Source: Patescibacteria group bacterium (GTDB taxonomy: Bacteria; Patescibacteriota; WWE3; UBA101185; UBA10185). From it: a stretch of 64,000 nucleotides of DNA. The notes below the pieces were generated by a model, which saw only the letters and a program-made list of their open reading frames with translations, made no database searches and was not told where the DNA came from. The stretch's first letter is position 1; every line of letters starts with the position of its first letter. Positions 1 through 64,000 of this stretch are shown in pieces. Position numbers and translations under genes: made by a program. Location: NCBI GenBank assembly GCA_016926555.1, contig JAFGOI010000008.1, positions 91,316-155,315 of the forward strand. Reading direction: 5' to 3'.

Positions 1-16
1 TAAATATGCGTGATAA

Positions 17-814
17 CTAGTGCCCAAATACCTGGCATCTGCCGCTTGAACACCCATTTGTGCAATTTATACGTATAATTTCGGGTCCGGAAACGCCACA
101 TTGTGCTTCACGCAACTGACTACCACCACAGCGGTCATTTATCCTGCCGGAACCATCAGACCAACTCGCATAAGATCTTATATACTGCTGCCAAACAGTG
201 CCTCCGTCCCCATCCACACAAGTTGGAGGTGGAGTAGGCGTTGGAGTGGGCGTTGGGGTAGGCGTTGGAGTTGGAGTTGGAGTAGGCGTGGAAGTGGATA
301 TGGGTGTCCCAGAAGGGAGCTCTGTAATCATCGAAGTCTGTCTTGGTGTACAATTATCGGGATTCGTAGGATCAGTTGGATCAGTACAATCATACATCTC
401 TCCGGTACCTGAATAAAAAGTTATGGCTATATTTGAATCTAAAGAGGACTGAGTATAAACAACGTATTCATCCGTCCCCCCAACTGAAGGAGCATATATA
501 TAATCCAGAATCCACGAGTCAAGATAAAAACTGAGATTTTGCGCGGAAGGCGAGCCACTACTAGCAGCGGGAAGTTCCCCCTCAGATACTATATAAGCAT
601 CTATTCCTTGACTTAGCTTTTCCAGGTTCGTTACTTTAACACCGTCCTCAGCAACAGAACGGTGCCTGTTTACATTAATAGAACGAACTAAGTATGCCGT
701 CAGTATAGAAATTATGCTTATAACAATCAACAACTCTATAAGTGTAAACCCCTTCTTTCTATATTTTGCAAATAAAACATGCATATTATATTTATTTAAT
801 CTATAGACGTACAA
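17..814 (-). CDS. Type IV pilin-like protein (prepilin N-terminus) with Thr-Pro linker and Cys-rich C-terminal module
   Basis: Prepilin motif KKGFTLIELLIVISIISILTAY with Glu at +5. Linker (TP)x10 followed by a C-terminal module CVDGDGG...C...C...C. Real start probably an internal Met upstream of KKGFTL. Confidence 0.7.
   Translation of the reverse strand: MYVYRLNKYNMHVLFAKYRKKGFTLIELLIVISIISILTAYLVRSINVNRHRSVAEDGVKVTNLEKLSQGIDAYIVSEGELPAASSGSPSAQNLSFYLDSWILDYIYAPSVGGTDEYVVYTQSSLDSNIAITFYSGTGEMYDCTDPTDPTNPDNCTPRQTSMITELPSGTPISTSTPTPTPTPTPTPTPTPTPTPPPTCVDGDGGTVWQQYIRSYASWSDGSGRINDRCGGSQLREAQCGVSGPEIIRINCTNGCSSGRCQVFGH
227..289 (-). repeat. Imperfect 6-bp coding repeat (GGNGTN on the plus strand) encoding the (Thr-Pro)n linker of the pilin
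   Basis: ggagtaggcgttggagtgggcgttggggtaggcgttggagttggagttgg read directly. The TPTPTP run lies at aa ~176-196 of ORF 17..814. Confidence 0.8.
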
Positions 815-1245
815 GTACCCATACTAGTAGGGTCGGTACAATACATAATTTCCCCCGTTCGAGAAAAATAGGTAATTGAACTACTTGCATCTACAGAGGA
901 CTGTATATAAACAACAAATTCATTTGCGCTTCCAACTGAAGGATCGTAAACATATCCATCCAGCCACGTCTGCAAATAAAAATTCAAACTAGAACCCACT
1001 GGAACACCCGCATTAACACCAGGCATTTCCCTTTCAGCTGAAATATATGCTTCTACACCCTGTCCCAACTTTTCCAGATTTACTATCTTTACACCATCTT
1101 CGGCGACAAGCCGATGCCTGTTTATGTTCATAGATCGCACTAAATAAGCTGTTAGAATAGCCACAACACTAACAACTATTAAGAGTTCTATTAATGTAAA
1201 GCCGCATTTACATCTAGTCATAAACATATATCTTAAAATTAACAA
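796..1245 (-). CDS. Type IV pilin-like protein, short paralog of 17..814
   Basis: CGFTLIELLIVVSVVAILTAYLVRSMNINRHRLVAEDGVK aligns almost residue for residue with the N-terminal half of the 17..814 product. Confidence 0.75.
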   Translation of the reverse strand: MLILRYMFMTRCKCGFTLIELLIVVSVVAILTAYLVRSMNINRHRLVAEDGVKIVNLEKLGQGVEAYISAEREMPGVNAGVPVGSSLNFYLQTWLDGYVYDPSVGSANEFVVYIQSSVDASSSITYFSRTGEIMYCTDPTSMGTCTSID

Positions 1246-1256
1246 CCATCAATCAA

Positions 1257-1922
1257 CTAGTACGGAACAGGGCCGCCTATTTCACATGCATTATGAACAC
1301 AACTCCCACTACAATGTATCCTTCTGGTAGCAGGTTCATTACTATTACAATAACTTTCACGAAGGCGGTTAGAGTTTACACATCTATCCGTGTGAATATG
1401 AACATCCGGATTATCCCCGTAATAAACGTACCCAGAAACGTACTGCTCCGTTGAGTAATCTCCGCCATCTGTATCCACACATAGAGGGGGTACGGGTGTT
1501 ATAACACCTTCGGAACAGTCAGGAGAGCTGCATCTGACAACTTTACCTGCTGTAGAAGAATAAACATAATATTCCGAACTCTCAGTTTCTGATCCAACAG
1601 ATATCATGAACTCAGTACCACTAACAAAATATGCAAAACCGTTTGGCCAATCATTTAAATAAATATCAAGATTGTCCGCTGAAGGCTCCCCGGATACTTC
1701 CTGCGGCAGCAAACCCTCAGCAATCCGATAAGCTTGAATTCCCTGAGCTAAATCAATCATAGTTTTTTTATTTACTCCATCCTGAGATATATCTTTCTGC
1801 CTTTGTACATTTACTGTTTTCATAACAACACCGGCCAATATCCCAACTATCGTGATCACTACTAATAGCTCAACTAGCGTAAATCCTTTATAATCTTGAA
1901 TAACCTTTTTTGTCTGTAACAT
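1257..1922 (-). CDS. Type IV pilin-like protein with Cys-rich C-terminal module
   Basis: YKGFTLVELLVVITIVGILAG prepilin motif. C-terminus CVDTDGGDY...C...C...C...C resembles the C-termini of the 17..814 and 4678..5682 products. Confidence 0.75.
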   Translation of the reverse strand: MLQTKKVIQDYKGFTLVELLVVITIVGILAGVVMKTVNVQRQKDISQDGVNKKTMIDLAQGIQAYRIAEGLLPQEVSGEPSADNLDIYLNDWPNGFAYFVSGTEFMISVGSETESSEYYVYSSTAGKVVRCSSPDCSEGVITPVPPLCVDTDGGDYSTEQYVSGYVYYGDNPDVHIHTDRCVNSNRLRESYCNSNEPATRRIHCSGSCVHNACEIGGPVPY

Positions 1923-1926
1923 AAGC

Positions 1927-2493
1927 TTAATTTAGAACAGCGGTACATACAGATAAATTTGGACTTGATAAAGCGTTCGCAATCTGGGCAGTACATTCAA
2001 CCGCACCAACGCCTGTTAAAAATCCAAGAGTAGCACTCGCCTGACCAAATGATTTTCCTAGCAGAATATAATCTGTAGCGGTTCTACCACCGACATTTTC
2101 CAACCTGTAATAATAAAAGTAGCACTGTGAACTTCCTGAACCCTGAAAACTATTAGTACCACAAAGATTGGACGGTAAATCGAACCCAGTTACTGAAAAA
2201 ATACAAAATGAATCTTCAGCACCTCCTTCTGAATCGCAGCCATCTCTACTAGAAGCACCTTGTATCAATGCTAAAATATCATCCCCATAGGGTGCCTCTC
2301 CATAAGCAGATATATGCGCTTCAATGGACAAAGCCATCTTGTCAACTGCGGTAAAAATATTGGAATCTCGTGCTCGATTTCTTACTCCCTGAACATCAAT
2401 AACTCTATAAGTAATGGCCGCTAATATAGCCAAAACACTTATAGCAATAAGAAGTTCAATCAGAGTAAAGGATTTGGCAGTTTTATTAGGCAT
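1927..2493 (-). CDS. Pilin-like protein with atypical -1 residue (Ser instead of Gly)
   Basis: TAKSFTLIELLIAISVLAILAA has a hydrophobic helix with Glu at +5, but the residue before Phe is Ser rather than Gly. Confidence 0.55.
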   Translation of the reverse strand: MPNKTAKSFTLIELLIAISVLAILAAITYRVIDVQGVRNRARDSNIFTAVDKMALSIEAHISAYGEAPYGDDILALIQGASSRDGCDSEGGAEDSFCIFSVTGFDLPSNLCGTNSFQGSGSSQCYFYYYRLENVGGRTATDYILLGKSFGQASATLGFLTGVGAVECTAQIANALSSPNLSVCTAVLN

Positions 2494-2534
2494 ATATCTA
2501 TATAAATCTTAATTTAGTACAGTTTTGGTGTCAA

Positions 2535-4568
2535 TTATCTCACTATGATATCTTTATTAACTTTTATAATAGTTGTCTTTTCATTCTGAAAAAATACATT
2601 TCCCATAGCGAGAAGTTTGTCCATTTGCATAGAACCATCCGAATAAATGTCTTCTTCTATCTCTCCGACAATAATAAAATCTACATTATACTTACGTAAT
2701 ATCATCTTCGTTTTATTTACATCGTCATCCAAATATACAGATCGTACATCTCTTCTTCTAACATCAACTTCACCATAAGATCCCCGCCACGTCCATTCAT
2801 GAACAGGCCAGCCGACTACCGACGGCCAACCCAATAAAGCACTAAATAGATTATTATCTTCATAACTGTCACCATCCGCTTCAACTATTATTTTCATTTT
2901 CTCTCCACGGTTTTGCATGTCCCTATACTTTTTTAAAAAAGCGTAAGCCTCATAATCATATGGATATTTGCTTTCAAACCAATGCAATCCCTCGTTAATC
3001 CCCTTAAACTCCAAAGACCAACCCTTTGTAACCTTGAAAACAACATAGGGATAATACAACTGAATGGCAAACATGCATATAAATACAGACCCAATTAATA
3101 ATCTATTCACACTTCCTTTCAGCTTTGTTAATACTGCAGCCATAAACGTTCCCGAACAGATACTGAGCCATAACCATACTTGAAATGTGAACTTAAAAAC
3201 GGTATTTGCTCTATAATATTCCCCATCAATTAGGATATCTTTAACAAAAAATAGAATAGAGCAGAATACAAACGACCCCCAGTGCAAAAGCCACTGATTT
3301 AGAGACGTGGGCGTTTTAACGACTCCCAAACCGGCCACTGCACTTTTGTAATAATAACTCCAAATCCTGGAAACCATGACCGCCCCAATTGGTATATAGG
3401 TAAGCACAATAAAAGGTCTCCATATTTTATACACGTTTATGATCCCATCCTGAAACCTAACACGGGTGAAAACAGCTTTCTTTATTTCATACCCATATTT
3501 ATACATAAATAGTATGGAAAATAGTATTCCAAGGGACACCGTATCCCAAGAGTTAGTCATAAAGACTACACCGAATAAGAAACTCAGAAGATACATTTTC
3601 TCGCTTTTGAACGACAAACCAGACTTATTATCAATAAAAATCACATAAAGCAACGCGAAAACTACAACGCTCACAAAAGCCCCCCAAACATGCGCATGTA
3701 AGTCAGACACAAAAAAACCATATACGGGCATCTCCATGATAGTCCCACTCACATACCTTGTAGCCTCCGGATACCAAAAAGAAGGTTTAATTGAAATAAA
3801 GCCCAGGATATACATCAACTTTCCAACCAAATATGTCAATACGTAAATATTTCCTGAGAGAGAATAAAATAGAAACGATGACAAACCCGCTACTGCTACA
3901 ATTCCTCTTCCTTTTTTTAACTGATAATTTAAGTAGATCTCCTTCCCAAGTTGAAATACACTGACACTTAACATACTAAACAGCCAACATACTAAGACAA
4001 AAAACCCCTGTAATAGAGGCACATTAGAGAATTTCAAAATGACATGCCCAATAAAATGGCCAAAATAATAATAATTCCATGATTCTCCTGAAAACCATAC
4101 ATCAGGAAGGGGTAGAGAAGTAGCATTTTCCAGAGTTTGTAGAACACCATAATCGAAAATTCGTTCAATACTGTGTACTTCAGCATTAAACCCGCGTACC
4201 ACGTACCAAAAAAGCATTAACAAAACAATAAAACTTTGGGTCCAGAATATTATCTTTAAACTAAAATTGGTTCTTAAGAACTCGGTCTTTAGTTCAATGG
4301 CCAAATTCACAAGAATCCAGACAATAACACAAAGAAAAAACCACACATCGCCCAATCCAATAAACGTACCAATAATAAAATAAAAATAAGACAAACATAT
4401 CCAACCAAGTATGTGGGCAATTACATATCCTTTGTCATTTAATCTTTTAAAAAAGAGGGATGTAAAAGGCCAACTGACTAAACCTATAAACGTATTGGCC
4501 AGAATCAAAGGCAAAAAATATCTTATCACTTCATCCACTGCAATATCCAGCATGGCAGAATTATACAA
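2535..4568 (-). CDS. Large polytopic membrane protein (~13 predicted TM segments plus ~190-aa C-terminal soluble domain); GT-C-like architecture; function unknown
   Basis: 677 aa. Repeated hydrophobic segments run through aa ~1-480, then a hydrophilic C-terminal domain. It is embedded between pilin genes. No signature motif recognised with confidence. Confidence 0.45.
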   Translation of the reverse strand: MYNSAMLDIAVDEVIRYFLPLILANTFIGLVSWPFTSLFFKRLNDKGYVIAHILGWICLSYFYFIIGTFIGLGDVWFFLCVIVWILVNLAIELKTEFLRTNFSLKIIFWTQSFIVLLMLFWYVVRGFNAEVHSIERIFDYGVLQTLENATSLPLPDVWFSGESWNYYYFGHFIGHVILKFSNVPLLQGFFVLVCWLFSMLSVSVFQLGKEIYLNYQLKKGRGIVAVAGLSSFLFYSLSGNIYVLTYLVGKLMYILGFISIKPSFWYPEATRYVSGTIMEMPVYGFFVSDLHAHVWGAFVSVVVFALLYVIFIDNKSGLSFKSEKMYLLSFLFGVVFMTNSWDTVSLGILFSILFMYKYGYEIKKAVFTRVRFQDGIINVYKIWRPFIVLTYIPIGAVMVSRIWSYYYKSAVAGLGVVKTPTSLNQWLLHWGSFVFCSILFFVKDILIDGEYYRANTVFKFTFQVWLWLSICSGTFMAAVLTKLKGSVNRLLIGSVFICMFAIQLYYPYVVFKVTKGWSLEFKGINEGLHWFESKYPYDYEAYAFLKKYRDMQNRGEKMKIIVEADGDSYEDNNLFSALLGWPSVVGWPVHEWTWRGSYGEVDVRRRDVRSVYLDDDVNKTKMILRKYNVDFIIVGEIEEDIYSDGSMQMDKLLAMGNVFFQNEKTTIIKVNKDIIVR

Positions 4569-4677
4569 TGAAACTCCAACAGCTTACGCAGGTGGTTTCA
4601 AGTTAGGAACTTATGAAAATTGAAGGAGATAGACCTGGGGATCAGACACAAAAGCCGTATAAATCACCCTATTCTCA

Positions 4678-5682
4678 CTACTGCGGAGGCCCAAGGTACC
4701 TATAATGAAAGCAAGCGTATCCATTACGATCTGATTTACAAACATACGGCCATTCACACTCCACTTCACTGGAACCTTTCAAGCCATTATTTTGGCAGTA
4801 GTACTCTACCAAAACATTATTATCACAGTAATCACAAGACTCGCCGGCCGTATCTGTAACACATCCAGGTGTATAGATATCATAACCAGCATCTGTATCC
4901 GTACAAGCTTCAGGCGGGAGAGTTGGGGTTGGTGATGTAAGTAACTCTCTAACGCCACACCTATTATCTAAACATACTACCTCCCTCGGTGGACAGCACC
5001 TATCCATACACCCTGCGGGTACCGAACATTCTACCTTGTCATACCACGCATCTACATACCTAACATTAACAACATCCTCATAATCAAATCCGCCGCACCC
5101 GCTGCACTTGCATGCACATCCTACCGGTTCACATTCTTCAGAACTTTCGCAATATCTCCACCTTTCCTCCTCATCATCGGGGGTTGGAGTAGGTGTTGGC
5201 GAGGGATGTATAACATCTTCTCCTTCCTCATTTTCACAGTCAAACGTAGTAACATCACACGTATCTAAAACACACTGATACGTATCCTGCCACGCAGAGG
5301 TATGTTTGTAACATCCATCCGTAGAATCTTCTAAACTCACCACAAGCCCATAATCGGCGCCATCAGAATTATAAGTATATACTGCACCCTCAGGTTCCCC
5401 ATCGGGCCAATCAGTGATAAAATAAGTTCTAAATTCAGAGGATATATCCGCGATATCACTCGTTGGCGGATATTCTCCTTTGGTTGAATAATAGGATTCC
5501 AAAGCACTTGCTATTTGATTTACATTATTCTCTCTAACTGCGTTTTCGGCTTTTTCTTGAGTGCCACCTATATTTAACAGCCCCATCAAAATGATTCCCA
5601 GAATAGTGATGATTACAATAACCACTAACAGCTCTATTAACGTAAATCCTTTATTTATTTTCCCAAAAACTATCTTTTTCAT
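4678..5682 (-). CDS. Type IV pilin-like protein with PTPTPTP linkers and long Cys-rich C-terminal region
   Basis: NKGFTLIELLVVIVIITILGIIL. Then SPTPTPTPDDEEE, followed by many Cys including a CTDTDAGYD...C...C...C module similar to the 1257..1922 C-terminus. Confidence 0.7.
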   Translation of the reverse strand: MKKIVFGKINKGFTLIELLVVIVIITILGIILMGLLNIGGTQEKAENAVRENNVNQIASALESYYSTKGEYPPTSDIADISSEFRTYFITDWPDGEPEGAVYTYNSDGADYGLVVSLEDSTDGCYKHTSAWQDTYQCVLDTCDVTTFDCENEEGEDVIHPSPTPTPTPDDEEERWRYCESSEECEPVGCACKCSGCGGFDYEDVVNVRYVDAWYDKVECSVPAGCMDRCCPPREVVCLDNRCGVRELLTSPTPTLPPEACTDTDAGYDIYTPGCVTDTAGESCDYCDNNVLVEYYCQNNGLKGSSEVECEWPYVCKSDRNGYACFHYRYLGPPQ

Positions 5683-5687
5683 TCGTA

Positions 5688-6116
5688 CTATTCAATTATA
5701 CAATTTGTGCCGACTTGCGCAAGATCCATTACAGTGGCATCACTAAAATTATATACACATTGAAATTCGCACAGAGCACTACCATCAAGAGTAGGGATTG
5801 CCCCGCTGATAGTTATAGTTGCATCCGCAGTGGCTGCGGATTCAGTAAGCGTAAAGATACTACCCTCCGGAGGATTAGGTGGGTAGGTCACGTTAATATC
5901 ATCCCAAGAGTTACATCTTCTCGCGTCCACCTCACTCGCGCCACACGCTTTCAATGCGTAACACATCGTTTCAGTCATGGATCGCACAACTGCTTCATTG
6001 GCGCGTTGACTCTGCCTATTTGGATCTATAAGCGATACCAAAATACTAGCTAATATACCTATCACAGTAATAACTACTAAAATCTCCACAAGTGTAAAAC
6101 CGTTTTTTCTAATCAT
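5688..6116 (-). CDS. Type IV pilin-like protein
   Basis: RKNGFTLVEILVVITVIGILASIL prepilin motif. 142 aa. Confidence 0.7.
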   Translation of the reverse strand: MIRKNGFTLVEILVVITVIGILASILVSLIDPNRQSQRANEAVVRSMTETMCYALKACGASEVDARRCNSWDDINVTYPPNPPEGSIFTLTESAATADATITISGAIPTLDGSALCEFQCVYNFSDATVMDLAQVGTNCIIE

Positions 6117-6147
6117 AAAACATTTTCAAATTGATATATTTAAAGAT

Positions 6148-6172
6148 AAGGCGGGGCCTGCGGCCCCGCCTT
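6148..6172 (-). terminator. GC-rich hairpin (9-bp stem GGCGGGGCC/GGCCCCGCC, 3-nt loop) downstream of pilin gene 6182..6859
   Basis: aaGGCGGGGCCtgcGGCCCCGCCtt read directly. AT-rich on the 3' side in minus-strand sense. Confidence 0.45.
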
Positions 6173-6181
6173 GATCAATCG

Positions 6182-6859
6182 CTAATTAATATCCACTCTG
6201 GAACAGTTTGCATCGCCTGCGTAAGGATCCGTATCTACTGTCATATCTGTCGGATCAATTCCCGTCGCACCATTGCATTCGTACATACCAAATTCCGAAT
6301 GAATTACATACCACGTATTATTATCTACAACCGCGTCCGGATTTAATTCCCAGGCTTTCCCAATAATCGCAAAACGACCACCTCTCAATGGACCGGATAC
6401 AACCTTGAAGTGACATTGAGCTGTCCCATCTGCGGCCATACTATAGACATGATTAGTTTCGTTTCCAACATACGCCACACATGTGTCAGGCAACAATACA
6501 CTCGGAAAATTAAAATCCACGTCAATCCCTATAGTAGTATCGATTGGGTTATCTGTTGACAGTGGGCTATTTGTGTTTGAGTTCCCAACAACCTCCAGGT
6601 TATTAACCTCCAATAACAATTCATCTTCACATACCATTCTTCCGGTCGCAGAGCGAGCAGAATTTAGTCCATAACCCACTTTTTGCAAGGCAGATCTAAT
6701 TGCAGCATTTCTTGATCTATTCTGTTGTCTTATAGGATCAATTACTGCGATTAGAATACCGGCCAATATACCAATAATTATGATAACAATGAGTAACTCT
6801 ATAAGTGTGAAACCGCTGTCAAGATCTAATCTTGAAGTCTTTCTTTTAACTTCTTTCAT
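6182..6859 (-). CDS. Type IV pilin-like protein
   Basis: DSGFTLIELLIVIIIIGILAGILIAVIDPIRQQNRSRNAAIRSA. Paralog of the 7007..7681 product. Confidence 0.75.
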   Translation of the reverse strand: MKEVKRKTSRLDLDSGFTLIELLIVIIIIGILAGILIAVIDPIRQQNRSRNAAIRSALQKVGYGLNSARSATGRMVCEDELLLEVNNLEVVGNSNTNSPLSTDNPIDTTIGIDVDFNFPSVLLPDTCVAYVGNETNHVYSMAADGTAQCHFKVVSGPLRGGRFAIIGKAWELNPDAVVDNNTWYVIHSEFGMYECNGATGIDPTDMTVDTDPYAGDANCSRVDIN

Positions 6860-6948
6860 TCACTGCTCACCCCCTTCCAAAGCATGTTTTGTAAAAGTTT
6901 CATAAGCAACATAAAAATGGGCAGACAACTATTTGTTGCCTATATACA

Positions 6949-6981
6949 AGTATGAAGTCCAACACGCAGTATGTCAAGGAA
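6949..6981 (-). promoter_or_regulatory. Conserved promoter-like element, copy 1 (gene sense: TTGACA-N17-TTCATACT)
   Basis: Plus strand reads agtatgaa-N16-gtcaagg. One of five copies with an identical 24-nt offset between the two blocks. Lies upstream of pilin 6182..6859. Confidence 0.5.
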
Positions 6982-7006
6982 ATAGAAGTAAAACGAGGTA
7001 TTAACA

Positions 7007-7681
7007 TCAAAGGTCATCGAATCTGTCACAATTGTACCCATTCATTTCTATAGCATAAGAAAAATCCTCAATACTCATATCCGAGGGATCAAGGCCAGAA
7101 GGGGCAGAAGAGCATTCCCACAACCCATCGGAAGAATCAAACACATAATATAAACCATTAGTTAGATCCATATCTGGTGTCAACTCCCATGACTTGGCGA
7201 TAATTCTAAATTTGCCATCTCTTATAGGGCCGGAATTATATTGAAACACACACTGAGTAGTTCCTTCCATCGCGTCATCCCAATTAGTTTCGTTACAGGA
7301 CGATGGAAGTGCTACACCGGGAAAGTCAAATAACACCTCAGTCTCAACCGTTGTATTACCCAAACCGCCGTTTTCCGGATTTGAGCGATAAAGGTCAATT
7401 GTATCGGGGTTTATCACAACATTCTCAGTCTCTGTTTCTATATCGTTTTCATACGGAAGCCGGCCAGTTGAAGAACGCGCAGTATTTATACTGTATGCAA
7501 CTTTTTGAATCGCAGATCTGATAGCCGCATTTCTAGCTCGGTTCTGTTGTCTAATAGGATCTATAACTGCAATTAGAACTGCAGCCAGAATACCTATGAT
7601 TATAATCACTATAAGAAGTTCAATAAGCGTAAATCCACGATCAATAGAATATTTATCTTTCAACCAGTATTTAGACAACAT
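7007..7681 (-). CDS. Type IV pilin-like protein (start moved to internal Met before DRGFTLIELL)
   Basis: MLSKYWLKDKYSIDRGFTLIELLIVIIIIGILAAVLIAVIDPIRQQNRARNAAIRSA. The ORF track extends to 7762, but that region overlaps the upstream gene end and the promoter-like motif. Confidence 0.7.
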   Translation of the reverse strand: MLSKYWLKDKYSIDRGFTLIELLIVIIIIGILAAVLIAVIDPIRQQNRARNAAIRSAIQKVAYSINTARSSTGRLPYENDIETETENVVINPDTIDLYRSNPENGGLGNTTVETEVLFDFPGVALPSSCNETNWDDAMEGTTQCVFQYNSGPIRDGKFRIIAKSWELTPDMDLTNGLYYVFDSSDGLWECSSAPSGLDPSDMSIEDFSYAIEMNGYNCDRFDDL

Positions 7682-7714
7682 AGTTAGGGCAGGCGACCTT
7701 AATTGCCTATATTG

Positions 7715-7747
7715 AGTATGAATTGCACTAGTTATAAAGTCAAGAAA
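7715..7747 (-). promoter_or_regulatory. Conserved promoter-like element, copy 2 (TTGACT variant)
   Basis: agtatgaa-N16-gtcaagaaa with the same 24-nt offset, immediately upstream of the pilin start at 7681. Confidence 0.5.
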
Positions 7748-7761
7748 TAACACCAAGCGCA

Positions 7762-8667
7762 TTAGTCCGCTATGAAAAAGCTATAATCCATAACATCTGG
7801 CATATACGGACGGGATTTGTATACCGACATAATCTTAACCACTCTTTGTTCTGACTCCTCTACTAAATTACCTACCGCAGTTATTTTATAACCCTGCTCT
7901 GGAAGATCACCCACAGAAGGATACACACCAAAATTGGCGCTATTATACATAGACCTTATCCTCAAACCGAATTTTCTGGACGGATTAATCTCCGAGAGAT
8001 CAATTTCGGCACACCAATTAAAACCATCTTTCGCTTCCGCGTTAGCTTGTACAAATCCCCGCATCGACTCAAGTGGGTCATAAAACGCAATAGGGTAGTA
8101 ACCGCCTTTACTTACCATCCCAGCGTCATCATACGCTATATAATATAATGCTGTCTTATCATTATCCCAGCATACATTTATTTTATCGTCTGTATATACA
8201 CCGTTTGAGTCATATAGGGATATTTCCTTTAGCTGACCTGATGTAAGCGCAAATCTGTAATGATCCCCTGAACTTTTACTACTGGAGTTGTATTGAAACT
8301 TCTCTACGGTTACAACAGCTTCAGCTGAAATCTTATCGTAGCCAAGTGGCGGATAATCTACTATACATCCTTGAATCCCTTCTTCATATCTCAAGTTAAT
8401 CAACTCACAGTTTGTTTTATATCTATCGGGATCGGTCACGTCAGAAAGAGCCTCTAGTCTGCAATCACCAGCATTCAAATATCTTTCTATACCTCCTTCT
8501 ACAACAGCTGACAATCTCGCAGCCGTATCAGTGCGAGTCACTCTAGCTGATACAGCCAAACTTCGCGTCGCTATAGATAATCCAATAGTTAGAGCTATAA
8601 CAACAACTACAACTACTCCTAAAAGTACTTGCCCAGATTTATTACGCTTTTTATTTGCAATGTTCAC
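7762..8667 (-). CDS. PilX-like minor pilin/pilus assembly protein (cassette copy 1)
   Basis: N-terminus KSGQVLLGVVVVVVIALTIGLSIATRSLAVSARVTRTDTAARLSAVVEGGIERYL fits the PilX_N-type pattern (QxG, hydrophobic helix, AE-G). Paralog of the 11749..12657 product. Confidence 0.5.
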   Translation of the reverse strand: MNIANKKRNKSGQVLLGVVVVVVIALTIGLSIATRSLAVSARVTRTDTAARLSAVVEGGIERYLNAGDCRLEALSDVTDPDRYKTNCELINLRYEEGIQGCIVDYPPLGYDKISAEAVVTVEKFQYNSSSKSSGDHYRFALTSGQLKEISLYDSNGVYTDDKINVCWDNDKTALYYIAYDDAGMVSKGGYYPIAFYDPLESMRGFVQANAEAKDGFNWCAEIDLSEINPSRKFGLRIRSMYNSANFGVYPSVGDLPEQGYKITAVGNLVEESEQRVVKIMSVYKSRPYMPDVMDYSFFIAD

Positions 8668-11094
8668 TTAAAACGCCCCCTCCGTATCAAATTGAAGATC
8701 AAAAACCCGCAACCCCGTTAAGTGAACATTACAATAATCTGAATCTCTTTCCATCTTAGTAAAGTTTGGTATAAATGACGGATTGTATTTAACTGATTCT
8801 GCAGGATACATGTCATTTTCAACTCCTAAATCCCTAGTAAATAATATTTTCTTTGCAACTAACGGTCCTGTTAATAAGACTGGATAATCCGGCGGGGTAG
8901 GGTAGTTCTCTATCCTTATTTCCCCACTTGTGAGAAACCCTGCTTCCACATTTGAATCAGCTTGCAAATAATACCCATCTTGTGATCCATAAGACGTATA
9001 GCCTACATTAGGGTATACATGTACATTTGTGTCAGTAACAATAAACAAACATCCCGAATTCGTGCTGGGAATACGCATAATGTCGTCACGCACCTCTAAA
9101 TCCGATCCGTTGCCCTCAACATATATAACAGCATCTCCATTGACCAAATTATACTTTACAGGCCCTAAGTTAAAATCATCATTAAAATCCTGACTATTCA
9201 TTTTATGTACACCGCCAGCAATTACCTCACTAATATCAGATATCGCTCTTACATAGGCATGAGAAGGAGCAGAGAATGAAAACCTCGAATTATACCAATT
9301 CGAAATCATACCTGTATTTTCCGCGTAACCGCAATTATCAGCATTAGAAGGACACGCGCTGGTATCCGTATAATTTTCGGCATATGAATGAGCAAACGCA
9401 TCGCTAATACCATTGCCAGGATCCGAAAATTGCATTAATGAGCCATAAAATCCACCTCCCAACTCCTGCCCAGAAGAAACAACCTGTATATCGATCTCTT
9501 TAGAATACACATCACCATCTATAGAGGTATACCAAGGAGATACCTGTTCTTTAAATAGATCAACTAAAACTGGCACTCTCCCACACGAAATCGGAGTTAC
9601 ATTAATCTGCGTGGAAACACCTCCGCCAATAAACTCGTCTTCAACGCAATTAATTCGAAATAATGAGGTGCCCGGCGAATAAAATGTACTTACATTAAAT
9701 GTGTTAGAAGATGAGATTATATTATCAAATCCAACATGCCCGTTTTCAACACCATCCGAATCATCAGATGACCCATCAACTATAGTTCTAGAAGCACCCC
9801 CATCCGCATCCTGAACAGTAATAGAAACACCTCTGGCCTCTCCATTATCACTTGCACAATCCCCATAGTCGGATTCATTAACATAAAACTCTAGCATATA
9901 GTCGTAAATAACATTTATAAGACGTTCGTGCACACAAACTGTCGTATCATATCCATCTGATATATCCACTCTCACGTCACATAATTCACTATTATCTGGT
10001 TGAGAATGCACGGGGGGTAACCATACTACTGAAGGATCCGATCCTAAAACTACATTGCCATTCGGAAAACTTCCGTTGCATCCCAATGATGGATCACTAC
10101 AAGATTCACAGCTAACACTCCATGTATAAGTCATATTCCCAACACTACTCACATTCATACCATCGGCGTTGTTAATAGATAATACTATATTGCCGTCACA
10201 CATATTTACATCAATCTTATATCGGGAATCCCCCGGTTCCCACCAAGCGGTTTCATCACCGACTACAAAATCACCACAACTAGGCGGACAATTGATTATC
10301 ACAGGAACAGATAAACATAAATCAGTGGTAGTTACACCACTATCCTCTAAATATACCGCAGTTCCGATTTCACACACTTTCCCACAAGCACTCCCTTCCG
10401 GAGCAGTCCAAAAAAACGGATTAGAATTTCCACTTATACTCCCACACGAGGCTGTATGCTCATATTTAAAGGAGGGTGGGGGAGTAGGACCTTCTATATT
10501 TGAATATAACTCATATGTCCGCCCTGCAGCAGCTCTAAAAGTTCCTGAAGAATCCGCATTGGGAAATACAATATTTGAGCAATCGTAGACATCTATCTCA
10601 AACAAATCGGCGGTATCCTTTTTACCATCTGATGAGGAAAATGAAATCTGTCGGGTTCCGAAACCAATCGAATTATAAATCGCGCCGGTACAGTCAGCAC
10701 CAGAAAATCCTCCCTTATCAGAATCATCACCCCAATAGCATGATAAAGTGTCGCCATCTGGGTCCGAAGAAGAAGAATTTAAACGAACTGAAGAGTTTGA
10801 CATTATCTTTGCGGGACCGGAGTCTATTGAGCTCGCCGGAGCTTTATTTGGCTTAGTACAACTACCCTCGCAACTACAGACTTTTAAATCCCAGGTACTT
10901 TTAACGCAACTCCAATCTTTATTTCCGCCACTTCCATCACAATCATCATTATGACACACCCAACAACTTCCATCGTCAAAACAACCCCACTGATTGTACT
11001 CAAAACATTCACACTCAACCGCATAAGACAACCCAGAAACCACTAATAGAAGTGAAATAATCACTATCAATGTGGGCAGCTTTTTAAATTTCAC
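8668..11094 (-). CDS. Large secreted Cys-rich protein, candidate pilus-associated adhesin (PilY1-like position; cassette copy 1)
   Basis: 808 aa. Signal peptide MKFKKLPTLIVIISLLLVVSGLSYA, Cys-rich N-terminus, DPDGD/DSDG acidic motifs and conserved blocks (PPVHSQPDNSELCDV; TIVDGSSDDSDGVENG; FSD...DAFAH) shared with the 12660..15221 product. Flanked by PilX-like and small membrane protein genes. Confidence 0.5.
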   Translation of the reverse strand: MKFKKLPTLIVIISLLLVVSGLSYAVECECFEYNQWGCFDDGSCWVCHNDDCDGSGGNKDWSCVKSTWDLKVCSCEGSCTKPNKAPASSIDSGPAKIMSNSSVRLNSSSSDPDGDTLSCYWGDDSDKGGFSGADCTGAIYNSIGFGTRQISFSSSDGKKDTADLFEIDVYDCSNIVFPNADSSGTFRAAAGRTYELYSNIEGPTPPPSFKYEHTASCGSISGNSNPFFWTAPEGSACGKVCEIGTAVYLEDSGVTTTDLCLSVPVIINCPPSCGDFVVGDETAWWEPGDSRYKIDVNMCDGNIVLSINNADGMNVSSVGNMTYTWSVSCESCSDPSLGCNGSFPNGNVVLGSDPSVVWLPPVHSQPDNSELCDVRVDISDGYDTTVCVHERLINVIYDYMLEFYVNESDYGDCASDNGEARGVSITVQDADGGASRTIVDGSSDDSDGVENGHVGFDNIISSSNTFNVSTFYSPGTSLFRINCVEDEFIGGGVSTQINVTPISCGRVPVLVDLFKEQVSPWYTSIDGDVYSKEIDIQVVSSGQELGGGFYGSLMQFSDPGNGISDAFAHSYAENYTDTSACPSNADNCGYAENTGMISNWYNSRFSFSAPSHAYVRAISDISEVIAGGVHKMNSQDFNDDFNLGPVKYNLVNGDAVIYVEGNGSDLEVRDDIMRIPSTNSGCLFIVTDTNVHVYPNVGYTSYGSQDGYYLQADSNVEAGFLTSGEIRIENYPTPPDYPVLLTGPLVAKKILFTRDLGVENDMYPAESVKYNPSFIPNFTKMERDSDYCNVHLTGLRVFDLQFDTEGAF

Positions 11095-11682
11095 TTACAA
11101 AGGTTCTCCATAACAAGTTAGCTTTACTAATCCATTATCAGTCTTATCAACCGATATTTCAATATAATCCCCCGGATCAAGTATTTCTAGTATTTGGGGC
11201 GCACTAAAAAATTCCAGAAGATTAAAGGAATTTAAAGCAGTACCATTTTCCTTTTGTAATCGTCTCACCTCTAAAAACTCAAAATCAAACGATCTTATAA
11301 AAACATACGAGCCATCTTTTAAAATTACCTTCCCGCTACTTACATCTATCTCTTGTATATATCCATCATAAATTTTTTTATCGGAACTGCGCAACTTCCC
11401 GGGGCCAGTAAAAGGTTTGTATTCAGACAAGCACTCATCCAAATAGTATTTTGAGGGTCTAACTAACCATCCATCCTTCTTTTCTTCGGGCTCAAATTCA
11501 AATGAGTCCTCGTCTAAAGCAGAGACACTTTCGTGCACAGAATCGGGATAAATGCCTTCCACTAGTTCCAGCTCCTCTTCATCTTCTTTTAACAAATCCG
11601 GAAGGTATATATAGACCAAAGTGCCTAGAACAAAAAAACAAGAAATAACCATAAAAAAACCGGGCAGTGATTTTGTGTCCAT
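11095..11682 (-). CDS. Small N-terminally membrane-anchored protein (cassette copy 1), function unknown
   Basis: 195 aa. Single N-terminal hydrophobic segment FFMVISCFFVLGTLVYIYL. Positional and weak sequence paralog of the 15311..15907 product. Confidence 0.5.
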   Translation of the reverse strand: MDTKSLPGFFMVISCFFVLGTLVYIYLPDLLKEDEEELELVEGIYPDSVHESVSALDEDSFEFEPEEKKDGWLVRPSKYYLDECLSEYKPFTGPGKLRSSDKKIYDGYIQEIDVSSGKVILKDGSYVFIRSFDFEFLEVRRLQKENGTALNSFNLLEFFSAPQILEILDPGDYIEISVDKTDNGLVKLTCYGEPL

Positions 11683-11693
11683 ATATTGTACTC

Positions 11694-11726
11694 AGTATGA
11701 ATTCCTAAAAAATCGCTGTCAAGAAA
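11694..11726 (-). promoter_or_regulatory. Conserved promoter-like element, copy 3
   Basis: agtatgaa-N16-gtcaagaaaaa. Gene-sense TTTTTCTTGACA-N17-TTCATACT, 11 nt upstream of the ATG at 11682. Confidence 0.55.
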
Positions 11727-11748
11727 AATTTCCGCACGACAAGGATAG

Positions 11749-12657
11749 CTAGAAGGAACCATTCGTGAATATCGCGTAATCAAAAACATCGGGTAAATAT
11801 GGGTACGATCTATATACTGTAACCACTTTAACTGTTTTTTCCTCTGATTCCTCACTAAGCTCCCCCACAGACACTATTCTGTAACCCTGGGAAGTAAGGG
11901 ATCGCGAAGGACTTGGATACAACCCAAAAGTCGCATGATCATATAATGCCCTTAGTCTTAAACCGTAATACTGATTATTTTGTAGTTCCGCCAACGGGAT
12001 TGTCGCACACCATGTATATCCATCCCTGGAAACACTGCTTGCCTGTTCAAAACCCCGCATGGAGTCTAGCGGGTCAACAAACGCCCGCGGGTAGAATCCA
12101 CCCCTTGTTATATTACCTCTAGTGTCATAAGCAACATAATAAATAGCTGTGTTATCGTTATCCCAGCAAACATCAATCTCATTATTCCCATATGTATGTG
12201 TGCCATCGGTCAAAGGCAGTTCTTTCATCTGACCCGCATTCAACACAAACCTATAATGATTTTCATCATCAACGGCGGAATTATAGTCAAATTCCTCAAC
12301 AGTTACTATAGCTCTTGTTGCTATCTTATCATCTCCCTGAGGAGGAAAGTTCACAACACAACCTTCAATTCCCTCTACATATTCCATATTAGCATCATCG
12401 CAATATTGTTCATAACGATCCGCATCTGTAGTATCGGCAAAAGACCTTAGGCGACAGTCGTTTATAACCAGAAATCTTTCGGCGCCGCCTTCAACTGCCG
12501 CTATAAGTCTGGAAGCAGTGTCCGTACGAGATACCCTCGAAGACATGGATAATGTCCTTGTGGATATAGAAACTCCAACCGCCAATGCCACAGTAACCGC
12601 CACAACTACAGAAAGCAGTACTTGGCCTTTTTGTTTTTTAATAAACCTAATCATCAC
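11749..12657 (-). CDS. PilX-like protein (cassette copy 2)
   Basis: QKGQVLLSVVVAVTVALAVGVSISTRTLSMSSRVSRTDTASRLIAAVEGGAERF. Also shares RGFEQAS...DGYTWCATIPLAEL with the 7762..8667 product. Confidence 0.5.
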   Translation of the reverse strand: MMIRFIKKQKGQVLLSVVVAVTVALAVGVSISTRTLSMSSRVSRTDTASRLIAAVEGGAERFLVINDCRLRSFADTTDADRYEQYCDDANMEYVEGIEGCVVNFPPQGDDKIATRAIVTVEEFDYNSAVDDENHYRFVLNAGQMKELPLTDGTHTYGNNEIDVCWDNDNTAIYYVAYDTRGNITRGGFYPRAFVDPLDSMRGFEQASSVSRDGYTWCATIPLAELQNNQYYGLRLRALYDHATFGLYPSPSRSLTSQGYRIVSVGELSEESEEKTVKVVTVYRSYPYLPDVFDYAIFTNGSF

Positions 12658-12659
12658 AT

Positions 12660-15221
12660 TTAGTCTCCGTATGTAAATTGAACATCAAACATCCCAAGAC
12701 CAGTAAAATCTATATCACAGTAAGTTGGGTCTCTCTCTTCTCTTGTTAGATAGTAGAGAAAATCAGTACTATACTTTGTCGCCACCGCAGGATACATATC
12801 ATTGTCTAACACAAGATTACGATTGAAAGTAATGTTCTCAGCGACTAGCGGTCCTTGGAGAAGAAGAGGTATATCCGGCGGAGTCGCGGCACCTTCTATG
12901 TTAATAGTTCCGCTTGTAATTATACCTGCCTCAATATTAGGTCTCGCTTGAAGATTATACCCGCCAACACCGTAGGTAGCGTACCCAACCGATGCGTCAA
13001 TATTGACATCCGCGTCAGTTATAATCAACAAGTCATCGCTGTAAGTACTACTGTTCATATATCTGTGAATTGGCAAAGAAATATCAAGAGTAGAACCGCC
13101 ACTAGGTACGTACAAAATGCCAGCTTCTCTACGTCTGACTATAGTCGGCACATATCCAAGAGAACCCCATCTTGTAAACTCGGAGTTGAATCTTGAGGCA
13201 GTCATCGTGTTCACAACACTCCTATCATCAGACCAATCCCAGTTAACCTCATACAAATAACTCACAGTATTTACTTCAGAATGTGTCGGGGGCTGAAATG
13301 TATATACATTATCAAACCATTCGGATCTCATTGAAGTGTTTTTCGCAAAACCGCAGTGGTCAGCCTCGGGAGAGCACATCGCGGTATCTACAGCATTCTC
13401 ACTAAGAGTATGTGCGAACGCATCGTCAACGTGACTTGAAACATCTGAGAACTGCAATAACGAACCTACAAAACCATCTCCCAACTCCTCACCCGCACAC
13501 ACTACATCAGTATCCAAAGAATTTGCGTACACATCCCCATCAATGGCTATCTCCCATGAATTGAGCTCTTCCTCAAACAACTCAATATCCAAAGGTATAA
13601 CACCACAACCGCTTGGAGTTACACTTATCTGGGCAGACACACCGCCCCCTACAACTTCTCCCGGCACACAATTAAGATGCCATCGCGCACATTCAGGAGA
13701 GTAAAACACATCAACATTAAATGTATGAGATGATGACCGGATAGCGTCAAAAAGAATCTTACCATTTTCTGTTCCATCGGAATCACTCCCAGAACCATCA
13801 ACAATTGTATAAACCCTAGAATTACTAACATCCCTATACGTTATAGAAACACCATCCGCAGTACCTTGGTGATCATCACAATCCTCATATGGTGTCTCAA
13901 ACACATTGAACTCAAGCTGATATGTATATGTAATATTAACAAAATCGGTATAAACTTCTGAGTTGCTTTCAAACCCATCAAAAACCGTAACAACTACATC
14001 GCATTTTTCGGAATTATCAGACTGAGAATGAACAGGAGCCCTCCATAATATCTCTGCATTAGGCATGGTACTGACATTGCCGCTGGGAAAAGTCCCATTA
14101 TCACCCGAGTCACAATATACATTCCACGTATAGACCAGATGCTCGGTATCTCCCGGGTCAGGATCATCAGCTCCATACCCTGGACGGGTCATACTTTGCA
14201 TCGTAAATACCTCGTCGCCATCACAAGCATTAACATCATGTGTAAATATACTAAATGGAAAATAGTTTTGGCCATTAACATACGGCCATCCAAGAACAGG
14301 GAGCCTATTTATTAAAACATCCGCTCGTTGACACCAATTTGTCGTATTATTAACATGCGCCCTTGATCTCACCCTGCATGTTTCACCTCTATGAGTCTCA
14401 TCCGGAGAAGTCCAAACAAACGGACTGACATCCCGGCCACCTATTATCCCGCATGTTGAATCATCCGGCGCTAGGGCATCATTTGTATAAGTAAATGTAG
14501 GCGGATTCGGGGGACCCTCTATTGTTGTGTTGACAATATAGTTGTGCGTTCCAGTTTCGGGGGATTGAGGAACCGCTCTTGGTTTTCCAAGCCAGTCAAA
14601 AGCTTTATAACCTGAAACATCTGAGGTTGGCCAATCAACACTTTCACAATCATAAACATCTATTGTATAGGGACACTCAGCTGTTTTTCCCCCTCGGCTT
14701 TCAGCATGATTTATAATACTCACATTCCCATGATTCTGCGTAGTATGGTTATAAACCGCGGAGTTGCAATCCGCGCCCGTACTAAAATCCCCATTATCCG
14801 GATCATCTCTCCATGTACATGTTACAGTATCACCATCTGAATCTGAGGCAGAAGATGTATACGTAATACCAGATGAATTCGCCATTATATCCTGGACACC
14901 CACCGGAGTAGTACAGGTTGGAGGATGGTTCGTGGGCGGACTTCCTTTACTACAAGGGCAATGGCAATGGCAGGGAGGGTTGGGCGCTGCACATGTTGTT
15001 GGCTCATTAACAAGAATTCCTGTTGAACTACAACACCAACATTCGTCACCAGGGCAATCAGCACCGCAGTCGCAACTATAACATGTCTGACCTTCCCCGG
15101 GGCACGAATCACTTTTACTCATACAACTCGCGGCATATACATCTTCATTTAGACCAATATATAAAGTAGCAAAGAGGGACAAAAACAAAATTTTAAATAC
15201 AAAAGGCAGATTCTTTTTCAT
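12660..15221 (-). CDS. Large secreted Cys-rich protein, candidate adhesin (cassette copy 2)
   Basis: 853 aa. Signal peptide, then Cys/His-rich N-terminus (CHCHCPCS) and blocks shared with the 8668..11094 product across its full length. Confidence 0.5.
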   Translation of the reverse strand: MKKNLPFVFKILFLSLFATLYIGLNEDVYAASCMSKSDSCPGEGQTCYSCDCGADCPGDECWCCSSTGILVNEPTTCAAPNPPCHCHCPCSKGSPPTNHPPTCTTPVGVQDIMANSSGITYTSSASDSDGDTVTCTWRDDPDNGDFSTGADCNSAVYNHTTQNHGNVSIINHAESRGGKTAECPYTIDVYDCESVDWPTSDVSGYKAFDWLGKPRAVPQSPETGTHNYIVNTTIEGPPNPPTFTYTNDALAPDDSTCGIIGGRDVSPFVWTSPDETHRGETCRVRSRAHVNNTTNWCQRADVLINRLPVLGWPYVNGQNYFPFSIFTHDVNACDGDEVFTMQSMTRPGYGADDPDPGDTEHLVYTWNVYCDSGDNGTFPSGNVSTMPNAEILWRAPVHSQSDNSEKCDVVVTVFDGFESNSEVYTDFVNITYTYQLEFNVFETPYEDCDDHQGTADGVSITYRDVSNSRVYTIVDGSGSDSDGTENGKILFDAIRSSSHTFNVDVFYSPECARWHLNCVPGEVVGGGVSAQISVTPSGCGVIPLDIELFEEELNSWEIAIDGDVYANSLDTDVVCAGEELGDGFVGSLLQFSDVSSHVDDAFAHTLSENAVDTAMCSPEADHCGFAKNTSMRSEWFDNVYTFQPPTHSEVNTVSYLYEVNWDWSDDRSVVNTMTASRFNSEFTRWGSLGYVPTIVRRREAGILYVPSGGSTLDISLPIHRYMNSSTYSDDLLIITDADVNIDASVGYATYGVGGYNLQARPNIEAGIITSGTINIEGAATPPDIPLLLQGPLVAENITFNRNLVLDNDMYPAVATKYSTDFLYYLTREERDPTYCDIDFTGLGMFDVQFTYGD

Positions 15222-15243
15222 CTTACTAACACCTTAGCACTTA

Positions 15244-15276
15244 GTATGAATGGCCAACTCTTTACTGTCAAGAAAA
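15244..15276 (-). promoter_or_regulatory. Conserved promoter-like element, copy 4
   Basis: Gene-sense TTTTTTCTTGACAGTAAAGAGTTGGCCATTCATACT, followed by AAGGTG (SD-like) and the ATG at 15221. Confidence 0.55.
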
Positions 15277-15310
15277 AATATTAGGAAAAATTGCACAGCA
15301 CGATTCAAAT

Positions 15311-15907
15311 TTATCTCTCGTCACAATAAACATCCATCCTGACATATCCATCAGAATCGAGCACAAATGTAGCAAAATCGCCGGAATTTATATAGTTTAG
15401 AAAAGCAGGGGATTCCTCCTCCAATTTTAGAGTATACACATTTGTTTCGAGACTTTCAGTTGTTTGAACAAGATAAACCAACAAATCAGCGACAAAGACC
15501 TCCTCACCATTCTTTAGCACAAGTGACCCATTATCTACATTTACCGACTCTATAAAAGAATGCAAACGATCTCCCACCCGTGCATAACCCACTTCCGGCA
15601 TTTCACCCGGTTTATAGTCCGACACACATTTATCTATATCTTCTCCGCTCAACTGATTACCGGACCCATCCCGAGCTGTATAGGAAATATAATCAGAGAA
15701 CGCGGACTTACTCGGATCCGACGACAAATCTCCACTTTGATCTTTATCAATCAGGTCAGATTTTGTGTCTGCAGGAATGTCAGAGGACCCGCTGTCTTTC
15801 AAAACAGGTCTTCTAACATTAACACCTTTTGTGACAAAATAAACTGCAAGTAGAATCACACACAAAACCGAGGCTATAATAACAAAAGGTAGAAACTTTT
15901 TATTCAT
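15311..15907 (-). CDS. Small N-terminally membrane-anchored protein (cassette copy 2); start moved to Met of MNKKFLPFVII
   Basis: The promoter-like copy 5 overlaps the upstream part of the track ORF, so the true start is most likely 15907. Hydrophobic segment FVIIASVLCVILLAVYFV. Confidence 0.5.
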   Translation of the reverse strand: MNKKFLPFVIIASVLCVILLAVYFVTKGVNVRRPVLKDSGSSDIPADTKSDLIDKDQSGDLSSDPSKSAFSDYISYTARDGSGNQLSGEDIDKCVSDYKPGEMPEVGYARVGDRLHSFIESVNVDNGSLVLKNGEEVFVADLLVYLVQTTESLETNVYTLKLEEESPAFLNYINSGDFATFVLDSDGYVRMDVYCDER

Positions 15908-15926
15908 ACACTTATATCTAGCTTTT

Positions 15927-15959
15927 AGTATGAACGGAGTAGTATTTGTTGTCAAGATA
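15927..15959 (-). promoter_or_regulatory. Conserved promoter-like element, copy 5
   Basis: Gene-sense TTATCTTGACAACAAATACTACTCCGTTCATACT, 19 nt upstream of the ATG at 15907. Confidence 0.55.
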
Positions 15960-15978
15960 AAACCAAAAAGTATAGTAA

Positions 15979-16407
15979 TTAACCGACAAATGATTTTATT
16001 TCGTCCAGAATTTTATCAGGAGTGATCTCGGATTTAATAAGATAACCAGACGCACCCAATTTGAAAGCTTCATCAATAATATGTTCGCTGTTAAGATTGG
16101 TGAGAACAATAACTGGCCCTTTCTTAATATCCTTCGTATCTTTAATCTCTTTTAGAATTCTAATTCCGTCTTTAACAGGCAGGATCACATCAAGTAGCAG
16201 GAGATCCCATACCTCATTTTGAATCATTTCAAGACCAATGTTGCCATCCGAAGCCTGTAGTACTTCGTAACCTGCATCCATCAATATCTCAGCATAAAGT
16301 AAGCGTATATCGTGCTCATCCTCAACTATAAGAATAGTCTTCTTCGGCGGATTAAGTGTCACCATACTAGTTATAATAGTAACACATTTAGTAGGGGAGT
16401 TTGTCAA
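15979..16407 (-). CDS. Single-domain response regulator (CheY-like receiver only)
   Basis: ILIVEDEHDIRLLYAEIL...LLLLDVILP...LTNL...GYLIKS. 142 aa, no output domain. Confidence 0.85.
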   Translation of the reverse strand: MTNSPTKCVTIITSMVTLNPPKKTILIVEDEHDIRLLYAEILMDAGYEVLQASDGNIGLEMIQNEVWDLLLLDVILPVKDGIRILKEIKDTKDIKKGPVIVLTNLNSEHIIDEAFKLGASGYLIKSEITPDKILDEIKSFVG

Positions 16408-16421
16408 TAGTATCTTTTGTA

Positions 16422-16811
16422 CTACTTTAAAACCCGTTTCACTTCGTTTAAGATCTTATCCGGAGTAATATCCGATTTTACGATGTATCCGGTTGCACCT
16501 AGCTTATACGCCTCATCTGGCACGTGATCACTCTTGAGATTGGTGAGCAGAATTATGGGACCTTTTTGTAAGCATTCCGAATCCCTAAGATCCTTCAGTA
16601 TCGCCATCCCATCTTTCTCGGGTAATATTACATCCAATAACAGAACGTCCCAGTTTTCGTTTTGGATTTTCTCTTTTCCCTCATTTCCATTTACTGCCTG
16701 GATTACGATGTAACCTGCATCAGTTAGGATTTCTGCGTAGAGTAGGCGAATGTCTTTTTCGTCTTCTACAAGAAGTATTGCACGCTTTTTATTATCCTTG
16801 GATCCGATCAT
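16422..16811 (-). CDS. Single-domain response regulator (CheY-like), tandem paralog
   Basis: ILLVEDEKDIRLLYAEILTDAGY...LLLDVILPEKDG...LTNL...GYIVKS. 129 aa. Confidence 0.85.
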   Translation of the reverse strand: MIGSKDNKKRAILLVEDEKDIRLLYAEILTDAGYIVIQAVNGNEGKEKIQNENWDVLLLDVILPEKDGMAILKDLRDSECLQKGPIILLTNLKSDHVPDEAYKLGATGYIVKSDITPDKILNEVKRVLK

Positions 16812-16878
16812 ATATGTTCAATTTTACAAATTCAAATAAATATAGCATCTTCAGTAAGTATACTCATCATATATTGGC

Positions 16879-19341
16879 CTATATCCGACGTACAATACTT
16901 CTTTTCAAATCTAACTCTATAACTTCGTTATCTTTAAAAACCTTTGTTGCGATTTTCGTCCCTATGACACAAGGTATATTAAGCTCTCTTGATATAATCG
17001 CTGCGTGACAGGTCATACCTCCCTCATCTGTTACAATTGCTGCGGCTCTTCTCATTGCAGGAGAATATTGCGGTGTAGTCATAGTTGCTACTAAAACATC
17101 TCCCTCCTGAACTTTACTCATTTCTTTATGCGATCTTAATACTTTGGCTGTCCCTTTTAATCTATCAACATTACCAGAAGACACGGTCAATCCTTGTACA
17201 CTATGTACTGAACCCAAATCCGGTCTTAGCTCTTCGGTTAGAGCAATCACATCCTCAGGATCTTCGATAATCTCATATGTACCATTTACATAGTATAGAA
17301 TGTACGGATTGTCTATCCTTCTACTATAGATCTCCAACATCCTATGAGAATCGTCTATATTCTGTTTCAGCTCTTCAAACGAAAGATACTTAAATACATC
17401 TTCCGAAACATTCGTTTTTTCAGCTAAAACACTAAAAACCCTGTGCATAGCAATATGAGACTTATTGGTTGCCTCCTTTCTCTCATCCGACATCCGAGAA
17501 AGCGTGTGCACATATCCAATCTTTCTTAAATAATGCCCATCAAGGTTATACTTTGTTTTAATATCCGAGTGCAACTGTTTCGTATCATCTTCAAACCTAG
17601 ATAACTCTTCATATCTTTCCGTTAGTTCTTTCTTACTTTTTTCTAAATATTTACATATCTCCGCAATATAGTACTCCCTATCATACAGGTTGGGTCCATC
17701 ATACCCAAACGGTACCCAATAATACTTTTCAACCAATTGATCTATGGCATCTTGGATCCATCCTGGTAATTTTATAAAGTCAACATTCCTTTTCTTAAAT
17801 ACACTTTTTTGCCTCCCACTTACAATATCTAGACATAATTTAACTACCTGGTATTCTTCATCTAAACTAAACGACTTTTCCGGATTCATACTCATCACCC
17901 TATATTCTTCGGGTTCCATATCGAAACGCATAGACTCCTCCAGCAAATGCTTCCCTAAGGAATCTCCACCAACAAGCCAAGGAATAGAATTAAAACTGTT
18001 GTACTTCTCCCAATTATCCTTGATCTTCCTATATCTATTAATTAATTTGTTAATTGTATATTCACCTAGAGGCTCCTCCATAATCTTTTCCGATATAGAC
18101 ATCAATTTCCGCCCCTGTTCAAGTTGAGTATTATAGATTTTTGGTAGATACAATGGATCCTCAATATAAAGTTTCTTAAAGTGCTCTTCCATTAGTTTCC
18201 ACTCATTCTCAACTACAAAAGACGTTAAATCACCGTTGGGTTCAAATAATGTCCAAGCCTGTGGTAATCGAGTACCATGAAGTTCTTCAGTTACAGGGTG
18301 TGTTCTACTTGTATAATTCCACATACATGATACTAATTTAAGCTTTCTTGCCCTTAACATCCTGTATTTGTTGTCAGAATATTCAAAAACGTCTTTCTTG
18401 AGTGTTGTAATTGGCCGATTCTGCAAAATATATAACTTGTCATTTGCATAACACCATTCAACATCACAGGGAAACCTTGATATGCTTTCGATTTTCATAA
18501 CCTTATCTGCCAAGCATAATATTCTCTTATCATCAAGTTTTTGTTCTATTCCCTCTTCAAGGCTAATATCTTTAGCAATACATCCGCTTTCATCACAAAA
18601 CGTTGCCTCACTTTGATTATTAATCTGTTTAGAAAGTATTAGTTTTGTTTCCTTATCTACCACATAGCTATCTGGATGAATTTGCCCAGAAACAAGTTTC
18701 TCGCCCAAGCCATAACATGCTTCGATAAGAATATGATTTGTATTTTCCGTAATCGGATGTACACTAAAACACACTCCGGAAACCTCACTACTAACCATAC
18801 GTTGAACAACTACAGCAACCCCTATATCGGCCGAGTGAAACCCGTTTTCTACACGATAATACAAAGCTTTCGGTGAGTACAAAGACATCCAGCACGATTT
18901 GATACTCTCCACTAGATTATCCTTTGGTACACCTAGATACGTTTCTAGTTGACCTGCCCAAGCATAGTTCTTTCCATCTTCAACAGTTGCACTTGATCTA
19001 ACAGCAACATACCTACAATCAAGTTTATCGAAAGATTCCTCAATGCTCTCAATTATATATTCTGGAATCGTAACATCCTTAATTCTATTTGATATATTCT
19101 CCGACGCTCTCTCAAGATTACTTATATCTTGGGTATCAAGCGTACTTATTTGCGTATCTATTTCTAACATTAATTCTGGATTTAACACAATCTCCCTAAA
19201 AATACCCGTACTCACTATAAAACCCGGCGGAACCGGCACACCCTGTTTAATGAGATCTCCTAGGAAAGCGCCTTTTCCACCAACTAAATGAACATCTTTC
19301 CTAGAGACATTTTTCAAATTTATTATTGACTTATTAGACAT
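16879..19341 (-). CDS. PEP-utilising enzyme family phosphotransferase: PPDK_N-type ATP-grasp N-terminus plus C-terminal mobile phosphohistidine domain (rifampicin-phosphotransferase-like domain order; not a canonical PpsA)
   Basis: N-terminus VHLVGGKGAFLGDLIKQGVPVPPGFIVST. The C-terminal ~70 aa GGMTCHAAIISRELNIPCVIG is a swivel His domain. No PEP/pyruvate-binding TIM-barrel domain follows it. Confidence 0.7.
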   Translation of the reverse strand: MSNKSIINLKNVSRKDVHLVGGKGAFLGDLIKQGVPVPPGFIVSTGIFREIVLNPELMLEIDTQISTLDTQDISNLERASENISNRIKDVTIPEYIIESIEESFDKLDCRYVAVRSSATVEDGKNYAWAGQLETYLGVPKDNLVESIKSCWMSLYSPKALYYRVENGFHSADIGVAVVVQRMVSSEVSGVCFSVHPITENTNHILIEACYGLGEKLVSGQIHPDSYVVDKETKLILSKQINNQSEATFCDESGCIAKDISLEEGIEQKLDDKRILCLADKVMKIESISRFPCDVEWCYANDKLYILQNRPITTLKKDVFEYSDNKYRMLRARKLKLVSCMWNYTSRTHPVTEELHGTRLPQAWTLFEPNGDLTSFVVENEWKLMEEHFKKLYIEDPLYLPKIYNTQLEQGRKLMSISEKIMEEPLGEYTINKLINRYRKIKDNWEKYNSFNSIPWLVGGDSLGKHLLEESMRFDMEPEEYRVMSMNPEKSFSLDEEYQVVKLCLDIVSGRQKSVFKKRNVDFIKLPGWIQDAIDQLVEKYYWVPFGYDGPNLYDREYYIAEICKYLEKSKKELTERYEELSRFEDDTKQLHSDIKTKYNLDGHYLRKIGYVHTLSRMSDERKEATNKSHIAMHRVFSVLAEKTNVSEDVFKYLSFEELKQNIDDSHRMLEIYSRRIDNPYILYYVNGTYEIIEDPEDVIALTEELRPDLGSVHSVQGLTVSSGNVDRLKGTAKVLRSHKEMSKVQEGDVLVATMTTPQYSPAMRRAAAIVTDEGGMTCHAAIISRELNIPCVIGTKIATKVFKDNEVIELDLKRSIVRRI

Positions 19342-19496
19342 ACTCTAGCATTATAGAATTCTGGCAGAATTATAACACGCGGCGACAATATTTATAACTT
19401 GTAGTAATAAAATTAATGTTTTAAAAAGTTGTTTCATCGGTTTTGTCACTGGTTAAATTGACACCATAACAATAAATTCGTATCATACAAATCACC

Positions 19497-20714
19497 ATGG
19501 AAACTTTAGAGGAACTAGGTTTAATATATAACTGGGATAAAAAAAGGGTTATTAATAACAAAAAAATTCTGGATACTTCCCTTAGAGACGGCCTACAAGA
19601 TCCCTCTATAAGACAACCTAGTCTTGAAGAAAAAATAAAATTAATAGACTTAATGGATTCAGTTGGAGTGGATGCTGCAGATATCGGATTTCCAGTAAAT
19701 TCGAAGTCACACAAAAATGAAGTTATCGAAACCGCAAAACATATAAAGGAAAAAAATCTTGGGATTGAAGTATGCGTATTAGCACGCACGCAAAAAAAAG
19801 ATATTGAAGCCGCAATAGAGGTGTCACAGAAAGCTCAGATACCGGTCGAAGTAATAACTATAGTGGGAAGTAGTAAAGTAAGACACTTCGTAGAGAACTG
19901 GAATCTTGACCAAGTCAAAAAATGGATAAAAGAATGTATTACTCTGGCACTTAAAAACAATCTTGAAGTAAATTTTCTAACTGAAGATGGTACACGAACG
20001 GAACCAGGAATGCTTACAGATCTGTATAAATACGCAATTGACTTAGGCGCTTCCAAAGTTACGATTGCCGACACGGTCGGTTTTGCTACTCCTTATGCAA
20101 CAAAAAAGATAATCGAACTATTTAAAAAGGACATACTTAAGAAAAACAAAGATATCACATTAGATTGGCATGGACATAACGACAGAGATTTCGGCACCAT
20201 CAATGCTTTAGAAGCTTTTGAATCAGGTGCAGACAGGGCACACGTATGTATCTTAGGAATAGGAGAGAGAGCGGGTAACACGGCCATGGAACCGCTGCTA
20301 GTTAATATGAAAATGATGGGAATGGCTAACGGTAAAAACCTAAGGGAACTCCCACAACTCTCAATGTACGCCTCTAATATCTTTAATATCAATATACCCC
20401 AAAATATGCCCATCGTTGGGGAATACGTACACACAACGTCCGTTGGAATACATGCTTCCGCAATATTAAAAGCTAGAAATATGTACAGGGAGGACCTCGC
20501 TAATACAGTCTACTCTGGAGTCAATCCGCAGTACGTGGGACTAAAAACTGAGATATTTGTAGGGCCTTTGAGTGGAAGGGCTAATGTTATATATGTACTA
20601 AGAAAACACGGAATTGAGCCAACAGAAGAAAAAATAGAAAAAGTATTGAAACACGCTTCATCTAAAAATGTGGTTCTAAAAGACGATGAGGTCCTTCTTA
20701 TAACCAAGGACTAG
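19497..20714 (+). CDS. HMGL-like/DRE-TIM metallolyase family protein (2-isopropylmalate/homocitrate/citramalate synthase-like, no LeuA regulatory domain)
   Basis: LDTSLRDGLQD near the N-terminus and DWHGHNDRDFGTINALEAFESGA (HxH metal motif). 405 aa. Confidence 0.65.
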   Translation: METLEELGLIYNWDKKRVINNKKILDTSLRDGLQDPSIRQPSLEEKIKLIDLMDSVGVDAADIGFPVNSKSHKNEVIETAKHIKEKNLGIEVCVLARTQKKDIEAAIEVSQKAQIPVEVITIVGSSKVRHFVENWNLDQVKKWIKECITLALKNNLEVNFLTEDGTRTEPGMLTDLYKYAIDLGASKVTIADTVGFATPYATKKIIELFKKDILKKNKDITLDWHGHNDRDFGTINALEAFESGADRAHVCILGIGERAGNTAMEPLLVNMKMMGMANGKNLRELPQLSMYASNIFNINIPQNMPIVGEYVHTTSVGIHASAILKARNMYREDLANTVYSGVNPQYVGLKTEIFVGPLSGRANVIYVLRKHGIEPTEEKIEKVLKHASSKNVVLKDDEVLLITKD

Positions 20715-20724
20715 TGTCATAATG

Positions 20725-22635
20725 TTATAAATACCTTCTAGGATCCGTTATTTTACCTTCTATTACTGAAGCCGCGACTGTCAACGGAGAAGCAAGGAAA
20801 ATCTTACCTTCTTTCGAGCCCATTCGTCCCATAAAATTTCTATTTGATGAAGATATCATCACCCCGCTACTACTCAATAAACCTTTGTGTTTGCCATAAC
20901 AAGGACCACAAGTAGAAGATTCAATATTTGCACCTGCATCATAGAACACCTTTAAAATGCCTTCACTTAGTAATCTCTGATATATCTTCCTTGAAGCGGG
21001 GATTACAACAAAATCCACGCTGTCATGTATTTTTCTACCCTTTATGATTTTCGCCGCCTCGACAAAGTCCTCATACTTCCCATTTGTACAGGCACCCAAA
21101 AACCCGTTTGTTAACTTAAGATCATACACCGGAGGAAAGTTTGGATCATCCTGTTTTTGGCTTTCCAGCATATAATCCTCTATTTTGGAAATAAACGTAA
21201 CATTATCTGGTTTATGCGGAAAAGCGACACACGGTTCTAATGAGGACAGATCAACGTGTATAACACTGCTATAAACGCATTTCTCATCGAGGTTAGCCTC
21301 CTTATATGGATACTGAGCCCTATCTACTATAAAACTATCCGTCACAGAGTCATATTCGAAAATCGCCCCCCGCGCACTCGTTTCAACTACCATATTAGCA
21401 ATAGTGGTTCTCGCATCAATTGATAATGTCTTTAAAGCAGAGCCTCCAAACTCCATGATCTTCTTCGACGCGCCATGTACACCTACAATACTCAAGATAT
21501 ACAGAATTATATCTTTAGCATATACACCCTTCTGAAGCTTATTAGAAAAATCGACTCTTATGGTTTCGGGTACGACAAAATCATGTAAATGCCCTGTCGC
21601 CATAACATATGCAGCTTCAGTTGTACCAATACCAAATGATAATGAGTTTAACGCACCGCCCGTACAAGTATGAGAATCTGTACCTACAACAAAAGATCCC
21701 GGTACGATATAACCATCTTCCGCCAAAACCACATGTTCTATTCCATCCCCCGGTTTGTAGAACTTTAAATTCTGTTTTCTTGAAAAATCTCGCATAATTT
21801 CAACACCATCTGAACTTGTTACACTTGACGGGGGAGAATCGTGATCTACGATAAAAAATACTTTTGACTTATCATAAACAACAGGAGCGGTTTTATGAGC
21901 CCGATAAACATCAGTAAAATTATCTTCATATTCCTTAATGACGGCAGGACCAAAGGCATCATTAACAAACAATACATCCACTGGAATATTGTCTAATCTC
22001 TCTCCTGCATATACATCCCGATGTATATGCGAAGATATTATTCTTTCAACGAGTGTCTGGCTTTTATTGTTCTTTGCTTTGTACTTTGAATAATGATCTA
22101 ATCTTTTCCTTCTCTTTGATACACTATCCACTAAAAAATCTTTTACAAGATTTGCTTTCCCTCCCATAGAAAAAATCTTTTTATCTGTAGTATCTATATT
22201 AAAGTCGTGAATTATATCATTATGAATAAGTTGGCTATCCTCTAAATTAAGCACAACTTCATCATTCATGTTGAAAATTCTGGTATTATCAAATCGAATG
22301 AGTATCAATCCGTTATTTAGCGCATTTCTATAAAATATTTCCGAAAAAGACTGCGCTATTACGACCCTCACATTGTTATGCTGCAATGCGTAGATTGCTT
22401 GCTCTCTTGACGAACCAGCTCCAAAGTTTTTGCCGGCAATTATTAAATTATGCTCGATCATACCACAACGAGTTATAAAATCGGGATCGTATACAGAAAA
22501 AGCATACTTTCCAAAAAATGATCTATCTGTTGACTCCTGCAAAGTCCATCCAGGAATAATATCGTCAGTATTAATATGATCGAAAAATATAGAGGACACA
22601 GTTAACCTGAAGGTATTTCGCATATACAAACCCAT
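20725..22635 (-). CDS. Fused 3-isopropylmalate dehydratase-like protein with permuted order: LeuD-like swivel domain N-terminal, LeuC-like aconitase catalytic domains C-terminal
   Basis: N-terminal HINTDDIIPG...GKNFGAGSSREQAIYAL...VIAQSFSEIFYRNALNNGL (LeuD signature). Then VGTDSHTCTGG, GACTNGKYED, STCGPCYG and SSSNRNFMGRMG (aconitase-family Fe-S ligand and signature motifs). Confidence 0.75.
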   Translation of the reverse strand: MGLYMRNTFRLTVSSIFFDHINTDDIIPGWTLQESTDRSFFGKYAFSVYDPDFITRCGMIEHNLIIAGKNFGAGSSREQAIYALQHNNVRVVIAQSFSEIFYRNALNNGLILIRFDNTRIFNMNDEVVLNLEDSQLIHNDIIHDFNIDTTDKKIFSMGGKANLVKDFLVDSVSKRRKRLDHYSKYKAKNNKSQTLVERIISSHIHRDVYAGERLDNIPVDVLFVNDAFGPAVIKEYEDNFTDVYRAHKTAPVVYDKSKVFFIVDHDSPPSSVTSSDGVEIMRDFSRKQNLKFYKPGDGIEHVVLAEDGYIVPGSFVVGTDSHTCTGGALNSLSFGIGTTEAAYVMATGHLHDFVVPETIRVDFSNKLQKGVYAKDIILYILSIVGVHGASKKIMEFGGSALKTLSIDARTTIANMVVETSARGAIFEYDSVTDSFIVDRAQYPYKEANLDEKCVYSSVIHVDLSSLEPCVAFPHKPDNVTFISKIEDYMLESQKQDDPNFPPVYDLKLTNGFLGACTNGKYEDFVEAAKIIKGRKIHDSVDFVVIPASRKIYQRLLSEGILKVFYDAGANIESSTCGPCYGKHKGLLSSSGVMISSSNRNFMGRMGSKEGKIFLASPLTVAASVIEGKITDPRRYL

Positions 22636-22684
22636 AGCAATGGATGGGAAATATTATACTACAAAATTACCCATAAAAGTAATA

Positions 22685-23110
22685 TTATGCTACTGATTTA
22701 ACTTCCGTCTTGCCGAAAGCCTTAAGTGCTTCCTCAGCGCACTTGACATCGTCATTTACATCAAGTGATCCGCCAACACCCACACCACCAACTACCTTAT
22801 CACCATCTTTTATAGGAAGTCCACCGGCTAAGGTAATTAACTCATTGCTAAAGGCCGCATTTAAACCAAAATACGGCTTTCCTTCTTCAGTATATGGAGC
22901 AATATCACCGGACGGGAGCCCTAACAGGGCAGAAGTATACGCTTTCATACTAGCAAATTTAGGACTTATATAGAAAGCGCCATCCATTCTGGACATAGCG
23001 ACAAGTGTACCGTGCTCATCAACAACTACCGTGGTAACTTTAATTCCTAATTCTTTTGCTTTCTTTTCTGAGAGTTCTAAAGCTTCTTTTGATTTTGAAA
23101 GATTCAGCAT
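22685..23110 (-). CDS. GlcG/HbpS-like DUF336 family protein
   Basis: TTVVVDEHGTLVAMSRMDGA...KAYTSALLGL...GGLPIKDGDKVVGGVGVGGS. 141 aa, no signal peptide. Confidence 0.7.
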   Translation of the reverse strand: MLNLSKSKEALELSEKKAKELGIKVTTVVVDEHGTLVAMSRMDGAFYISPKFASMKAYTSALLGLPSGDIAPYTEEGKPYFGLNAAFSNELITLAGGLPIKDGDKVVGGVGVGGSLDVNDDVKCAEEALKAFGKTEVKSVA

Positions 23111-23181
23111 ATTTGGATTCCCCCATAAAATAAACTATACTGGCACTAGTATAGTTTACTCAAAAATTTGTTTCAAGATAT

Positions 23182-24612
23182 ATGGCACAACCTGCCCAAA
23201 AAAACACTAAAGCTCAAAACAAGCAAACTGAGAACCTAATTGAGAAAAACAGGGCTTTAGAAGCAACATATAAATTGTTTGAAATAGTATTGGAGTCCCT
23301 TGAATTCCAAGAGATGAGCCAAAAAATCGCAGATATTATTCCACAAACGTTAGGCTACGAAACGGGAGTTCTCGCTCTAGTTGATGAGGACAAAGAAAAA
23401 CTAATAAGAGTAGCCATATCACAAACACCTGGAGGTGAAACTGCACTTGGAAACCTAGAACGTCCGTTTAAAGAAATTGTTATACCTCTTAACCACTTAG
23501 AAAACTATTGTATTAAGTCCATGCGTGACAAAAAACAATATATTACACGTAACTTATACGATGTAGTAAGACCGGCAATCTCAAAAGAAAACGCGGAGTT
23601 TGTTCAAAAACTCATGGGAACTTCTATCTCCATAGTTAATCCTCTCATAGCACACGGGAAATCAATCGGAATAATAATAGCGAGTATGTCAAAAAATCCA
23701 GAAGAATTATCTCCCTTTGAGAAAGAAATGATTACAAGATTTTCACAAAGTGTTGGAATAGTACTTGAGCACTCAAAATTATATACAGAGTTAAAAAGAG
23801 CAAAGGAAGCCCTTAACAAGGCGTACGATAAACTTAGAGAACTTGACAAAGCAAAAGACGATTTCCTGTCAGTTGCCTCACACGAATTACGAACTCCTAT
23901 GACTATTATTAAAAGCTACATATGGATGCTGCAGTCCGGCAAGTATGGTGAACTAAATAATAACCAGAAAAAATACGCGGACACCGCAATGAAAAGTACT
24001 GATCGTTTAATTAATCTTGTAAATGATATGTTAAATATCTCAAGGATAGAACAAGGAAGAATGGAATTTAAAATTGAGGCACTCGATTTCTGTGAAAATA
24101 TAAGGGAATTAATAGAAGGTTTTAGGATTCAAGCAGAGGAAAAGCATATTTACATAAAAATAGAAAAAGATTGTGATGAAACCGATGTTTCTGCGGATCC
24201 AACTAAATTAAAAGAAATAATAACTAATCTGCTTGGAAACGCCTTAAAATTCACGAATAAAGGTGGCATCATAATAAAACTCACAGACATCGGTAATTAT
24301 ATTCAGACATCAATCATTGACACAGGGGTTGGAATAGGTGCACAGGATATCCCTGTACTTTTTAAAAAGTTTGGTCGTCTAGACAATTCATACACAAAAG
24401 TTGCTGAATCGGGAGGAACAGGATTGGGACTTCACATAGTAAAATTATACACTGAACTTATGGGAGGCAACGTGGGAGTTTACTCGGAAGGAAAAGGGAA
24501 GGGCAGCACATTCTGGTTTACACTCCCAAAGTACAAGGGTAAATATAAAAGGACAAAAAAGGAAGAAGAAAGTAAATCCCACGTTCAGGATAAAATATCA
24601 ACTATAATTTAG
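23182..24612 (+). CDS. Cytoplasmic sensor histidine kinase (GAF-like N-terminal domain, HisKA, HATPase_c)
   Basis: H-box SVASHELRTPMTIIKSY and G-box GGTGLGLHIVKLYTELMGGNV. No TM segment. Confidence 0.8.
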   Translation: MAQPAQKNTKAQNKQTENLIEKNRALEATYKLFEIVLESLEFQEMSQKIADIIPQTLGYETGVLALVDEDKEKLIRVAISQTPGGETALGNLERPFKEIVIPLNHLENYCIKSMRDKKQYITRNLYDVVRPAISKENAEFVQKLMGTSISIVNPLIAHGKSIGIIIASMSKNPEELSPFEKEMITRFSQSVGIVLEHSKLYTELKRAKEALNKAYDKLRELDKAKDDFLSVASHELRTPMTIIKSYIWMLQSGKYGELNNNQKKYADTAMKSTDRLINLVNDMLNISRIEQGRMEFKIEALDFCENIRELIEGFRIQAEEKHIYIKIEKDCDETDVSADPTKLKEIITNLLGNALKFTNKGGIIIKLTDIGNYIQTSIIDTGVGIGAQDIPVLFKKFGRLDNSYTKVAESGGTGLGLHIVKLYTELMGGNVGVYSEGKGKGSTFWFTLPKYKGKYKRTKKEEESKSHVQDKISTII

Positions 24613-24630
24613 ATAATCGGTATTTTAATA

Positions 24631-25590
24631 TCAGCCAAAATTCAAGGACAAATAAGCCCTAATCAACACCTTACCCCACAACAACGCAACAACACTTCCA
24701 ATAATAAGAAACGGACCAAACGCGATAGTATCTTTCATCTTCTTTTTACCCAAAAGCATCAGGACAGCACTAAATCCTGCCCCAAACAAAAATCCCAGAA
24801 AAACCGCCAGAATATTCTGCAGAATATCCTCAAAATCAAAAAACATGAAAGATCTAGTCCTAAAGAAAGCGGAATCAATAGGAAACCCGTTAAAAAGTCC
24901 TATCAATAAAGCCAATTTCACATCGCCGCCACCCATACCTTTACCTCTAGTAATATATACCAAAAACTGAAAAAATCCCGTTATCAAAACCGAACTCACA
25001 AGTAGTATTGTAATATTTTTAAAAACATGTCTTAAAGGTATTTGCATATATCCCCCTTGAATCAAAAACTGACCTATTTCATCTGCAACCAATTTATTGT
25101 GTACTCCCATTAGAGAATATACTTGGCTGATTAGAATAAACGAAGCTATAAACACAATCGCGGAATATACTATTACGTTTGGAATCAACTGAAACTTAAG
25201 ATCCGTTAAAAACAGAACTATAAAGAAACAAAATACTATAAAAAAGTAAAAGAACAATATTGTGTTCTCAGGTCGTATATACGCATAAAAAAACTGCGCT
25301 CTATAGGCAGAATATGCTAAAGCTAACCCCGTTATAGCTTCAGAAAACGGGTATAAATATGATAGCTTAGTTTTACAGTTTGTACATTTTCCTTTCTGGA
25401 ATATAAAAGAAAATAGGGGAACTAAGTGCCTTGGTTTGAGTAGCATTCCACAGCTCTCGCATTTTGAGCGAGACAGGAAAATCTTCTCATTCCTGACTAT
25501 TCTATCCGACACTAAATTTAAAAAAGAACCTATAAAGGTACCGACATAAAAAAGTAACAAATAATATAATGCCATTAGAAAATGATACAA
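24631..25590 (-). CDS. pilD: Prepilin peptidase (PilD, peptidase A24)
   Basis: N-terminal zinc-binding domain GSFLNLVSDR...CESCG...CTNCKTKL and aspartyl protease motif GGGDVKLALLIG. Polytopic. Confidence 0.85.
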   Translation of the reverse strand: MYHFLMALYYLLLFYVGTFIGSFLNLVSDRIVRNEKIFLSRSKCESCGMLLKPRHLVPLFSFIFQKGKCTNCKTKLSYLYPFSEAITGLALAYSAYRAQFFYAYIRPENTILFFYFFIVFCFFIVLFLTDLKFQLIPNVIVYSAIVFIASFILISQVYSLMGVHNKLVADEIGQFLIQGGYMQIPLRHVFKNITILLVSSVLITGFFQFLVYITRGKGMGGGDVKLALLIGLFNGFPIDSAFFRTRSFMFFDFEDILQNILAVFLGFLFGAGFSAVLMLLGKKKMKDTIAFGPFLIIGSVVALLWGKVLIRAYLSLNFG

Positions 25591-25816
25591 GGTTCAAAAA
25601 GATTTGCATAGGGAACTCGGGACCGTTATATATAGATTTGTAAGCTAAATAGATCGAACTCGAGAAGGGACTCCAAATAGAATATCTGTATTGATTCATC
25701 TGATAAATCATTCATATAAACATAAATGCCCGAGTCATCCCGGGCATTTAGTAATCACTTTCGATTAGCTGCCACAATTGCACCCTTTAGATGTATCACA
25801 TTAAAGAAACTTAAAA

Positions 25817-25843
25817 GCCCCCAAACAGAGTAGGGGGCTTTTT
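25817..25843. terminator. Bidirectional intrinsic terminator downstream of pilA (GCCCCC-N10-GGGGGC with flanking T/A runs)
   Basis: aaaaGCCCCCaaacagagtaGGGGGCttttt. U-run on both strands. A second hairpin TGCCCGagtcatcCGGGCA lies at 25726..25747. Confidence 0.6.
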
Positions 25844-25896
25844 AGTAATTTGCAATTCAGACAGACAACTGCAAATCTGAGCATCGAAGATACAGA

Positions 25897-26394
25897 TTAT
25901 GTTGTTCCAACACCAAGCAAATAAAGGTCGGTTCCAACCTCATAAACACCTGCTTCATTTCCGCCATCAGTACCCATTGACGTCTGGTTATCCGGATGCT
26001 CCAGAACACAGTCAAACTCAAAGTTTTGGCCATCGGACGCAAATGCATATTCAAGCGGAGCAACATTTGTAGGATCAATTGGAAGTGCAGGAACATATTG
26101 AGCTAAAGAACCTGTTCCTAAGGCAACCCATCCGGATCCGTCAACTGCCTGTGTGCCCGTTGTGCTGGTACAAGTAGCACAACCAGTTGTATCAGCCAAT
26201 GTAAGTTGTCCTTCTGTAATAGCGATATTAATTGCGTCTCTTAAATTTGTCATATCTCTCATTCTTGTTGAATCTCTGCTTTTCTGCATTATTGACTGCG
26301 GATTAATTGCTATCATCAAACCCCCGGCTAAAATAGCTATGATTGCTATAACTACTAGTAGTTCAACTAGCGTAAAACCTTCTTTTCTTCCCAT
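25897..26394 (-). CDS. pilA: Type IV pilin, candidate major pilin (PilA)
   Basis: RKEGFTLVELLVVIAIIAILAGGL. Adjacent to pilC/pilT/pilB. Strong SD (GAGAGGGGGTGA) and a dedicated terminator. Confidence 0.75.
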   Translation of the reverse strand: MGRKEGFTLVELLVVIAIIAILAGGLMIAINPQSIMQKSRDSTRMRDMTNLRDAINIAITEGQLTLADTTGCATCTSTTGTQAVDGSGWVALGTGSLAQYVPALPIDPTNVAPLEYAFASDGQNFEFDCVLEHPDNQTSMGTDGGNEAGVYEVGTDLYLLGVGTT

Positions 26395-26494
26395 TCCCTG
26401 TCACCCCCTCTCGAAAATTTTTATCTTTTATGACTTGAATCCCTGGCCAGCGAGTGACTCAAATCCGATAAAAAATAAATTTCATACATTAATA

Positions 26495-27697
26495 CTACAA
26501 TGCATTTGTGATCTTGTATATCGGTGTAATTATAGAAATAATCAGAAATCCTACCATTCCCCCTAACAGCACTAGTATTATCGGCTCAAGTGCTGAAGAT
26601 AATCCCTTGACTAAATGGTCTACTTCCCCAGCATAATAGGACCCCACACGAGACAGAACCTGATCCATCTGCCCAGTTTCTTCTCCAACACTTGCCATTT
26701 GCCCAATCAGAGGGGGAAACCTTTCATTCTGCTTAAAATACCCGGAAAGAGAATTGCCTTTTTCAACCTGCTTAACCGCTTCCAATGTGGCTTCTCTTAA
26801 ACCCCTATGACGAACAACATCGGCTACAATCTCAAGCGCCTCAACAATAGGTATAGCGGCAGATATCAGTAAGGAGAGAGTTCTCGCGAAAGATACCATA
26901 TCTTTTTGTTTATTTATTTTCCCAAAAACAGGGGCACGAAACACTATCTCAGTTACCATATCCCTTCCTGTCGGGGTTTTTAAAAATAGTCTCAACCCGA
27001 TAATCCCACCAACAACCAGTATGAACATAATCAAAATGTTATTCACCATAAAATCCGACAGATTTATCATCAGTGTAGTAATCATGGGCAGGGGAACGTT
27101 AAGACTGCGATACATATCGGCAAGTTTAGGGACCACAAATACCATCAATATGATAAACACACCTACCATAGCGATCATTACGATAGCGGGGTAGATCAGA
27201 GCTCCTTTGAATTTAGACGATAACTCTCTTTCTTCCTCTAATGTTTCAGCTAATCTGTTTAGGATTTCGTCAAGTTTACCCGATGTTTCTCCTGCCCCTA
27301 CAAGGGAAACATATGTTGGAGAGAAAACATTGGGATATCGTGCCAGGGCTGACGACAACGAGGCTCCTCCCTCAACATATCGCAGGACATCCTGAATGAT
27401 CCTCTGAAAAGCTTTATTTGAACTCTGAGAACCCAAAACTTCCAGAGCACGCGCCACAGGCAACCCTGCTGAGATCATCGTGGAAAATTGGCGAGTAAAC
27501 GCAACAACATCACTAGTAGGGACTCCTCTCAAATGAATTACCTGATCTATAATACCCTCTCTTTTCTCTGAAATGCTAACAACGAATAAACCCTGGTTTC
27601 TAAGAAGACTTGTGGCTATTTCCATGGAACGGGCATCAACTGTCCCTGTTCTAGAATCACCTGTTCTGTCTTTGGCTGTGTAAGAAAATATGCTCAT
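26495..27697 (-). CDS. pilC: Type IV pilus platform protein PilC (GspF family)
   Basis: Two T2SSF-like repeats (FTRQFSTMISAGLPVARALEVL...; FARTLSLLISAAIPIVEALEIV) and three TM regions. 400 aa. Confidence 0.85.
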   Translation of the reverse strand: MSIFSYTAKDRTGDSRTGTVDARSMEIATSLLRNQGLFVVSISEKREGIIDQVIHLRGVPTSDVVAFTRQFSTMISAGLPVARALEVLGSQSSNKAFQRIIQDVLRYVEGGASLSSALARYPNVFSPTYVSLVGAGETSGKLDEILNRLAETLEEERELSSKFKGALIYPAIVMIAMVGVFIILMVFVVPKLADMYRSLNVPLPMITTLMINLSDFMVNNILIMFILVVGGIIGLRLFLKTPTGRDMVTEIVFRAPVFGKINKQKDMVSFARTLSLLISAAIPIVEALEIVADVVRHRGLREATLEAVKQVEKGNSLSGYFKQNERFPPLIGQMASVGEETGQMDQVLSRVGSYYAGEVDHLVKGLSSALEPIILVLLGGMVGFLIISIITPIYKITNAL

Positions 27698-28761
27698 TTA
27701 ACACCTTTTAATAATCTTTTTAAGTCCTCAGGATAGGGAGAACAGTTAAACGCATCAACTTCGGTTATTAATTTTGACACAACAAGATTCGCTAAGCTTC
27801 TCTCCAAACTGAACATACCTACATTACTACTAGTATTTAATATATTTCTCAGCATATGGGCTTTGCCTTCTCTTATGGTATTTCTTACAGCATCCGTACC
27901 CAACAGTAGTTCTACTGCCGGTACCATTCCAAGTTTTTCAGATGGTAAAAGCCTTTGAGCAATTACCACTTCTATAACCTGAGCAAGCTGTAGTCTGATC
28001 TCGGATCTTTTCGCTTCAGGAAATGCGGATATGATTCTGTCAATGGTCTGTGTGGCAGAATTAGTATGCAAAGTAGCAAATACTAAATGCCCGGTCTCCG
28101 CGATTTGCAACGCAGCTGACATAGTCTCAATATCTCTCATTTCTCCAACTAACACAACATTAGGATCCTGCCTCAAAACCGACTTAAGAGCACTATCCCA
28201 ACTATGAGTATCTAAATACATTTCTCTTTGCTCAATCATAGACTTCTTATTGAAAAACATATATTCAATAGGATCTTCAATAGTTAATATGTGCACTGAT
28301 CTTTGATCATTAATTCGGTCAATCATTGCGGCTATGGTGGTAGATTTTCCTTGCCCTGTAGGACCAACAACCAGCACTAAACCTTGACTTAAATTGCACA
28401 GATGCATAATAGGATCGGGAAGATTAAGCTCCTCTAGAGTGGGTATAACCAAAGGTATTGTCCTTAAACTCAATGAAGGGTAACCTTTTTGATAAAACGC
28501 ATTAACCCTAAAACGAGCTTTTTGGCCTAAAGACACGGAAAAATCGAGTTCTTTGTTAACCTCAAAAATTTCTCGCTGTTGGTCATCCATAACCTGAGAA
28601 AGCACACCTTCAATATCAGTCTCGCTTATCATATCGTATTCAATTATTGGCTGTAGGACAGTATTCACACGAATGTAGATATTTGACCCCACAGTAATAT
28701 GCAAGTCGGACGCTTCTTTTTCTAATATTTCTTCTAAAAGCTTTGGAAGATTTACCTTCAT
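27694..28761 (-). CDS. pilT: Twitching motility/retraction ATPase PilT
   Basis: Walker A GLVLVVGPTGQGKSTT, IEDPIEY, and Asp/His boxes typical of PilT. 355 aa. Confidence 0.85.
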   Translation of the reverse strand: MKVNLPKLLEEILEKEASDLHITVGSNIYIRVNTVLQPIIEYDMISETDIEGVLSQVMDDQQREIFEVNKELDFSVSLGQKARFRVNAFYQKGYPSLSLRTIPLVIPTLEELNLPDPIMHLCNLSQGLVLVVGPTGQGKSTTIAAMIDRINDQRSVHILTIEDPIEYMFFNKKSMIEQREMYLDTHSWDSALKSVLRQDPNVVLVGEMRDIETMSAALQIAETGHLVFATLHTNSATQTIDRIISAFPEAKRSEIRLQLAQVIEVVIAQRLLPSEKLGMVPAVELLLGTDAVRNTIREGKAHMLRNILNTSSNVGMFSLERSLANLVVSKLITEVDAFNCSPYPEDLKRLLKGVK

Positions 28762-30521
28762 TTCGCCACCCTCATTACTTCTTCAAGAGTTGTAATGCCC
28801 TCAACAACTCTAAGGTAACCATCTTGTAATAGCGTGATCATACCTTCTTTAACTGCTTGAGATTGGAGTTTACTTGCTACCGAATCTTCTAATGTTATAT
28901 GTGATACCTCATCACTCATGACCAATAATTCAAATATACCGATCCTTCCTTTGTACCCAGTGTTGCCGCACTTTGGACAGCCTTTTGCTCTTGAAAGTTT
29001 AATACCTCCTGCAGATCTAAACTCTTTCACACACTTTGCTACCTCCGGGTCGCGTTTCATTAGAACATCATTAGATTCAATTTCACTTATAACATCTGAA
29101 ATATTCTCCAGAACTTCCTTAGGAGGATCATATCTTTCACGGCAATCTTTACACACTCTTCTTACTAATCTCTGAGCTAAAACTGCGTTTAATGTTGATG
29201 CCAAAAGGAAACTCTCGACTCCCATATCAAGTAGTCGGGGAATAGCTCCCGCAGCAGAATTAGTATGCAGTGTAGATAGTACTAGGTGGCCTGTTAAAGC
29301 AGCATGAACAGCTAGTTCTGCGGTTTCGCCATCTCTAACCTCTCCGACCATGATTATGTTCGGATCTTGTCTCAAAAAAGACCTCAACCCATTCGCAAAA
29401 GTCAGTCCTGCTTGAGGGTTAACCTGCACATGATTAACACCAGGAACACGAATTTCGACAGGATCTTCAATAGTTGTTACATTCACTCTAATAGTATTCA
29501 GCTTGCTTAATGCCGAGGCTAAAGTAACAGTCTTACCGGAACCCGTAGGACCCGTGACAAGTATCATTCCATTTGGCTTGAGCGAAGTCTCCTCAAATCT
29601 TTTAAGTGTTAAACCTCTCATACCGAGGTCTTTATATGTAAACACTTGGCCTTCTTCTTTCAACAGCCTCATAACTACTTTTTCGCCATTTATGGTCGGC
29701 AGAGTAGAAACCCTCAAATCTGTCTGTGTATTACCAACTTCGACCTTAAATCTTCCATCCTGCGGAATACGTTTTTCGTCTATCTTCATCTTTGCCAAAA
29801 TCTTTATTCTAGCCACAATAGAATCATGCATTTCCTTAGGTAATTTCCTTTTTTCCTCCAATATTCCATCTATTCTGTATCTTAATCGGGACTCTTCCTC
29901 CCCCGGTTCAATGTGAATGTCTGAAGCACCTGTCTTAACGGCAGTTTCCAGCATCATTCCTACAATTCTCGCAATAGGGGCATCCCGTATTACTGCTTGA
30001 CCAATTTCTTCGTTACTTTCCTCAATCTTGAGTGTTGTCTGTGCGATTTCCTCCATAGCTGCCGTTATTTCCTCACCCAGTTCCGTACCTTTCTGCTCTT
30101 CAAGTACTTTCTCGATATTCTTCTTTGTGGTTACAAAGGGAAGTACTTTATAACCCGTTTTTCGCTCAATAAAATCAATAGTCTGGAGATCAAGAGGGTC
30201 TATCATCGCAAGGGACAGATTATTTCCTTCTAAAGCAAAAGGAACAACATCATATTTTCGGGCTACAGCCAACGGCACTATATCCAACAAGGAATTATCC
30301 ACCTGAAGAGGATTAATGGTAACATACTCAATTCCATATACTTCTCCAAATGCTTCCGCGAGGGCTTCGTCACTTACGTATCCTCTTTCTTTAATTATTT
30401 TTTGGAGGGATTTACCTGTGTTAACATTCTCAAATTTAACAGCAGAAAGCTGATCTGAATCTAACAGCTTCTTTTCATATAATACGTCTGCAACTGTCTG
30501 TGAAGAACTTGTTTTGGCCAT
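28758..30521 (-). CDS. pilB: Type IV pilus assembly ATPase PilB (GspE family)
   Basis: N-terminal GSPII_E_N-like domain, Walker A LVTGPTGSGKTVTL, and tetracysteine CKDC...CPKCG. Confidence 0.85.
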   Translation of the reverse strand: MAKTSSSQTVADVLYEKKLLDSDQLSAVKFENVNTGKSLQKIIKERGYVSDEALAEAFGEVYGIEYVTINPLQVDNSLLDIVPLAVARKYDVVPFALEGNNLSLAMIDPLDLQTIDFIERKTGYKVLPFVTTKKNIEKVLEEQKGTELGEEITAAMEEIAQTTLKIEESNEEIGQAVIRDAPIARIVGMMLETAVKTGASDIHIEPGEEESRLRYRIDGILEEKRKLPKEMHDSIVARIKILAKMKIDEKRIPQDGRFKVEVGNTQTDLRVSTLPTINGEKVVMRLLKEEGQVFTYKDLGMRGLTLKRFEETSLKPNGMILVTGPTGSGKTVTLASALSKLNTIRVNVTTIEDPVEIRVPGVNHVQVNPQAGLTFANGLRSFLRQDPNIIMVGEVRDGETAELAVHAALTGHLVLSTLHTNSAAGAIPRLLDMGVESFLLASTLNAVLAQRLVRRVCKDCRERYDPPKEVLENISDVISEIESNDVLMKRDPEVAKCVKEFRSAGGIKLSRAKGCPKCGNTGYKGRIGIFELLVMSDEVSHITLEDSVASKLQSQAVKEGMITLLQDGYLRVVEGITTLEEVMRVAK

Positions 30522-30599
30522 AGGGCAGTACTACTTTATGATAACAACTAGAGTTACATATAGCAATCAGTAAATTAGCACACGTAGTATAATAAAAAT

Positions 30600-31271
30600 G
30601 TGAGTAATTCAATAATAATACTAGGTCAAAACGAATCAGCTCGAAAAAATAAAATAGAATCGATTGCAGGAATCAGCATACATAAAGGCCATCCTGATTT
30701 ATTGGTAATTAAACAGGAATCAGATAAAAAATCAATTGGTATAGGGCAAATCAGAAACGGTATAGCCTTTCTTAACGAAAAACCTTATTCGCGCAAAAAC
30801 AAGGTCTTGCTTATTCAAGACGCTAACAACATGACAACCCAGGCGCAAAACGCCCTTTTAAAAACACTCGAAGAACCTCCCGTACACGCAGACATTATCC
30901 TGGAAGCGAAAACAGAAAAGGGACTTTTGGAAACTGTGAAATCCAGATGCAGAAAAATACGCGCGGAAACCACGCTAGATGAATTAAATATAGGTAAAGT
31001 AGATGAGATTCCCGACGTTGATAGTACACTTCTGCCGTCAGACAGGGGTATGGCGTTGTATAGAACAAGTATATTATCCAAAGAGGACACAGAAACTATA
31101 ATAAAAGTACTTGAATTTTGGATCAGACAGTATAGAGAAAAACTCAGACAAAAAGGCAACCTGAAATATGTTACTAATATCGAATTGATAACATCGGCAA
31201 TAGAGGATCTAGAAGACACTAATATAAATAAGCAAATACTACTTGATCTATTAGCTCTGGAATTAAAATGA
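30600..31271 (+). CDS. holB: DNA polymerase III delta-prime subunit-like (HolB), short form
   Basis: MTTQAQNALLKTLEEPP motif. 223 aa. Confidence 0.65.
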   Translation: MSNSIIILGQNESARKNKIESIAGISIHKGHPDLLVIKQESDKKSIGIGQIRNGIAFLNEKPYSRKNKVLLIQDANNMTTQAQNALLKTLEEPPVHADIILEAKTEKGLLETVKSRCRKIRAETTLDELNIGKVDEIPDVDSTLLPSDRGMALYRTSILSKEDTETIIKVLEFWIRQYREKLRQKGNLKYVTNIELITSAIEDLEDTNINKQILLDLLALELK

Positions 31272-31302
31272 GAAATAAACTAAAATCAATAGGCACTTTG
31301 GA

Positions 31303-33291
31303 ATGAATATTATGACAGATTTTAACTATACAGAAGAACATATTCAGGTTCTGGAAGGGCTTGAACCAGTAAGAAAGCGTCCTGGAATGTACATTGGTTC
31401 TACCGGCCAGGAGGGCTTACACCACCTTGTTACTGAAATAGTAAATAACGCGATGGATGAAGCCATTGGTGGATATGCCACACATATAAAACTTGAATTT
31501 AATAAAGACGGATCAGCCACTATATACGACAATGGGAGGGGAATACCCTTTGGAATTAAGAAAGAATACAACGTCAGCGCTCTAGAATTAGCTTTTGCAA
31601 AACTGCACGCGGGAGGCAAATTCGGTGGGGGAGGGTATAAAGTCTCAAGCGGGCTCCACGGTGTCGGAGCTTCCGTTGTAAACGCTTTATCTAAATGGTG
31701 CCGCGTAATAGTCAAAAGAAACAGCGACTTGGTGATACAAGAATATGAAAACGGCGGAAATGTAATCAGAAATGTGGAGCCGGTAGAAGGAAAAAATCCT
31801 TCAAAAATTAAAGATGCCCAGTGGAATATAGATCTAAACTTCTTCAGTGACGAAAAAGAAGAATATAGCCATGGTTCTATTGTGCAATTCCTACCAGATA
31901 GCAGTATTTTTGAGACCACGGACTTCCAGTTGAAACACTTTCTGATGCAAATGCGGGAATACGCATTTCTCACGGCAGGAATAAAATTCGAGGTATTGGA
32001 TAATAGGAATAATCATAATTACACCTTCTATTACGAGGGCGGCCTAAAAGCGTATTTATATGCCCTGAATAGGAACAAGAAACTACTTAACGCAACTCCA
32101 TTTTATATTGGAAAAGAATACGAAGGTATCCACGTAGAGGTTACCATGCAATATAACCAATCATTTGGAGAAAACGTGATATGTTTTGCAAATCACCTGA
32201 AAAACATCGAGGGTGGCACGCACTTAAGCGGTTTTAGAACAGCTTTGACAAGATCAATTAATGACTACGCCCGAAAAAATTCTTTACTCAAAGAAAAGGA
32301 TCCCAATTTAGGAGGAGATGACCTGAAGGAGGGTCTTACTGCAATCATTTCAATAAATATGGACTCTGCGGACTTGCAGTTTGAGGGTCAGACAAAATCA
32401 AAACTAGGCAACACAAATGTTAGAACAGCAGTAGAAACTGTTGTAAAAGATGGATTAACGATATTTTTCGATGAAAACCCAAAAGACGCAAAAAATATAA
32501 TCGAAAAGAACATATTAGCATTTAAAGCTCGTATGGCGGCAAAGGCGGCTAGAGATTCGGTTATCAGAAAAACAGCTCTAGAGGGTGGGGGAGTACTTCC
32601 GGGAAAACTAGCAGACTGCTCATCTAAAGATCCCGAAAAAACCGAAATATTTATTGTCGAAGGAGACTCGGCAGGAGGATCGGCAAAGCAAGGCAGAGAT
32701 AGAGAAACCCAAGCAATCTTGCCGGTTTTCGGGAAAATTCTAAACACCGAAAGAGCCCGTTTAGATAAAGTAGTTGATTCAGAAAAACTTAAGCAGCTTA
32801 TTATCGCGATTGGAGCGGGAATTGGGGAACAATTTAACCCCGAAAAACTTAGGTATAACAAAATTATTATAATGGCCGATGCCGATGTGGATGGAGCTCA
32901 TATAGAATCTTTATACCTCACATTATTCTATAGACATATGCCCGAATTGATAGAACAAGGACATGTATACGTAGCTTACCCGCCCTTATACAAAGCAACT
33001 TGGGGAAAAGAGAAAAAATATTTGTTCGACGATACCGAAAGAGAAGCATTCATTAAAACTCCTCAAGGGCCGAAAGCCATTATACAAAGGTTCAAGGGGT
33101 TGGGAGAAATGAATGCAGAGGAACTATGGGAAACAACCATGAATCCAAATACACGAAGACTAAAAAAGATGATAGTTGACGATTCTTTGATCACAGATGA
33201 GACCTTTGATATGTTGATGGGAGAGGAGGTAGCTCCGAGAAAAAAGTTTATTCAAACCAATGCCAAAAGGGCGAATTTAGATATTACATAA
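31303..33291 (+). CDS. gyrB: DNA gyrase subunit B
   Basis: LEGLEPVRKRPGMYIGS, HHLVTEIVNNAMDEA, TOPRIM motif, EGDSAGGSAKQGRDR. Confidence 0.9.
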   Translation: MNIMTDFNYTEEHIQVLEGLEPVRKRPGMYIGSTGQEGLHHLVTEIVNNAMDEAIGGYATHIKLEFNKDGSATIYDNGRGIPFGIKKEYNVSALELAFAKLHAGGKFGGGGYKVSSGLHGVGASVVNALSKWCRVIVKRNSDLVIQEYENGGNVIRNVEPVEGKNPSKIKDAQWNIDLNFFSDEKEEYSHGSIVQFLPDSSIFETTDFQLKHFLMQMREYAFLTAGIKFEVLDNRNNHNYTFYYEGGLKAYLYALNRNKKLLNATPFYIGKEYEGIHVEVTMQYNQSFGENVICFANHLKNIEGGTHLSGFRTALTRSINDYARKNSLLKEKDPNLGGDDLKEGLTAIISINMDSADLQFEGQTKSKLGNTNVRTAVETVVKDGLTIFFDENPKDAKNIIEKNILAFKARMAAKAARDSVIRKTALEGGGVLPGKLADCSSKDPEKTEIFIVEGDSAGGSAKQGRDRETQAILPVFGKILNTERARLDKVVDSEKLKQLIIAIGAGIGEQFNPEKLRYNKIIIMADADVDGAHIESLYLTLFYRHMPELIEQGHVYVAYPPLYKATWGKEKKYLFDDTEREAFIKTPQGPKAIIQRFKGLGEMNAEELWETTMNPNTRRLKKMIVDDSLITDETFDMLMGEEVAPRKKFIQTNAKRANLDIT

Positions 33292-33339
33292 TACAATATA
33301 ATAAACGTACTTATTTGTTGTGTTATAGAAAGTTGCACT

Positions 33340-34284
33340 ATGACTATATTTTTAACAGGACATATAAAACCGGACTTAGATTCTATAACGGCAACTATTA
33401 CCTATGCCGAATTCCTCAAAAAAATAAAAAGATACGAAAACATGGTTTTGGTATCAGTATGCTCCGGTAAACCTAATAAGGAAACCATTCACATATTAGA
33501 AAAATTTGATATCAAAATCCCACCCCTTCTCGACGACACGGAAATTGAGGCTACCGATGCATTTATACTGGTTGATCACAACGAAGAATCCCAAAGGCAT
33601 CCAAAAGTTACCCGGGAGCAGGTTATAGAAATAATTGACCATCACAAGATAAATGTAAACTTTACATCCCCGGTAAGGTTGGACGTAAAACCATTTGGCG
33701 CAACTAATTCAATAATATACGAATTATTTGATATGTATGGGATAAAACCTTCTGATAAAACGAAAAAGCTGATGCTCGCGGCCATTTTATCCGACACGGT
33801 TGGTCTTAAATCTTCTACAACAACGGGTTTCGATTCTGAGGCTGCCAACAAACTAGCTAAAGAAACTGATTTAGATATAGATAAATTCACATTTGAGATC
33901 TTTAAAGCTAAATCAGACATAACTGGTCTATCCCCAGATGAAATAGTGAGGAAAGATTTCAAAATATTTGATTTCTCGGGCAAAAAAGTTTTTATAAACC
34001 AGCTTGAAACCGTTGAACCTGCGAAAGTACTATCTCAAAAAGAAAAACTTCTGGAGACATTAGAAGAAATAAAATCGCAGGAAAATGTGGGACATGCCTA
34101 TTTAGTAATTACAGATATTCTTAAAATAAATTCAAAGATCATGTACACCACAGATGAAGAAAAAGAAATAGTAGAAAAAGCTTTTGTTACGGAAGACAAG
34201 GATGGTATTGCTGATATAGGACCCCGAATGAGTAGGAAAAAGGATATAGCCCCAAAGATCGAAGAAGCCATGCTCAAGAATTAG
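33340..34284 (+). CDS. ppaC: DHH-family phosphoesterase, likely Mn-dependent family II inorganic pyrophosphatase
   Basis: TGHIKPDLDSITATITYAEFL and ILVDHNEESQ (DHH motif). ~310 aa, typical of PpaC. Confidence 0.6.
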   Translation: MTIFLTGHIKPDLDSITATITYAEFLKKIKRYENMVLVSVCSGKPNKETIHILEKFDIKIPPLLDDTEIEATDAFILVDHNEESQRHPKVTREQVIEIIDHHKINVNFTSPVRLDVKPFGATNSIIYELFDMYGIKPSDKTKKLMLAAILSDTVGLKSSTTTGFDSEAANKLAKETDLDIDKFTFEIFKAKSDITGLSPDEIVRKDFKIFDFSGKKVFINQLETVEPAKVLSQKEKLLETLEEIKSQENVGHAYLVITDILKINSKIMYTTDEEKEIVEKAFVTEDKDGIADIGPRMSRKKDIAPKIEEAMLKN

Positions 34285-34341
34285 GATAGACACCTAATTT
34301 TGATTGATCTAACGGTCAATAATTGATATTATTATAAAGAT

Positions 34342-36978
34342 ATGAACGACGAAGTAACTCAAATCGCAAATAGTAATTTTGACCCATCAGACGAGGGAAA
34401 TATGCCTTCAAATGTTATAAAAAGAGATATCTCAGAAGAAATGAAACACTCATACCTAGACTACGCGATGAGCGTTATTGTATCAAGAGCGCTCCCAGAT
34501 GTTCGTGATGGCCTAAAACCCGTTCAAAGAAGAATTATTTACGCGATGCAGGATCAAAACATGAATGCTGGAGGAAAATTCAATAAATGCGCAGCAGTTA
34601 ATGGTGAAGTAATGAAAAAATATCACCCACACGGAGATTCCTCCATATACGAAGCCTTAGTAAGAATGGGGCAGGACTTCACACTGAGATACCCGCTAAT
34701 ATGGCCGCAAGGAAACTTTGGCAGCATTGACGGAGATCCCGCAGCCGCACCTAGGTATACAGAATGTAAACTTCAGCACATATCGGAAGAACTATATAAG
34801 GATATAGATAAAGACACTGTAGATTATGTTCTGAACGATCTGCAAAACTACGAGCCGGCATATCTTCCGTCTCTCTTACCAAATTTACTACTGAATGGCG
34901 TAAGCGGAATTGCTGTAGGCATGGCAACAAATATACCCCCGCACAACTCATCCGAAGTCATTGCCGGTATGGTTGACATGATTGAAAACGCAGATAGGAT
35001 AGGTGAATCTCCATCAGATAGTGACATTGGAAGGGAAATATCTATATTCGACGGAAAAATGAGTTCATTCTACGTTAAAGTGGCGAAACCGGAATTTTCC
35101 TCATCATCTACAATAGAAAACCTTATTAAATTTATAAAAGGTCCTGATTTTCCTACGGGAGGCACAATTTACAATCAGAAGGAAATAATGCAGATGTACG
35201 CAACCGGGAGAGGAAAAGTTATAACAAGAGCTAAAATGGATGTTGAGGAAATAAAGGGCGGAAAAACAAGATTAGTAGTAACCGAAATTCCTTACCAAGT
35301 TAACAAAGCAACTTTGGTTTCAAAAATTGCCGATTTACACAGAAGAAAGAAAATCGAAGGTATAGCCGACCTTAGAGACGAATCAAATAAAAAGGGCATG
35401 AGAATAGTCATAGAACTGAAACGGGATGCAATAGTTAAAAAAGTGCAAAATAGATTATACAAATACACCCCGCTACAAAGTACATTCAACGGCAACTTCG
35501 TAGCTTTAATAGATAACGAGCCAAAATTAATGACCCTAAAAACTATATTGGAAGAGTTTATTAAACACAGACAACAAGTTGTTATAAGGAGAACATTGTT
35601 CCTCTTAAAAAGAGCTAAAGAAAGAGAACACATATTACAGGGTTTGAAAATCGCGCTTGATAATATCGATGAAGTAATCAAGTTGATCCGCAGCAGCAAA
35701 GATGTCGAAACAGCGAAAGCCGGTCTAATAAACAAATTTGGTCTTACGGAAATACAGGCTCAGGCGATACTGGATATGCAACTTCGAAGACTGGCCGCTT
35801 TGGAAAGACAAAAAATAGAAGATGAATTAAAAGATATCATAGAAACCATATCGGGGTATGAGAAATTACTGGCATCCCCAATAGAGATACTATCGGATGT
35901 AAAAGCTGAATTCCTAGAGCTTAAAGATAAATACGGAGACGAGAGAAAAACGGCAGTTGTGAAAGGCAAAGTAGGTGAACTAACCGATGAAGATCTAATT
36001 ACAGATGAAAACTGCATTATTACAATCTCAAAAACAGGCTACATTAAGAGACTAAAAGAAAACACATACAGAAAACAGGGCAGGGGAGGAAAAGGAGTCA
36101 AGGGCACCGAACTAAAAGAAGAAGATGTAGTAGAAGATATTAAAACATGTTCAACGCACGATTGGGCTTTATTCTTCACAAACACAGGAAAGGTATATAA
36201 ACTGCGAGTCTGGGAAATTCCCGAATCCGGAAGAAACTCAAAAGGAACGCCATTAGTCAATTTCCTCCAAATTAAACAGGATGAACAAATACAAGACTTT
36301 TTGTCAATTGATCCAGATACCTTAGATAACGGAAACGGCTACGTGTTTCTAGCTACAGAGAGGGGTAAAGTTAAAAAGACTTCATTACAGGATTTTTCAA
36401 ACATAAGATCTTCTGGAATTATCGCTATCAAGCTTTCTGAGAATGACAACCTGGTATTTTCGGGATTTACATCCGGGGGTGACGAAATCCTTATTACAAC
36501 GACAAATGGCCAGTCTATTCGCTTCTCGGAAGACGATGTCAGACCAATGGGAAGAACTGCCTCCGGAGTAACTGGGATCAACCTGAAAAAAGAAAACGAT
36601 AAGGTAGTAAGTGTGGTAATCATAGATAACACCAATGAAAAAAATAATTTAATGACCGTATCAAAAAACGGATACGGAAAGAAAACAGCAATATCTGAAT
36701 ACAAAGTGCAAAGAAGGGGAGGATCCGGCGTTAAAACCTACAAAGTAAACGAAAAAACGGGCAACATTGTATCCGCCAGAGTTGTTAACGGAAACGTTGT
36801 TGAAGACATACTAATTGCCACTGAAAGCGGAAAGATAATACGATTAGAAGCAAAACAGGTACCGCAGCTAGGAAGAGACACATTAGGTGTAAGGCTTATT
36901 AAGCTGGAGGATAAAGACAGCGTATCATCCCTTGCTCTTCTTTTTGAAGACGAAGAAGAAACAAACGGTAACAGCTAG
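34342..36978 (+). CDS. gyrA: DNA gyrase subunit A
   Basis: YAMSVIVSRALPDVRDGLKPVQRRIIYAM, QRDR HPHGDSSIYEALVRM, GyrA-box YRKQGRGGKG. Confidence 0.9.
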   Translation: MNDEVTQIANSNFDPSDEGNMPSNVIKRDISEEMKHSYLDYAMSVIVSRALPDVRDGLKPVQRRIIYAMQDQNMNAGGKFNKCAAVNGEVMKKYHPHGDSSIYEALVRMGQDFTLRYPLIWPQGNFGSIDGDPAAAPRYTECKLQHISEELYKDIDKDTVDYVLNDLQNYEPAYLPSLLPNLLLNGVSGIAVGMATNIPPHNSSEVIAGMVDMIENADRIGESPSDSDIGREISIFDGKMSSFYVKVAKPEFSSSSTIENLIKFIKGPDFPTGGTIYNQKEIMQMYATGRGKVITRAKMDVEEIKGGKTRLVVTEIPYQVNKATLVSKIADLHRRKKIEGIADLRDESNKKGMRIVIELKRDAIVKKVQNRLYKYTPLQSTFNGNFVALIDNEPKLMTLKTILEEFIKHRQQVVIRRTLFLLKRAKEREHILQGLKIALDNIDEVIKLIRSSKDVETAKAGLINKFGLTEIQAQAILDMQLRRLAALERQKIEDELKDIIETISGYEKLLASPIEILSDVKAEFLELKDKYGDERKTAVVKGKVGELTDEDLITDENCIITISKTGYIKRLKENTYRKQGRGGKGVKGTELKEEDVVEDIKTCSTHDWALFFTNTGKVYKLRVWEIPESGRNSKGTPLVNFLQIKQDEQIQDFLSIDPDTLDNGNGYVFLATERGKVKKTSLQDFSNIRSSGIIAIKLSENDNLVFSGFTSGGDEILITTTNGQSIRFSEDDVRPMGRTASGVTGINLKKENDKVVSVVIIDNTNEKNNLMTVSKNGYGKKTAISEYKVQRRGGSGVKTYKVNEKTGNIVSARVVNGNVVEDILIATESGKIIRLEAKQVPQLGRDTLGVRLIKLEDKDSVSSLALLFEDEEETNGNS

Positions 36979-36990
36979 TCAGCGAACATT

Positions 36991-37617
36991 CTAAGTTCGT
37001 TTTCTCATATCATTTTTCATATGAAACAAGGAGAAAGTACTCATAATGGAAAATAGGCCAACTGCCAACATCACAAATTCGTACCCATAAGTTGCCGCGA
37101 TGAACCCTCCAATTGCACCAGCAACAGCTGTACCAAGATCCGTCGCGGAATAATAGATGCTCCATTCCAAACCCTCCTCGTGTTCATCAATATGACGAGT
37201 AAAAATAGCCGGCCACGGAGGAAAAGACAGCGCCGCCCCTAAACCATGCAATATCTGTACTGCATAAACGTGCCAAGGTTCAGAAACAAATAAATATATA
37301 AACGGAACGGAAGTGGAAATTATCGAGCCCGTTATTAGTATCCAAAAATCATCCAGCTCACCCTTTTCAAGATCAATATATCTGGCCACTGGAATTTGAA
37401 CCAGGCTTTTTACTAGAAAATACATACCCATAGCTATACCCACCATAGTTACATCACCGCCGGAAACTTTATCCGTGAAAAATATCGCTAGTATCGGATT
37501 AATAAATCCCCATCCTGTAAACAAAATTAAGTCGGAATACACTAAAGTTTTTATAACCTTATTTATTGTTACTCCCTTGAACAATGTTGAAATATGCTTT
37601 CTTTTCTTCACCATCAA
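36991..37617 (-). CDS. Six-TM membrane protein resembling half of an MFS-type transporter
   Basis: 208 aa of alternating hydrophobic helices. No second half nearby, since rnhB is divergent upstream. Confidence 0.35.
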   Translation of the reverse strand: MMVKKRKHISTLFKGVTINKVIKTLVYSDLILFTGWGFINPILAIFFTDKVSGGDVTMVGIAMGMYFLVKSLVQIPVARYIDLEKGELDDFWILITGSIISTSVPFIYLFVSEPWHVYAVQILHGLGAALSFPPWPAIFTRHIDEHEEGLEWSIYYSATDLGTAVAGAIGGFIAATYGYEFVMLAVGLFSIMSTFSLFHMKNDMRKRT

Positions 37618-37720
37618 TATAGTAACCTAATAACACTGATCATGTCCAATGAACATATGTATAATGTGAAATATGACTAGATTTTCCGAAATGCTTATTT
37701 GGGAGAGAAAGCTTTGGAAT

Positions 37721-38398
37721 ATGGGTGTCAGATTAATCGCTGGTATCGACGAAGTGGGTAAAGGACCCTTAGCAGGACCTGTAGTAGCTTCTGCTGTTAT
37801 ATTGGACTTAAGAAAAGTATTTGAATTTGAAGAGCAATACAATAATAGTACTTTGGACGAAACCAACTCAACCGAAACGAAAGAGCCTAATACACATGAT
37901 AAACTAAAAGATACATTATATATAGAAATAAACGACTCAAAAAAGATATCTGATAAAAAACGACGTTTAATTAGCGATTTCCTGCAAAGTAGAGTACTGG
38001 ATTATGCCATAGCGGAAATATCACATGAATTTATTGACAAGCATGGAATCTCAACCGCAGTTCAATTAGCTTTCTACCAATCTATAAAGGGTCTGGATAT
38101 AAAACCGGAACACGTCCTAACAGATTTTGTTCACATTAGAAAAATCACCGAGCAGCATCAAACTAACATAATACAAGGAGATAGTTTAAGCTTAACTATA
38201 GCAGCGGCCTCGATTATTGCCAAAGTCCACAGGGACAATATCATGATAGACATGCACAACATTTATCCACAGTATCAGTTTCATCAACATAAAGGCTACG
38301 GCACGAAAAAACACATACAGGCGTTAAGAGAATACGGACCCTGTAAGATTCATAGAAGAAGTTTTGAGCCGGTGAAAACGTATTCTAGATATTTTTAG
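37721..38398 (+). CDS. rnhB: Ribonuclease HII (with ~40-aa insertion after the first catalytic motif)
   Basis: MGVRLIAGIDEVGKGPLAGPVVASAVIL...DSKKIS. The track ORF begins at 37673, but the Met at 37721 has a GGGAGAG SD-like upstream. Confidence 0.8.
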   Translation: MGVRLIAGIDEVGKGPLAGPVVASAVILDLRKVFEFEEQYNNSTLDETNSTETKEPNTHDKLKDTLYIEINDSKKISDKKRRLISDFLQSRVLDYAIAEISHEFIDKHGISTAVQLAFYQSIKGLDIKPEHVLTDFVHIRKITEQHQTNIIQGDSLSLTIAAASIIAKVHRDNIMIDMHNIYPQYQFHQHKGYGTKKHIQALREYGPCKIHRRSFEPVKTYSRYF

Positions 38399-38484
38399 TA
38401 TCTTTAGTACCGCGAAGATCCCGGGCAATTGCAACATTAAATCTGCAGAGTAGGGGAGAAAAAATAACGACATATACACTTGTC

Positions 38485-39507
38485 CTAATACAAAGGCTCA
38501 TTTTCACCTAATTCACTAATAGCTTCCTTTTTCGTTTCTTTAATTTCAGCTTTTTTATGAAATCTCTTATGCACATCTTTTAACTGCATATTAGTTACAT
38601 GCGTATAAATCTGTGTCGTTGCCACATTTGAGTGGCCTAATAATTCCTGCACTGACCTCAAATCCGCCCCTTCTCTAAGCAAACCTGTGGCAAAAGTATG
38701 CCTAAGGGTATGCGGCGTAGCATCAACCGAAACGCCAGCTCTTTTAGTATATTTTTTAACTAATCTTTGAACACTTCTTTGCGTCAAACGTAGAGATTCC
38801 CCATCAAAATCACCTGGTTCCATATGTTTTCCTGAATATCGAAGAAACAAAGGCACATAAGGATCATCTCGTGTGCCCAAATATCTCTTAAGCCAAGTAA
38901 CCGCGGAATCTGATAAATACACCGTGCGCACTTTTCTTCCTTTACCTAAAACCGTAAACTCTTTGGAATTTAAATTTATATCTCCAACATTTAGATTAAC
39001 AAGTTCACTGACACGAAGACCTGTACTAAACAAAACCTCAAGTATAGCGTGGTCTCTAATGCCCGAGATTTTATTTAAATCCTGCACTTCAAACATTCGG
39101 GATAGTTGATCTTCATTTAATACTTTAGGTACGCTTTCAGAACCTTTTCCAAGAATAATCTTTTCGGGCGCTAATAAATCAAGCTCATTAACCACAACTA
39201 AAAACTTGAGAAACGCTCTTATAGCGATTAAAAATGTTTTCTGAGTTGATTTTTTGAACTCTAAATTAGATTTTGAACTTATCCTGCGATTAAGATCGAT
39301 CCTGTACTTCTTCACAAGTTCATCGTCAATCTCTTCCAAACTTATGGTATCCCTTTTCTTGTAAGACTTAGCCCAGCCGATAAAATCTCTTAAATAGAAG
39401 TCATACATTTTTATTGTGTTCTGTGAGAGATCTCTTTCAATTTCACAATACTCAAGATAAGACAAGAGTGCGTCTTCGATATTAGATTTGAGAGTTAGTT
39501 TACTCAT
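38485..39507 (-). CDS. Tyrosine site-specific recombinase (XerC/XerD-like, phage integrase family)
   Basis: C-terminal HTLRHTFATGLLREGADLRSVQELLGHSNVATTQIYTHV (R..H..Y catalytic set). Confidence 0.85.
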   Translation of the reverse strand: MSKLTLKSNIEDALLSYLEYCEIERDLSQNTIKMYDFYLRDFIGWAKSYKKRDTISLEEIDDELVKKYRIDLNRRISSKSNLEFKKSTQKTFLIAIRAFLKFLVVVNELDLLAPEKIILGKGSESVPKVLNEDQLSRMFEVQDLNKISGIRDHAILEVLFSTGLRVSELVNLNVGDINLNSKEFTVLGKGRKVRTVYLSDSAVTWLKRYLGTRDDPYVPLFLRYSGKHMEPGDFDGESLRLTQRSVQRLVKKYTKRAGVSVDATPHTLRHTFATGLLREGADLRSVQELLGHSNVATTQIYTHVTNMQLKDVHKRFHKKAEIKETKKEAISELGENEPLY

Positions 39508-39762
39508 ACTTTTTAGCGTGGTTTAAGTTTACTTTACCATAAGATACTACATATACATGATACAATTATCAACTTTTTTTCAAAGTCTTCTTAGAATTGA
39601 TCCTAGAGGCCGAGTTTACTTTGTAGTTGCAACAACAAGGAAAAGGCGCTTGTGGGGTTTTGTAAAGTATAAATCAAGCAGGTTTAATGTTAAAATCTAC
39701 GCAATTTGGAAACCGACTCAGCTTATCTCACATAACCCGTGGGAGAAGAAAGGTGAAACTAA

Positions 39763-40074
39763 ATGATTGTAAAAAGATTTACAAGAAAAAAAGAAGACTT
39801 TATTTGCAATAACTGTGGTTACAAAGTTACTGGAACCGGCTATACTAACCACTGTCCGAAATGCCTTTGGAGCCTTCATGTAGACATAAACCCGGGTGAC
39901 CGCCGAGAAAAGTGCAAAGGCATGATGGAACCTGTTTCGGTTGTTAATACACCAAATGGAATGAAGATTATACATAAGTGTACAAAATGCGGTTATATCA
40001 GCAAAAACACAATCTCCGCCGAAGATACTAGAGAACTTGTGGCCGTCTTATCAACAAATCCAGCTATAATTTAA
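39763..40074 (+). CDS. RNHCP-domain protein (Cys-rich zinc-ribbon-like)
   Basis: FICNNCGY...YTNHCPKCLWSLHVD...KCTKCGY. The (R/T)NHCP motif is present. Confidence 0.55.
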   Translation: MIVKRFTRKKEDFICNNCGYKVTGTGYTNHCPKCLWSLHVDINPGDRREKCKGMMEPVSVVNTPNGMKIIHKCTKCGYISKNTISAEDTRELVAVLSTNPAII

Positions 40075-40514
40075 CTTATTTCCTCATATATCATAACCAA
40101 AACGTACATACTAGCCGTAGGGGCGGGAAATAAGCGGCATTAAAAGACGATAGAAAAGCGATATGTAACTCAGTATAGAGTAGGGATTTATTTATTTTAA
40201 TTAAATTAAATTTCTGACTATACCCACTTTCCATATTTTTTTTATTAGGGAATTACAAAAGAGTAGTCTAAAACTCCTAGACACCACACGTCGTATAATG
40301 TATGTTTAACGACGTATAATATAGAAATTTCACAGCAACGGAACAATTCACTAAAATAGACACATCTAATTAGTAGGGAGTAAGCTGGGCTCTATCCTTT
40401 ACACTTTTATTCAGTTCTGTATATTAAATGCTTTTTTTTATGAATTAATACAAAATTATTTATTTATTAATCTGCTTCTAACAAGTCTGTTTGTGCTTAA
40501 TTTCCAATGATTTT

Positions 40515-40523
40515 TTATCCACA
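40515..40523 (+). promoter_or_regulatory. Perfect consensus DnaA box TTATCCACA
   Basis: ttttTTATCCACAacc read directly, inside a 660-bp AT-rich non-coding region. Confidence 0.5.
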
Positions 40524-40537
40524 ACCTAAATCCAGAA

Positions 40538-40624
40538 GTATGACAACTCTACTCTAGAGGATGTATGACAATTTTACAAAATATATATGACAATTCTACA
40601 GATCTGATGTATGACATTTCTACA
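40538..40624 (+). repeat. Four tandem iteron-like direct repeats (core (G/A)TATGACA(A/T)(C/T)T(C/T)TAC(A), 23-25 bp period)
   Basis: Cores read directly at 40538 (GTATGACAACTCTAC), 40563 (GTATGACAATTTTAC), 40586 (ATATGACAATTCTACA) and 40609 (GTATGACATTTCTACA). Confidence 0.75.
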
Positions 40625-40733
40625 TGAAGATTGAACCCTAATTTTACCCTAACACCGGCACCCTATAGTATTATGTGCTAAACATAACAACCTACTACTC
40701 TACTTTTGGCTGTATCTAAGGGAAATAAAAAGA

Positions 40734-41534
40734 TCAGCTGTGAAATAATAGCGCTAATATAACAAATAAAAAAACTGTGGAAATGTTCTGAAAAATATAT
40801 TTTTTTGTAATATTATTTTTTAGGTGCGCGTTTACATAGCTTAGACCATACATAAGAACTGAAGACACAACCAACGCCCTTAGAAAGGCTTCAGAAGGAA
40901 AAAACGATAAGCCTATGGATACAGAAGAAACCATGAAAAACACCAACGCGGATAATAATATCTCTTCCCCCACCCTTATCCTTTTTGCTTCTACATCAAG
41001 CTTTAATGACCATATTTGATACATACACATAAAATAGCCAATAAATCCTACCAACAAAGCATGGTAAACAGAATTGATCGGTATTTTAAATAACCCTACG
41101 TACAATGGAATTGATACCAATGACGAAAGAATCTGACTCCACGTTATCGCTACCCTATACAAAGGGATCAATTCGTCCTTATCTGATACTACCAGAAATA
41201 TATTATCCGAAAGCAGAATTAAATAATAAAGAACTCCACAGCCTAGAATAGATATCAACTGAAAAATATACGTAAAATTAGGGAAACTTCTTAGAAAAAT
41301 AACACTCCCCAACAACAAGCTTGCCGGCAGTAAGGAGGCCATATGCACATTCCTGACCCCAATATTTGGATAGTGAGCTAAAACTACATTTATTAAAGTA
41401 AATACAATCACAGCTACCAATAATCTAAATGTAGACAACATAAAAGTGCTAAACACAAGATAGATAAACATACACGCTATTGCCGTATGAAAAAGGAATC
41501 TTTGTCTTTTATCTATCTGTAGTAATTTAATCAT
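40734..41534 (-). CDS. Polytopic integral membrane protein, function unknown
   Basis: 266 aa with ~7 hydrophobic segments. No recognisable motif. Confidence 0.5.
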
Positions 41535-42070
41535 CTCGGAGAAAAATTGGAGTATATTTCCTGAACATCGTCATTATCTTCCAATCTTTCATTCAACTTT
41601 TCCAGTTTACCATGAGTTTCCTTGTCCACTTCAATTACAAATGAGGGTTTACTTGGATCTTGCGCAAAAATATAAGAAGTACTTCCACTTGCACCTAAGG
41701 ATCCACCGGAACTAGTTAGAATATTCCGTATTTCCGACACTACCCTATTTCTATTATCAGTAATAACTTTAATATAATATGCTACCCCACCCGGTCCGAA
41801 GCCTTCATATATTATTTCCTCTAAATTCTCACTGTCACTGCCTTTACCTGTACCTTTTTTTATCGCTCTTTCAATGTTATCTTTCGGCATTCGCGCATGT
41901 TTTGCCTTATCAATAGCTAACCTAAGTGAAGGATTGGCATCCGGGTCTCCCCCACCCTTCTTCGCAGCTATAGTTATTAACCGCGCGATCTTAGTAAACT
42001 CCTGACTTCTTTTTGCATCATTTATAGCTTTATCACGCTTAATTGTTGACCATTTTGAATGTCCTGACAT
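41531..42070 (-). CDS. YebC/PmpR-family protein (probable transcriptional/translational regulator), C-terminally short
   Basis: [57 protein letters not shown] and [21 protein letters not shown]. Confidence 0.8.
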
Positions 42071-42132
42071 ACCGAAATATTACCACTTTGGACACCATTG
42101 ACAAAACAGTTTTTTACGATATTCTGATACAC

Positions 42133-42798
42133 ATGCAAAAAATTGCCAAGAGAGCAATTGACGCTGCTCTTAAAGCAAATTGGGACGAAGCAATAGAATT
42201 AAATTTACGGATTCTGGATCTAGACCCGAAGAATATTAACGCTAAAAACAGGCTCGCAAGAGCTTATATCCAAAGTAATCAAGTATCAAAAGCTAGAGAA
42301 ATCCTCCAAAGCGTCTTAAAACAGGACCCTATTAATACAGTTGCAAAGAAAAACCTAAAGCTGCTCAATTCAAAGAGTAGAAACCATATTAAAGCATTAG
42401 ATAAAGACTCATTAGTGAAAGAGCCTGGTACAACCATAGAACTTAAAATTGAAATTTCAAACTCCAACTTATCGTCTGACGACTTTATACCTGGTGAGAA
42501 ATTAGAGATCTCAAAGAAGAAAACCGCAATTAGTCTGCTAAAAGAAGGAACTAGAACTGTTATATCAGAGATTTCCGACCCATCTATAATTAACAAAATC
42601 TCACAGACAATTAAACAAAAAGAGAAAATATATATCCGATATGTAAAAGGTAGAGGGAAAAACGCAACGATCATGATCAAATCATCTTTACCTCTTTTTA
42701 AATCTCAGAGACAGGATATAAGACCATACGTTAAAAAAGGCACTATAGAAGAGCCGGAAATAGAAATACCTGAGAATGAAATGATCGAAACTAGTTAA
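42133..42798 (+). CDS. TPR-repeat protein
   Basis: MQKIAKRAIDAALKANWDEAIELNLRILDLDPKNINAKNRLARAYIQSNQVSKAREILQSVLKQDP. The start was moved from 42043 to avoid overlap with yebC. Confidence 0.5.
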   Translation: MQKIAKRAIDAALKANWDEAIELNLRILDLDPKNINAKNRLARAYIQSNQVSKAREILQSVLKQDPINTVAKKNLKLLNSKSRNHIKALDKDSLVKEPGTTIELKIEISNSNLSSDDFIPGEKLEISKKKTAISLLKEGTRTVISEISDPSIINKISQTIKQKEKIYIRYVKGRGKNATIMIKSSLPLFKSQRQDIRPYVKKGTIEEPEIEIPENEMIETS

Positions 42799-42809
42799 AT
42801 CAATCCAGT

Positions 42810-43649
42810 TTATCTTAAATCATCGTCTTCAAACACAACTTCCTTTTTTGGTGTATTTTCTTCAGTCTCTCCACTACTTTTTTCGTCCTTCTGTTCTCTT
42901 ACATTGGGCGACTTGTTCTTTCTTTTATTTTTCTTGGGTTTAGCTGATAAACCTTGTTTCTCCGACGGGTTTCCTTGTTGCTTTGTTGCATCCTGCCCGT
43001 TTGGAGAGACACCCGCTTTTTTCACATCTTCTTTTGGCTTCGCATCATTTTGCGGAGGTACCACCTTAGCTTCATCAGATCGTACTAATGTCATCTCACC
43101 TTCTGTATTAGTGTCAATAGACTTGACCCCTCCTATTGTATTAACTCGCTCATCTGTTCCAACTTCCTTATCTTCTTTTTGTGTAATCAACCTATCGAAC
43201 GTTGCATAAGGAGCGAAAGGCTTCTTTTCCGGTAATAAAACGAAAACCTTATCGTTGAGCTTTATCTTATTGTAATCTACAACCTCATCCACAATTCTAT
43301 GACTGCCGTGCTCCGTCAGAACATACCAATTGCCCTCTTTTTTTGAAACTATTCCCTCCACTTTCTTTCTATTTACTTTTTTTATGTGCTTGAAACTTTT
43401 CTGATCACCTTTTTGGACCATTTTTAGAGTATCGCCGTATACCAACTTAGTCTTGGCAGCGTAATTATTAGGAACATCAAACGCTTCCCCCTCATCCGTT
43501 ACCATCTCAACACCGTTGAATGTACCTACAATACCCGGTTCCTCACTTTTGACCACAGCTTTTTTCCCAGAACCTTTCAATAACCCCTTAAACTCCGCAA
43601 ATTCCCCTTCCAGCTTTTCTATCCTTTTTAATAAATCTGTATTTTCCAT
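42810..43649 (-). CDS. Hypothetical protein with Lys/Glu-rich disordered C-terminus
   Basis: 279 aa ORF in a tightly packed region. No motif recognised. Confidence 0.4.
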   Translation of the reverse strand: MENTDLLKRIEKLEGEFAEFKGLLKGSGKKAVVKSEEPGIVGTFNGVEMVTDEGEAFDVPNNYAAKTKLVYGDTLKMVQKGDQKSFKHIKKVNRKKVEGIVSKKEGNWYVLTEHGSHRIVDEVVDYNKIKLNDKVFVLLPEKKPFAPYATFDRLITQKEDKEVGTDERVNTIGGVKSIDTNTEGEMTLVRSDEAKVVPPQNDAKPKEDVKKAGVSPNGQDATKQQGNPSEKQGLSAKPKKNKRKNKSPNVREQKDEKSSGETEENTPKKEVVFEDDDLR

Positions 43650-43652
43650 ATA

Positions 43653-46187
43653 TTACTCACTCAAATCGGCCTCTTCTACGCCCTTTTTCGAACGATGTTC
43701 CTGCGCAATGGCCGCACCTTTATCAAAACTAGTCTCTATCCACTTTGATATTTTCTGCTCAACATATTCCCTATTAGTACCATGCTTCTCTCTGCTCAAA
43801 GCGAGAACCCTTTCCCTATTTTCTGTCTTTTTCACTACAAAATCACCCTCCCAAGGTACCAAAATCCTCGCTGAAAAAGGCAACGACGTCATTCCGTCTA
43901 TCATTAGTTTAATATATATCTGAAACCTTTCAAGCGATATTATATCTTCAGCACTAAAATACGGTGAGAATTCGTATTCCATTGCTCTAGCATCAGGAGC
44001 ACCAAGTGAAAACGCAGCTATAGTACCAACGTTTCCAAACACAGCCTTAAGAATTTCCTCAGGCAGCTGTGCTGTAAACTGATGAGTTAAATATAACCCC
44101 AGCTTATATTTTCTTGATTCTGACAGTATTTCCTCAAAACTGCCTGTTGCAAAATTTTGGAATTCGTCCACATACAGATAAAATGGCCTTCTTTTCTCAT
44201 ATGGTATCTTTGCCCGCTGAAGCGCGTAAAACTGAAGCCTGGATACTAAAAGGGCTCCCAATAAATTAGCGTTGTCAGATCCAATTTTACCTTTAGATAG
44301 ATTCATCAATAATATCTTCCCGTCATTCATGGCCTCCCATATATTTATAGTCGAGTTCCTTTGGCCCAATATATTCCTAATAGTCGGAGAGGCCAAGAAT
44401 CTGTTTACCTTATTTTGTATAGGAGCTATAGCCTCTGTTACAAATCGTTGATTACCTGAAAGGTTTTTATACTCAGTTTCCCAAAAACGTTTTACTACTG
44501 AATCCTCAACATAATGGAGAATGTAATTTCTATAATTCTTATCCTCTAATAACCGGGTTATAGCTAACATAGTTGTTCCAGGAACCTCCAACAAGGTCAG
44601 AATAGCATAATTCAGCAGATACTCTAATCTAGGACCCCATGAATAATCAAAATGCTGTTTTATGGCCGCCACGAGACCAGAAGCCATCAAATTCTTCTGA
44701 GACGAATCTTCCAATTCAAGTAAGTTCAAACCAATCGGCCTATCTGTATCGGAAGGATCTAAATAAATAACATCATCCAGACGATGGTCCGGAATACGAT
44801 CAAGTATTTTTTCAATAGTCTCCCCATGCGGATCAAGAATTCCCACACCTTCTCCATTCACAATATCCTGAGTAATCATAGTCTCAAGTAGTGTACTTTT
44901 GCCTGTACCAGACTTCCCAATCAAATACATATGCCTTAACCTGTCATCTCCATTTTTCAGACCAAACCTCACTTTCTTACTTCTATACAGCGTGTCGCCT
45001 AAATATACACAATCCGCTGTCGGTAGATTAGAGGGGGGTTCTGACTTTCTGGAATAACTCCACGCTATAAAGGGCGTTGTAACAGAGGAAGAAGGAAGAT
45101 GATATATAGTAGCTAATTCTTGGGTATTCAATATCATCGACGAATCACTATCAAAGTATCTAGACTCATAATTCTTGAGCTCCTCTGACTTATTTGGGGA
45201 TAATATAGGTGTCAAACTGTTTGCACTTGCTATTGAAAACTGCTGTAGCGACGCTAGAAAATGCCTCATGTTTATATTTACCCTCTGTTCCGATTCCCCC
45301 GCGGACAATACTCTTACAACTACACCAAATCCCATTCGCCCTAACTTTGACTCTATCGCTTCCAGTTCGGCTTCCTGTGTAACACTTAATCGAACCGGCT
45401 CCTCCTTCACATTAACTGGTGTTCTGCTTCTGTCATCTTCCGCGGGACGCTGGAATATCGCAACTGGAATATCGGCGATAATATCAACAAATTCCCTGAA
45501 AATGTCTCCAAAGGCATCTTTAAATACATCAATAAAACTTCTTCCCCTTTTCTTTACATCCTCCCCCGCTTTCACCGCGGCAATATAATCAGCCCCTTCC
45601 TGCTGCCAAACATCGGCTAGTGGTCTTATTACATACTGAATCCACACACGCTCATCTTCTTGTATTTCAGAAACAGCCGATGTTAAAGCCGACAGAGTAT
45701 CCACTTCAAAGTCTTTATAAGTCTTTATGGGGAAGAAATCAGGTTTGGTCAGACTTACTAATGAAACGTCGTAAACTAAACCGCTGCCATCTAGTTCCCG
45801 GCTGTAGTCTTCCACCATCTTTATCTGCGCCGTTGGATGATGAGCATAAACCTGCCCCTCAACAAATTTCATTACACTCGCGGGAGCCACAACAAAAAAC
45901 CGTATACCACCCGCTCCAGAGGATATAAATTCAAAAGAAACATGCTCCTGCAAACTGGCATCTTCCTTCAACAACCCGTGCAAAGAAGCGAACATATGCT
46001 CCGCCGCAACTGATTTCGAGTCTGGCGCATCACCAATATCAGTTCTACTCACCTGTATCTCAAGAACCTGCAGATCCTGCATACCCGCATCTTCGTTACC
46101 TTTATTCAACTGTCTTATTTTGTAATAAATAACAGAAGATATAGCTAAAAAGCCTATAAAAATGATCGCTAAATAGGATATTTCCAT
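43653..46187 (-). CDS. FtsK/HerA-superfamily P-loop ATPase, VirB4/VirD4 (type IV secretion)-like, single N-terminal TM
   Basis: Walker A LIGKSGTGKSTLLETM at aa ~425, ILDPHGE, Walker B YLYVDEFQNF, and RKYKLGLYLTHQFTAQL. N-terminal TM LAIIFIGFLAISSVIYY. 844 aa. Confidence 0.5.
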   Translation of the reverse strand: MEISYLAIIFIGFLAISSVIYYKIRQLNKGNEDAGMQDLQVLEIQVSRTDIGDAPDSKSVAAEHMFASLHGLLKEDASLQEHVSFEFISSGAGGIRFFVVAPASVMKFVEGQVYAHHPTAQIKMVEDYSRELDGSGLVYDVSLVSLTKPDFFPIKTYKDFEVDTLSALTSAVSEIQEDERVWIQYVIRPLADVWQQEGADYIAAVKAGEDVKKRGRSFIDVFKDAFGDIFREFVDIIADIPVAIFQRPAEDDRSRTPVNVKEEPVRLSVTQEAELEAIESKLGRMGFGVVVRVLSAGESEQRVNINMRHFLASLQQFSIASANSLTPILSPNKSEELKNYESRYFDSDSSMILNTQELATIYHLPSSSVTTPFIAWSYSRKSEPPSNLPTADCVYLGDTLYRSKKVRFGLKNGDDRLRHMYLIGKSGTGKSTLLETMITQDIVNGEGVGILDPHGETIEKILDRIPDHRLDDVIYLDPSDTDRPIGLNLLELEDSSQKNLMASGLVAAIKQHFDYSWGPRLEYLLNYAILTLLEVPGTTMLAITRLLEDKNYRNYILHYVEDSVVKRFWETEYKNLSGNQRFVTEAIAPIQNKVNRFLASPTIRNILGQRNSTINIWEAMNDGKILLMNLSKGKIGSDNANLLGALLVSRLQFYALQRAKIPYEKRRPFYLYVDEFQNFATGSFEEILSESRKYKLGLYLTHQFTAQLPEEILKAVFGNVGTIAAFSLGAPDARAMEYEFSPYFSAEDIISLERFQIYIKLMIDGMTSLPFSARILVPWEGDFVVKKTENRERVLALSREKHGTNREYVEQKISKWIETSFDKGAAIAQEHRSKKGVEEADLSE

Positions 46188-46191
46188 GGTT

Positions 46192-46217
46192 AACCCCGCC
46201 CTAATTTGGGGCGGGGT
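46192..46217 (-). promoter_or_regulatory. 10-bp GC-rich hairpin ending 4 nt upstream of the ATPase start codon
   Basis: AACCCCGCCCtaatttGGGCGGGGTT. No U-tract, so not a canonical terminator. It would sequester a G-rich SD-like run. Confidence 0.4.
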
Positions 46218-46240
46218 TGAAAGGAGAGAGCATCACAATG

Positions 46241-47371
46241 TTAATATAGCCTTGTTGCAGTGTCAAGACCCAGTATGATGACCAAATCAGCCCGATCTAA
46301 TTCATTATCAGAGAAATCAAAAGCCTCTTCTTTTGACATTATATTAGAAATACCAAAAATGTCCGCCATATATCCTGCTGTATAACAGCTTGGATCTCCA
46401 GAAATAACATAGCTGTTTTCATACAATACATCGGAATTATTTACAGCTACTACCCTACCACCCACATTATCAACTACCCTGGAACCAAACACGGCAAGGC
46501 CTTCGTACTCCGTTCCATTTAAAACCGCAATAGAATACCTCTCCTGGGAAACTATCGACTCAAAACTCGTATCCTTGATCTCATCGTCAATAATACTCAT
46601 ATTATTCAAATACCCCTGAGTAATCTCCCGGCTGAATACCCTATCGGAAGGTATACCTTTTATAAAGTTGCCCAGCTCATAAAATTTCTTAACGGAAATA
46701 TTAGTTTTCATAACTTGCCTCATCTCCAGTATATTGTTCAATGATACAAATTCACCGTATTTTCCCTCGTTTAAGTATTCATCAAATGCTGTGGAAAGAG
46801 TTTCATTAGTCACTATATAGTAATCAACTCCAAATCCAAATGTCCTGAAAAGAACGTTACTCACAATTTGGATACCTGCATCTAAAGGGTTATCGTTATT
46901 TAAAGAGGCGACTAGAAATATCTTTGATAACGTAGCTTCACCAAAATCACCTGGAACATCTACTATTGTCTTTACCGGGAGTACATATTTTAATACCTTC
47001 TTATTGTTTTTATCGTATATAATATACTCCAGCCTGGAAATCTCAGGTGTATCTCCTTCAAAACTATCAACAACTATGTACGCAACCGAAGGAGTCAGCC
47101 TCTCATCAGCATAAAAAGTGTTTCCGGAATAGGCCGCGGCAAAATTCATGTTCAAATACTTATAAACAAGATAGCCGCCTAAAAATATAGTGGAGATTAA
47201 AAAAACTGCTGACAACTGCATTGCATAAGCTATCTTTCTATATCTAGCTTTTAACTTCTTTGTCTTTCTTTTACGATTTTTTGGTGATAATCGGGCAGAT
47301 TTTCTAGGCATTGGACTAAGTGTAACAAAATCACATGCTAAAGTCATCAGGTATTTTTGACTTATACTCAA
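46241..47371 (-). CDS. LytR-CpsA-Psr (LCP) family-like protein, N-terminal TM anchor
   Basis: Basic N-terminus, TM segment LSAVFLISTIFLGGYLV, then YIVVDSFEGDTP...FGFGVDYYIVTN resembling an LCP domain. The true start is probably an internal Met, because the track ORF overlaps rluA. Confidence 0.4.
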   Translation of the reverse strand: MSISQKYLMTLACDFVTLSPMPRKSARLSPKNRKRKTKKLKARYRKIAYAMQLSAVFLISTIFLGGYLVYKYLNMNFAAAYSGNTFYADERLTPSVAYIVVDSFEGDTPEISRLEYIIYDKNNKKVLKYVLPVKTIVDVPGDFGEATLSKIFLVASLNNDNPLDAGIQIVSNVLFRTFGFGVDYYIVTNETLSTAFDEYLNEGKYGEFVSLNNILEMRQVMKTNISVKKFYELGNFIKGIPSDRVFSREITQGYLNNMSIIDDEIKDTSFESIVSQERYSIAVLNGTEYEGLAVFGSRVVDNVGGRVVAVNNSDVLYENSYVISGDPSCYTAGYMADIFGISNIMSKEEAFDFSDNELDRADLVIILGLDTATRLY

Positions 47372-48041
47372 CTCTTGTACCCGTTTTGGGATGTTTGAAT
47401 GTTATTTTACTGGCATGTAACATCATTCTGTCAGACACCTCTGTGCCCTGTTCGAGTAACTTATTTGTACAATACATTTTATCATTAACTATGTAATTTC
47501 CCAACGCTGACAAATGAACTCTAATCTGATGAGTGCGTCCGGTTTTTGGAGAAACTTTTAACATCGTATAAATATGAGAGTTTATAGATACTTCCTTTAT
47601 CTTTTCTATAACTGTAACCGATTCCCTTCCACCCGCCACAACGGCAAACTTTAAAGGACTTTTGGGACTTCTTTTTATAGGCGCATTTATTTCGATCTTA
47701 TCTTCAGAAATGGATCCATGCACTACGGCAATATATTCCTTTTCTACTTCCCGATTCTTAAACTGCTTTAATAAATTATCGAAGGCTTCCCTATTCTTAG
47801 ATATCACAACAATACCGGAAGTGTCCTTGTCAATCCTATGAACTATACCGGACCTGTTAATAAAATCATCACCACCAAAGACGGCTTCACTAAAATCAAA
47901 CTTAGCTTCAACAAAATCCTGCAGTGTATCCCCTTTATATGTGTTTGATCTGTTTATTACTAATCCGGCGGGTTTATCAACTACCAAAATATCATCATCT
48001 TCATATACTATTTTTATTTTCTGAATTAGATTGTCTGACAT
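47331..48041 (-). CDS. RluA-family pseudouridine synthase
   Basis: ILVVDKPAGLV and catalytic GIVHRIDKDTSGIVVISKN. Confidence 0.8.
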   Translation of the reverse strand: MSDNLIQKIKIVYEDDDILVVDKPAGLVINRSNTYKGDTLQDFVEAKFDFSEAVFGGDDFINRSGIVHRIDKDTSGIVVISKNREAFDNLLKQFKNREVEKEYIAVVHGSISEDKIEINAPIKRSPKSPLKFAVVAGGRESVTVIEKIKEVSINSHIYTMLKVSPKTGRTHQIRVHLSALGNYIVNDKMYCTNKLLEQGTEVSDRMMLHASKITFKHPKTGTRVEYKSKIPDDFSM

Positions 48042-48366
48042 AACTTATTATGACTAATATAATACCTAAATCTATCAACAAGTCATAGAAGTTAAACAAA
48101 AACAGCCCAAAAAAATTCAGATAGTCATGTACACAACCTCCGTTACGCATTCGTTCCAAAAGGTTTAAGACACTACCGACAAAAACAAAGAGAATACCTA
48201 ACACTCCAGTTTTACTTTTATGTACTCTAACAAACTTCCAACCAAAAAACAGAAGAAATAAACTCACTAGAAGAACAACTAAACCCAAATAGGATCTATA
48301 TGAAAGGTAATCGGCTAGAAAATAACTGCAGTTATAACTACTCCTGTTCATCAAGCTTTTTTGCAC
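48001..48366 (-). CDS. lspA: Lipoprotein signal peptidase (LspA)-like, apparently N-terminally truncated
   Basis: GSVLNLLERMRNGGCVHDYLNFFGLFLFNFYDLLIDLGIIL matches the C-terminal LspA motifs (NL.DR, VvDf, FN.AD). Confidence 0.5.
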   Translation of the reverse strand: MQKSLMNRSSYNCSYFLADYLSYRSYLGLVVLLVSLFLLFFGWKFVRVHKSKTGVLGILFVFVGSVLNLLERMRNGGCVHDYLNFFGLFLFNFYDLLIDLGIILVIISYVRQSNSENKNSI

Positions 48367-49357
48367 AATCTAAACAATAAGTAGTTTCAGGATACGCTTT
48401 CAACCTGGCACTATCTATGTCACGGCCACATACTTCACATTTACCGTATGTTCCTATCTTTAACGCCCTTAAAGCTTTTCGCACTTGCGTTTTCACCCTT
48501 TTTATAAGATTAATTCTATCATCTAACTGTTCTTTCGCCACATCCTCAAGTATGGCATCATCAAGGGCATCCGAATTATCCGTAGATCTTCCTTCCTGGA
48601 GATATGGATCCTCCGAGTGTAATAAAAGCTCTTCCTGATGCAGTTTTTTCTCTTTTCTATTAAGTAAAGTTTTTATCTTATCTAAAAATTCCTGCGTTAA
48701 TGGTTTTCTGTCCATAATTATCCTCCTTCTCATGAAAAAGTTAACTATTCCAATTGTAAATAATACGCATGAAAAGAGCAAATATCCCGGATTTCTAAAA
48801 AACAACACCATACATATTGCGACAAAAGTGATATAAACCGAAAAAATATAACCTGAGGTAAATTTATACCCTCTAAAACGTAAAATAGCTACATAAATAA
48901 GTATTAACAACAACGAAAAAAACAGATAGTTCTCAGCTTTATAAATAGCATAAACACCAATAGAGATACTAAACAGAAAGAAGTTTAGACCCATCGTTAG
49001 GATATCTAAAACCCTGTACACAGACCATTTGTTTCTAGAACAAAAGATTAGAGCTACTACGACTGGAAGGAAAACAGAAATAAAGACACATAGAAGCTGC
49101 AAATCTATGGACAGAATCCAATTTATGGGATTATATAGTTTATTCCACTCAAAGTACCTCCACAGTGCAAAACACAATAATCCACAAAAAAGAGTTGTTG
49201 ATAAAGTCATATCAAACACTTTATTGGCGTTGAAACCGTCCTTAACACTTTCCCTCCAGACAATAAAGACGTAAGCTATAACCCCAGAAACGATAAACAG
49301 AAAATAAAGAGGAATACTTATTTCAAAGATTTTTACTAACTCCGATATATTAATCAT
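48338..49357 (-). CDS. Fusion protein: polytopic membrane domain plus C-terminal DksA/TraR-type C4 zinc finger
   Basis: ~7 TM segments in aa 1-230, then a charged coiled region and GKCEVCGRDIDSARLKAYPETTYCLDCAKK. Confidence 0.55.
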   Translation of the reverse strand: MINISELVKIFEISIPLYFLFIVSGVIAYVFIVWRESVKDGFNANKVFDMTLSTTLFCGLLCFALWRYFEWNKLYNPINWILSIDLQLLCVFISVFLPVVVALIFCSRNKWSVYRVLDILTMGLNFFLFSISIGVYAIYKAENYLFFSLLLILIYVAILRFRGYKFTSGYIFSVYITFVAICMVLFFRNPGYLLFSCVLFTIGIVNFFMRRRIIMDRKPLTQEFLDKIKTLLNRKEKKLHQEELLLHSEDPYLQEGRSTDNSDALDDAILEDVAKEQLDDRINLIKRVKTQVRKALRALKIGTYGKCEVCGRDIDSARLKAYPETTYCLDCAKKLDEQE

Positions 49358-49905
49358 GCTTTTGAAACATATGTGCCAGTCCTTGTGTCTATTTTTACTT
49401 TGTCGCCTATCTTTATAAACATAGGAACTTTCACATTCGTCCCATTAGATAAAGTAGCATCTTTAAACGTGCTTGTAACGGTATTTCCTTTAAATCCGGG
49501 CTCGGTGTACTTTATTTCAAATACTATCGTGTTTGGAAGTTCTATAGAAACGGGTTTATCTTCAAAATACATAATCATTACATTTTCGCCCTCACTCATA
49601 AATTTCTCTGAATCCCCTATTATATCCAGCGGGATCGATACCTGCGAAAACGAGTTAGGATCCATAAATATAAAATCGTTGTCTTTATATAAATACTGCA
49701 TCTTTTTTCTGGATATATCCGCATCTTCTACTCTTGCTGTATGCGAGTAACCTTTAGTAAGTACCTGGCCCGTAATGAGATTTCTTACTTTAACTTTGAC
49801 TGTCGCGCCCCCGCGAGCCGTTTTTGTGTGTTCATATTTTACTACTACAACTGGGTCATTCCCCTCTTTATATACTGTTCCGGTTTTTAGGTCTGTTACG
49901 TTCAT
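49354..49905 (-). CDS. efp: Elongation factor P (Arg at the modified loop tip)
   Basis: 183 aa. KTARGGATVKVKVRNLITG aligns to the E. coli KPGKGQAFARVKLRRLLTG loop. C-terminal KVPMFIKIGDKVKIDTRTGTYVS. Confidence 0.85.
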   Translation of the reverse strand: MNVTDLKTGTVYKEGNDPVVVVKYEHTKTARGGATVKVKVRNLITGQVLTKGYSHTARVEDADISRKKMQYLYKDNDFIFMDPNSFSQVSIPLDIIGDSEKFMSEGENVMIMYFEDKPVSIELPNTIVFEIKYTEPGFKGNTVTSTFKDATLSNGTNVKVPMFIKIGDKVKIDTRTGTYVSKA

Positions 49906-49943
49906 ATTTGATAATTAATTTTAATAAGGAATTTTACTACATC

Positions 49944-50031
49944 TGGTGCCGTGGGTGAGACTTGAACTCACACGTCCTTATCGGACAAAGGTTTTTGAGA
50001 CCTTCGCGTCTACCAATTCCGCCACCACGGC
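49944..50031 (-). tRNA. tRNA-Leu (anticodon CAA), type II with long variable arm, CCA encoded
   Basis: Minus-strand read GCCGTGGTGGCGGAATTGGTAGACGCGAAGGTCTCAAAAACCTTTGTCCGATAAGGACGTGTGAGTTCAAGTCTCACCCACGGCACCA. Acceptor 7 bp, anticodon stem AAGGT/ACCTT, loop CTCAAAA. Confidence 0.85.
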
Positions 50032-50073
50032 ATATTTATTACATTTACTACTTTGGTATTTTATCATAGGGGC

Positions 50074-51414
50074 TTATACTTCGATATCTTCTCTACTCTC
50101 AACCTCAAAAAATTTGGTTATTTCTGGTTTAAAGAACAAATCTACATCACCTGTTGGTCCATTTCTATGCTTAGACACAAGCAATTTACAGTTGGTTTTA
50201 TCATCGTCTTCAGGGCGCCATAAAAACATCACCACATCCGCATCCTGTTCTATAGACCCCGAGTCTCTTAAATCAGATAATTGAGGTTTTTTATCCCCAC
50301 CGCGCTGTTCTACAGCTCTTGACAACTGCGAACATGCTAAAACGGGTACTCGCAATTCTCGGGCAAGATTTTTTAATCCCTGTGAAATATCTGAAACTTC
50401 CTGTACCCTGCTTTCCTGTCTTCTACCTTTTACTAATTGCAGATAGTCCACTATTATAAGATCAATATCATTTTCAAGCATTAACCTACGCGCTTTTGTT
50501 CTCATCTCAAGTACACTAATTCCCGGAGTATCATCTATGAATATGGGAGCTTCCGCTAACTCCCCCACGGCAACCCCGTATTTTTCAAAATCTTCCTCGT
50601 CCAAATTCCCCGTTGTAATTCTCCAATTATCTATACCTACTTGTGCCGCTATCATCCTGTCAACAATCATCTCCCTACTCATCTCAAGCGAAAACAACGC
50701 CACGGCCCTTTTATGCACAGTACCAACATGCTGGGCTATGTTAAAGGCCAAAGACGACTTCCCTATTGACGGCCTTGCCGCTAAAACGATCAAGTTCCCA
50801 TCCTGCATACCTGACAACATTCTATCTAAAGACTTCAACCCAGTAGGAACTCCTCGTAACTGACCTTTATTCTTGCTTAACTCATCTAATCTCTCAAATG
50901 TAATCTGCAAAGTGTCTTTAATTGGCACAAAATCCTGCTTTAAATGATCTTGAGAGATAGAGTACAATAGTTGTTCCGAACGATCTAACAGGTCCGCCAC
51001 ATCCGGTTCATCAAAGACCATGCTTCCTATCTCACTGGAGGCTGTCAATACAAACCTTTTTGTCGCTTCGTCCTTAATCAAATGAGCATACGCCTCAACA
51101 TTTGTCGCTGTGGGTACCGAATTAACAAGTTCAGTTAAATAAGCTACTCCCCCGCATTTTGTCAAACACCTCATTTTTCTGAGCTCGTTTGGCACAGTAA
51201 CTAAATCTGTCGGTTCTCTCTTTTCGTACAGTCTAAGAACGGCCTCAAATATCTTTTCATGACTTTCAGTATAAAAATGTTTTGGACGTAAAAACTCAAC
51301 AATTTTAACTATCGCATCTTCATCTATTAATAACGCCCCTAAAACAGACTTTTCAGCCTCTAAATCATGGGGAGGAATTCGGATTTTTGATAAATCTCCA
51401 CTTTTTACTGCCAT
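50074..51414 (-). CDS. dnaB: Replicative DNA helicase DnaB
   Basis: N-terminal PHDLEAEKSVLGALL, Walker A LIVLAARPSIGKSSLAFNIA, IIVDYLQLV. Confidence 0.9.
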   Translation of the reverse strand: MAVKSGDLSKIRIPPHDLEAEKSVLGALLIDEDAIVKIVEFLRPKHFYTESHEKIFEAVLRLYEKREPTDLVTVPNELRKMRCLTKCGGVAYLTELVNSVPTATNVEAYAHLIKDEATKRFVLTASSEIGSMVFDEPDVADLLDRSEQLLYSISQDHLKQDFVPIKDTLQITFERLDELSKNKGQLRGVPTGLKSLDRMLSGMQDGNLIVLAARPSIGKSSLAFNIAQHVGTVHKRAVALFSLEMSREMIVDRMIAAQVGIDNWRITTGNLDEEDFEKYGVAVGELAEAPIFIDDTPGISVLEMRTKARRLMLENDIDLIIVDYLQLVKGRRQESRVQEVSDISQGLKNLARELRVPVLACSQLSRAVEQRGGDKKPQLSDLRDSGSIEQDADVVMFLWRPEDDDKTNCKLLVSKHRNGPTGDVDLFFKPEITKFFEVESREDIEV

Positions 51415-51428
51415 TTGTATTATTTATA

Positions 51429-52082
51429 TTAATGCTGGGGCAATAATTCTACAACTTCTGTTTCTTCAGGAATATCGCTTTTACTGCTAAGTTTCAAGCT
51501 AGGTAGTTTCTTTGCTCCTGTTTCAATACCCATTTCATCTAGGAACTTCTCTACTCCGTCTAACCCCTCTACACCGGAAAGATCTTTCGTCGCGTAATGC
51601 ATCGGTACTACAAATCCCGGTTCAACAGATGACACTACTTTAGCAGCTACCTCAGCGTCAATTGTGTATTTACCTCCAACCGGAATGAGTAAAACATCCA
51701 CTAACGGAATCCTGCTCAAGGATTCCTTCGAAAGCTCATGGCCCAAATCTCCCAGATGAAGGATATTAAATCCATCTATTTCAACAAGATAAATCGTATT
51801 TTCACCTCTTTCTGCACCCTCTTCACTATCGTGGTATGTCGGGATCCCATAGACAAAAACACCTTTCATCTCATACTCTCCCGGTCCGTTTATGTGCAAT
51901 TTATAATCGGAAACTCCCTCAATGTAATGATGGTCAAAATGATCATGAGTTGTCAGCAGCAGATCGCATTTCTGTTTGGGGAAATTGTAACCTATTTTGG
52001 GATCGTAAGGATCAATAATAAGTGTCAAATCTTTTCCTCTTATTTTAAAGGACGCATGGCCTATATATACTATCTCAACCAT
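51429..52082 (-). CDS. Metallo-beta-lactamase-fold hydrolase
   Basis: LLTTHDHFDHHY (HxHxDH motif). 217 aa. Confidence 0.7.
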   Translation of the reverse strand: MVEIVYIGHASFKIRGKDLTLIIDPYDPKIGYNFPKQKCDLLLTTHDHFDHHYIEGVSDYKLHINGPGEYEMKGVFVYGIPTYHDSEEGAERGENTIYLVEIDGFNILHLGDLGHELSKESLSRIPLVDVLLIPVGGKYTIDAEVAAKVVSSVEPGFVVPMHYATKDLSGVEGLDGVEKFLDEMGIETGAKKLPSLKLSSKSDIPEETEVVELLPQH

Positions 52083-52160
52083 AGATTTATATTAACAGCT
52101 AGATACCATTTTTAAAAGATGGGAAATACGATAGAATAAAGACAGAGCGGATTTTGACCT

Positions 52161-53468
52161 ATGAACAAAAAAAACTTGTCAACACAACCATATAGAGGAT
52201 CACGTGATTTCTACCCGGAGGATATGCGATACCGAAACTACATGTTTGATATTTGGAGAAAAGTCTGCAAAAGCTACGGTTTTGAAGAATACGACGGACC
52301 CTTCATCGAAAGTTTTGATATCTACGCGGCTAAAAGCGGCGAAGAAATTGTAAACGAGCAATTGTATTCATTCGAAGATAGAGGTGGTAGAAAGGTGGCC
52401 ATAAGACCCGAAATGACTCCAACAGTAGCACGAATGGTAGCTCAAAAACACAAGGAACTTACGTGGCCAGTTAAATGGTTTTCTATTCCAAACTTGTGGA
52501 GATATGAAAAACCCCAGCGCGGGAGGCTTCGGGAACACTTTCAGCTTAACGTGGACATATTTGGGGACGAAAATGTCACTTCTGACTTTGAGGTCATCAA
52601 TATAGCTGTAGATATCATGAAAGCCTTTGGAGCTACCTCTAAAACTTGCGAGATTAGGATTTCAAACCGAAGACTTATTGATGATATCTACGATTTATTT
52701 GAAATCCCTGATAACAAAAAATCCGTAGTCAGTAAATGCATTGATAAAATCAGGAAAGTCACACCTGATGAATTCCAAGACTTACTTTCAAATAGCTCAC
52801 AATTGACTTCGGCTCAAATAGACTATATTACCAAGTTTCTTCAAGATCCGAAACCCTTTATGGACAGATTATCAAAGGATTCCCGTGGTACAAAAGAAAT
52901 CGAACAACTGATAGGTCTTTTTGAAAAATCCGAAAACAGATTATACGTTAAATTTGATCCATCTATAATGAGAGGGTTTGATTACTATACCGGCAGTGTT
53001 TTTGAACAGTTTGACCTAAATCCAAATAACACAAGATCTATGTATGGTGGCGGAAGGTATGACGACCTTGTTGACGAATTTATAGACACCAAAATTCCCG
53101 GAGTTGGCTGGGGTATGGGTGATGTAACTATGAAACTATTCCTGGAAAACTGGAAATTACTACCCGATATAACATCATCAATCGAATATTTTGTTACTCT
53201 ATGGCCAGAAGACAAAGAAAATAAGTTTTTTTCCGCTTCGAATAAGATTTCTAATGAGCTTAGAAAACTCGGCAAATCTGTCGATAGTTATCTAACTCCA
53301 AACACTAAACTGGATAAACAGCTGAAGTATGCTGATAAAAAAGATATCAGAAACGTCATAATTATCGGGGATAAAGAAATAGAAAGCGAAAGTATAACTG
53401 TAAAAGACATGTCTACAGGAAAACAGGAAACAAAACGTTTCGATGATTTCTTAAATGGTTTAAAATAA
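52161..53468 (+). CDS. hisS: Histidyl-tRNA synthetase
   Basis: Motif 2 FQLNVDIFG, motif 3 GGGRYDDLV, and a C-terminal anticodon-binding domain (IIIGDKEIESESITVKDM). Confidence 0.85.
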   Translation: MNKKNLSTQPYRGSRDFYPEDMRYRNYMFDIWRKVCKSYGFEEYDGPFIESFDIYAAKSGEEIVNEQLYSFEDRGGRKVAIRPEMTPTVARMVAQKHKELTWPVKWFSIPNLWRYEKPQRGRLREHFQLNVDIFGDENVTSDFEVINIAVDIMKAFGATSKTCEIRISNRRLIDDIYDLFEIPDNKKSVVSKCIDKIRKVTPDEFQDLLSNSSQLTSAQIDYITKFLQDPKPFMDRLSKDSRGTKEIEQLIGLFEKSENRLYVKFDPSIMRGFDYYTGSVFEQFDLNPNNTRSMYGGGRYDDLVDEFIDTKIPGVGWGMGDVTMKLFLENWKLLPDITSSIEYFVTLWPEDKENKFFSASNKISNELRKLGKSVDSYLTPNTKLDKQLKYADKKDIRNVIIIGDKEIESESITVKDMSTGKQETKRFDDFLNGLK

Positions 53469-53472
53469 ACGG

Positions 53473-54483
53473 ATGCCGTTTTTAAAATCAAATAAAAAAC
53501 ACAAAAAAACACCTGCAATCACTGCCCGAGCACATCGGGCATTCTTGGGAGCTACACTTATATGGGCAGCAGCGGGCCCGGTAATCAAATTAACATTAAC
53601 CCACATTCCCCCCACCTCATTCCTCTTTTACAGGTTTCTAATCGTGTGTATTGTAGTGCTTCCATACGCAATAATTGAACTAAGCAAAACAAAAATACAC
53701 AAAAAAGATCTATTTAACTTATTTATTCTGGGTATCTTTTCTCAAACGGCTATCTGGATAGCATTTTGGGCTCTAAAATACACCTCGGCGCTTGATTATA
53801 CAATAATCAGCTTGTCAGGCGTAATTTTGTCAATCTACGGAGGCCACTACTTTTTCAAAGATAAGCTAAATAATAAGGTCGTAACAGGGTTAATATTAGC
53901 CACTTTAGGTACACTACTTGTAGTCGTAGAGCCAATATTGAATCCCCATGGAGAATCTCTCCCTATAACATATAGATTATTCGGAAATGTAATAGCGGTT
54001 GTATTCAACCTTACTTGGGTCGCCTATATATTAATATCAAAACTAGCTATGGGCGAAGAATCCCGTATTTTAAAAAAGTATCTGCAAAACATCAACTGGA
54101 AACCCATGAGAAGAGAATATTCTCCAACTTTAATCGTTACTTTATCCTTTTACGTAGGGTTAATTACACTTATACCTCTGTTCTTATTAGAACAGTGCGG
54201 TCTTTTTGGAAATGTATCCTTTGATATATTTGCAATAGACACCGTATCTCTATTTGGCCTTTTATACATGGCTCTATTATCGTCTATTGTTGCGTACATG
54301 CTTTACCAATGGGGCTTAGATAACGCACATGTTTCCGAATCGGCAATCTACGGCTATTTAAGCCCTGTTTTTACACTTCCTTTTGCATATATTTTATTGG
54401 GCGAAGTCCCTAATCTTTATATGATAGCCGGTACAATTCTGATAGCTACAGGAGTTGTAATTGCGGAAAAAGAATCCGCTTGA
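53473..54483 (+). CDS. EamA/DMT-family transporter (10 TM)
   Basis: Two-fold repeated 5-TM pattern, 336 aa. Confidence 0.6.
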   Translation: MPFLKSNKKHKKTPAITARAHRAFLGATLIWAAAGPVIKLTLTHIPPTSFLFYRFLIVCIVVLPYAIIELSKTKIHKKDLFNLFILGIFSQTAIWIAFWALKYTSALDYTIISLSGVILSIYGGHYFFKDKLNNKVVTGLILATLGTLLVVVEPILNPHGESLPITYRLFGNVIAVVFNLTWVAYILISKLAMGEESRILKKYLQNINWKPMRREYSPTLIVTLSFYVGLITLIPLFLLEQCGLFGNVSFDIFAIDTVSLFGLLYMALLSSIVAYMLYQWGLDNAHVSESAIYGYLSPVFTLPFAYILLGEVPNLYMIAGTILIATGVVIAEKESA

Positions 54484-54498
54484 TATACTACCCCAGTT

Positions 54499-54840
54499 AT
54501 GAAAAAAGACATTCACCCAAAAGTTAATACACACGCTGTTGTCAAATGTGCCTGCGGGAACACATTTACGACTATTTCAACGCTTGACGAGATCAAAGTC
54601 GAGATATGTAGTTTATGCCATCCATTTTTTACTGGCACTCAAAAATTTGTTGATATAGAAGGAAGAATAGACAAATTCGAGAAAAAAAGGCAAAAAGCTG
54701 AGGCAATAAAAGAAAAGGCTAAATTCGTTAAAGCAGCCAAGAAAAAAAAGAAATCTACATCAGAGACGCCGGCAAAGTCTGTTAAAGACATCCTTAAATC
54801 TTACACAAACGAAAAAGAAGACCCCAAAGAGAACAAATAG
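54499..54840 (+). CDS. rpmE: 50S ribosomal protein L31 (zinc-binding type) with Lys-rich C-terminal extension
   Basis: MKKDIHPKV...CACGN...[10 protein letters not shown]. Confidence 0.85.
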
Positions 54841-54891
54841 ATCCAGCCATTCTGTATAATCTTCTTAGAATCAAATAGACAAAATAGAAAT

Positions 54892-55848
54892 ATGACTAAT
54901 TTAAACGAAGATATACAAAAAATTAAGGGCCAAATACAGGAAAACAAAAGCCTCTTGGAAACAGATGTATCCACTGATATGAAATCATTAGTTGAAGAGG
55001 AAATCACAAGTCTTGAAAAACAGCTCACAGACCTGGAAAACGCACAAAAAGTTATGGAAGGAAATTATATTATTGATGAAGATAATCCGGACTTTGAAGG
55101 AGATATTAATCCTAATGAAGTAATCCTAGAAATTAGAGCAGGGACCGGTGGAGACGAAGCCGGTCTGTTTGCGGCCGACCTGTATAGAATGTATAAAAGA
55201 TTCGGCGAAATACACAATTGGAAATTTGAAGACATATTCTTGTCAGAAAATACTTCCGGAGGATTTAAAACAGTATCAACCGAAATAAAAGGAAAAAACG
55301 TTTACAATCTCCTTCAGAATGAATCCGGCGTTCACAGAGTGCAAAGAATCCCCGCCACAGAGTCTTCTGGGAGAATACACACCTCTACAGCAACAGTGGC
55401 TGTGTTACCAAGATTAAAAAACCTAAATATCGAAATAAAACCGGAAGACCTAAAATGGGAATTCTTCAGATCCGGGGGCCACGGCGGTCAAAACGTAAAT
55501 AAAGTCTCAACCGCGGTCAGATTAATTCACTTACCTACTCAAACCGTTGTTGAGTGTCAGGAGGAAAGAAAACAGGGACGAAACAGACAAAAAGCGCTAG
55601 AGATACTCAATTCGATTCTGTACAAGCAGATGCAGGAACAAAGAGTAAGCAATATATCGGATTTAAGAGCATCCCAAATTGGAACCGCCGAAAGAAATGA
55701 AAAAATAAGAACTTACAACTATCCGCAAAACAGAGTTACCGACCATCGAATAAAGAAGAGTTGGCATAATTTGTCAGATATTGTGGGGGGTAACTTGGAT
55801 TCTGTTCTTGAAGAATTTAAAGATTTAAACCCGGATAATATTAGCTAA
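54892..55848 (+). CDS. prfA: Peptide chain release factor 1
   Basis: EIRAGTGGDEAGLFAADLYRMY, PAT tripeptide (RIPATES), and GGQ (SGGHGGQNVNK). Confidence 0.85.
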   Translation: MTNLNEDIQKIKGQIQENKSLLETDVSTDMKSLVEEEITSLEKQLTDLENAQKVMEGNYIIDEDNPDFEGDINPNEVILEIRAGTGGDEAGLFAADLYRMYKRFGEIHNWKFEDIFLSENTSGGFKTVSTEIKGKNVYNLLQNESGVHRVQRIPATESSGRIHTSTATVAVLPRLKNLNIEIKPEDLKWEFFRSGGHGGQNVNKVSTAVRLIHLPTQTVVECQEERKQGRNRQKALEILNSILYKQMQEQRVSNISDLRASQIGTAERNEKIRTYNYPQNRVTDHRIKKSWHNLSDIVGGNLDSVLEEFKDLNPDNIS

Positions 55849-55861
55849 ATATCCTAGTCAT

Positions 55862-56998
55862 TTAGTAATTTTCCGGCATCTCTTCAATAGTTGTATATAT
55901 TACAAGTTCCTCCCTGTCTCTATCAACTGTAAGTTTTATCTTGTCTCCAACACTTTTCTTGCCAACTATTGATAACAGGGATTTCTCCGATCCAAGTTCT
56001 TCGTCATCAATTTTTGTAATAATATCTCCTCTCTCAAGACCAGATTTAGATGCGGGAGAATCCGGGATAACTCTGTTAATAAATGCCCCTTCGGGGATTT
56101 TTCTTAGAGATGCTACCCCTCTTGTAATCATTGTATAGGTAACCCCAAGATATGGCTTTATTATTCTTCCCTCCGTAATAAATGTCTCTAGAATAGGCTT
56201 TAGCACATTTACCGGTATCGCAAAACTTATATTGTCGGCCCCAAATGACGTAGCAACATTAATTCCGATTACCTGCCCTGAAGAGTTAAGAAGCGGACCA
56301 CCAGAATTACCCGGATTTAGTGCCGCATCGGTTTGAATTACATTTTCGTACAATTTGGATTCACCAAAAACAGATGATGCTTTAAGCTGTCTCGCAATAC
56401 CTGAAATAACTCCAACGGTAACCGTATTTTGAAATCTCCCAAGCGCGTTCCCTATAGCAATAGCTGTCTGACCTACTTTGAGAGAATCCGAATCTCCTAA
56501 TTCTATCTCGGGTAATCCTCGTGCAGTAATTTCTAGAATAGCTAAATCACTTGAGGGATCTCTATGTATTTTTTCCACTTCATACGTAGTCCCATCTTTT
56601 GTTATAACAGAATACTCACCCGTCATATCGTCAACTACATGTGAATTGGTTACTATTAATCCATTCTTATCAACAATAAAACCAGTACCTATTCCTTCCT
56701 CTGACAATGAGGGCCCAGAAAAGAAATCAAAGCTCACTGTCTTAACAACTACCGAAACAACTGAAGGAGAAACTCTCTCTACTACATCTACAATCTTTGA
56801 CTCTTCAAATACTACTTCCGTCTTCTTAAGAGTATCCGGACCATCGTACTTTGTTTCTCTTGTAATTTCGTACTTTATTCTATTAATAACATCCGGAATC
56901 TTCTTCACAGTCAAAACAATCAACCATGGCGTCACCACAAACAAAATAGCCACAAATATGAGTAACAGTGTAATTTTGATTCTTCTACTTCTATCCAT
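55862..56998 (-). CDS. HtrA/DegP-family trypsin-like serine protease with PDZ domain, N-terminal TM anchor
   Basis: GTGFIVDKNGLIVTNSHVV (His), GNSGGPLLNSSGQVIGIN (Ser), C-terminal PDZ. Confidence 0.85.
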   Translation of the reverse strand: MDRSRRIKITLLLIFVAILFVVTPWLIVLTVKKIPDVINRIKYEITRETKYDGPDTLKKTEVVFEESKIVDVVERVSPSVVSVVVKTVSFDFFSGPSLSEEGIGTGFIVDKNGLIVTNSHVVDDMTGEYSVITKDGTTYEVEKIHRDPSSDLAILEITARGLPEIELGDSDSLKVGQTAIAIGNALGRFQNTVTVGVISGIARQLKASSVFGESKLYENVIQTDAALNPGNSGGPLLNSSGQVIGINVATSFGADNISFAIPVNVLKPILETFITEGRIIKPYLGVTYTMITRGVASLRKIPEGAFINRVIPDSPASKSGLERGDIITKIDDEELGSEKSLLSIVGKKSVGDKIKLTVDRDREELVIYTTIEEMPENY

Positions 56999-57024
56999 AC
57001 TTAAATTAATTTAACATAAATACG

Positions 57025-58242
57025 CTAAATTTCATTTGCAAGCTCAACAGCTTTATCAAGCTGGGCATCAATACCCGCCTGTACATCCTCCTTCGTCCTC
57101 TCTACAACAACATCAGGTGTAATCCCCGTCTCATGAATCCACTCTTTACCCGGTGTAAGCCACTTAGCTACTGTAATATGCAAACCTGAACCATCGCTGA
57201 AATCTCTTGGTTCCTGAATTGTTCCCTTGCCAAAGCTAGTTTCACCGATTAAAATCGCATTGTTATGGTACTTCAACGCCGCAGCTAATATTTCGGAAGC
57301 CGAAGCGCTACCTTTATCAATAAGGACAAACACAGCTGGAACTTCCACAAACAGGCCTATTCGGTCGTTGTCAAAGACAATTTGTTCGCCAGTAGCAGAT
57401 TCCTGGTATACCACCGGCTTATCCCTAAAAAACTCACCCGAAATATGAATTGCGGACTGCAAATAACCGCCGGGATTCCCTCTTAAATCTATTATTAACG
57501 CATCTAATTCTTCAACCTGTACATTTATATTCTGTATCGTCTCAGTCCAATCTTTGTTCGTCTGCTCTCCAAAACGGCTCACTCTAATATACACTGTCCC
57601 TTCACCTTTATTTTCCCAAGCTACACTTGGAACCTTTATTTTTCCTCTAACAATTGGTACTTCCCTTGGTTCATCGCTATTTGTTTGCACAGTCAAATTC
57701 ACAACCGTCCCGGAATCACCCCTTATTTTCGATACAGCGTCTGTTATAGACATTCCAAAAGTAATCTCACCCTCAATCTTTACTATTTTATCTCCCGAAA
57801 GTAGACCTGCCTCCTTTGAAGGTGACCCATCAAACGGCGACACTATTATCAGAACGCCCTCTTTCAGCCCTAATTCGGCCCCTATACCTTCATATGCGCC
57901 ATTTATACTGTTTACGACGGTTTCGTGTACTTTGGGAGGCATAAAGGATGTATAAGGATCCCCCAGTGAAGACACCATGCCGGAAATTGCTCCATATACC
58001 ATTTTTTCAGGATCGACAGGTCGAAGGAGGTAATTTTCACTAACTAAATCCCAAACTTCCCAAAATCTCTCAAACTCAATTGTCTGATCTTTTGGATACC
58101 TGTTTTTTACTGTTATTTCTGGGGGGTTCTTTCGTACTTCAAAAATATAACCTTGCTGACCGTAGTAATAACCGCCATAAAAAAATCCGACTGCTATGAG
58201 AAATGTCACAAATAATCTCTGAAATTTGGCAAATTTACTCAT
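57025..58242 (-). CDS. S41-family carboxy-terminal processing peptidase
   Basis: PDZ region, DLRGNPGGYL, catalytic GSASASEILAAALK. Confidence 0.8.
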   Translation of the reverse strand: MSKFAKFQRLFVTFLIAVGFFYGGYYYGQQGYIFEVRKNPPEITVKNRYPKDQTIEFERFWEVWDLVSENYLLRPVDPEKMVYGAISGMVSSLGDPYTSFMPPKVHETVVNSINGAYEGIGAELGLKEGVLIIVSPFDGSPSKEAGLLSGDKIVKIEGEITFGMSITDAVSKIRGDSGTVVNLTVQTNSDEPREVPIVRGKIKVPSVAWENKGEGTVYIRVSRFGEQTNKDWTETIQNINVQVEELDALIIDLRGNPGGYLQSAIHISGEFFRDKPVVYQESATGEQIVFDNDRIGLFVEVPAVFVLIDKGSASASEILAAALKYHNNAILIGETSFGKGTIQEPRDFSDGSGLHITVAKWLTPGKEWIHETGITPDVVVERTKEDVQAGIDAQLDKAVELANEI

Positions 58243-58283
58243 ATATTTTTCCTATATTCTATAAATCTAATTTATAAAGAATT

Positions 58284-59285
58284 TTACTCCAAGATGAAAA
58301 AGTTTGGGACAAAAATCTCAACGGGTTCATTAACACCTTGGAACCTAACCAATATACTAGATTCTTTAATCATGTCAACCTTGCCTATATAGCCAAAGTA
58401 TGCACCTTGGAATGTAAGAACCTGCATTTCCGTTCTCACTTTCTTTAGCACTTTGGCTGTTTTCCTATTCTTCTTCGATCTTCTTTCCTCAATCGGAATC
58501 GGAATCCTCAATAGGCCTTTATCTCCATGGAAGAAAACTAATCTTCCTATTGTCTTATTGAGCTGCGTATATATATCATCCAAAGTCGCCACTTCCCCAA
58601 AACCGGATATCAGACCTAGTTGCACGTTGTTTTGCTTTGAGTAAGTAAGAACCTCTCTCTTCCCACTACCCGCTAAAACTGCTCCCACACCTACTTCAGC
58701 AGCACGTTTTATCATATCAAGATCAATATAATCCCCTATGTATATAATCTTGCCCCCCGGTCTTGCCGAAATTGCCGAGACAAAATATTTCTCAAAGAAC
58801 TCTTTCTGATTTGGGAAAACTACAAGTTCTCCCACAAAACTATTACTAGTTGAGGCAACCATTTGAATATCTATAGTTGTTGTTCTTATTAAAACAGACG
58901 CTTCGGGAATTACTTTCTCCACTTTACCCCACACACCTGAGAGAAGAGTGTGTTTGTGGGGTTCCTCTTCAAATCTATACTCCTTTTTCCCAACTTCAGC
59001 TAAATATCCATTGTACGGTGCAGTAACTTTGCTGTCTCCTGCCTTGCCTAATACTGTCCCAAAGTAAGCAAAGGCTTTTTTAGCATTTGCTTTACCCTTT
59101 AGAACAGCCGGTTTGAAGTCCTCCGGAAGAAGTAAATATCTGTGCGAAGCAGTACAATAACCCAAATGGTCGAAGGGCCTTAATTCCTCCCCTACTGATA
59201 CTTCCAAAGTACCTTTTTCAGGCAAACTTCTCTCCATCAGCACTGAATCCTTTTCTACCACTTTATGTATGACAGGTATATACAT
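58284..59285 (-). CDS. Hypothetical protein
   Basis: 333-aa ORF, contiguous with neighbours. No motif recognised. Confidence 0.4.
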   Translation of the reverse strand: MYIPVIHKVVEKDSVLMERSLPEKGTLEVSVGEELRPFDHLGYCTASHRYLLLPEDFKPAVLKGKANAKKAFAYFGTVLGKAGDSKVTAPYNGYLAEVGKKEYRFEEEPHKHTLLSGVWGKVEKVIPEASVLIRTTTIDIQMVASTSNSFVGELVVFPNQKEFFEKYFVSAISARPGGKIIYIGDYIDLDMIKRAAEVGVGAVLAGSGKREVLTYSKQNNVQLGLISGFGEVATLDDIYTQLNKTIGRLVFFHGDKGLLRIPIPIEERRSKKNRKTAKVLKKVRTEMQVLTFQGAYFGYIGKVDMIKESSILVRFQGVNEPVEIFVPNFFILE

Positions 59286-60317
59286 TTATAAGCCCCTCAA
59301 AGCTGACTCAAATATCTTAATACTCTTATTAAACATGTTAATATCTCTGGCTAGGCTGCCCTTACTTTCCCTTGTGTCCAATATTAAACCTATATCCCCT
59401 CCAGTAATTTCCCTTTCAATGGAATCTGTTTCATGACTTTTCGCGATCAGTTTAGCCTTGACTTCTATACCTAGCGGAAGGACGTACAAACTATTTTTCT
59501 CAACCTCAAACAACTGCTTTGTGCCTACTTCTTTTTCTACCATACACTCGGTATACCCAGTTGTGCTGAGAAGCGTTCCCACGTGAGTAAACAAGTCTGA
59601 ATAATTAAGCGCGATATCTCGAGAGTATGTCTTCAAGAGTTGAGACAATATAAGCGCGTTGTTATAATCCACCCGAATATCATATATTCCCGATTTTTGC
59701 ACCATACTAAGCATGAAAATATAATTTAGCTCCTTATGTGTAAGAAACTGGGAAAATCTATCCCCGGTGAATACTAAAGGAAAATCAGGATATAATAAAC
59801 TCTCATCCTTAAAATAAACCTCGCACAGTTCCTGATCTAAATGTGCTCTTATTGATATCTCGATCGGACTTATTTGGGGATATATAGATATAGTCGAAAA
59901 AAAATCCAACACACCTGAAAAAGCCGCTAGCGCATCTTGATTGAAAGACTCGAAATCCAGTATGCGAGATAGTGTTTTATCTCTCAAGGAAACTGCCCAT
60001 AAATTAACAAACAAAGGGTTGAGTTTTTCCACCGAATTAATTAATACCGGAACAGTAGTAGACAGCTGGGGTTTGACAGATAACTTCGGCTTAGACAAAT
60101 ATCCTGCAACAATAACATCAAAATCGGTGAGTTCTTCATCCTTGTCCGCCAACACTGTGTCAAGAACCTGTTTGTTGTATACCTCTTCATCTACAAATAT
60201 TCTGTTTAACTCTAAATTGTAAGGATAGGGAAATTTCACGAATTCAAAATCATCCACATCACGATAAATTAGAATATCAACTACAGATAACCCAAAATAG
60301 GCAGCTAATATAGGCAT
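59286..60317 (-). CDS. Hypothetical protein
   Basis: 343-aa ORF immediately adjacent to the previous one. No confident motif. Confidence 0.4.
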   Translation of the reverse strand: MPILAAYFGLSVVDILIYRDVDDFEFVKFPYPYNLELNRIFVDEEVYNKQVLDTVLADKDEELTDFDVIVAGYLSKPKLSVKPQLSTTVPVLINSVEKLNPLFVNLWAVSLRDKTLSRILDFESFNQDALAAFSGVLDFFSTISIYPQISPIEISIRAHLDQELCEVYFKDESLLYPDFPLVFTGDRFSQFLTHKELNYIFMLSMVQKSGIYDIRVDYNNALILSQLLKTYSRDIALNYSDLFTHVGTLLSTTGYTECMVEKEVGTKQLFEVEKNSLYVLPLGIEVKAKLIAKSHETDSIEREITGGDIGLILDTRESKGSLARDINMFNKSIKIFESALRGL

Positions 60318-60329
60318 ATGTATATGATA

Positions 60330-60572
60330 TCAGATAGCGTGTCTGTCTGTATATGGTAGAAGACCCATATAACGAGCTTTCTTTACTTCACGTGATAACA
60401 TCCTTTGGTATCGAGCCGAAAGACCTGTTTGTTTTTGAGGAAGTATTTTCCCTCTTTCCGAGATAAAACGTCTCAGTGTAAGTACTTCCTTATAATCCGG
60501 TTCAGTTCCGGTTTTCGTAAAGTAACAAAAACTAGGTTTATTTATTTTTCTTTTAGGTCTTTTCTTCATCAT
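60330..60572 (-). CDS. rpsR: 30S ribosomal protein S18
   Basis: [49 protein letters not shown]. Confidence 0.9.
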
Positions 60573-60599
60573 ACAGACAAAACACTATTTTACTTGATC

Positions 60600-61097
60600 T
60601 TATTTATCCTCTGCCGGTTCCTCCACATCTGTAGAAATAGCGTCGAAATCAACATCGTCAAGATCTAAACCCTCCAGATCCATACCTTCCTCTGCACTAC
60701 CGTGGGATACTTCATCATCATCACGATTAAGACCATCCATATCAACATCGTCTTCAGCATCGCCTTTTGGTGTTAACACTATCATATCGTCTATAACAAT
60801 TTCTGTTTTGTACCTCTTCTTCCCATCATCCCCCACCCAGTCTCTCGTCTGGAGCCTCCCCTCTACATAAACCTTGATCCCCTTAGTTAGCAACTGACTG
60901 CAAATCTCAGCCAACTTATTCCATGCAACAACATTGTGAAAATCTGCAGACTGTTTTCGCTCACCCTGCGATACCCATTCTCTATTTGTTGCGACAACAA
61001 AACTTGCTACTGCATTCCCCTGGGGCGTATATCTCAGCTCAGGATCCCTGGTCAAATTACCTATGAGCATTACCTTATTGAGATTCCTCGATGCCAT
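60600..61097 (-). CDS. ssb: Single-stranded DNA-binding protein
   Basis: NKVMLIGNLTRDPELRYTPQGNAVASF...FHNVVAWNKLAEI, acidic C-terminal tail. Lies between rpsF and rpsR. Confidence 0.85.
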   Translation of the reverse strand: MASRNLNKVMLIGNLTRDPELRYTPQGNAVASFVVATNREWVSQGERKQSADFHNVVAWNKLAEICSQLLTKGIKVYVEGRLQTRDWVGDDGKKRYKTEIVIDDMIVLTPKGDAEDDVDMDGLNRDDDEVSHGSAEEGMDLEGLDLDDVDFDAISTDVEEPAEDK

Positions 61098-61110
61098 AGT
61101 GTCTCCTTAA

Positions 61111-61395
61111 TCAGCTTTTCGCTGTAATTAAATACCTTACTAATCCGTCAGTTAAATTCAACTTGGATTTTAATTTTGAATTATGCTTTGCTTCAAGTTC
61201 AAACTGAATTACATCATAAAAACCTTCCCCTTTGTGATTTATTTCATAAGCAAATCTTCGTTTTCCCCAAAAATCAACTTCAACCACACTTCCACCTAAA
61301 GATATAATAAGTTCTTGGATGGTTTTTGATAAAGCTTTTGCTTTCTCTTCACCCATATCTATTTGATATATTGCCATCATTTCGTATTTGTTCAT
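61111..61395 (-). CDS. rpsF: 30S ribosomal protein S6
   Basis: MNKYEMMAIYQIDMGEE...FWGKRRFAYEINHKGEGFY. Confidence 0.85.
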   Translation of the reverse strand: MNKYEMMAIYQIDMGEEKAKALSKTIQELIISLGGSVVEVDFWGKRRFAYEINHKGEGFYDVIQFELEAKHNSKLKSKLNLTDGLVRYLITAKS

Positions 61396-61548
61396 ACAAA
61401 TCTTTTCGTAACGGGCCTGTTGTAACGGGCCTGGATCTATAAAATTATATAGTCGAGAATCCGTTATGTCTACCCTACAAATTCTATTTTCCCAAGAATT
61501 ATGTAAGGCGGAGGAATGTTACAAAATAAAAGGATTTTTTGCAAGAGC

Positions 61549-62664
61549 CTATACACTAAAGTGAAATTCAACTACATCTCCTTCTTTCATGACGTAGTCC
61601 TTACCCTCTTTCCTGATTAACCCCTTTTCTTTCGCTTGTTTGTAGCTACCTGCTTCTCTCAATTTGTCAAAATTTATAATTTCCGCCGAAATAAAACCTC
61701 TCTCAAAGTCAGAATGGATTTTTCCCGCGGCCTGTGGGGCTTTGGAGCCTTTTTTTATAGTCCAGGCTCGTACTTCTTTTGGACCCGCCGTTAAGAAAGT
61801 CTGCAAGTTTAATAAGTCATAACTATTCCTGACTATTACGTTTATGCCGCTCTCTGACATATTGTACCCTCTAAGAAAGCCTTCTTTTTCATCTTCTGGC
61901 AGCATGCTTAAATCTTCCTCAAATTTAGCACAGACGGAGATGCCCGTCTCAAGATCGTTATCGGCATTATGAACCACATCACTACTCATAATATCCTCGC
62001 TTATATTATAAACATATAGCATTGGTTTTAATGTAAGCAAATTCAAATCTTTCAGATACTTGTATTCCTCATTCGTGAATCCAATATCGGATCCTAAGAT
62101 TGTTTTATTCAGTCCATCGAGCAAAACTTGATATAAACGCTGTTTTTCCTTATTTTCTTTCGAGGGATCCCGCTTTAACTCCCTCTCAAATAACTGTAAT
62201 CTCTTTTCTAACGTAGAAATATCTGCAAGTATTAACTCAGTATTTATAGTCTTTCTATCATCTTCAGGGCTTACTGAACCTGCTCTGGCTATGTTTTCAT
62301 CGTCAAACACCCTTACAACATGTAAAATCGCGTCCACGTCCCTAATATGGCTTAAAAACGCATTTCCAAGCCCTTCTCCCTTATGAGCCCCTTCTACCAG
62401 TCCCGCAATATCATAGAACTTTACTACTGCAGGAATAATCTTCCCCGGAATTTGCCTATCCCCCACCCTTTCACCAAAATCTTTCTTGACTATGTCCGCA
62501 AGCACCTGAAGTCTATTATCGGGCACATCAACTATTCCTACGTTTGGTTCTATGGTGGCAAATGGGTAATTAGCCGCTAACGCAGCTTGACGCTTAAGTA
62601 GCGCGTTGAATAGTGTTGATTTTCCTACGTTGGGTAGTCCTACGATCCCCACAGAAATACTCAT
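61549..62664 (-). CDS. ychF: Ribosome-binding ATPase YchF (Obg-family GTPase with TGS domain)
   Basis: GIVGLPNVGKSTLFNAL. C-terminal IHSDFERGFISAEII. Confidence 0.85.
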   Translation of the reverse strand: MSISVGIVGLPNVGKSTLFNALLKRQAALAANYPFATIEPNVGIVDVPDNRLQVLADIVKKDFGERVGDRQIPGKIIPAVVKFYDIAGLVEGAHKGEGLGNAFLSHIRDVDAILHVVRVFDDENIARAGSVSPEDDRKTINTELILADISTLEKRLQLFERELKRDPSKENKEKQRLYQVLLDGLNKTILGSDIGFTNEEYKYLKDLNLLTLKPMLYVYNISEDIMSSDVVHNADNDLETGISVCAKFEEDLSMLPEDEKEGFLRGYNMSESGINVIVRNSYDLLNLQTFLTAGPKEVRAWTIKKGSKAPQAAGKIHSDFERGFISAEIINFDKLREAGSYKQAKEKGLIRKEGKDYVMKEGDVVEFHFSV

Positions 62665-62665
62665 C

Positions 62666-63694
62666 TTATTTAAGGGTGTAATAGGTTGCTCTACCCTTTC
62701 CTTCTCTTTTTATCAATCCTAATTTAATAAGCTTATCAAAATCTAAAGCTCTAGTGGCTTTAGCTCTGTTCGTTAACTTTGAATAATCCGCATCGGTTAT
62801 AAAACCGTGTTCCTCTATGTACTTCAGTATCTTTTGGTGGTGATCTTTCAGCGTAGTCTTTGGATCCACACCTACTTTCTTAAGTTCTTCTGAAACTCTC
62901 AACAACTCATCAATTGTCCCATCAGTAAAGTATTCAAGCCACTTAGTAAAATCTATATCATCTTTGATTTCATAATAGTTGCCAAATACACCAACACTCT
63001 GAAAGTATTTAGTAACATTTTTGTTGTAATAGTTTTCAAAACTGAATAGATTAAAGGTATCTAGACCCATGTTTGCCAATAATAACTTAGTAAGAAGTCT
63101 CACCGTTCTACCATTTCCATCTGCAAAGGGATGAATTATGACAAATTGCTTATGAAATAATCCTGCAAGTATTACGGAATCAATACCTTCTTCATTTTTA
63201 TTTACAAACTCAAAAAGGTCTGACATCAACGGTGCAACATCTTTAGCATCGGGGGGTAAATATACAGTTTCGCCTGTTCTAGGATCATTAACAACTACAG
63301 GAACACTCCTATAACTACCTAATTTTTCGCCAGGTAACAGATCGGCTACAACTCTCTTGTGAATATCTAACACAAGTTTGTTATCGATAGTCGTTTTCTT
63401 ACCCAATAGTTTCTGCAAATGAACTAAAGCGTCATTATAATTAAGAACTTCTCTTTCGCTGTCCCTTATATGATCTGGTTTGTTTTTAAGAATTTTTTTA
63501 ACTTCTGTTAAGGGTAAGGGGTTGCCTTCAATACTTGTTGATGAGTGAACTGATAAACTTATAGCACTTTTCTCTAGCCTCATCTTAACTGTATCCGGGA
63601 AACGTTTGTTATTCAGTTCAGTTTTTATCTTTGTAATCTGTTTTATGTTATCAAGTAATTTAGAGGTTATTGTGTATCTTGGATTAAATTCCAT
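62666..63694 (-). CDS. Fic-family protein (probable AMPylase) with N-terminal SxxxEG(N) inhibitory motif
   Basis: HPFADGNGRTVRLL Fic motif. N-terminal SSTSIEGN. C-terminal winged-helix-like tail. Confidence 0.8.
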   Translation of the reverse strand: MEFNPRYTITSKLLDNIKQITKIKTELNNKRFPDTVKMRLEKSAISLSVHSSTSIEGNPLPLTEVKKILKNKPDHIRDSEREVLNYNDALVHLQKLLGKKTTIDNKLVLDIHKRVVADLLPGEKLGSYRSVPVVVNDPRTGETVYLPPDAKDVAPLMSDLFEFVNKNEEGIDSVILAGLFHKQFVIIHPFADGNGRTVRLLTKLLLANMGLDTFNLFSFENYYNKNVTKYFQSVGVFGNYYEIKDDIDFTKWLEYFTDGTIDELLRVSEELKKVGVDPKTTLKDHHQKILKYIEEHGFITDADYSKLTNRAKATRALDFDKLIKLGLIKREGKGRATYYTLK

Positions 63695-64000
63695 AGACTA
63701 ATCTTAGGCGATAATTAGACGATTGTCAATTGCTAGTCTTTTCTATCCGGGACTTTGCTGTGGACTATTCTGCCTTTGTCATCCCTCTCAACAACCACCC
63801 TTTCCTTCAAAGGCTTTGGAAGTTTAACAGTAAAATGAAACGGAACTTTTTTAACATTATCCCCCACCTCACAACAAAATGTAAGAACATTTTGCTGAGT
63901 CATATAGGTTTCATGGAACCTATATGCCACAAAATATCCTGCGAACAAGGCTCAATTGGTATCCGCATATATTAGCGTGTTATATCCTAATTCTGCACCC

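Follow-up and report, generated by a model that had tools for sequence, protein, structure and literature searches.

A swivel-first LeuD-LeuC fusion and a short DRE-TIM synthase as candidate enzymes of 2-oxoacid elongation in Patescibacteria

We analysed a 64-kb stretch of Patescibacteria DNA (the window, taken at its full length) and found that it encodes, side by side, a 405-aa DRE-TIM synthase and a 636-aa isomerase in which a LeuD-like swivel domain precedes a LeuC/HacA-like catalytic core. With a probability of about 0.55, the two proteins are the first two enzymes of a LeuA/LeuCD-type (alkylmalate-type) 2-oxoacid elongation. The analysis shows the order of the domains, catalytic residues that are intact in the two proteins, a predicted fold resembling AcnB, and sister fusions that serve CPR leucine operons as isopropylmalate isomerase. 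The locus contains the following features:

19497..20714, plus strand: 405-aa DRE-TIM Claisen-condensing synthase (class-3 "LeuA family protein"), TIM barrel plus HCS_D2 subdomain, without a regulatory domain
20725-22635, minus strand: 636-aa swivel-first isomerase fusion, a single ORF
22141..22614, minus strand: swivel domain of the fusion (aconitase domain 4, LeuD-like), aa ~8-165, by LEUD_arch and Foldseek
22060..22140, minus strand: inter-domain linker of the fusion, aa ~166-192, between the NCBIfam LeuD (17-165) and LeuC (193-633) matches
20725..22059, minus strand: catalytic core of the fusion (aconitase domains 1-2-3, LeuC/HacA-like) including the stop codon, by PRK00402 and hacA_fam
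22685..23110, minus strand: 141-aa HbpS-like/GlcG (PF03928) protein, Pfam 98 bits
23182..24612, plus strand: 476-aa cytoplasmic GAF-HisKA-HATPase histidine kinase, by Pfam domains
15979-16407 and 16422-16811, minus strand: two single-domain response regulators, by Pfam Response_reg

The synthase and fusion ORFs are convergent, with 10 bp between their stop codons, as an earlier reading of the sequence alone (the sequence-only reading) had placed them. The HbpS-like gene and the fusion share a strand and probably an operon, with the HbpS-like gene 49 bp upstream. The GAF kinase gene is divergent from the HbpS-like gene, and a promoter-like site at 23176-23148 (minus strand) matches at 10 of 12 positions, which is suggestive only. 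The two response regulators are possible partners of the kinase and may belong to the same module. A tblastn search of the 64-kb window detected no leuB, which the sequence-only reading had also failed to see, and no true LeuA was found within it. Homologs of Iso_dh, ilv and aminotransferase genes were found neither in the window (tblastn) nor among the neighbouring genes (Pfam scans).

Domain order and predicted structure of the fusion

Two Pfam domains were recognised in the fusion, Aconitase_C (aa 64-117) and Aconitase (aa 198-627). Residues 17-165 matched the NCBIfam model LEUD_arch with 113 bits (cutoff 109), residues 193-633 matched PRK00402 with 432 bits (cutoff 385), and the hacA_fam model gave 415 bits (cutoff 386), while the scores lay below the LeuC/LeuD equivalog cutoffs (TIGR02083, 369 against 611; TIGR00170, 209 against 560; TIGR02084, 77 against 246). 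These positions bear out the earlier claim of a LeuD-then-LeuC order, the reverse of the usual one. When the fusion was used as a query against genome contigs, 69 of 80 non-CPR loci had leuC-leuD order; the matches in that search were LeuC/LeuD loci at only 32-40% identity with no CPR relatives among them, and the apparent matches to residues 16-636 were unions of leuC-leuD gene-pair matches in the same 69 of 80 loci.

All the LeuD and LeuC motifs quoted in the sequence-only reading are present, including NTDDIIPG, NFGAGSSREQA, GTDSHT, CTNG...CGPC and SNRNFMGR. Among 64 family members, S75-S76-R77-E78, D264-H265, H301, D320-S321-H322, C516, C576, C579, R599 and R604 are invariant. C516, C576 and C579 are the [4Fe-4S] ligands of the core, and the Cys motifs align with those of 4kp2, 4kp1 and mitochondrial aconitase. 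Within the swivel domain lie IIPGWTLQES, the loop for substrate recognition, and the motif GAGSSRE; the domain can be aligned to HacB 2pkp, LeuD 1v7l and LeuD 3vba. The Cys ligands, the D-H, D-S-H and N-R-N-F-x-G-R motifs, the GSSRE swivel motif and scores above the family thresholds place the fusion in the IPMI/HACN subfamily. The Pfam E-values of the locus proteins (1e-98 and 1e-55), together with 91 full-length homolog clusters of the same domain order, far exclude chance.

The M. jannaschii LeuCD and HacAB enzymes (MJ0499/MJ1277 and MJ1003/MJ1271; PDB 4kp1, 4kp2, 3vba, 2pkp) have the same two modules, with 34-35% identity in the core, and the same Fe-S ligands and DH, DSH, GSSRE and NRNF.GR motifs. 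Unlike these enzymes, whose two subunits stand in leuC-leuD order, the fusion joins both subunits in a single chain that starts with the small one, and its recognition loop (WTLQES) matches neither that of LeuD (YLVY, 3vba) nor that of HacB (YLRT, 2pkp). It also differs from LeuC/LeuD sensu stricto in being without a LeuB partner, in its sub-cutoff equivalog scores and in carrying 24 clade-specific substitutions.

The AlphaFold model of the fusion was confident (pLDDT 92, pTM 0.91). Its N-terminal ~165 aa were modelled as a swivel domain (Foldseek TMt 0.84-0.87 against the LeuD/HacB structures 2pkp, 1v7l and 3vba), in line with the placement expected from the sequence, and the core reached TMt 0.90-0.93 against HacA/LeuC, 4kp2 (HacA) and 4kp1 (LeuC) being its best PDB matches by both sequence and fold. 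The linker was modelled as a helix end that passes into coil (pLDDT 81-85). The best full-length Foldseek match was E. coli AcnB 1l5j (TMq 0.80, 724 aligned columns), which upholds the earlier comparison with the AcnB permutation: both proteins have the domain order 4-1-2-3 on one chain. However, the fusion is only 19% identical to AcnB, begins its swivel at about residue 8 without the N-terminal HEAT-like domain 5, and scored 92 bits with the acnB model TIGR00117 (cutoff 1287). The 4-1-2-3 order is recognised in the literature as an architecture class of AcnB and AcnX type I (PMC8184944). Because the sequence affinity of the fusion is to IPMI/HACN, its permutation most likely arose independently of AcnB. 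It would be a second, probably independent, AcnB-type permutation, located in the IPMI/HACN part of the aconitase superfamily. The PRK07229 and TIGR01342 "putative aconitate hydratase" proteins (~650 aa) also join short LeuC-type and LeuD-type modules in a single chain, but in the opposite order (1-2-3-4), and the core of the fusion matched these models with 395 and 289 bits, below their cutoffs of 612 and 719.

The fusion family and CPR leucine loci

Among the 120 best-scoring homolog clusters of the fusion, drawn from NCBI, JGI, ENA and Logan assemblies, 91 were full-length with both domains in the same order and a single frame, and wherever the source names them they are mostly Patescibacteria. 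Oscillospiraceae also carry swivel-first fusions, which are independent of these. The sole ground for regarding the fusion as an assembly or sequencing artefact joining leuD and leuC is that bacteria usually have split genes in leuC-leuD order, as in the 69 of 80 non-CPR loci. The 91 independent clusters with one single-frame architecture, the Oscillospiraceae fusions and the structured linker in the model speak against it; the clusters and the model refute a frameshift or assembly error, and the chance of an artefact is practically nil. Neither of the two outcomes that the sequence-only reading had named as refuting it, an N-terminal part that does not model as a swivel domain and separate frames exposed by a sequencing error, was observed.

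In each of four other CPR loci, a sister fusion adjoins a true LeuB, and in three of them LeuA as well. One locus (L088) has LeuA (721 bits), the fusion and LeuB (468 bits); in two others (L089 and L003) the fusion stands between a short LeuA (606-612 bits, cutoff 532) and LeuB (470 bits, cutoff 353). In the fourth (L173), the fusion and LeuB (366 bits, cutoff 353) are ~1.3 kb apart and no synthase is close by; the DNA of this locus is C-depleted with many in-frame stops, and its genes were read after stop repair. The association with both leuA and leuB thus applies to the sister fusions P0005, P0008 and P0012, and P0089 has LeuB only. Because CitMHS and a "399-aa" Iso_dh occur in L173, we had suspected that the third CPR fusion clade (P0084-P0101) might be an aconitase working alongside a citrate transporter and IDH. 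This reading was rejected, since the dehydrogenase, after removal of a spurious N-terminal extension, is the LeuB mentioned above. Because the fusion adjoins LeuB in four loci, and LeuA as well in three, the swivel-first family is the standard CPR isopropylmalate isomerase and not a one-off. The sequence-only reading had missed this standard form, the Oscillospiraceae fusions and the separate clade of the synthase described below.

The fusion of the window belongs to a sister clade of the leucine-locus fusions. The fusions paired with a class-3 synthase, namely that of the window and P0002, P0003 and P0010, group together in a single clade. Relative to the leucine clade, the class-3 fusions are changed at 24 positions that are conserved elsewhere; these lie near catalytic motifs, and the changes often go toward polar residues (T266D, V267S, M584K and Y351H). 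These polar substitutions point to a poor fit to an isopropyl group.

The permutation is conserved across a whole bacterial radiation and in Oscillospiraceae, and informs how the swivel can be tethered at either end. The fusions are now annotated as "large subunit", which conceals their small-subunit content. Patescibacteria are usually described as lacking amino-acid biosynthesis; some of them keep complete ilv-leu operons built around the swivel-first fusion. In the literature searched, neither a LeuD-LeuC fusion nor CPR citramalate or leucine enzymes were described.

The synthase clade and its gene neighbourhood

Pfam detected HMGL-like at aa 23-289 (185 bits) and HCS_D2 at aa 306-386 of the synthase but no LeuA_dimer regulatory domain, and the protein ends at aa 405. 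It is a short DRE-TIM synthase with RDGLQ and HGH motifs and without the allosteric domain, as described earlier. R30, D31, E163, H225, H227 and H319 do not vary across the family alignment and correspond to the catalytic residues of 3eeg, 3rmj and 6ktq. With LeuA, CimA, HCS, NifV and Re-citrate synthase (Re-CS) it has in common the DRE-TIM barrel, the post-barrel subdomain and the R-D, E, H-x-H and G-I-H set, and it differs from them in RDGLQ (not R[DE]GEQ), a conserved N-terminal L-I-x-x-W, WHGHND and the missing regulatory domain.

The synthase reached no NCBIfam equivalog (best score 232 bits against a LeuA cutoff of 517), whereas CPR class-1/2 synthases scored 606-721 bits with the LeuA model (cutoff 532). 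It was below the homocitrate synthase cutoffs (nifV, 205 against 463; LysS, 196 against 414). CimA was likewise discounted, with 140 bits for TIGR00977 (cutoff 450), 26% identity to Heliomicrobium CimA and a position outside the CimA branch. In the neighbour-joining tree, the synthase fell in a separate clade with 100% bootstrap, outside the LeuA, CimA, HCS/NifV and Re-citrate synthase clades. The protein is thus not a truncated LeuA. LeuA, NifV and one type of Re-citrate synthase are all equally far from it (27-31% identity), so the substrate is not fixed by sequence alone.

This equidistance leaves room for a tricarboxylate branch, in which a Re-citrate/homocitrate-type synthase would condense oxaloacetate or 2-oxoglutarate with acetyl-CoA and the fusion would act as aconitase/homoaconitase, feeding glutamate or 2-oxoadipate-type chemistry. 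The synthase is as near to NifV and to the Heliomicrobium/Thermoanaerobacter-type Re-citrate synthases as to LeuA (96-137 bits), and has WHGHND and LGIGER[AT]GN in common with the C. kluyveri-type Re-CS. The class-3 fusions have DHDSPP, resembling DHNVPP of M. jannaschii HacA, and their residue 584 is Lys, compared with Gln in HacA and Met or Tyr in IPMIs; the top PDB sequence matches of the fusion are HacA 4kp2 and HacB 2pkp, by small margins. However, the synthase lies outside the Re-CS, HCS and NifV clades. Its pocket positions are hydrophobic (F64, L95, I120 and L161). Where the S. acidocaldarius HCS 6ktq has the Arg of VRFTAED and the His of EAGHP, the synthase has Asn (N159) and Phe (F64); we take this Arg and His to be the ligands of the C5-carboxylate (the distal carboxylate of 2-oxoglutarate), as in the T. 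thermophilus HCS structure. Moreover, the swivel loop has no Arg (WTLQES compared with YLRT in HacB), no isocitrate/homoisocitrate dehydrogenase was found in the 64-kb window, and the other fusion clades are paired with LeuB, not IDH. We therefore consider a tricarboxylate branch quite improbable.

A Re-citrate synthase identity for the synthase itself was unsupported, given its separate clade. Identity was 27-29% to the HM1_2993/Teth514 type and 25% to the D. mccartyi enzyme; the C. kluyveri type was absent from the six best matches of the synthase and was 24-25% identical to its close relatives P0122 and P0124. The reference sequences (C. kluyveri, S. aciditrophicus, D. mccartyi and H. modesticaldum) were transcribed from a PDF supplement.

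Across CPR genomes, a class-3 synthase and the fusion are adjacent or at most two genes apart in six of nine loci (one of them inferred), in three gene orders. An HbpS-like gene adjoins the synthase or the fusion in seven of the eight CPR loci examined. A GAF kinase of the same type is encoded at most three genes away from the synthase in L001, L085, L086, L170, L171 and L172, and response regulators are directly 3' of the kinase in the last four of these. The HbpS-like protein and the GAF kinase, which the sequence-only reading did not mention, are thus the most consistent neighbours of the synthase. Three class-3 loci have no fusion, so the synthase is not strictly dependent on a nearby one: L170 and the P0127 contig have a tight synthase-ThrC-like-RidA operon instead, and L172, which encodes the closest relative of the synthase (62% identity), lacks ThrC-like/RidA genes, and its synthase and HbpS-like genes have no fusion between them. 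Within 10 kb of any of the eight class-3 loci examined, no Iso_dh, ilv or aminotransferase gene was found, whereas the leucine-type CPR loci always have an adjacent LeuB. These results indicate a module of HbpS-like protein, synthase, fusion and GAF histidine kinase that recurs in CPR and in which the fusion is optional.

The tighter association of the synthase with the HbpS-like protein and GAF kinase (7/8) than with the fusion (6/9), together with the fusion-less L172 and the ThrC-like/RidA operons, would also fit two separate pathways, in which the HbpS-like protein (and ThrC-like/RidA in relatives) would be the partner of the synthase in making another product and the fusion is simply the LeuCD of the lineage in a conserved synteny block. 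We regard this as unlikely: the fusion stays beside the synthase in three gene orders although the synthases are only 41-62% identical across genomes, the paired fusions form their own clade with common substitutions, and a lone LeuCD without LeuA or LeuB has no obvious use.

Outside CPR, one locus (L098) combines a synthase of the same clade with LeuC at equivalog level (647 bits, cutoff 611), LeuB (414 bits, cutoff 393) and a LeuD-like gene, and another (L101) has a same-clade synthase in the row synthase-LeuC-LeuD-Iso_dh. The contexts of the broader clade are heterogeneous and include M20 peptidase, amidohydrolase, thiolase and glycyl radical enzyme genes. The metagenome-contig matches listed for the synthase alignment were 35-43% identical, in contexts without CPR-specific neighbours, and the contexts of high-GC loci were read by tblastn. 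A YrdC/Sua5-like identity for the unannotated ORFs beside class-3 synthases was discarded, as the matches were sub-threshold (E 0.036 and 0.12) and the ORFs gave no mutual BLAST matches. The clade spans many phyla, is an uncharacterised part of the LeuA/HCS/Re-CS family, and in CPR is locked to the HbpS-like protein and a two-component system; it is a tractable biochemical target.

Proposed reactions and regulation

In the alkylmalate-type elongation that we favour, the synthase would condense a 2-oxoacid, presumably with acetyl-CoA as donor, to a 2-alkylmalate. The 2-oxoacid probably has a small non-charged, putatively alkyl side chain, as in pyruvate, 2-oxobutyrate or 2-oxoisovalerate. The [4Fe-4S] fusion may then dehydrate and rehydrate the 2-alkylmalate to the 3-alkylmalate, its N-terminal swivel domain closing over the C-terminal core in an AcnB-like manner, if both proteins act on one pathway. 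A third step could come from a dehydrogenase of the LeuB type, encoded outside the window or supplied by a host. Chain elongation had already been proposed in the sequence-only reading; it is made plausible by fusion relatives between LeuA and LeuB and by a synthase relative with LeuC, LeuD-like and LeuB genes, and for the clade of the window it is a putative role.

In weighing the elongation reading, we counted in its favour the scores above the thresholds of the LeuC/HacA and LeuD families, the sister fusions beside LeuB, the hydrophobic pocket of the synthase, the genomic coupling and the non-CPR synthase relatives beside LeuC/LeuD/LeuB. On the other side we counted the lack of a nearby Iso_dh, the fusion-less class-3 loci, the polar substitutions of the class-3 fusions, the equidistance of the synthase from several families and the heterogeneous contexts. 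A reduced genome with no LeuB or ilv genes in the window could also suggest a decaying leucine-operon remnant without current function, but neither ORF is disrupted and all catalytic residues are conserved, the pair is retained in several divergent genomes and the fusion model is confident, so that a remnant is very improbable.

It is a rather unlikely idea that the HbpS-like/synthase/fusion/GAF-kinase block is a self-contained CPR system making a non-proteinogenic dicarboxylate as end product or signal. The kinase or the HbpS-like protein would then sense this product or shield the Fe-S enzyme. If true, the block would be a new metabolic/signalling module of episymbiotic bacteria and not a piece of amino-acid biosynthesis. 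Citramalate, citraconate, methylmalate, or ethylmalate from ThrC/RidA-generated 2-oxobutyrate are the dicarboxylates that we would name for it.

HbpS-SenS-SenR is a three-component redox/iron sensor of Streptomyces. The window resembles it in that an HbpS-family gene lies beside, and divergent from, a histidine kinase gene with response regulators nearby. The window differs in that its HbpS-like protein has no obvious signal peptide and the kinase is of a soluble GAF type. We speculate that the HbpS-like protein and GAF kinase exert redox/iron or metabolite control over the oxygen-labile Fe-S enzyme.

Domain order and fold of the fusion protein

The sequence-only reading described a LeuD-LeuC fusion with the swivel domain first, convergent with a short DRE-TIM synthase. 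We confirmed this observation, and all of the quoted motifs are present. The two open reading frames are convergent, with stop codons 10 bp apart:

19497-20714, forward strand: synthase, 405 aa
20725-22635, reverse strand: fusion, 636 aa

Fusion residues ~17-165 form a LeuD-type swivel domain (NCBIfam LEUD_arch, 113 bits, cutoff 109; Pfam Aconitase_C), and residues about 193-634 form a LeuC/HacA-type core (PRK00402, 432 bits, cutoff 385; hacA_fam, 415, cutoff 386; Pfam Aconitase, 328 bits). Among the 120 best homolog clusters, 91 were 590-673 aa long with Aconitase_C preceding Aconitase and were 44-62% identical to the window's fusion; those named by source were almost all from Patescibacteria, and the next-best matches were unfused LeuC proteins of ~446 aa. 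Alongside this recurrence, the probability that the fusion is an artefact is negligible.

The AlphaFold2 model of the fusion, built on 64 family members, reached a pLDDT of 92 and a pTM of 0.91, with the inter-domain linker at residues ~166-192. Foldseek comparisons showed that the modelled core matched HacA and LeuC of M. jannaschii (TMt 0.90-0.93) and the N-terminal domain matched LeuD/HacB structures (TMt 0.84-0.87). Over the full length, E. coli AcnB was the best structural match (TMq 0.80, 724 columns), and mitochondrial aconitase aligned to the core only (TMq ~0.6). The swivel-first, AcnB-like architecture is thus borne out by domain order, conservation and structural comparison, although the fusion lacks the HEAT domain of AcnB.

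The architectures reported for the aconitase superfamily are 1-2-3-4, 4-1-2-3 (AcnB and AcnX type I) and split, with fungal isopropylmalate isomerase (IPMI) placed under 4-linker-1-2-3 (4-1-2-3) (PMC8184944). The window's fusion belongs to the IPMI/HACN branch and has the 4-1-2-3 order. The placement of the fungal enzyme conflicts with yeast Leu1, in which the LeuC module comes first and LeuD follows.

The swivel-first architecture is not unique to CPR. Gene order in 80 non-CPR loci was leuC-leuD in 69 and D-to-C in 5; a further D-to-C fusion outside CPR was found at locus L120, and an Oscillospiraceae contig (L011) carried two in tandem, each a single ORF:

L011, 10010-11779, forward strand: swivel-first fusion, 589 aa
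L011, 12023-13807, forward strand: swivel-first fusion, 594 aa

The substrate loops of this tandem pair differ (IASQYIILPS and IMPTEYLALGS), and loci L022, L037 and L054 look similar. Literature searches found no description of the D-to-C arrangement of LeuCD.

The fusion family in leucine loci and its sister clade

Relatives of the fusion were found in leucine loci of CPR genomes. In L088, the relative P0005 lies near the end of a classical operon, ilvE-ilvB-ilvN-ilvC-LeuA(498 aa)-ilvA-ilvD-RidA-fusion-Iso_dh; in L089, from the same genome (KatS3mg091), a second fusion, P0008, belongs to a compact short synthase-fusion-Iso_dh module, which recurs in L003/L004 followed by aminotransferases and ilv genes. 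By NCBIfam, the synthases of these loci are true LeuA (721 bits for the full-length form, 606-612 for the short forms, cutoff 532), the short forms being 382-386 aa without a regulatory domain, and the Iso_dh genes are true LeuB (468-471 bits, cutoff 353). In a third fusion clade (P0089, locus L173), LeuB (366 bits, cutoff 353) lies 1.3 kb from the fusion, and no synthase was found near that fusion. Because its relatives sit with true LeuB, and all but the L173 one with LeuA too, the fusion family is predicted to be the isopropylmalate isomerase of CPR, and the fusion to be the normal CPR form of LeuCD. The swivel substrate loop and GSSRE determine specificity (PMC7308503). The loop IIPAWTLQES is kept throughout the fusion family and matches neither YLVY of M. 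jannaschii LeuD nor YLRT of its HacB.

Some Patescibacteria carry complete ilv-leu operons, namely at L088 and L089 (KatS3mg091, GCA_026004435.1) and L003 (GCA_026004455.1), and KatS3mg091 has two LeuA-fusion-LeuB sets, one with full-length LeuA and the other with LeuA lacking the feedback-regulatory domain. The DNA of the whole L173 locus (ENA ERZ925367) is strongly C-depleted (C 2127 vs G 4220), and genes in it that otherwise match intact proteins (96% identity) contain many in-frame stops, as if the assembly input had been damaged or converted from C to T. Several proteins of the P0084-P0101 clade have an odd Trp at conserved Gly positions.

In an NJ tree of fusions, the window's fusion clustered with P0002, P0003 and P0010, all paired with a synthase of the window's type (class 3), and these class-3 fusions were sister to the leucine-operon fusions in what is a rough tree without bootstrap. 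With the fusion of locus L171 included, 24 positions separate class-3 fusions from the leucine clade, where each is at least 90% conserved. Several of the changes flank catalytic motifs: NEVIGP to NDAFGP, DHTVPS to DHDSPP, NCGPC to TCGPC, GKHMG to GKHKG, CGSSRE to [AST]GSSRE, and Y351H; at two of these sites the class-3 residues are nearer M. jannaschii HacA than LeuC. The substitutions hint at altered specificity.

The synthase clade and its neighbours

The synthase consists of an HMGL-like TIM barrel and a post-barrel HCS_D2 subdomain, and Pfam found no LeuA_dimer regulatory domain in its 405 aa. It is only 30% identical to the short (class-2) LeuA of L003, and its best score was 232 bits against LeuA, CimA and HCS models with cutoffs of 414-748 (NCBIfam). 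Compared with the experimentally anchored references of PMC12016533 Table S1, it was 27-31% identical to LeuA, NifV and Re-citrate synthases (Re-CS) of the Heliomicrobium/Thermoanaerobacter type and 25-26% identical to D. mccartyi Re-CS and CimA; the C. kluyveri-type Re-CS was not among its six best reference matches. In an NJ tree of synthases, it grouped with ~410-aa 'LeuA family proteins' of many phyla (100% bootstrap; CPR subclade 88%), apart from the LeuA clade, which held the full-length (class-1) and class-2 CPR synthases at 100%. The family has the signatures L-I-x-x-W (N-terminal), RDGLQ, WHGHND and GIHA[AS]A, and the catalytic residues R30, D31, E163, H225, H227 and H319 are invariant. 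Next to such intact chemistry, the reading of the pair as a decaying remnant is very improbable.

The synthase pocket is hydrophobic (F64, L95, I120, L161), and Asn and Phe stand where the homocitrate synthase structure 6ktq has Arg and His. The roles assigned to these positions follow published LeuA, CimA and HCS structures. A tricarboxylate (Re-citrate or homocitrate) branch has on its side the identities to NifV and Re-CS and the two HacA-like fusion sites, and against it this pocket; we consider it quite unlikely.

We compared nine CPR class-3 loci (the window, L001, L171, L085, L086, L170, L172, the P0127 contig and the P0125/P0003 contig); the pairing of P0125 and P0003 on one contig was inferred solely from their contigs being of the same length, and the other features were scored in eight loci.

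Features of the CPR class-3 synthase loci
Fusion adjacent to the synthase or at most two genes away: 6/9 (one inferred), in three gene orders
HbpS-like (PF03928) gene adjacent: 7/8
GAF-HisKA kinase at most three genes off: 7/8
Iso_dh within 10 kb: 0/8

The window's gene arrangement is reproduced exactly in L171. The closest synthase relative (L172, 62%) has no fusion. Instead of the fusion, L170 and the P0127 contig carry genes for a threonine-synthase-like PLP enzyme (233 bits, cutoff 167) and for RidA (170, cutoff 106) after the synthase. The fusion thus accompanies the synthase often but not always. That synthase and fusion are functionally uncoupled neighbours would suit this optional pairing, and the repeated, rearranged adjacency and the co-clading of paired fusions point the other way; this alternative appears unlikely.

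The HbpS-like gene of the window shares the fusion's strand and lies 49 bp upstream of it. The best promoter-like sites precede the synthase (19458-19486, 11/12 positions) and the HbpS-like gene (23176-23148, 10/12); such sites are overall no more numerous than in shuffled controls. HbpS-SenS-SenR is a sensor of Streptomyces, and the HbpS-like protein with the GAF kinase recalls it; by this analogy one may speculate that control is tied to redox/iron state or a metabolite. The synthase is not a truncated LeuA; it belongs to an uncharacterised clade that is linked to a sensor module.

Several loci have an unannotated ORF of 232-384 aa next to the class-3 synthase:

L001, 13244-13942
L085, 5084-6238
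L086, 9214-10188
L170, 5178-6116
L172, 1848-2909

Two of them gave sub-threshold Sua5/YciO/YrdC matches (E 0.036 and 0.12) around a TSAN/TSMN...G.P motif, and no equivalent was found in the window.

Outside CPR, we sampled 52 loci with usable flanks among the metagenome-scan matches listed, with synthases 35-43% identical to the window's. Among these, LeuC/LeuD-like genes lay within 6 kb in 8-9 and Iso_dh within 6 kb in 3, a thiolase was immediately upstream in 8 and an M20 peptidase downstream in 11, and HbpS-like, ThrC-like and RidA genes were found in none. Locus L101 has the row synthase-LeuC-LeuD-Iso_dh. In L098, where the class-3-like synthase is the only LeuA-like gene, LeuB (414 bits, cutoff 393), LeuC (647, cutoff 611) and a LeuD-like gene are interspersed with CoA-ester enzymes:

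L098, 2488-17505 (metagenome contig): LeuB, LeuC, MarR, thiolase, 3-hydroxyacyl-CoA dehydrogenase/enoyl-CoA hydratase, LeuD-like, synthase, enoyl-CoA hydratase, two 2-hydroxyacyl-CoA dehydratase subunits

Here 2-oxoacid elongation may be coupled to a CoA-dependent reductive branch. Part of the broader clade clearly works with LeuCD/LeuB-type enzymes, and the clade is probably not isofunctional. In L087 (8001-12698, Victivallales), genes for a PFL-like glycyl radical enzyme and its radical-SAM activase come straight after a 39%-identical member. The thiolase immediately upstream in L100, L104, L111, L120, L121, L122 and L136 lies ~1.2-1.5 kb from the synthase, with an aconitase-family gene further upstream in several.

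Proposed function and the surrounding window

We propose, at a probability of roughly 55%, that the two proteins catalyse steps 1 and 2 of an alkylmalate-type 2-oxoacid elongation. The synthase would condense acetyl-CoA with a small uncharged 2-oxoacid to a 2-alkylmalate, which the Fe-S fusion would isomerise to the 3-alkylmalate. Both proteins have the ancestry and the intact chemistry for this reading. Further support comes from their repeated and rearranged adjacency, the common clade of paired fusions, the L098 and L101 contexts, and the hydrophobic pocket with Asn/Phe replacing Arg/His; the lack of a dehydrogenase nearby, the optional fusion and the polar substitutions in the class-3 fusion argue against it. 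The chain-elongation module suggested from sequence stands as plausible and unproven, and this reading needs refining as to the fusion and the synthase. The pair combines a swivel-first IPMI-type enzyme with a new LeuA-superfamily clade, within an incomplete pathway. Databases already list both with uninformative names, and no description of either turned up in literature searches.

Searched by tblastn with LeuB, IlvB/N/C/A/D and aminotransferase queries taken from a related operon, the 64 kb gave no further matches. The other genes scanned were housekeeping genes (DnaB, HisRS, release factor, proteases, type IV pilus genes, integrase, YchF, Fic). Further features are:

16879-19341, reverse strand: PEP-synthase-like protein, 820 aa, directly upstream of the synthase and divergent
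24631-30521: type IV pilus cluster (prepilin peptidase, pilin, PilC-like T2SSF, two T2SSE ATPases)
4678-5682, 7007-7762 and 25897-26394: further N-methyl pilin-like genes
38485-39507, reverse strand: tyrosine recombinase/integrase
49944-50031, reverse strand: tRNA-Leu (CAA), the window's only tRNA, ~10 kb from the integrase gene

In L170, the same pilus genes come after the kinase and response regulators, so the region as a whole forms a synteny block conserved in CPR. The PEP-synthase-like gene is absent from the related class-3 loci. Its product has a PPDK_N ATP-grasp domain (aa 18-317) and a PEP-utilizers mobile His domain (aa 745-813), separated by ~430 residues without domain assignment, and falls below all NCBIfam cutoffs, the models matched including PEP synthase, rifampicin phosphotransferase and PigC/RedH. 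The GC skew of the window changes sign twice, between ~30 and 38 kb and at 52-56 kb, in step with switches in gene strand.

Follow-up and report, generated by a model that had tools for sequence, protein, structure and literature searches.

The main chromosomes of bacteria are, as a near-rule, replicated bidirectionally from oriC with dif lying opposite, and their origins normally carry clusters of DnaA boxes, a conserved DnaA box beside the least stable DNA being the classical signature of an origin. In the iteron theta origins of plasmids such as pSC101, P1, F and R6K, direct repeats recurring about every two helical turns are accompanied by an A+T-rich stretch and by one or two DnaA boxes, and replication is often unidirectional. 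Unidirectional replication has also been described for the chromids of Pseudoalteromonas, in which dif2 lies 4-27 kb from ori2 and one of the two forks is proposed to be blocked immediately at a ter region beside the origin (PMC7858055). For the closed CPR genomes Ch65, Collierbacteria and Beckwithbacteria a monotonic cumulative GC skew has been reported, and either an adjacent origin and terminus or unidirectional theta replication was proposed, with no locus named (Kadnikov et al. 2020, PMC7143001). For WWE3, our literature search turned up no work that deals with oriC, dif or GC skew.

Here we analyze the non-coding gap at 40075-40733 of a 64-kb stretch of WWE3 DNA (hereafter the window), which an initial annotation had put forward as a candidate replication origin or element boundary. 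A counterpart of this gap, bordered by a Xer-family recombinase gene on one side and a membrane/yebC operon on the other, is found in more than 50 diverged WWE3-type CPR genomes with a fixed order of short motifs, namely a 28-bp dyad, an A+T island, a DnaA box, repeats and an AGCAC..CCTATAG element. The initial annotation had called for a comparison across related genomes, and the recurrence that this comparison revealed confirms a functional non-coding DNA locus with origin-like anatomy. As our best explanation, we take the gap to be a module for chromosome maintenance that is conserved in WWE3-type CPR bacteria and built of two units within about 0.5 kb. The first would be a dif-type core site of 28 bp, in genetic linkage with a single Xer-family gene. 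The second, origin-like unit would comprise an easily melted A+T island, followed about 60 bp to the right by one consensus DnaA box and, after another 16-19 bp, by two to five repeats in the same direction.

Anatomy and conservation of the locus

The motif order and rough spacing are kept in 53 non-redundant modules, whose flanking proteins are 28-75% identical and whose intervening DNA is unalignable, the spacers between the motifs varying in both length and composition. The module is also present in the stretches examined of further contigs of 0.77-0.93 Mb, near 690 kb of JBPOHV010000001.1 (925,229 bp), near 112 kb of ERZ27254749 k141_139117 (852,674 bp) and near 695 kb of Ga0246236_1000002 (768,150 bp); other long contigs with the module are Ga0208373_1000006 (903,723 bp), Ga0257125_1000004 (697,627 bp), Ga0209518_1000005 (532,509 bp) and JACKGU010000001.1 (520,026 bp). 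In every relative with enough sequence the gene order from gyrB to dnaB, ATPase included, is syntenic, and this synteny extends to at least -13 and +14 kb. Near the module lie gyrB, gyrA, holB, dnaB and ssb, and in relatives ruvC lies on its other side, opposite xer. Among the conserved neighbors are YebC, a protein of 279 aa and a TPR protein. The initial annotation had set the gap between a tyrosine recombinase and a VirB4/VirD4-like ATPase and had entertained an ICE; the recombinase is indeed on one side and the ATPase, which is TrwB/VirD4-like, on the other, but the ATPase belongs to the conserved chromosomal synteny and not to an ICE. The orf69 and RNHCP insertion of the window is outside the conserved module, as no relative has RNHCP between xer and the 28-mer, and locus L029 has an RNHCP match 14 kb away.

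Within 40075-40733 the only open reading frames encode 47 and 33 aa, a search for tRNA and tmRNA genes was negative, and an Rfam search returned nothing at the gathering score (weak matches at E >= 0.4; a search at E <= 10 likewise found no family), which bears out the earlier description of the interval as free of RNA genes and of any ORF of at least 60 aa. Genes in the neighborhood converge upon the module rather than pointing away. To the right of the repeats is the 3' end of a gene, no gene start adjoins the box or the repeats, and the nearest gene start, that of xer, is about 0.5-0.9 kb from the DnaA box. Coordinates are collected in Table 1.

Table 1. Features of the locus, in positions of the window
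Feature	Position	Strand	Remarks
Xer-family tyrosine recombinase gene	38485..39507	-	340 aa; Pfam Phage_integrase and Phage_int_SAM_1
orf69 and RNHCP gene	39557..40074	+	Pfam RNHCP; insertion specific to the window, between xer and the module
28-bp dyad, ACGTCGTATAA-TGTATG-TTTAACGACGT	40288..40315	no strand	11-6-11; candidate Xer recombination (dif-type) site
A+T island	40398..40467	no strand	86% A+T; candidate DNA-unwinding element; A+T tract runs on to ~40514
DnaA box, TTATCCACA	40515..40523	+	consensus; sole box in the module
Four oriented repeats	40535..40624	+	cores 40539-40552, 40564-40577, 40586-40599, 40610-40623
GGCACCCTATAGTATTATGTGCT, copy of the AGCAC..CCTATAGTATG element	40657..40679	+	C/T-rich tract after it, ~40689-40711

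The recombinase scores 248 bits against the NCBIfam model of XerD, 245 against XerC and 215.5 against XerA, each under the equivalog cut-off; with XerC and XerD scores about equal and the XerA score just under its cut-off, the protein would belong to no curated subfamily. Its named relatives are from candidate division WWE3. Always to the left of the 28-mer, at a distance of 240-890 bp, the xer gene is transcribed away from it, and the two are adjacent in nearly every locus with enough upstream sequence. The 28-mer itself comprises two arms of 11 bp, dyad-symmetric at 9 of 11 positions, about a centre of 6 bp. A duplicated CG(A/T)CGTATAAT element had been recorded by the initial annotation, and the duplication exists, but its copies are really the two arms of this dyad. 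That reading overlooked the dif-like dyad, the strongest element of the locus, as well as its association with the Xer-family gene.

All 28 positions of the dyad are identical in L004 and L007 and 27 of 28 in L003 and L005, four loci whose Xer proteins are only 66-70% identical; among the five genome loci found through the protein alone, four have a 28-mer with 27-28 identical positions. The 19-nt core of the dyad occurs in 94 metagenome stretches, each with at most one match and, among those listed, none sharing a contig, contigs of 904, 698 and 533 kb included, single copy being defined here by exact matches to the 19-nt core per contig. Conservation of the 28-mer has abrupt edges at positions 1 and 28, variation is restricted to the outer positions 1, 2, 3, 4, 6, 27 and 28, and the site is intergenic in the loci examined. 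Its right arm is unlike the canonical XerD arm, and the TATAAT that follows the second arm is peculiar to the window.

By definition, dif is a site of about 28 bp in which two partly dyad-symmetric arms of 11 bp surround a centre of 6-8 bp (PMC5357621), a geometry that the 28-mer shares. It is also unique, non-coding and conserved among relatives, with a cognate Xer-family recombinase present as the adjacent gene. The 11-6-11 arrangement, the sharp edges and the neighboring Xer-family gene together match the published definition of dif and that of linked single-recombinase xer/dif modules (PMC5357621), and this resemblance suggests that the 28-mer is dif-like, a candidate site at which the adjacent Xer protein may bind and exchange strands. 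A position at the terminus, as judged by a skew switch, was not seen, there being no skew inversion; FtsK-independent systems, archaeal XerA among them, are not strictly bound to such a position (PMC5357621), and unidirectional replication would place the site there trivially.

The long A/T runs noted earlier are present in the gap. Of all 70-bp stretches in the window, the A+T island, to the right of the dyad, has the highest A+T content and the lowest stability. Across 46 non-redundant modules an island of about 85% A+T lies at -130 to -60 from the DnaA box, against a background of 64%; no sequence conservation was found inside it in these modules, composition alone being kept. The consensus DnaA box reported by the initial annotation is in place as TTATCCACA. 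Of 81 metagenome loci, 75 have it on the same strand, mostly 190-260 bp past the first position of the 28-mer, with 72 in the +200..+249 bin. Neither strand of these loci carries a further perfect box in the 1.5 kb to either side, and the 46 modules show no positionally conserved degenerate or weak boxes. In the window, DnaA boxes with at most one mismatch number 20, where 22 are expected, and rnhB contains another perfect box, at 38263. The box of the window alone is thus not beyond chance, and its significance comes only from conservation across genomes. Spacing between the dyad core and the box has no obvious helical phasing and is loosely constrained in distance, and in most relatives the box is followed by a short G+C-rich spacer.

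An A+T-rich candidate unwinding element does lie beside the box, but in place of the cluster of several DnaA boxes expected of an oriC there is one perfect box. Our own reading of the sequences found no run of at least three DnaA-trios in phase after it. The basal unwinding system (BUS) calls for a box, a spacer of at most 16 bp, at least three trios and the unwinding element on the same side, whereas here the island is 5' of TTATCCACA, on the opposite side, the R1 sequence of E. coli having served to calibrate the BUS orientation. A tblastn search with B. subtilis DnaA (a query that scores 629 bits against TIGR00362) gave no match in the window or in about 100 related loci.

Four direct repeats with a shared core, again as first described, follow the box with start-to-start spacings of 25, 22 and 24 bp. 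The 14-nt core TATGACAWNNNTAC has four matches in the 64 kb, all of them in the array, where 0.12 are expected, and four were reached in 0 of 100 shuffles. The consensus of the repeat family is (A-rich)gTATGACAAwcnTACa. Relatives mostly have two to five copies, all on the plus strand and with a modal spacing of 23-25 bp, and the first unit most often begins 16-19 bp after the DnaA box. The locus holds the DNA elements of an iteron origin, at least three direct repeats at about two helical turns, an A+T-rich stretch and a DnaA box; an adjacent Rep gene on a plasmid or mobile replicon was not found among the flanking ORFs scanned. No Tus, RTP or Rep homologue is known near the module, and no protein that binds the repeats was identified. 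The element beyond the array is likewise recurrent, 66 of 81 loci having CCTATAG no more than 800 bp from the 28-mer, mostly at +350..+450, and the AGCAC-CCTATAG context being present in many modules.

Other identities considered for the repeats did not hold. As degenerate DnaA boxes they match at 4-6 of 9 positions at best by manual comparison, with no conserved weak boxes. The -35-like and -10-like parts that might make them promoters are wrongly spaced on our own reading, and a sigma-70 promoter scan of the gap gave only weak, unconserved matches. The 48 arrays of TATGACAA in IMG/VR are unrelated exact tandem repeats that lack the TAC half and have no DnaA box in place.

Strand composition and the direction of replication

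Base composition at third codon positions is skewed in the same sense on both sides of the module. On the plus strand the GC3 skew to the left is -0.25 in minus-strand genes (<30.6 kb) and -0.10 in plus-strand genes, and to the right -0.32 and -0.17, respectively; TA3 skew is negative in all four classes of side and gene orientation, and a similar GC3/TA3 pattern is present in 16 other loci. Overall, the plus strand of the window contains 16.3% G and 22.1% C. The skew is uniform throughout the DNA covered, which amounts to the 64-kb window and at most 21 kb per related contig, with no inversion of sign at the site. The same sign on both sides and in both orientations excludes both a classical bidirectional oriC and a classical terminus. 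The proposal of a candidate origin thus survives in part: the anatomy is origin-like and conserved in more than 50 genomes, but a classical oriC fails locally, on the initial annotation's own refuting criterion, for want of a skew inversion, and only one DnaA box is present. Uniform skew is what a unidirectional replicon predicts, and over 64 kb it is equally expected for any mid-replichore locus.

The reading we lean towards, while stopping short of calling it probable, is that the chromosome is replicated unidirectionally and has its origin, a polar barrier and dif at one place. DnaA on the box and a further protein on the repeats would open the A+T island. The leftward fork alone would escape, the protein-coated array on the right side acting as a polar barrier to the rightward fork. 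This single fork would round the circle, come back from the right and terminate at the module. A one-fork circuit that ends at the module would make origin, terminus and dimer-resolving Xer site coincide. Somewhat more tentatively, we propose that the main chromosome of WWE3-type CPR bacteria may be copied one way from a module of about 0.5 kb in which a one-box DnaA origin and an oriented repeat array that arrests forks in a polar manner are joined to the dif of the one Xer recombinase encoded beside it, an arrangement that would physically explain the monotonic GC skew of some CPR genomes.

Several observations point towards unidirectional replication from the module. The fork direction it implies, leftward with a G-rich minus strand, would put the repeats on the side that needs a barrier. 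The monotonic GC skew published for other CPR genomes would fit by analogy, and with no gene start beside the box or the repeats these elements have no transcriptional target. Against these stand the single DnaA box, the local absence of dnaA, an A+T island on the wrong side for BUS, a right arm unlike the canonical XerD arm and the lack of an identified repeat protein. In addition, gyrB-gyrA-rnhB would be met head-on by the proposed fork right after initiation, and we acknowledge that the genomes with monotonic skew are of Microgenomates UBA1400, another CPR lineage than WWE3.

The module offers a concrete, conserved, single-copy candidate for the origin/terminus locus behind the monotonic GC skew in CPR genomes. 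Even if the chromosome were replicated bidirectionally, the locus would still represent a novel Xer/dif-type module of CPR bacteria, with gene and site linked, in which a conserved DnaA box is put to unusual use outside any origin.

Alternative explanations

The main rival, which we judge unlikely but give serious weight, is that the locus is a single-recombinase xer/dif module like XerS/difSL, XerH/difH or archaeal XerA/dif, whose one-sided flank of A+T island, DnaA box and repeats would be accessory or architectural DNA for recombination, as at cer and psi, or else an unrelated neighbor. The bidirectional origin would then lie elsewhere and the system, being FtsK-independent, need not sit at the terminus. 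The dif-type geometry and the linkage to xer speak for it, as do the facts that xerS immediately adjoins difSL as one module, that archaeal XerA is FtsK-independent and that dif in archaea often lies elsewhere than 180 degrees from oriC (PMC5357621). The conserved elements are moreover one-sided and the core-to-box distance is loose, which recalls accessory sequences, and uniform skew on both sides fits a mid-replichore site. However, the conserved flank of some 500 bp far exceeds the accessory sequences of cer and psi, at about 180 bp, and obvious helical phasing is missing from the core-to-box spacing. The perfectly conserved DnaA box by the least stable DNA of the region is instead what one would look for in an origin, and we know of no Xer system that uses DnaA or an A+T island as an accessory.

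A regulatory or DnaA-buffering role appears improbable. DnaA and a second protein would control a neighboring promoter, of xer or of an unannotated transcript, or would titrate or reactivate DnaA in the manner of datA and DARS, the 28-mer being the operator of a dimeric regulator. Short, conserved, protein-site-like motifs within unalignable spacers are consistent with such a role, as are the single box and the absence of a skew inversion. Yet xer starts some 0.5-0.9 kb from the box while the repeats abut the 3' end of a gene, and the transcription-factor array envisaged by the initial annotation has no gene start adjoining it. The repeat motif is found nowhere else in the 64 kb and is accordingly not a regulon motif, no conserved RNA structure or small ORF was found, and an exact 28-bp 11-6-11 block beside a Xer gene is better explained as a recombination site. 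Both datA and DARS, furthermore, carry several DnaA boxes.

We regard a classical bidirectional oriC, merely not beside dnaA, as very improbable: the DnaA box, A+T island and repeats, with gyrB, gyrA, holB, dnaB and ssb nearby, would suit it, but neither the window nor the 16 other loci have a GC3/TA3 inversion, the genes converge on the site, the box is single, and a bidirectional origin would have no use for a dif-type site 200 bp off. That the locus is a gene for a structured non-coding RNA, with the conserved motifs as RNA elements, is scarcely credible. A gap of 0.66 kb is conspicuous in a compact genome, and the 28-mer can form a hairpin of 7 bp in which one outer pair has C-G and T-A variants, but several 28-mer variants break the putative stem without compensation, and the spacers vary in length and composition. 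RNAalifold gave 0 to -1.9 kcal/mol for 46-53 modules on both strands, essentially no consensus structure. Neither a conserved, covarying structure nor an Rfam match was found. An origin of iteron type belonging to an integrated plasmid or ICE, or the edge of such an element, an early suggestion to which the iteron-like repeats, DnaA box and A+T-rich stretch between a recombinase and a TrwB/VirD4-like ATPase lent some color, is rejected as having next to no likelihood, given the gyrB-dnaB order conserved through the ATPase in relatives, the absence of a Rep-like family (the search for a Rep protein had been recommended) from the flanking ORFs scanned, of blastn matches to PLSDB (72,556 plasmids) or 50,697 phage records and of the 19-nt dyad core from IMG/VR, and the lack of any composition break at the module in the window.

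Comparison with described systems

Taken as a co-located origin, barrier and dif, the module resembles the Pseudoalteromonas chromids in having its candidate dif close to the putative origin, not opposite, and no bipartite GC skew (PMC7858055). Those chromids are, however, plasmid-derived secondary replicons with RepA and tus, whereas no rep or tus homologue was seen at the WWE3 module, which would lie on the main, DnaA-box-bearing chromosome. All of its elements are within about 0.5 kb, while dif2 of the chromids is kilobases away, and its unidirectionality is a matter of inference. With the Microgenomates UBA1400 genomes (PMC7143001) the locus shares a small CPR chromosome with one C-rich and one G-rich strand, although the lineage differs. 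Like iteron plasmid origins, the module contains direct repeats, a DnaA box and an A+T-rich stretch; unlike them, it is chromosomal and vertically inherited, with no adjacent rep found and no similarity in PLSDB. It also places a consensus box near the least stable DNA, as do oriC of E. coli and B. subtilis and the basal unwinding system (PMC8287927), from which it departs in its single box, the lack of at least three phased DnaA-trios, an island on the opposite side and the absence of a skew inversion.

Its recombination side is closest to XerS/difSL, XerH/difH and XerA/dif, in which a recombinase gene is likewise linked to a conserved, unique, imperfectly palindromic site (PMC5357621), and the 11-6-11 geometry of the 28-mer is that of archaeal dif (PMC5357621). 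The arm sequences are nonetheless different and the recombinase is in none of the curated subfamilies, and no single-recombinase Xer module is known in which a DnaA box, A+T island and repeat array accompany the site. The one-sided placement of functional DNA relative to a core Xer site recalls cer and psi, and oriented protein-site arrays near dif recall the Tus-Ter and RTP-Ter fork traps (PMC5357621). In contrast to cer and psi, no PepA, ArgR or ArcA sites were identified in the WWE3 module, and in contrast to the Ter traps, no Tus or RTP homologues were identified and the repeat consensus is unrelated to Ter.

A composite module between xer and the membrane protein gene

Our findings point to a non-coding gap that carries a conserved set of motifs, hereafter the module, in which two independently identified features, an origin-like unit and a dif-like site accompanied by its recombinase, are 200 bp apart. 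The DnaA box TTATCCACA and the four direct repeats described in the initial annotation are present (spacings 25, 22 and 24 bp), and its statement that the region holds no ORF of at least 60 aa or RNA gene also stands, the longest ORF being 47 aa with no tRNA and no Rfam family. The duplicated CGWCGTATAAT noted there corresponds to the two arms of a 28-bp dyad. The lone DnaA box is without significance on its own, since the window contains 20 boxes with at most one mismatch against 22 expected; its second perfect box lies inside rnhB. The repeat core TATGACAWNNNTAC has 4 matches in 64 kb, all in the gap, where 0.12 would be expected.

Searching species-representative genomes with the recombinase as query returned seven loci (66-70% protein identity), and the order gyrA-rnhB-xer-gap (0.9-1.2 kb)-membrane protein-yebC-TPR-ATPase is kept in all five that have upstream sequence. 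The gaps of these relatives can be aligned only in short blocks, the strongest of which is the 28-mer ACGTCGTATAATGTATGTTTAACGACGT; two genomes match it at 28/28 positions and another two at 27/28. Scanning metagenome contigs with its 19-nt core gave 94 stretches with a single match each, and no two of the listed matches share a contig; contigs 904, 698 and 533 kb long are among them. Within the 81 loci having at least 700 bp downstream of the 28-mer, TTATCCACA occurs on the same strand in 75, mostly 190-260 bp away, and none of the 81 has another perfect box within 1.5 kb to either side on either strand; at least two copies of TATGACA follow on the same strand in 74 (mostly +230 to +450) and CCTATAG in 66 (mostly +350 to +450). 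Synteny is constant in nearly all of these loci, at identities of 47 to 75% for Xer and 28 to 49% for the membrane protein. The module is also present in the fetched stretch of three more contigs (0.77-0.93 Mb), one of which varies at outer dyad positions and the last base of the box.

The anatomy of the module was derived from 53 non-redundant examples, in which positions 8-26 of the 28-mer were set by the search pattern and only those outside were free to vary. Conservation is 83-100% at the free positions 1-7 and 28, and the information content drops abruptly at -1 and +29, so that the element is exactly 28 bp long. It comprises two 11-bp arms, symmetric at 9/11 positions, around a TGTATG centre, with variants confined to the outer positions; dif sites consist of two partially symmetric 11-bp arms and a 6-bp centre (PMC5357621). 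A residues at -9 and -7 are 85-91% conserved, with G-rich flanks either side. An A+T island (about 85% against a background of 64%) lies at -130 to -60 from the box, its composition kept but not its sequence, and no other 70-bp stretch of the 64-kb window is as A+T-rich or as unstable. The single DnaA box follows, then a short spacer, G+C-rich in most relatives, and mostly 2-5 repeats (mode 3) on one strand, with the consensus (A-rich)gTATGACAAwcnTACa and a modal spacing of 23-25 bp, the first most often starting 16-19 bp after the box. An AGCAC..CCTATAGTATG element and a C/T-rich tract complete the array.

The recombinase is a member of the Xer family (XerD 248, XerC 245 and XerA 215.5 bits, all under the equivalog cut-offs), and its named close relatives belong to candidate division WWE3. 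The GC-rich element CCGTAGGGGCGGGAAATAAG, about 160 bp left of the 28-mer and partly kept in relatives, may be a xer promoter or leader.

Chromosomal neighbourhood

Positions of the module and its surroundings in the window
Feature	Position	Strand
Type IV pilus cluster	0-30 kb	
Block interrupting the pilus cluster	15979-24612	
holB, gyrB, DHH protein gene, gyrA	30.6-37 kb	+
MFS fragment (208-aa ORF)	36991-37617	
MFS fragment, rnhB	37-38.4 kb	
Tyrosine recombinase (xer)	38485-39507	-
orf69, RNHCP	39557-40074	+
Gap	40075-40733	
GC-rich element	40114-40140	
Conserved A residues	40279, 40281	
28-mer	40288-40315	
DnaA box	40515-40523	
Four direct repeats	40535-40624	
Membrane protein, 266 aa	40734-41534	-
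A+T-rich stretch	40755-40824	
Short YebC, TPR protein, TrwB/DUF87-type ATPase, pseudouridine synthase, DksA-like protein, EF-P, tRNA-Leu, DnaB	41.5-51.4 kb	
Short yebC	41531-42070	
279-aa protein	42810-43649	
ATPase, 844 aa	43653-46187	
HisRS, L31, RF, SSB, YchF	right of 51.4 kb	

The window represents bacterial chromosome of CPR type rather than a mobile element, with 44/57 genes on the minus strand by our own count from its gene list. Relatives have ruvC (PF02075, 160-168 aa) between their yebC and membrane genes (L103 8085-8573, L105 7885-8367, L108 7823-8329), so that the module normally has a Holliday-junction resolvase operon on one side and xer on the other; the window lacks ruvC and its yebC directly abuts the membrane gene. 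Only in the window genome do orf69 and the zinc-ribbon gene RNHCP separate xer from the 28-mer, and in one relative (L029) the RNHCP homologue is 14 kb away; the pair looks like a local insertion or translocation beside the dif-like site. The membrane-anchored TrwB/DUF87/DUF8128 ATPase, of FtsK/HerA type, and the adjacent 279-aa protein are conserved at a distance of 3-7 kb in almost all loci that extend that far from the module. This ATPase is chromosomal, not conjugative, and may act as a DNA translocase with a part in segregation or Xer activation.

Of the 347 positions of MFS_1, the 208-aa ORF is matched only to the first ~166; an IMPDH gene takes its place in several relatives (L103, L105, L108), and the ORF is probably a truncated gene or replacement. 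Over its last ~30 codons the membrane ORF crosses DNA of 84% A+T, a value exceeded by just one other 70-bp stretch of the window; either the true stop is earlier or the A+T-rich module flank overlaps the gene end. Short YebC/TACO1 homologues of the clade measure 167-181 aa, and the best Pfam stretch of the window protein is limited to positions 1-55 of the second/third-domain profile, which has 160. The pilus cluster is interrupted by a PPDK-like, homocitrate-synthase-like, aconitase and HbpS-like block, then a GAF histidine kinase; two single-domain response regulators there lie about -24 kb from the module, and those relatives that have them carry them on its opposite side, roughly +8 to +9 kb away and on the same strand.

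Strand composition and models of replication

Third codon positions make the + strand of the window C-rich and A-rich in both gene orientations and on both sides of the module. On the left, minus-strand genes (<30.6 kb) have a GC3 skew of -0.25 and plus-strand genes one of -0.10; the corresponding values to the right of the module are -0.32 and -0.17. All four classes of side and orientation have a negative TA3 skew, and sixteen other loci contain no consistent inversion. This uniformity indicates that a fork passes leftward across the whole window. If replication is ordinary and bidirectional the module is neither origin nor terminus, and the origin-like unit and the dif-like site would each conflict with this mid-replichore position. 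The simplest model for both units and the uniform skew is unidirectional replication beginning and ending at the module, which we favor tentatively. The origin-like unit would start a leftward fork, the oriented repeats, on the right side where a block is needed, would stop an unwanted rightward fork, and the dif-like site would fall within 0.5 kb of the termination point. The model is weakened by the single DnaA box, the lack of a nearby dnaA, the failure to find a repeat-binding protein, and the placement of the A+T island, which in the E. coli/BUS arrangement lies on the other side of the box. In closed CPR Microgenomates genomes cumulative GC skew is near-linear, for which it was proposed that the origin adjoins the terminus or that theta replication is unidirectional, with no locus named (PMC7143001); the literature searched yielded no study of the origin, of dif or of skew in WWE3.

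The main rival, which we consider less likely, takes the locus for a linked single-Xer/dif module whose remaining DNA is accessory or simply adjacent, with the origin at another place on the chromosome. Archaeal XerA/dif is FtsK-independent and its dif often does not lie opposite oriC (PMC5357621). A classical oriC, proposed in the initial annotation with the skew minimum as its check, is refuted by that same measure, as neither GC3 nor TA3 inverts across the module. The suggested plasmid or ICE iteron origin or element boundary is rejected, as is a phage element, given the chromosomal synteny, the lack of any rep gene among the flanking ORFs scanned and the lack of similarity in PLSDB or phage records; the 28-mer core is absent from IMG/VR. 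Four jumbo-phage-sized IMG/VR contigs (L122, L135, L137, L155; 250-285 kb) contain many dispersed, non-tandem copies of TTATGACAA in A+T-rich DNA, which may be a phage promoter motif and is unrelated to the CPR module. The gap is not an evident promoter region (box and repeats adjoin a gene's 3' end, and the closest gene start is that of xer, at a distance of 0.5-0.9 kb), the repeats are not a regulon motif, being absent from the rest of the window, and an RNA is rejected by the lack of an Rfam match, RNAalifold energies of about 0 kcal on both strands and uncompensated changes in the putative 28-mer stem.

No description of the composite module turned up in the literature that could be searched, and the plasmid and phage collections contain nothing comparable. 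It is best regarded as a variant form of three known kinds of system: xer/dif modules, among which xerS immediately adjoins difSL as one module (PMC5357621); iteron/DnaA-box origins; and unidirectional replicons, as in Pseudoalteromonas chromids, where sequencing depth showed unidirectional replication and dif2 lies 4-27 kb from ori2 (PMC7858055).
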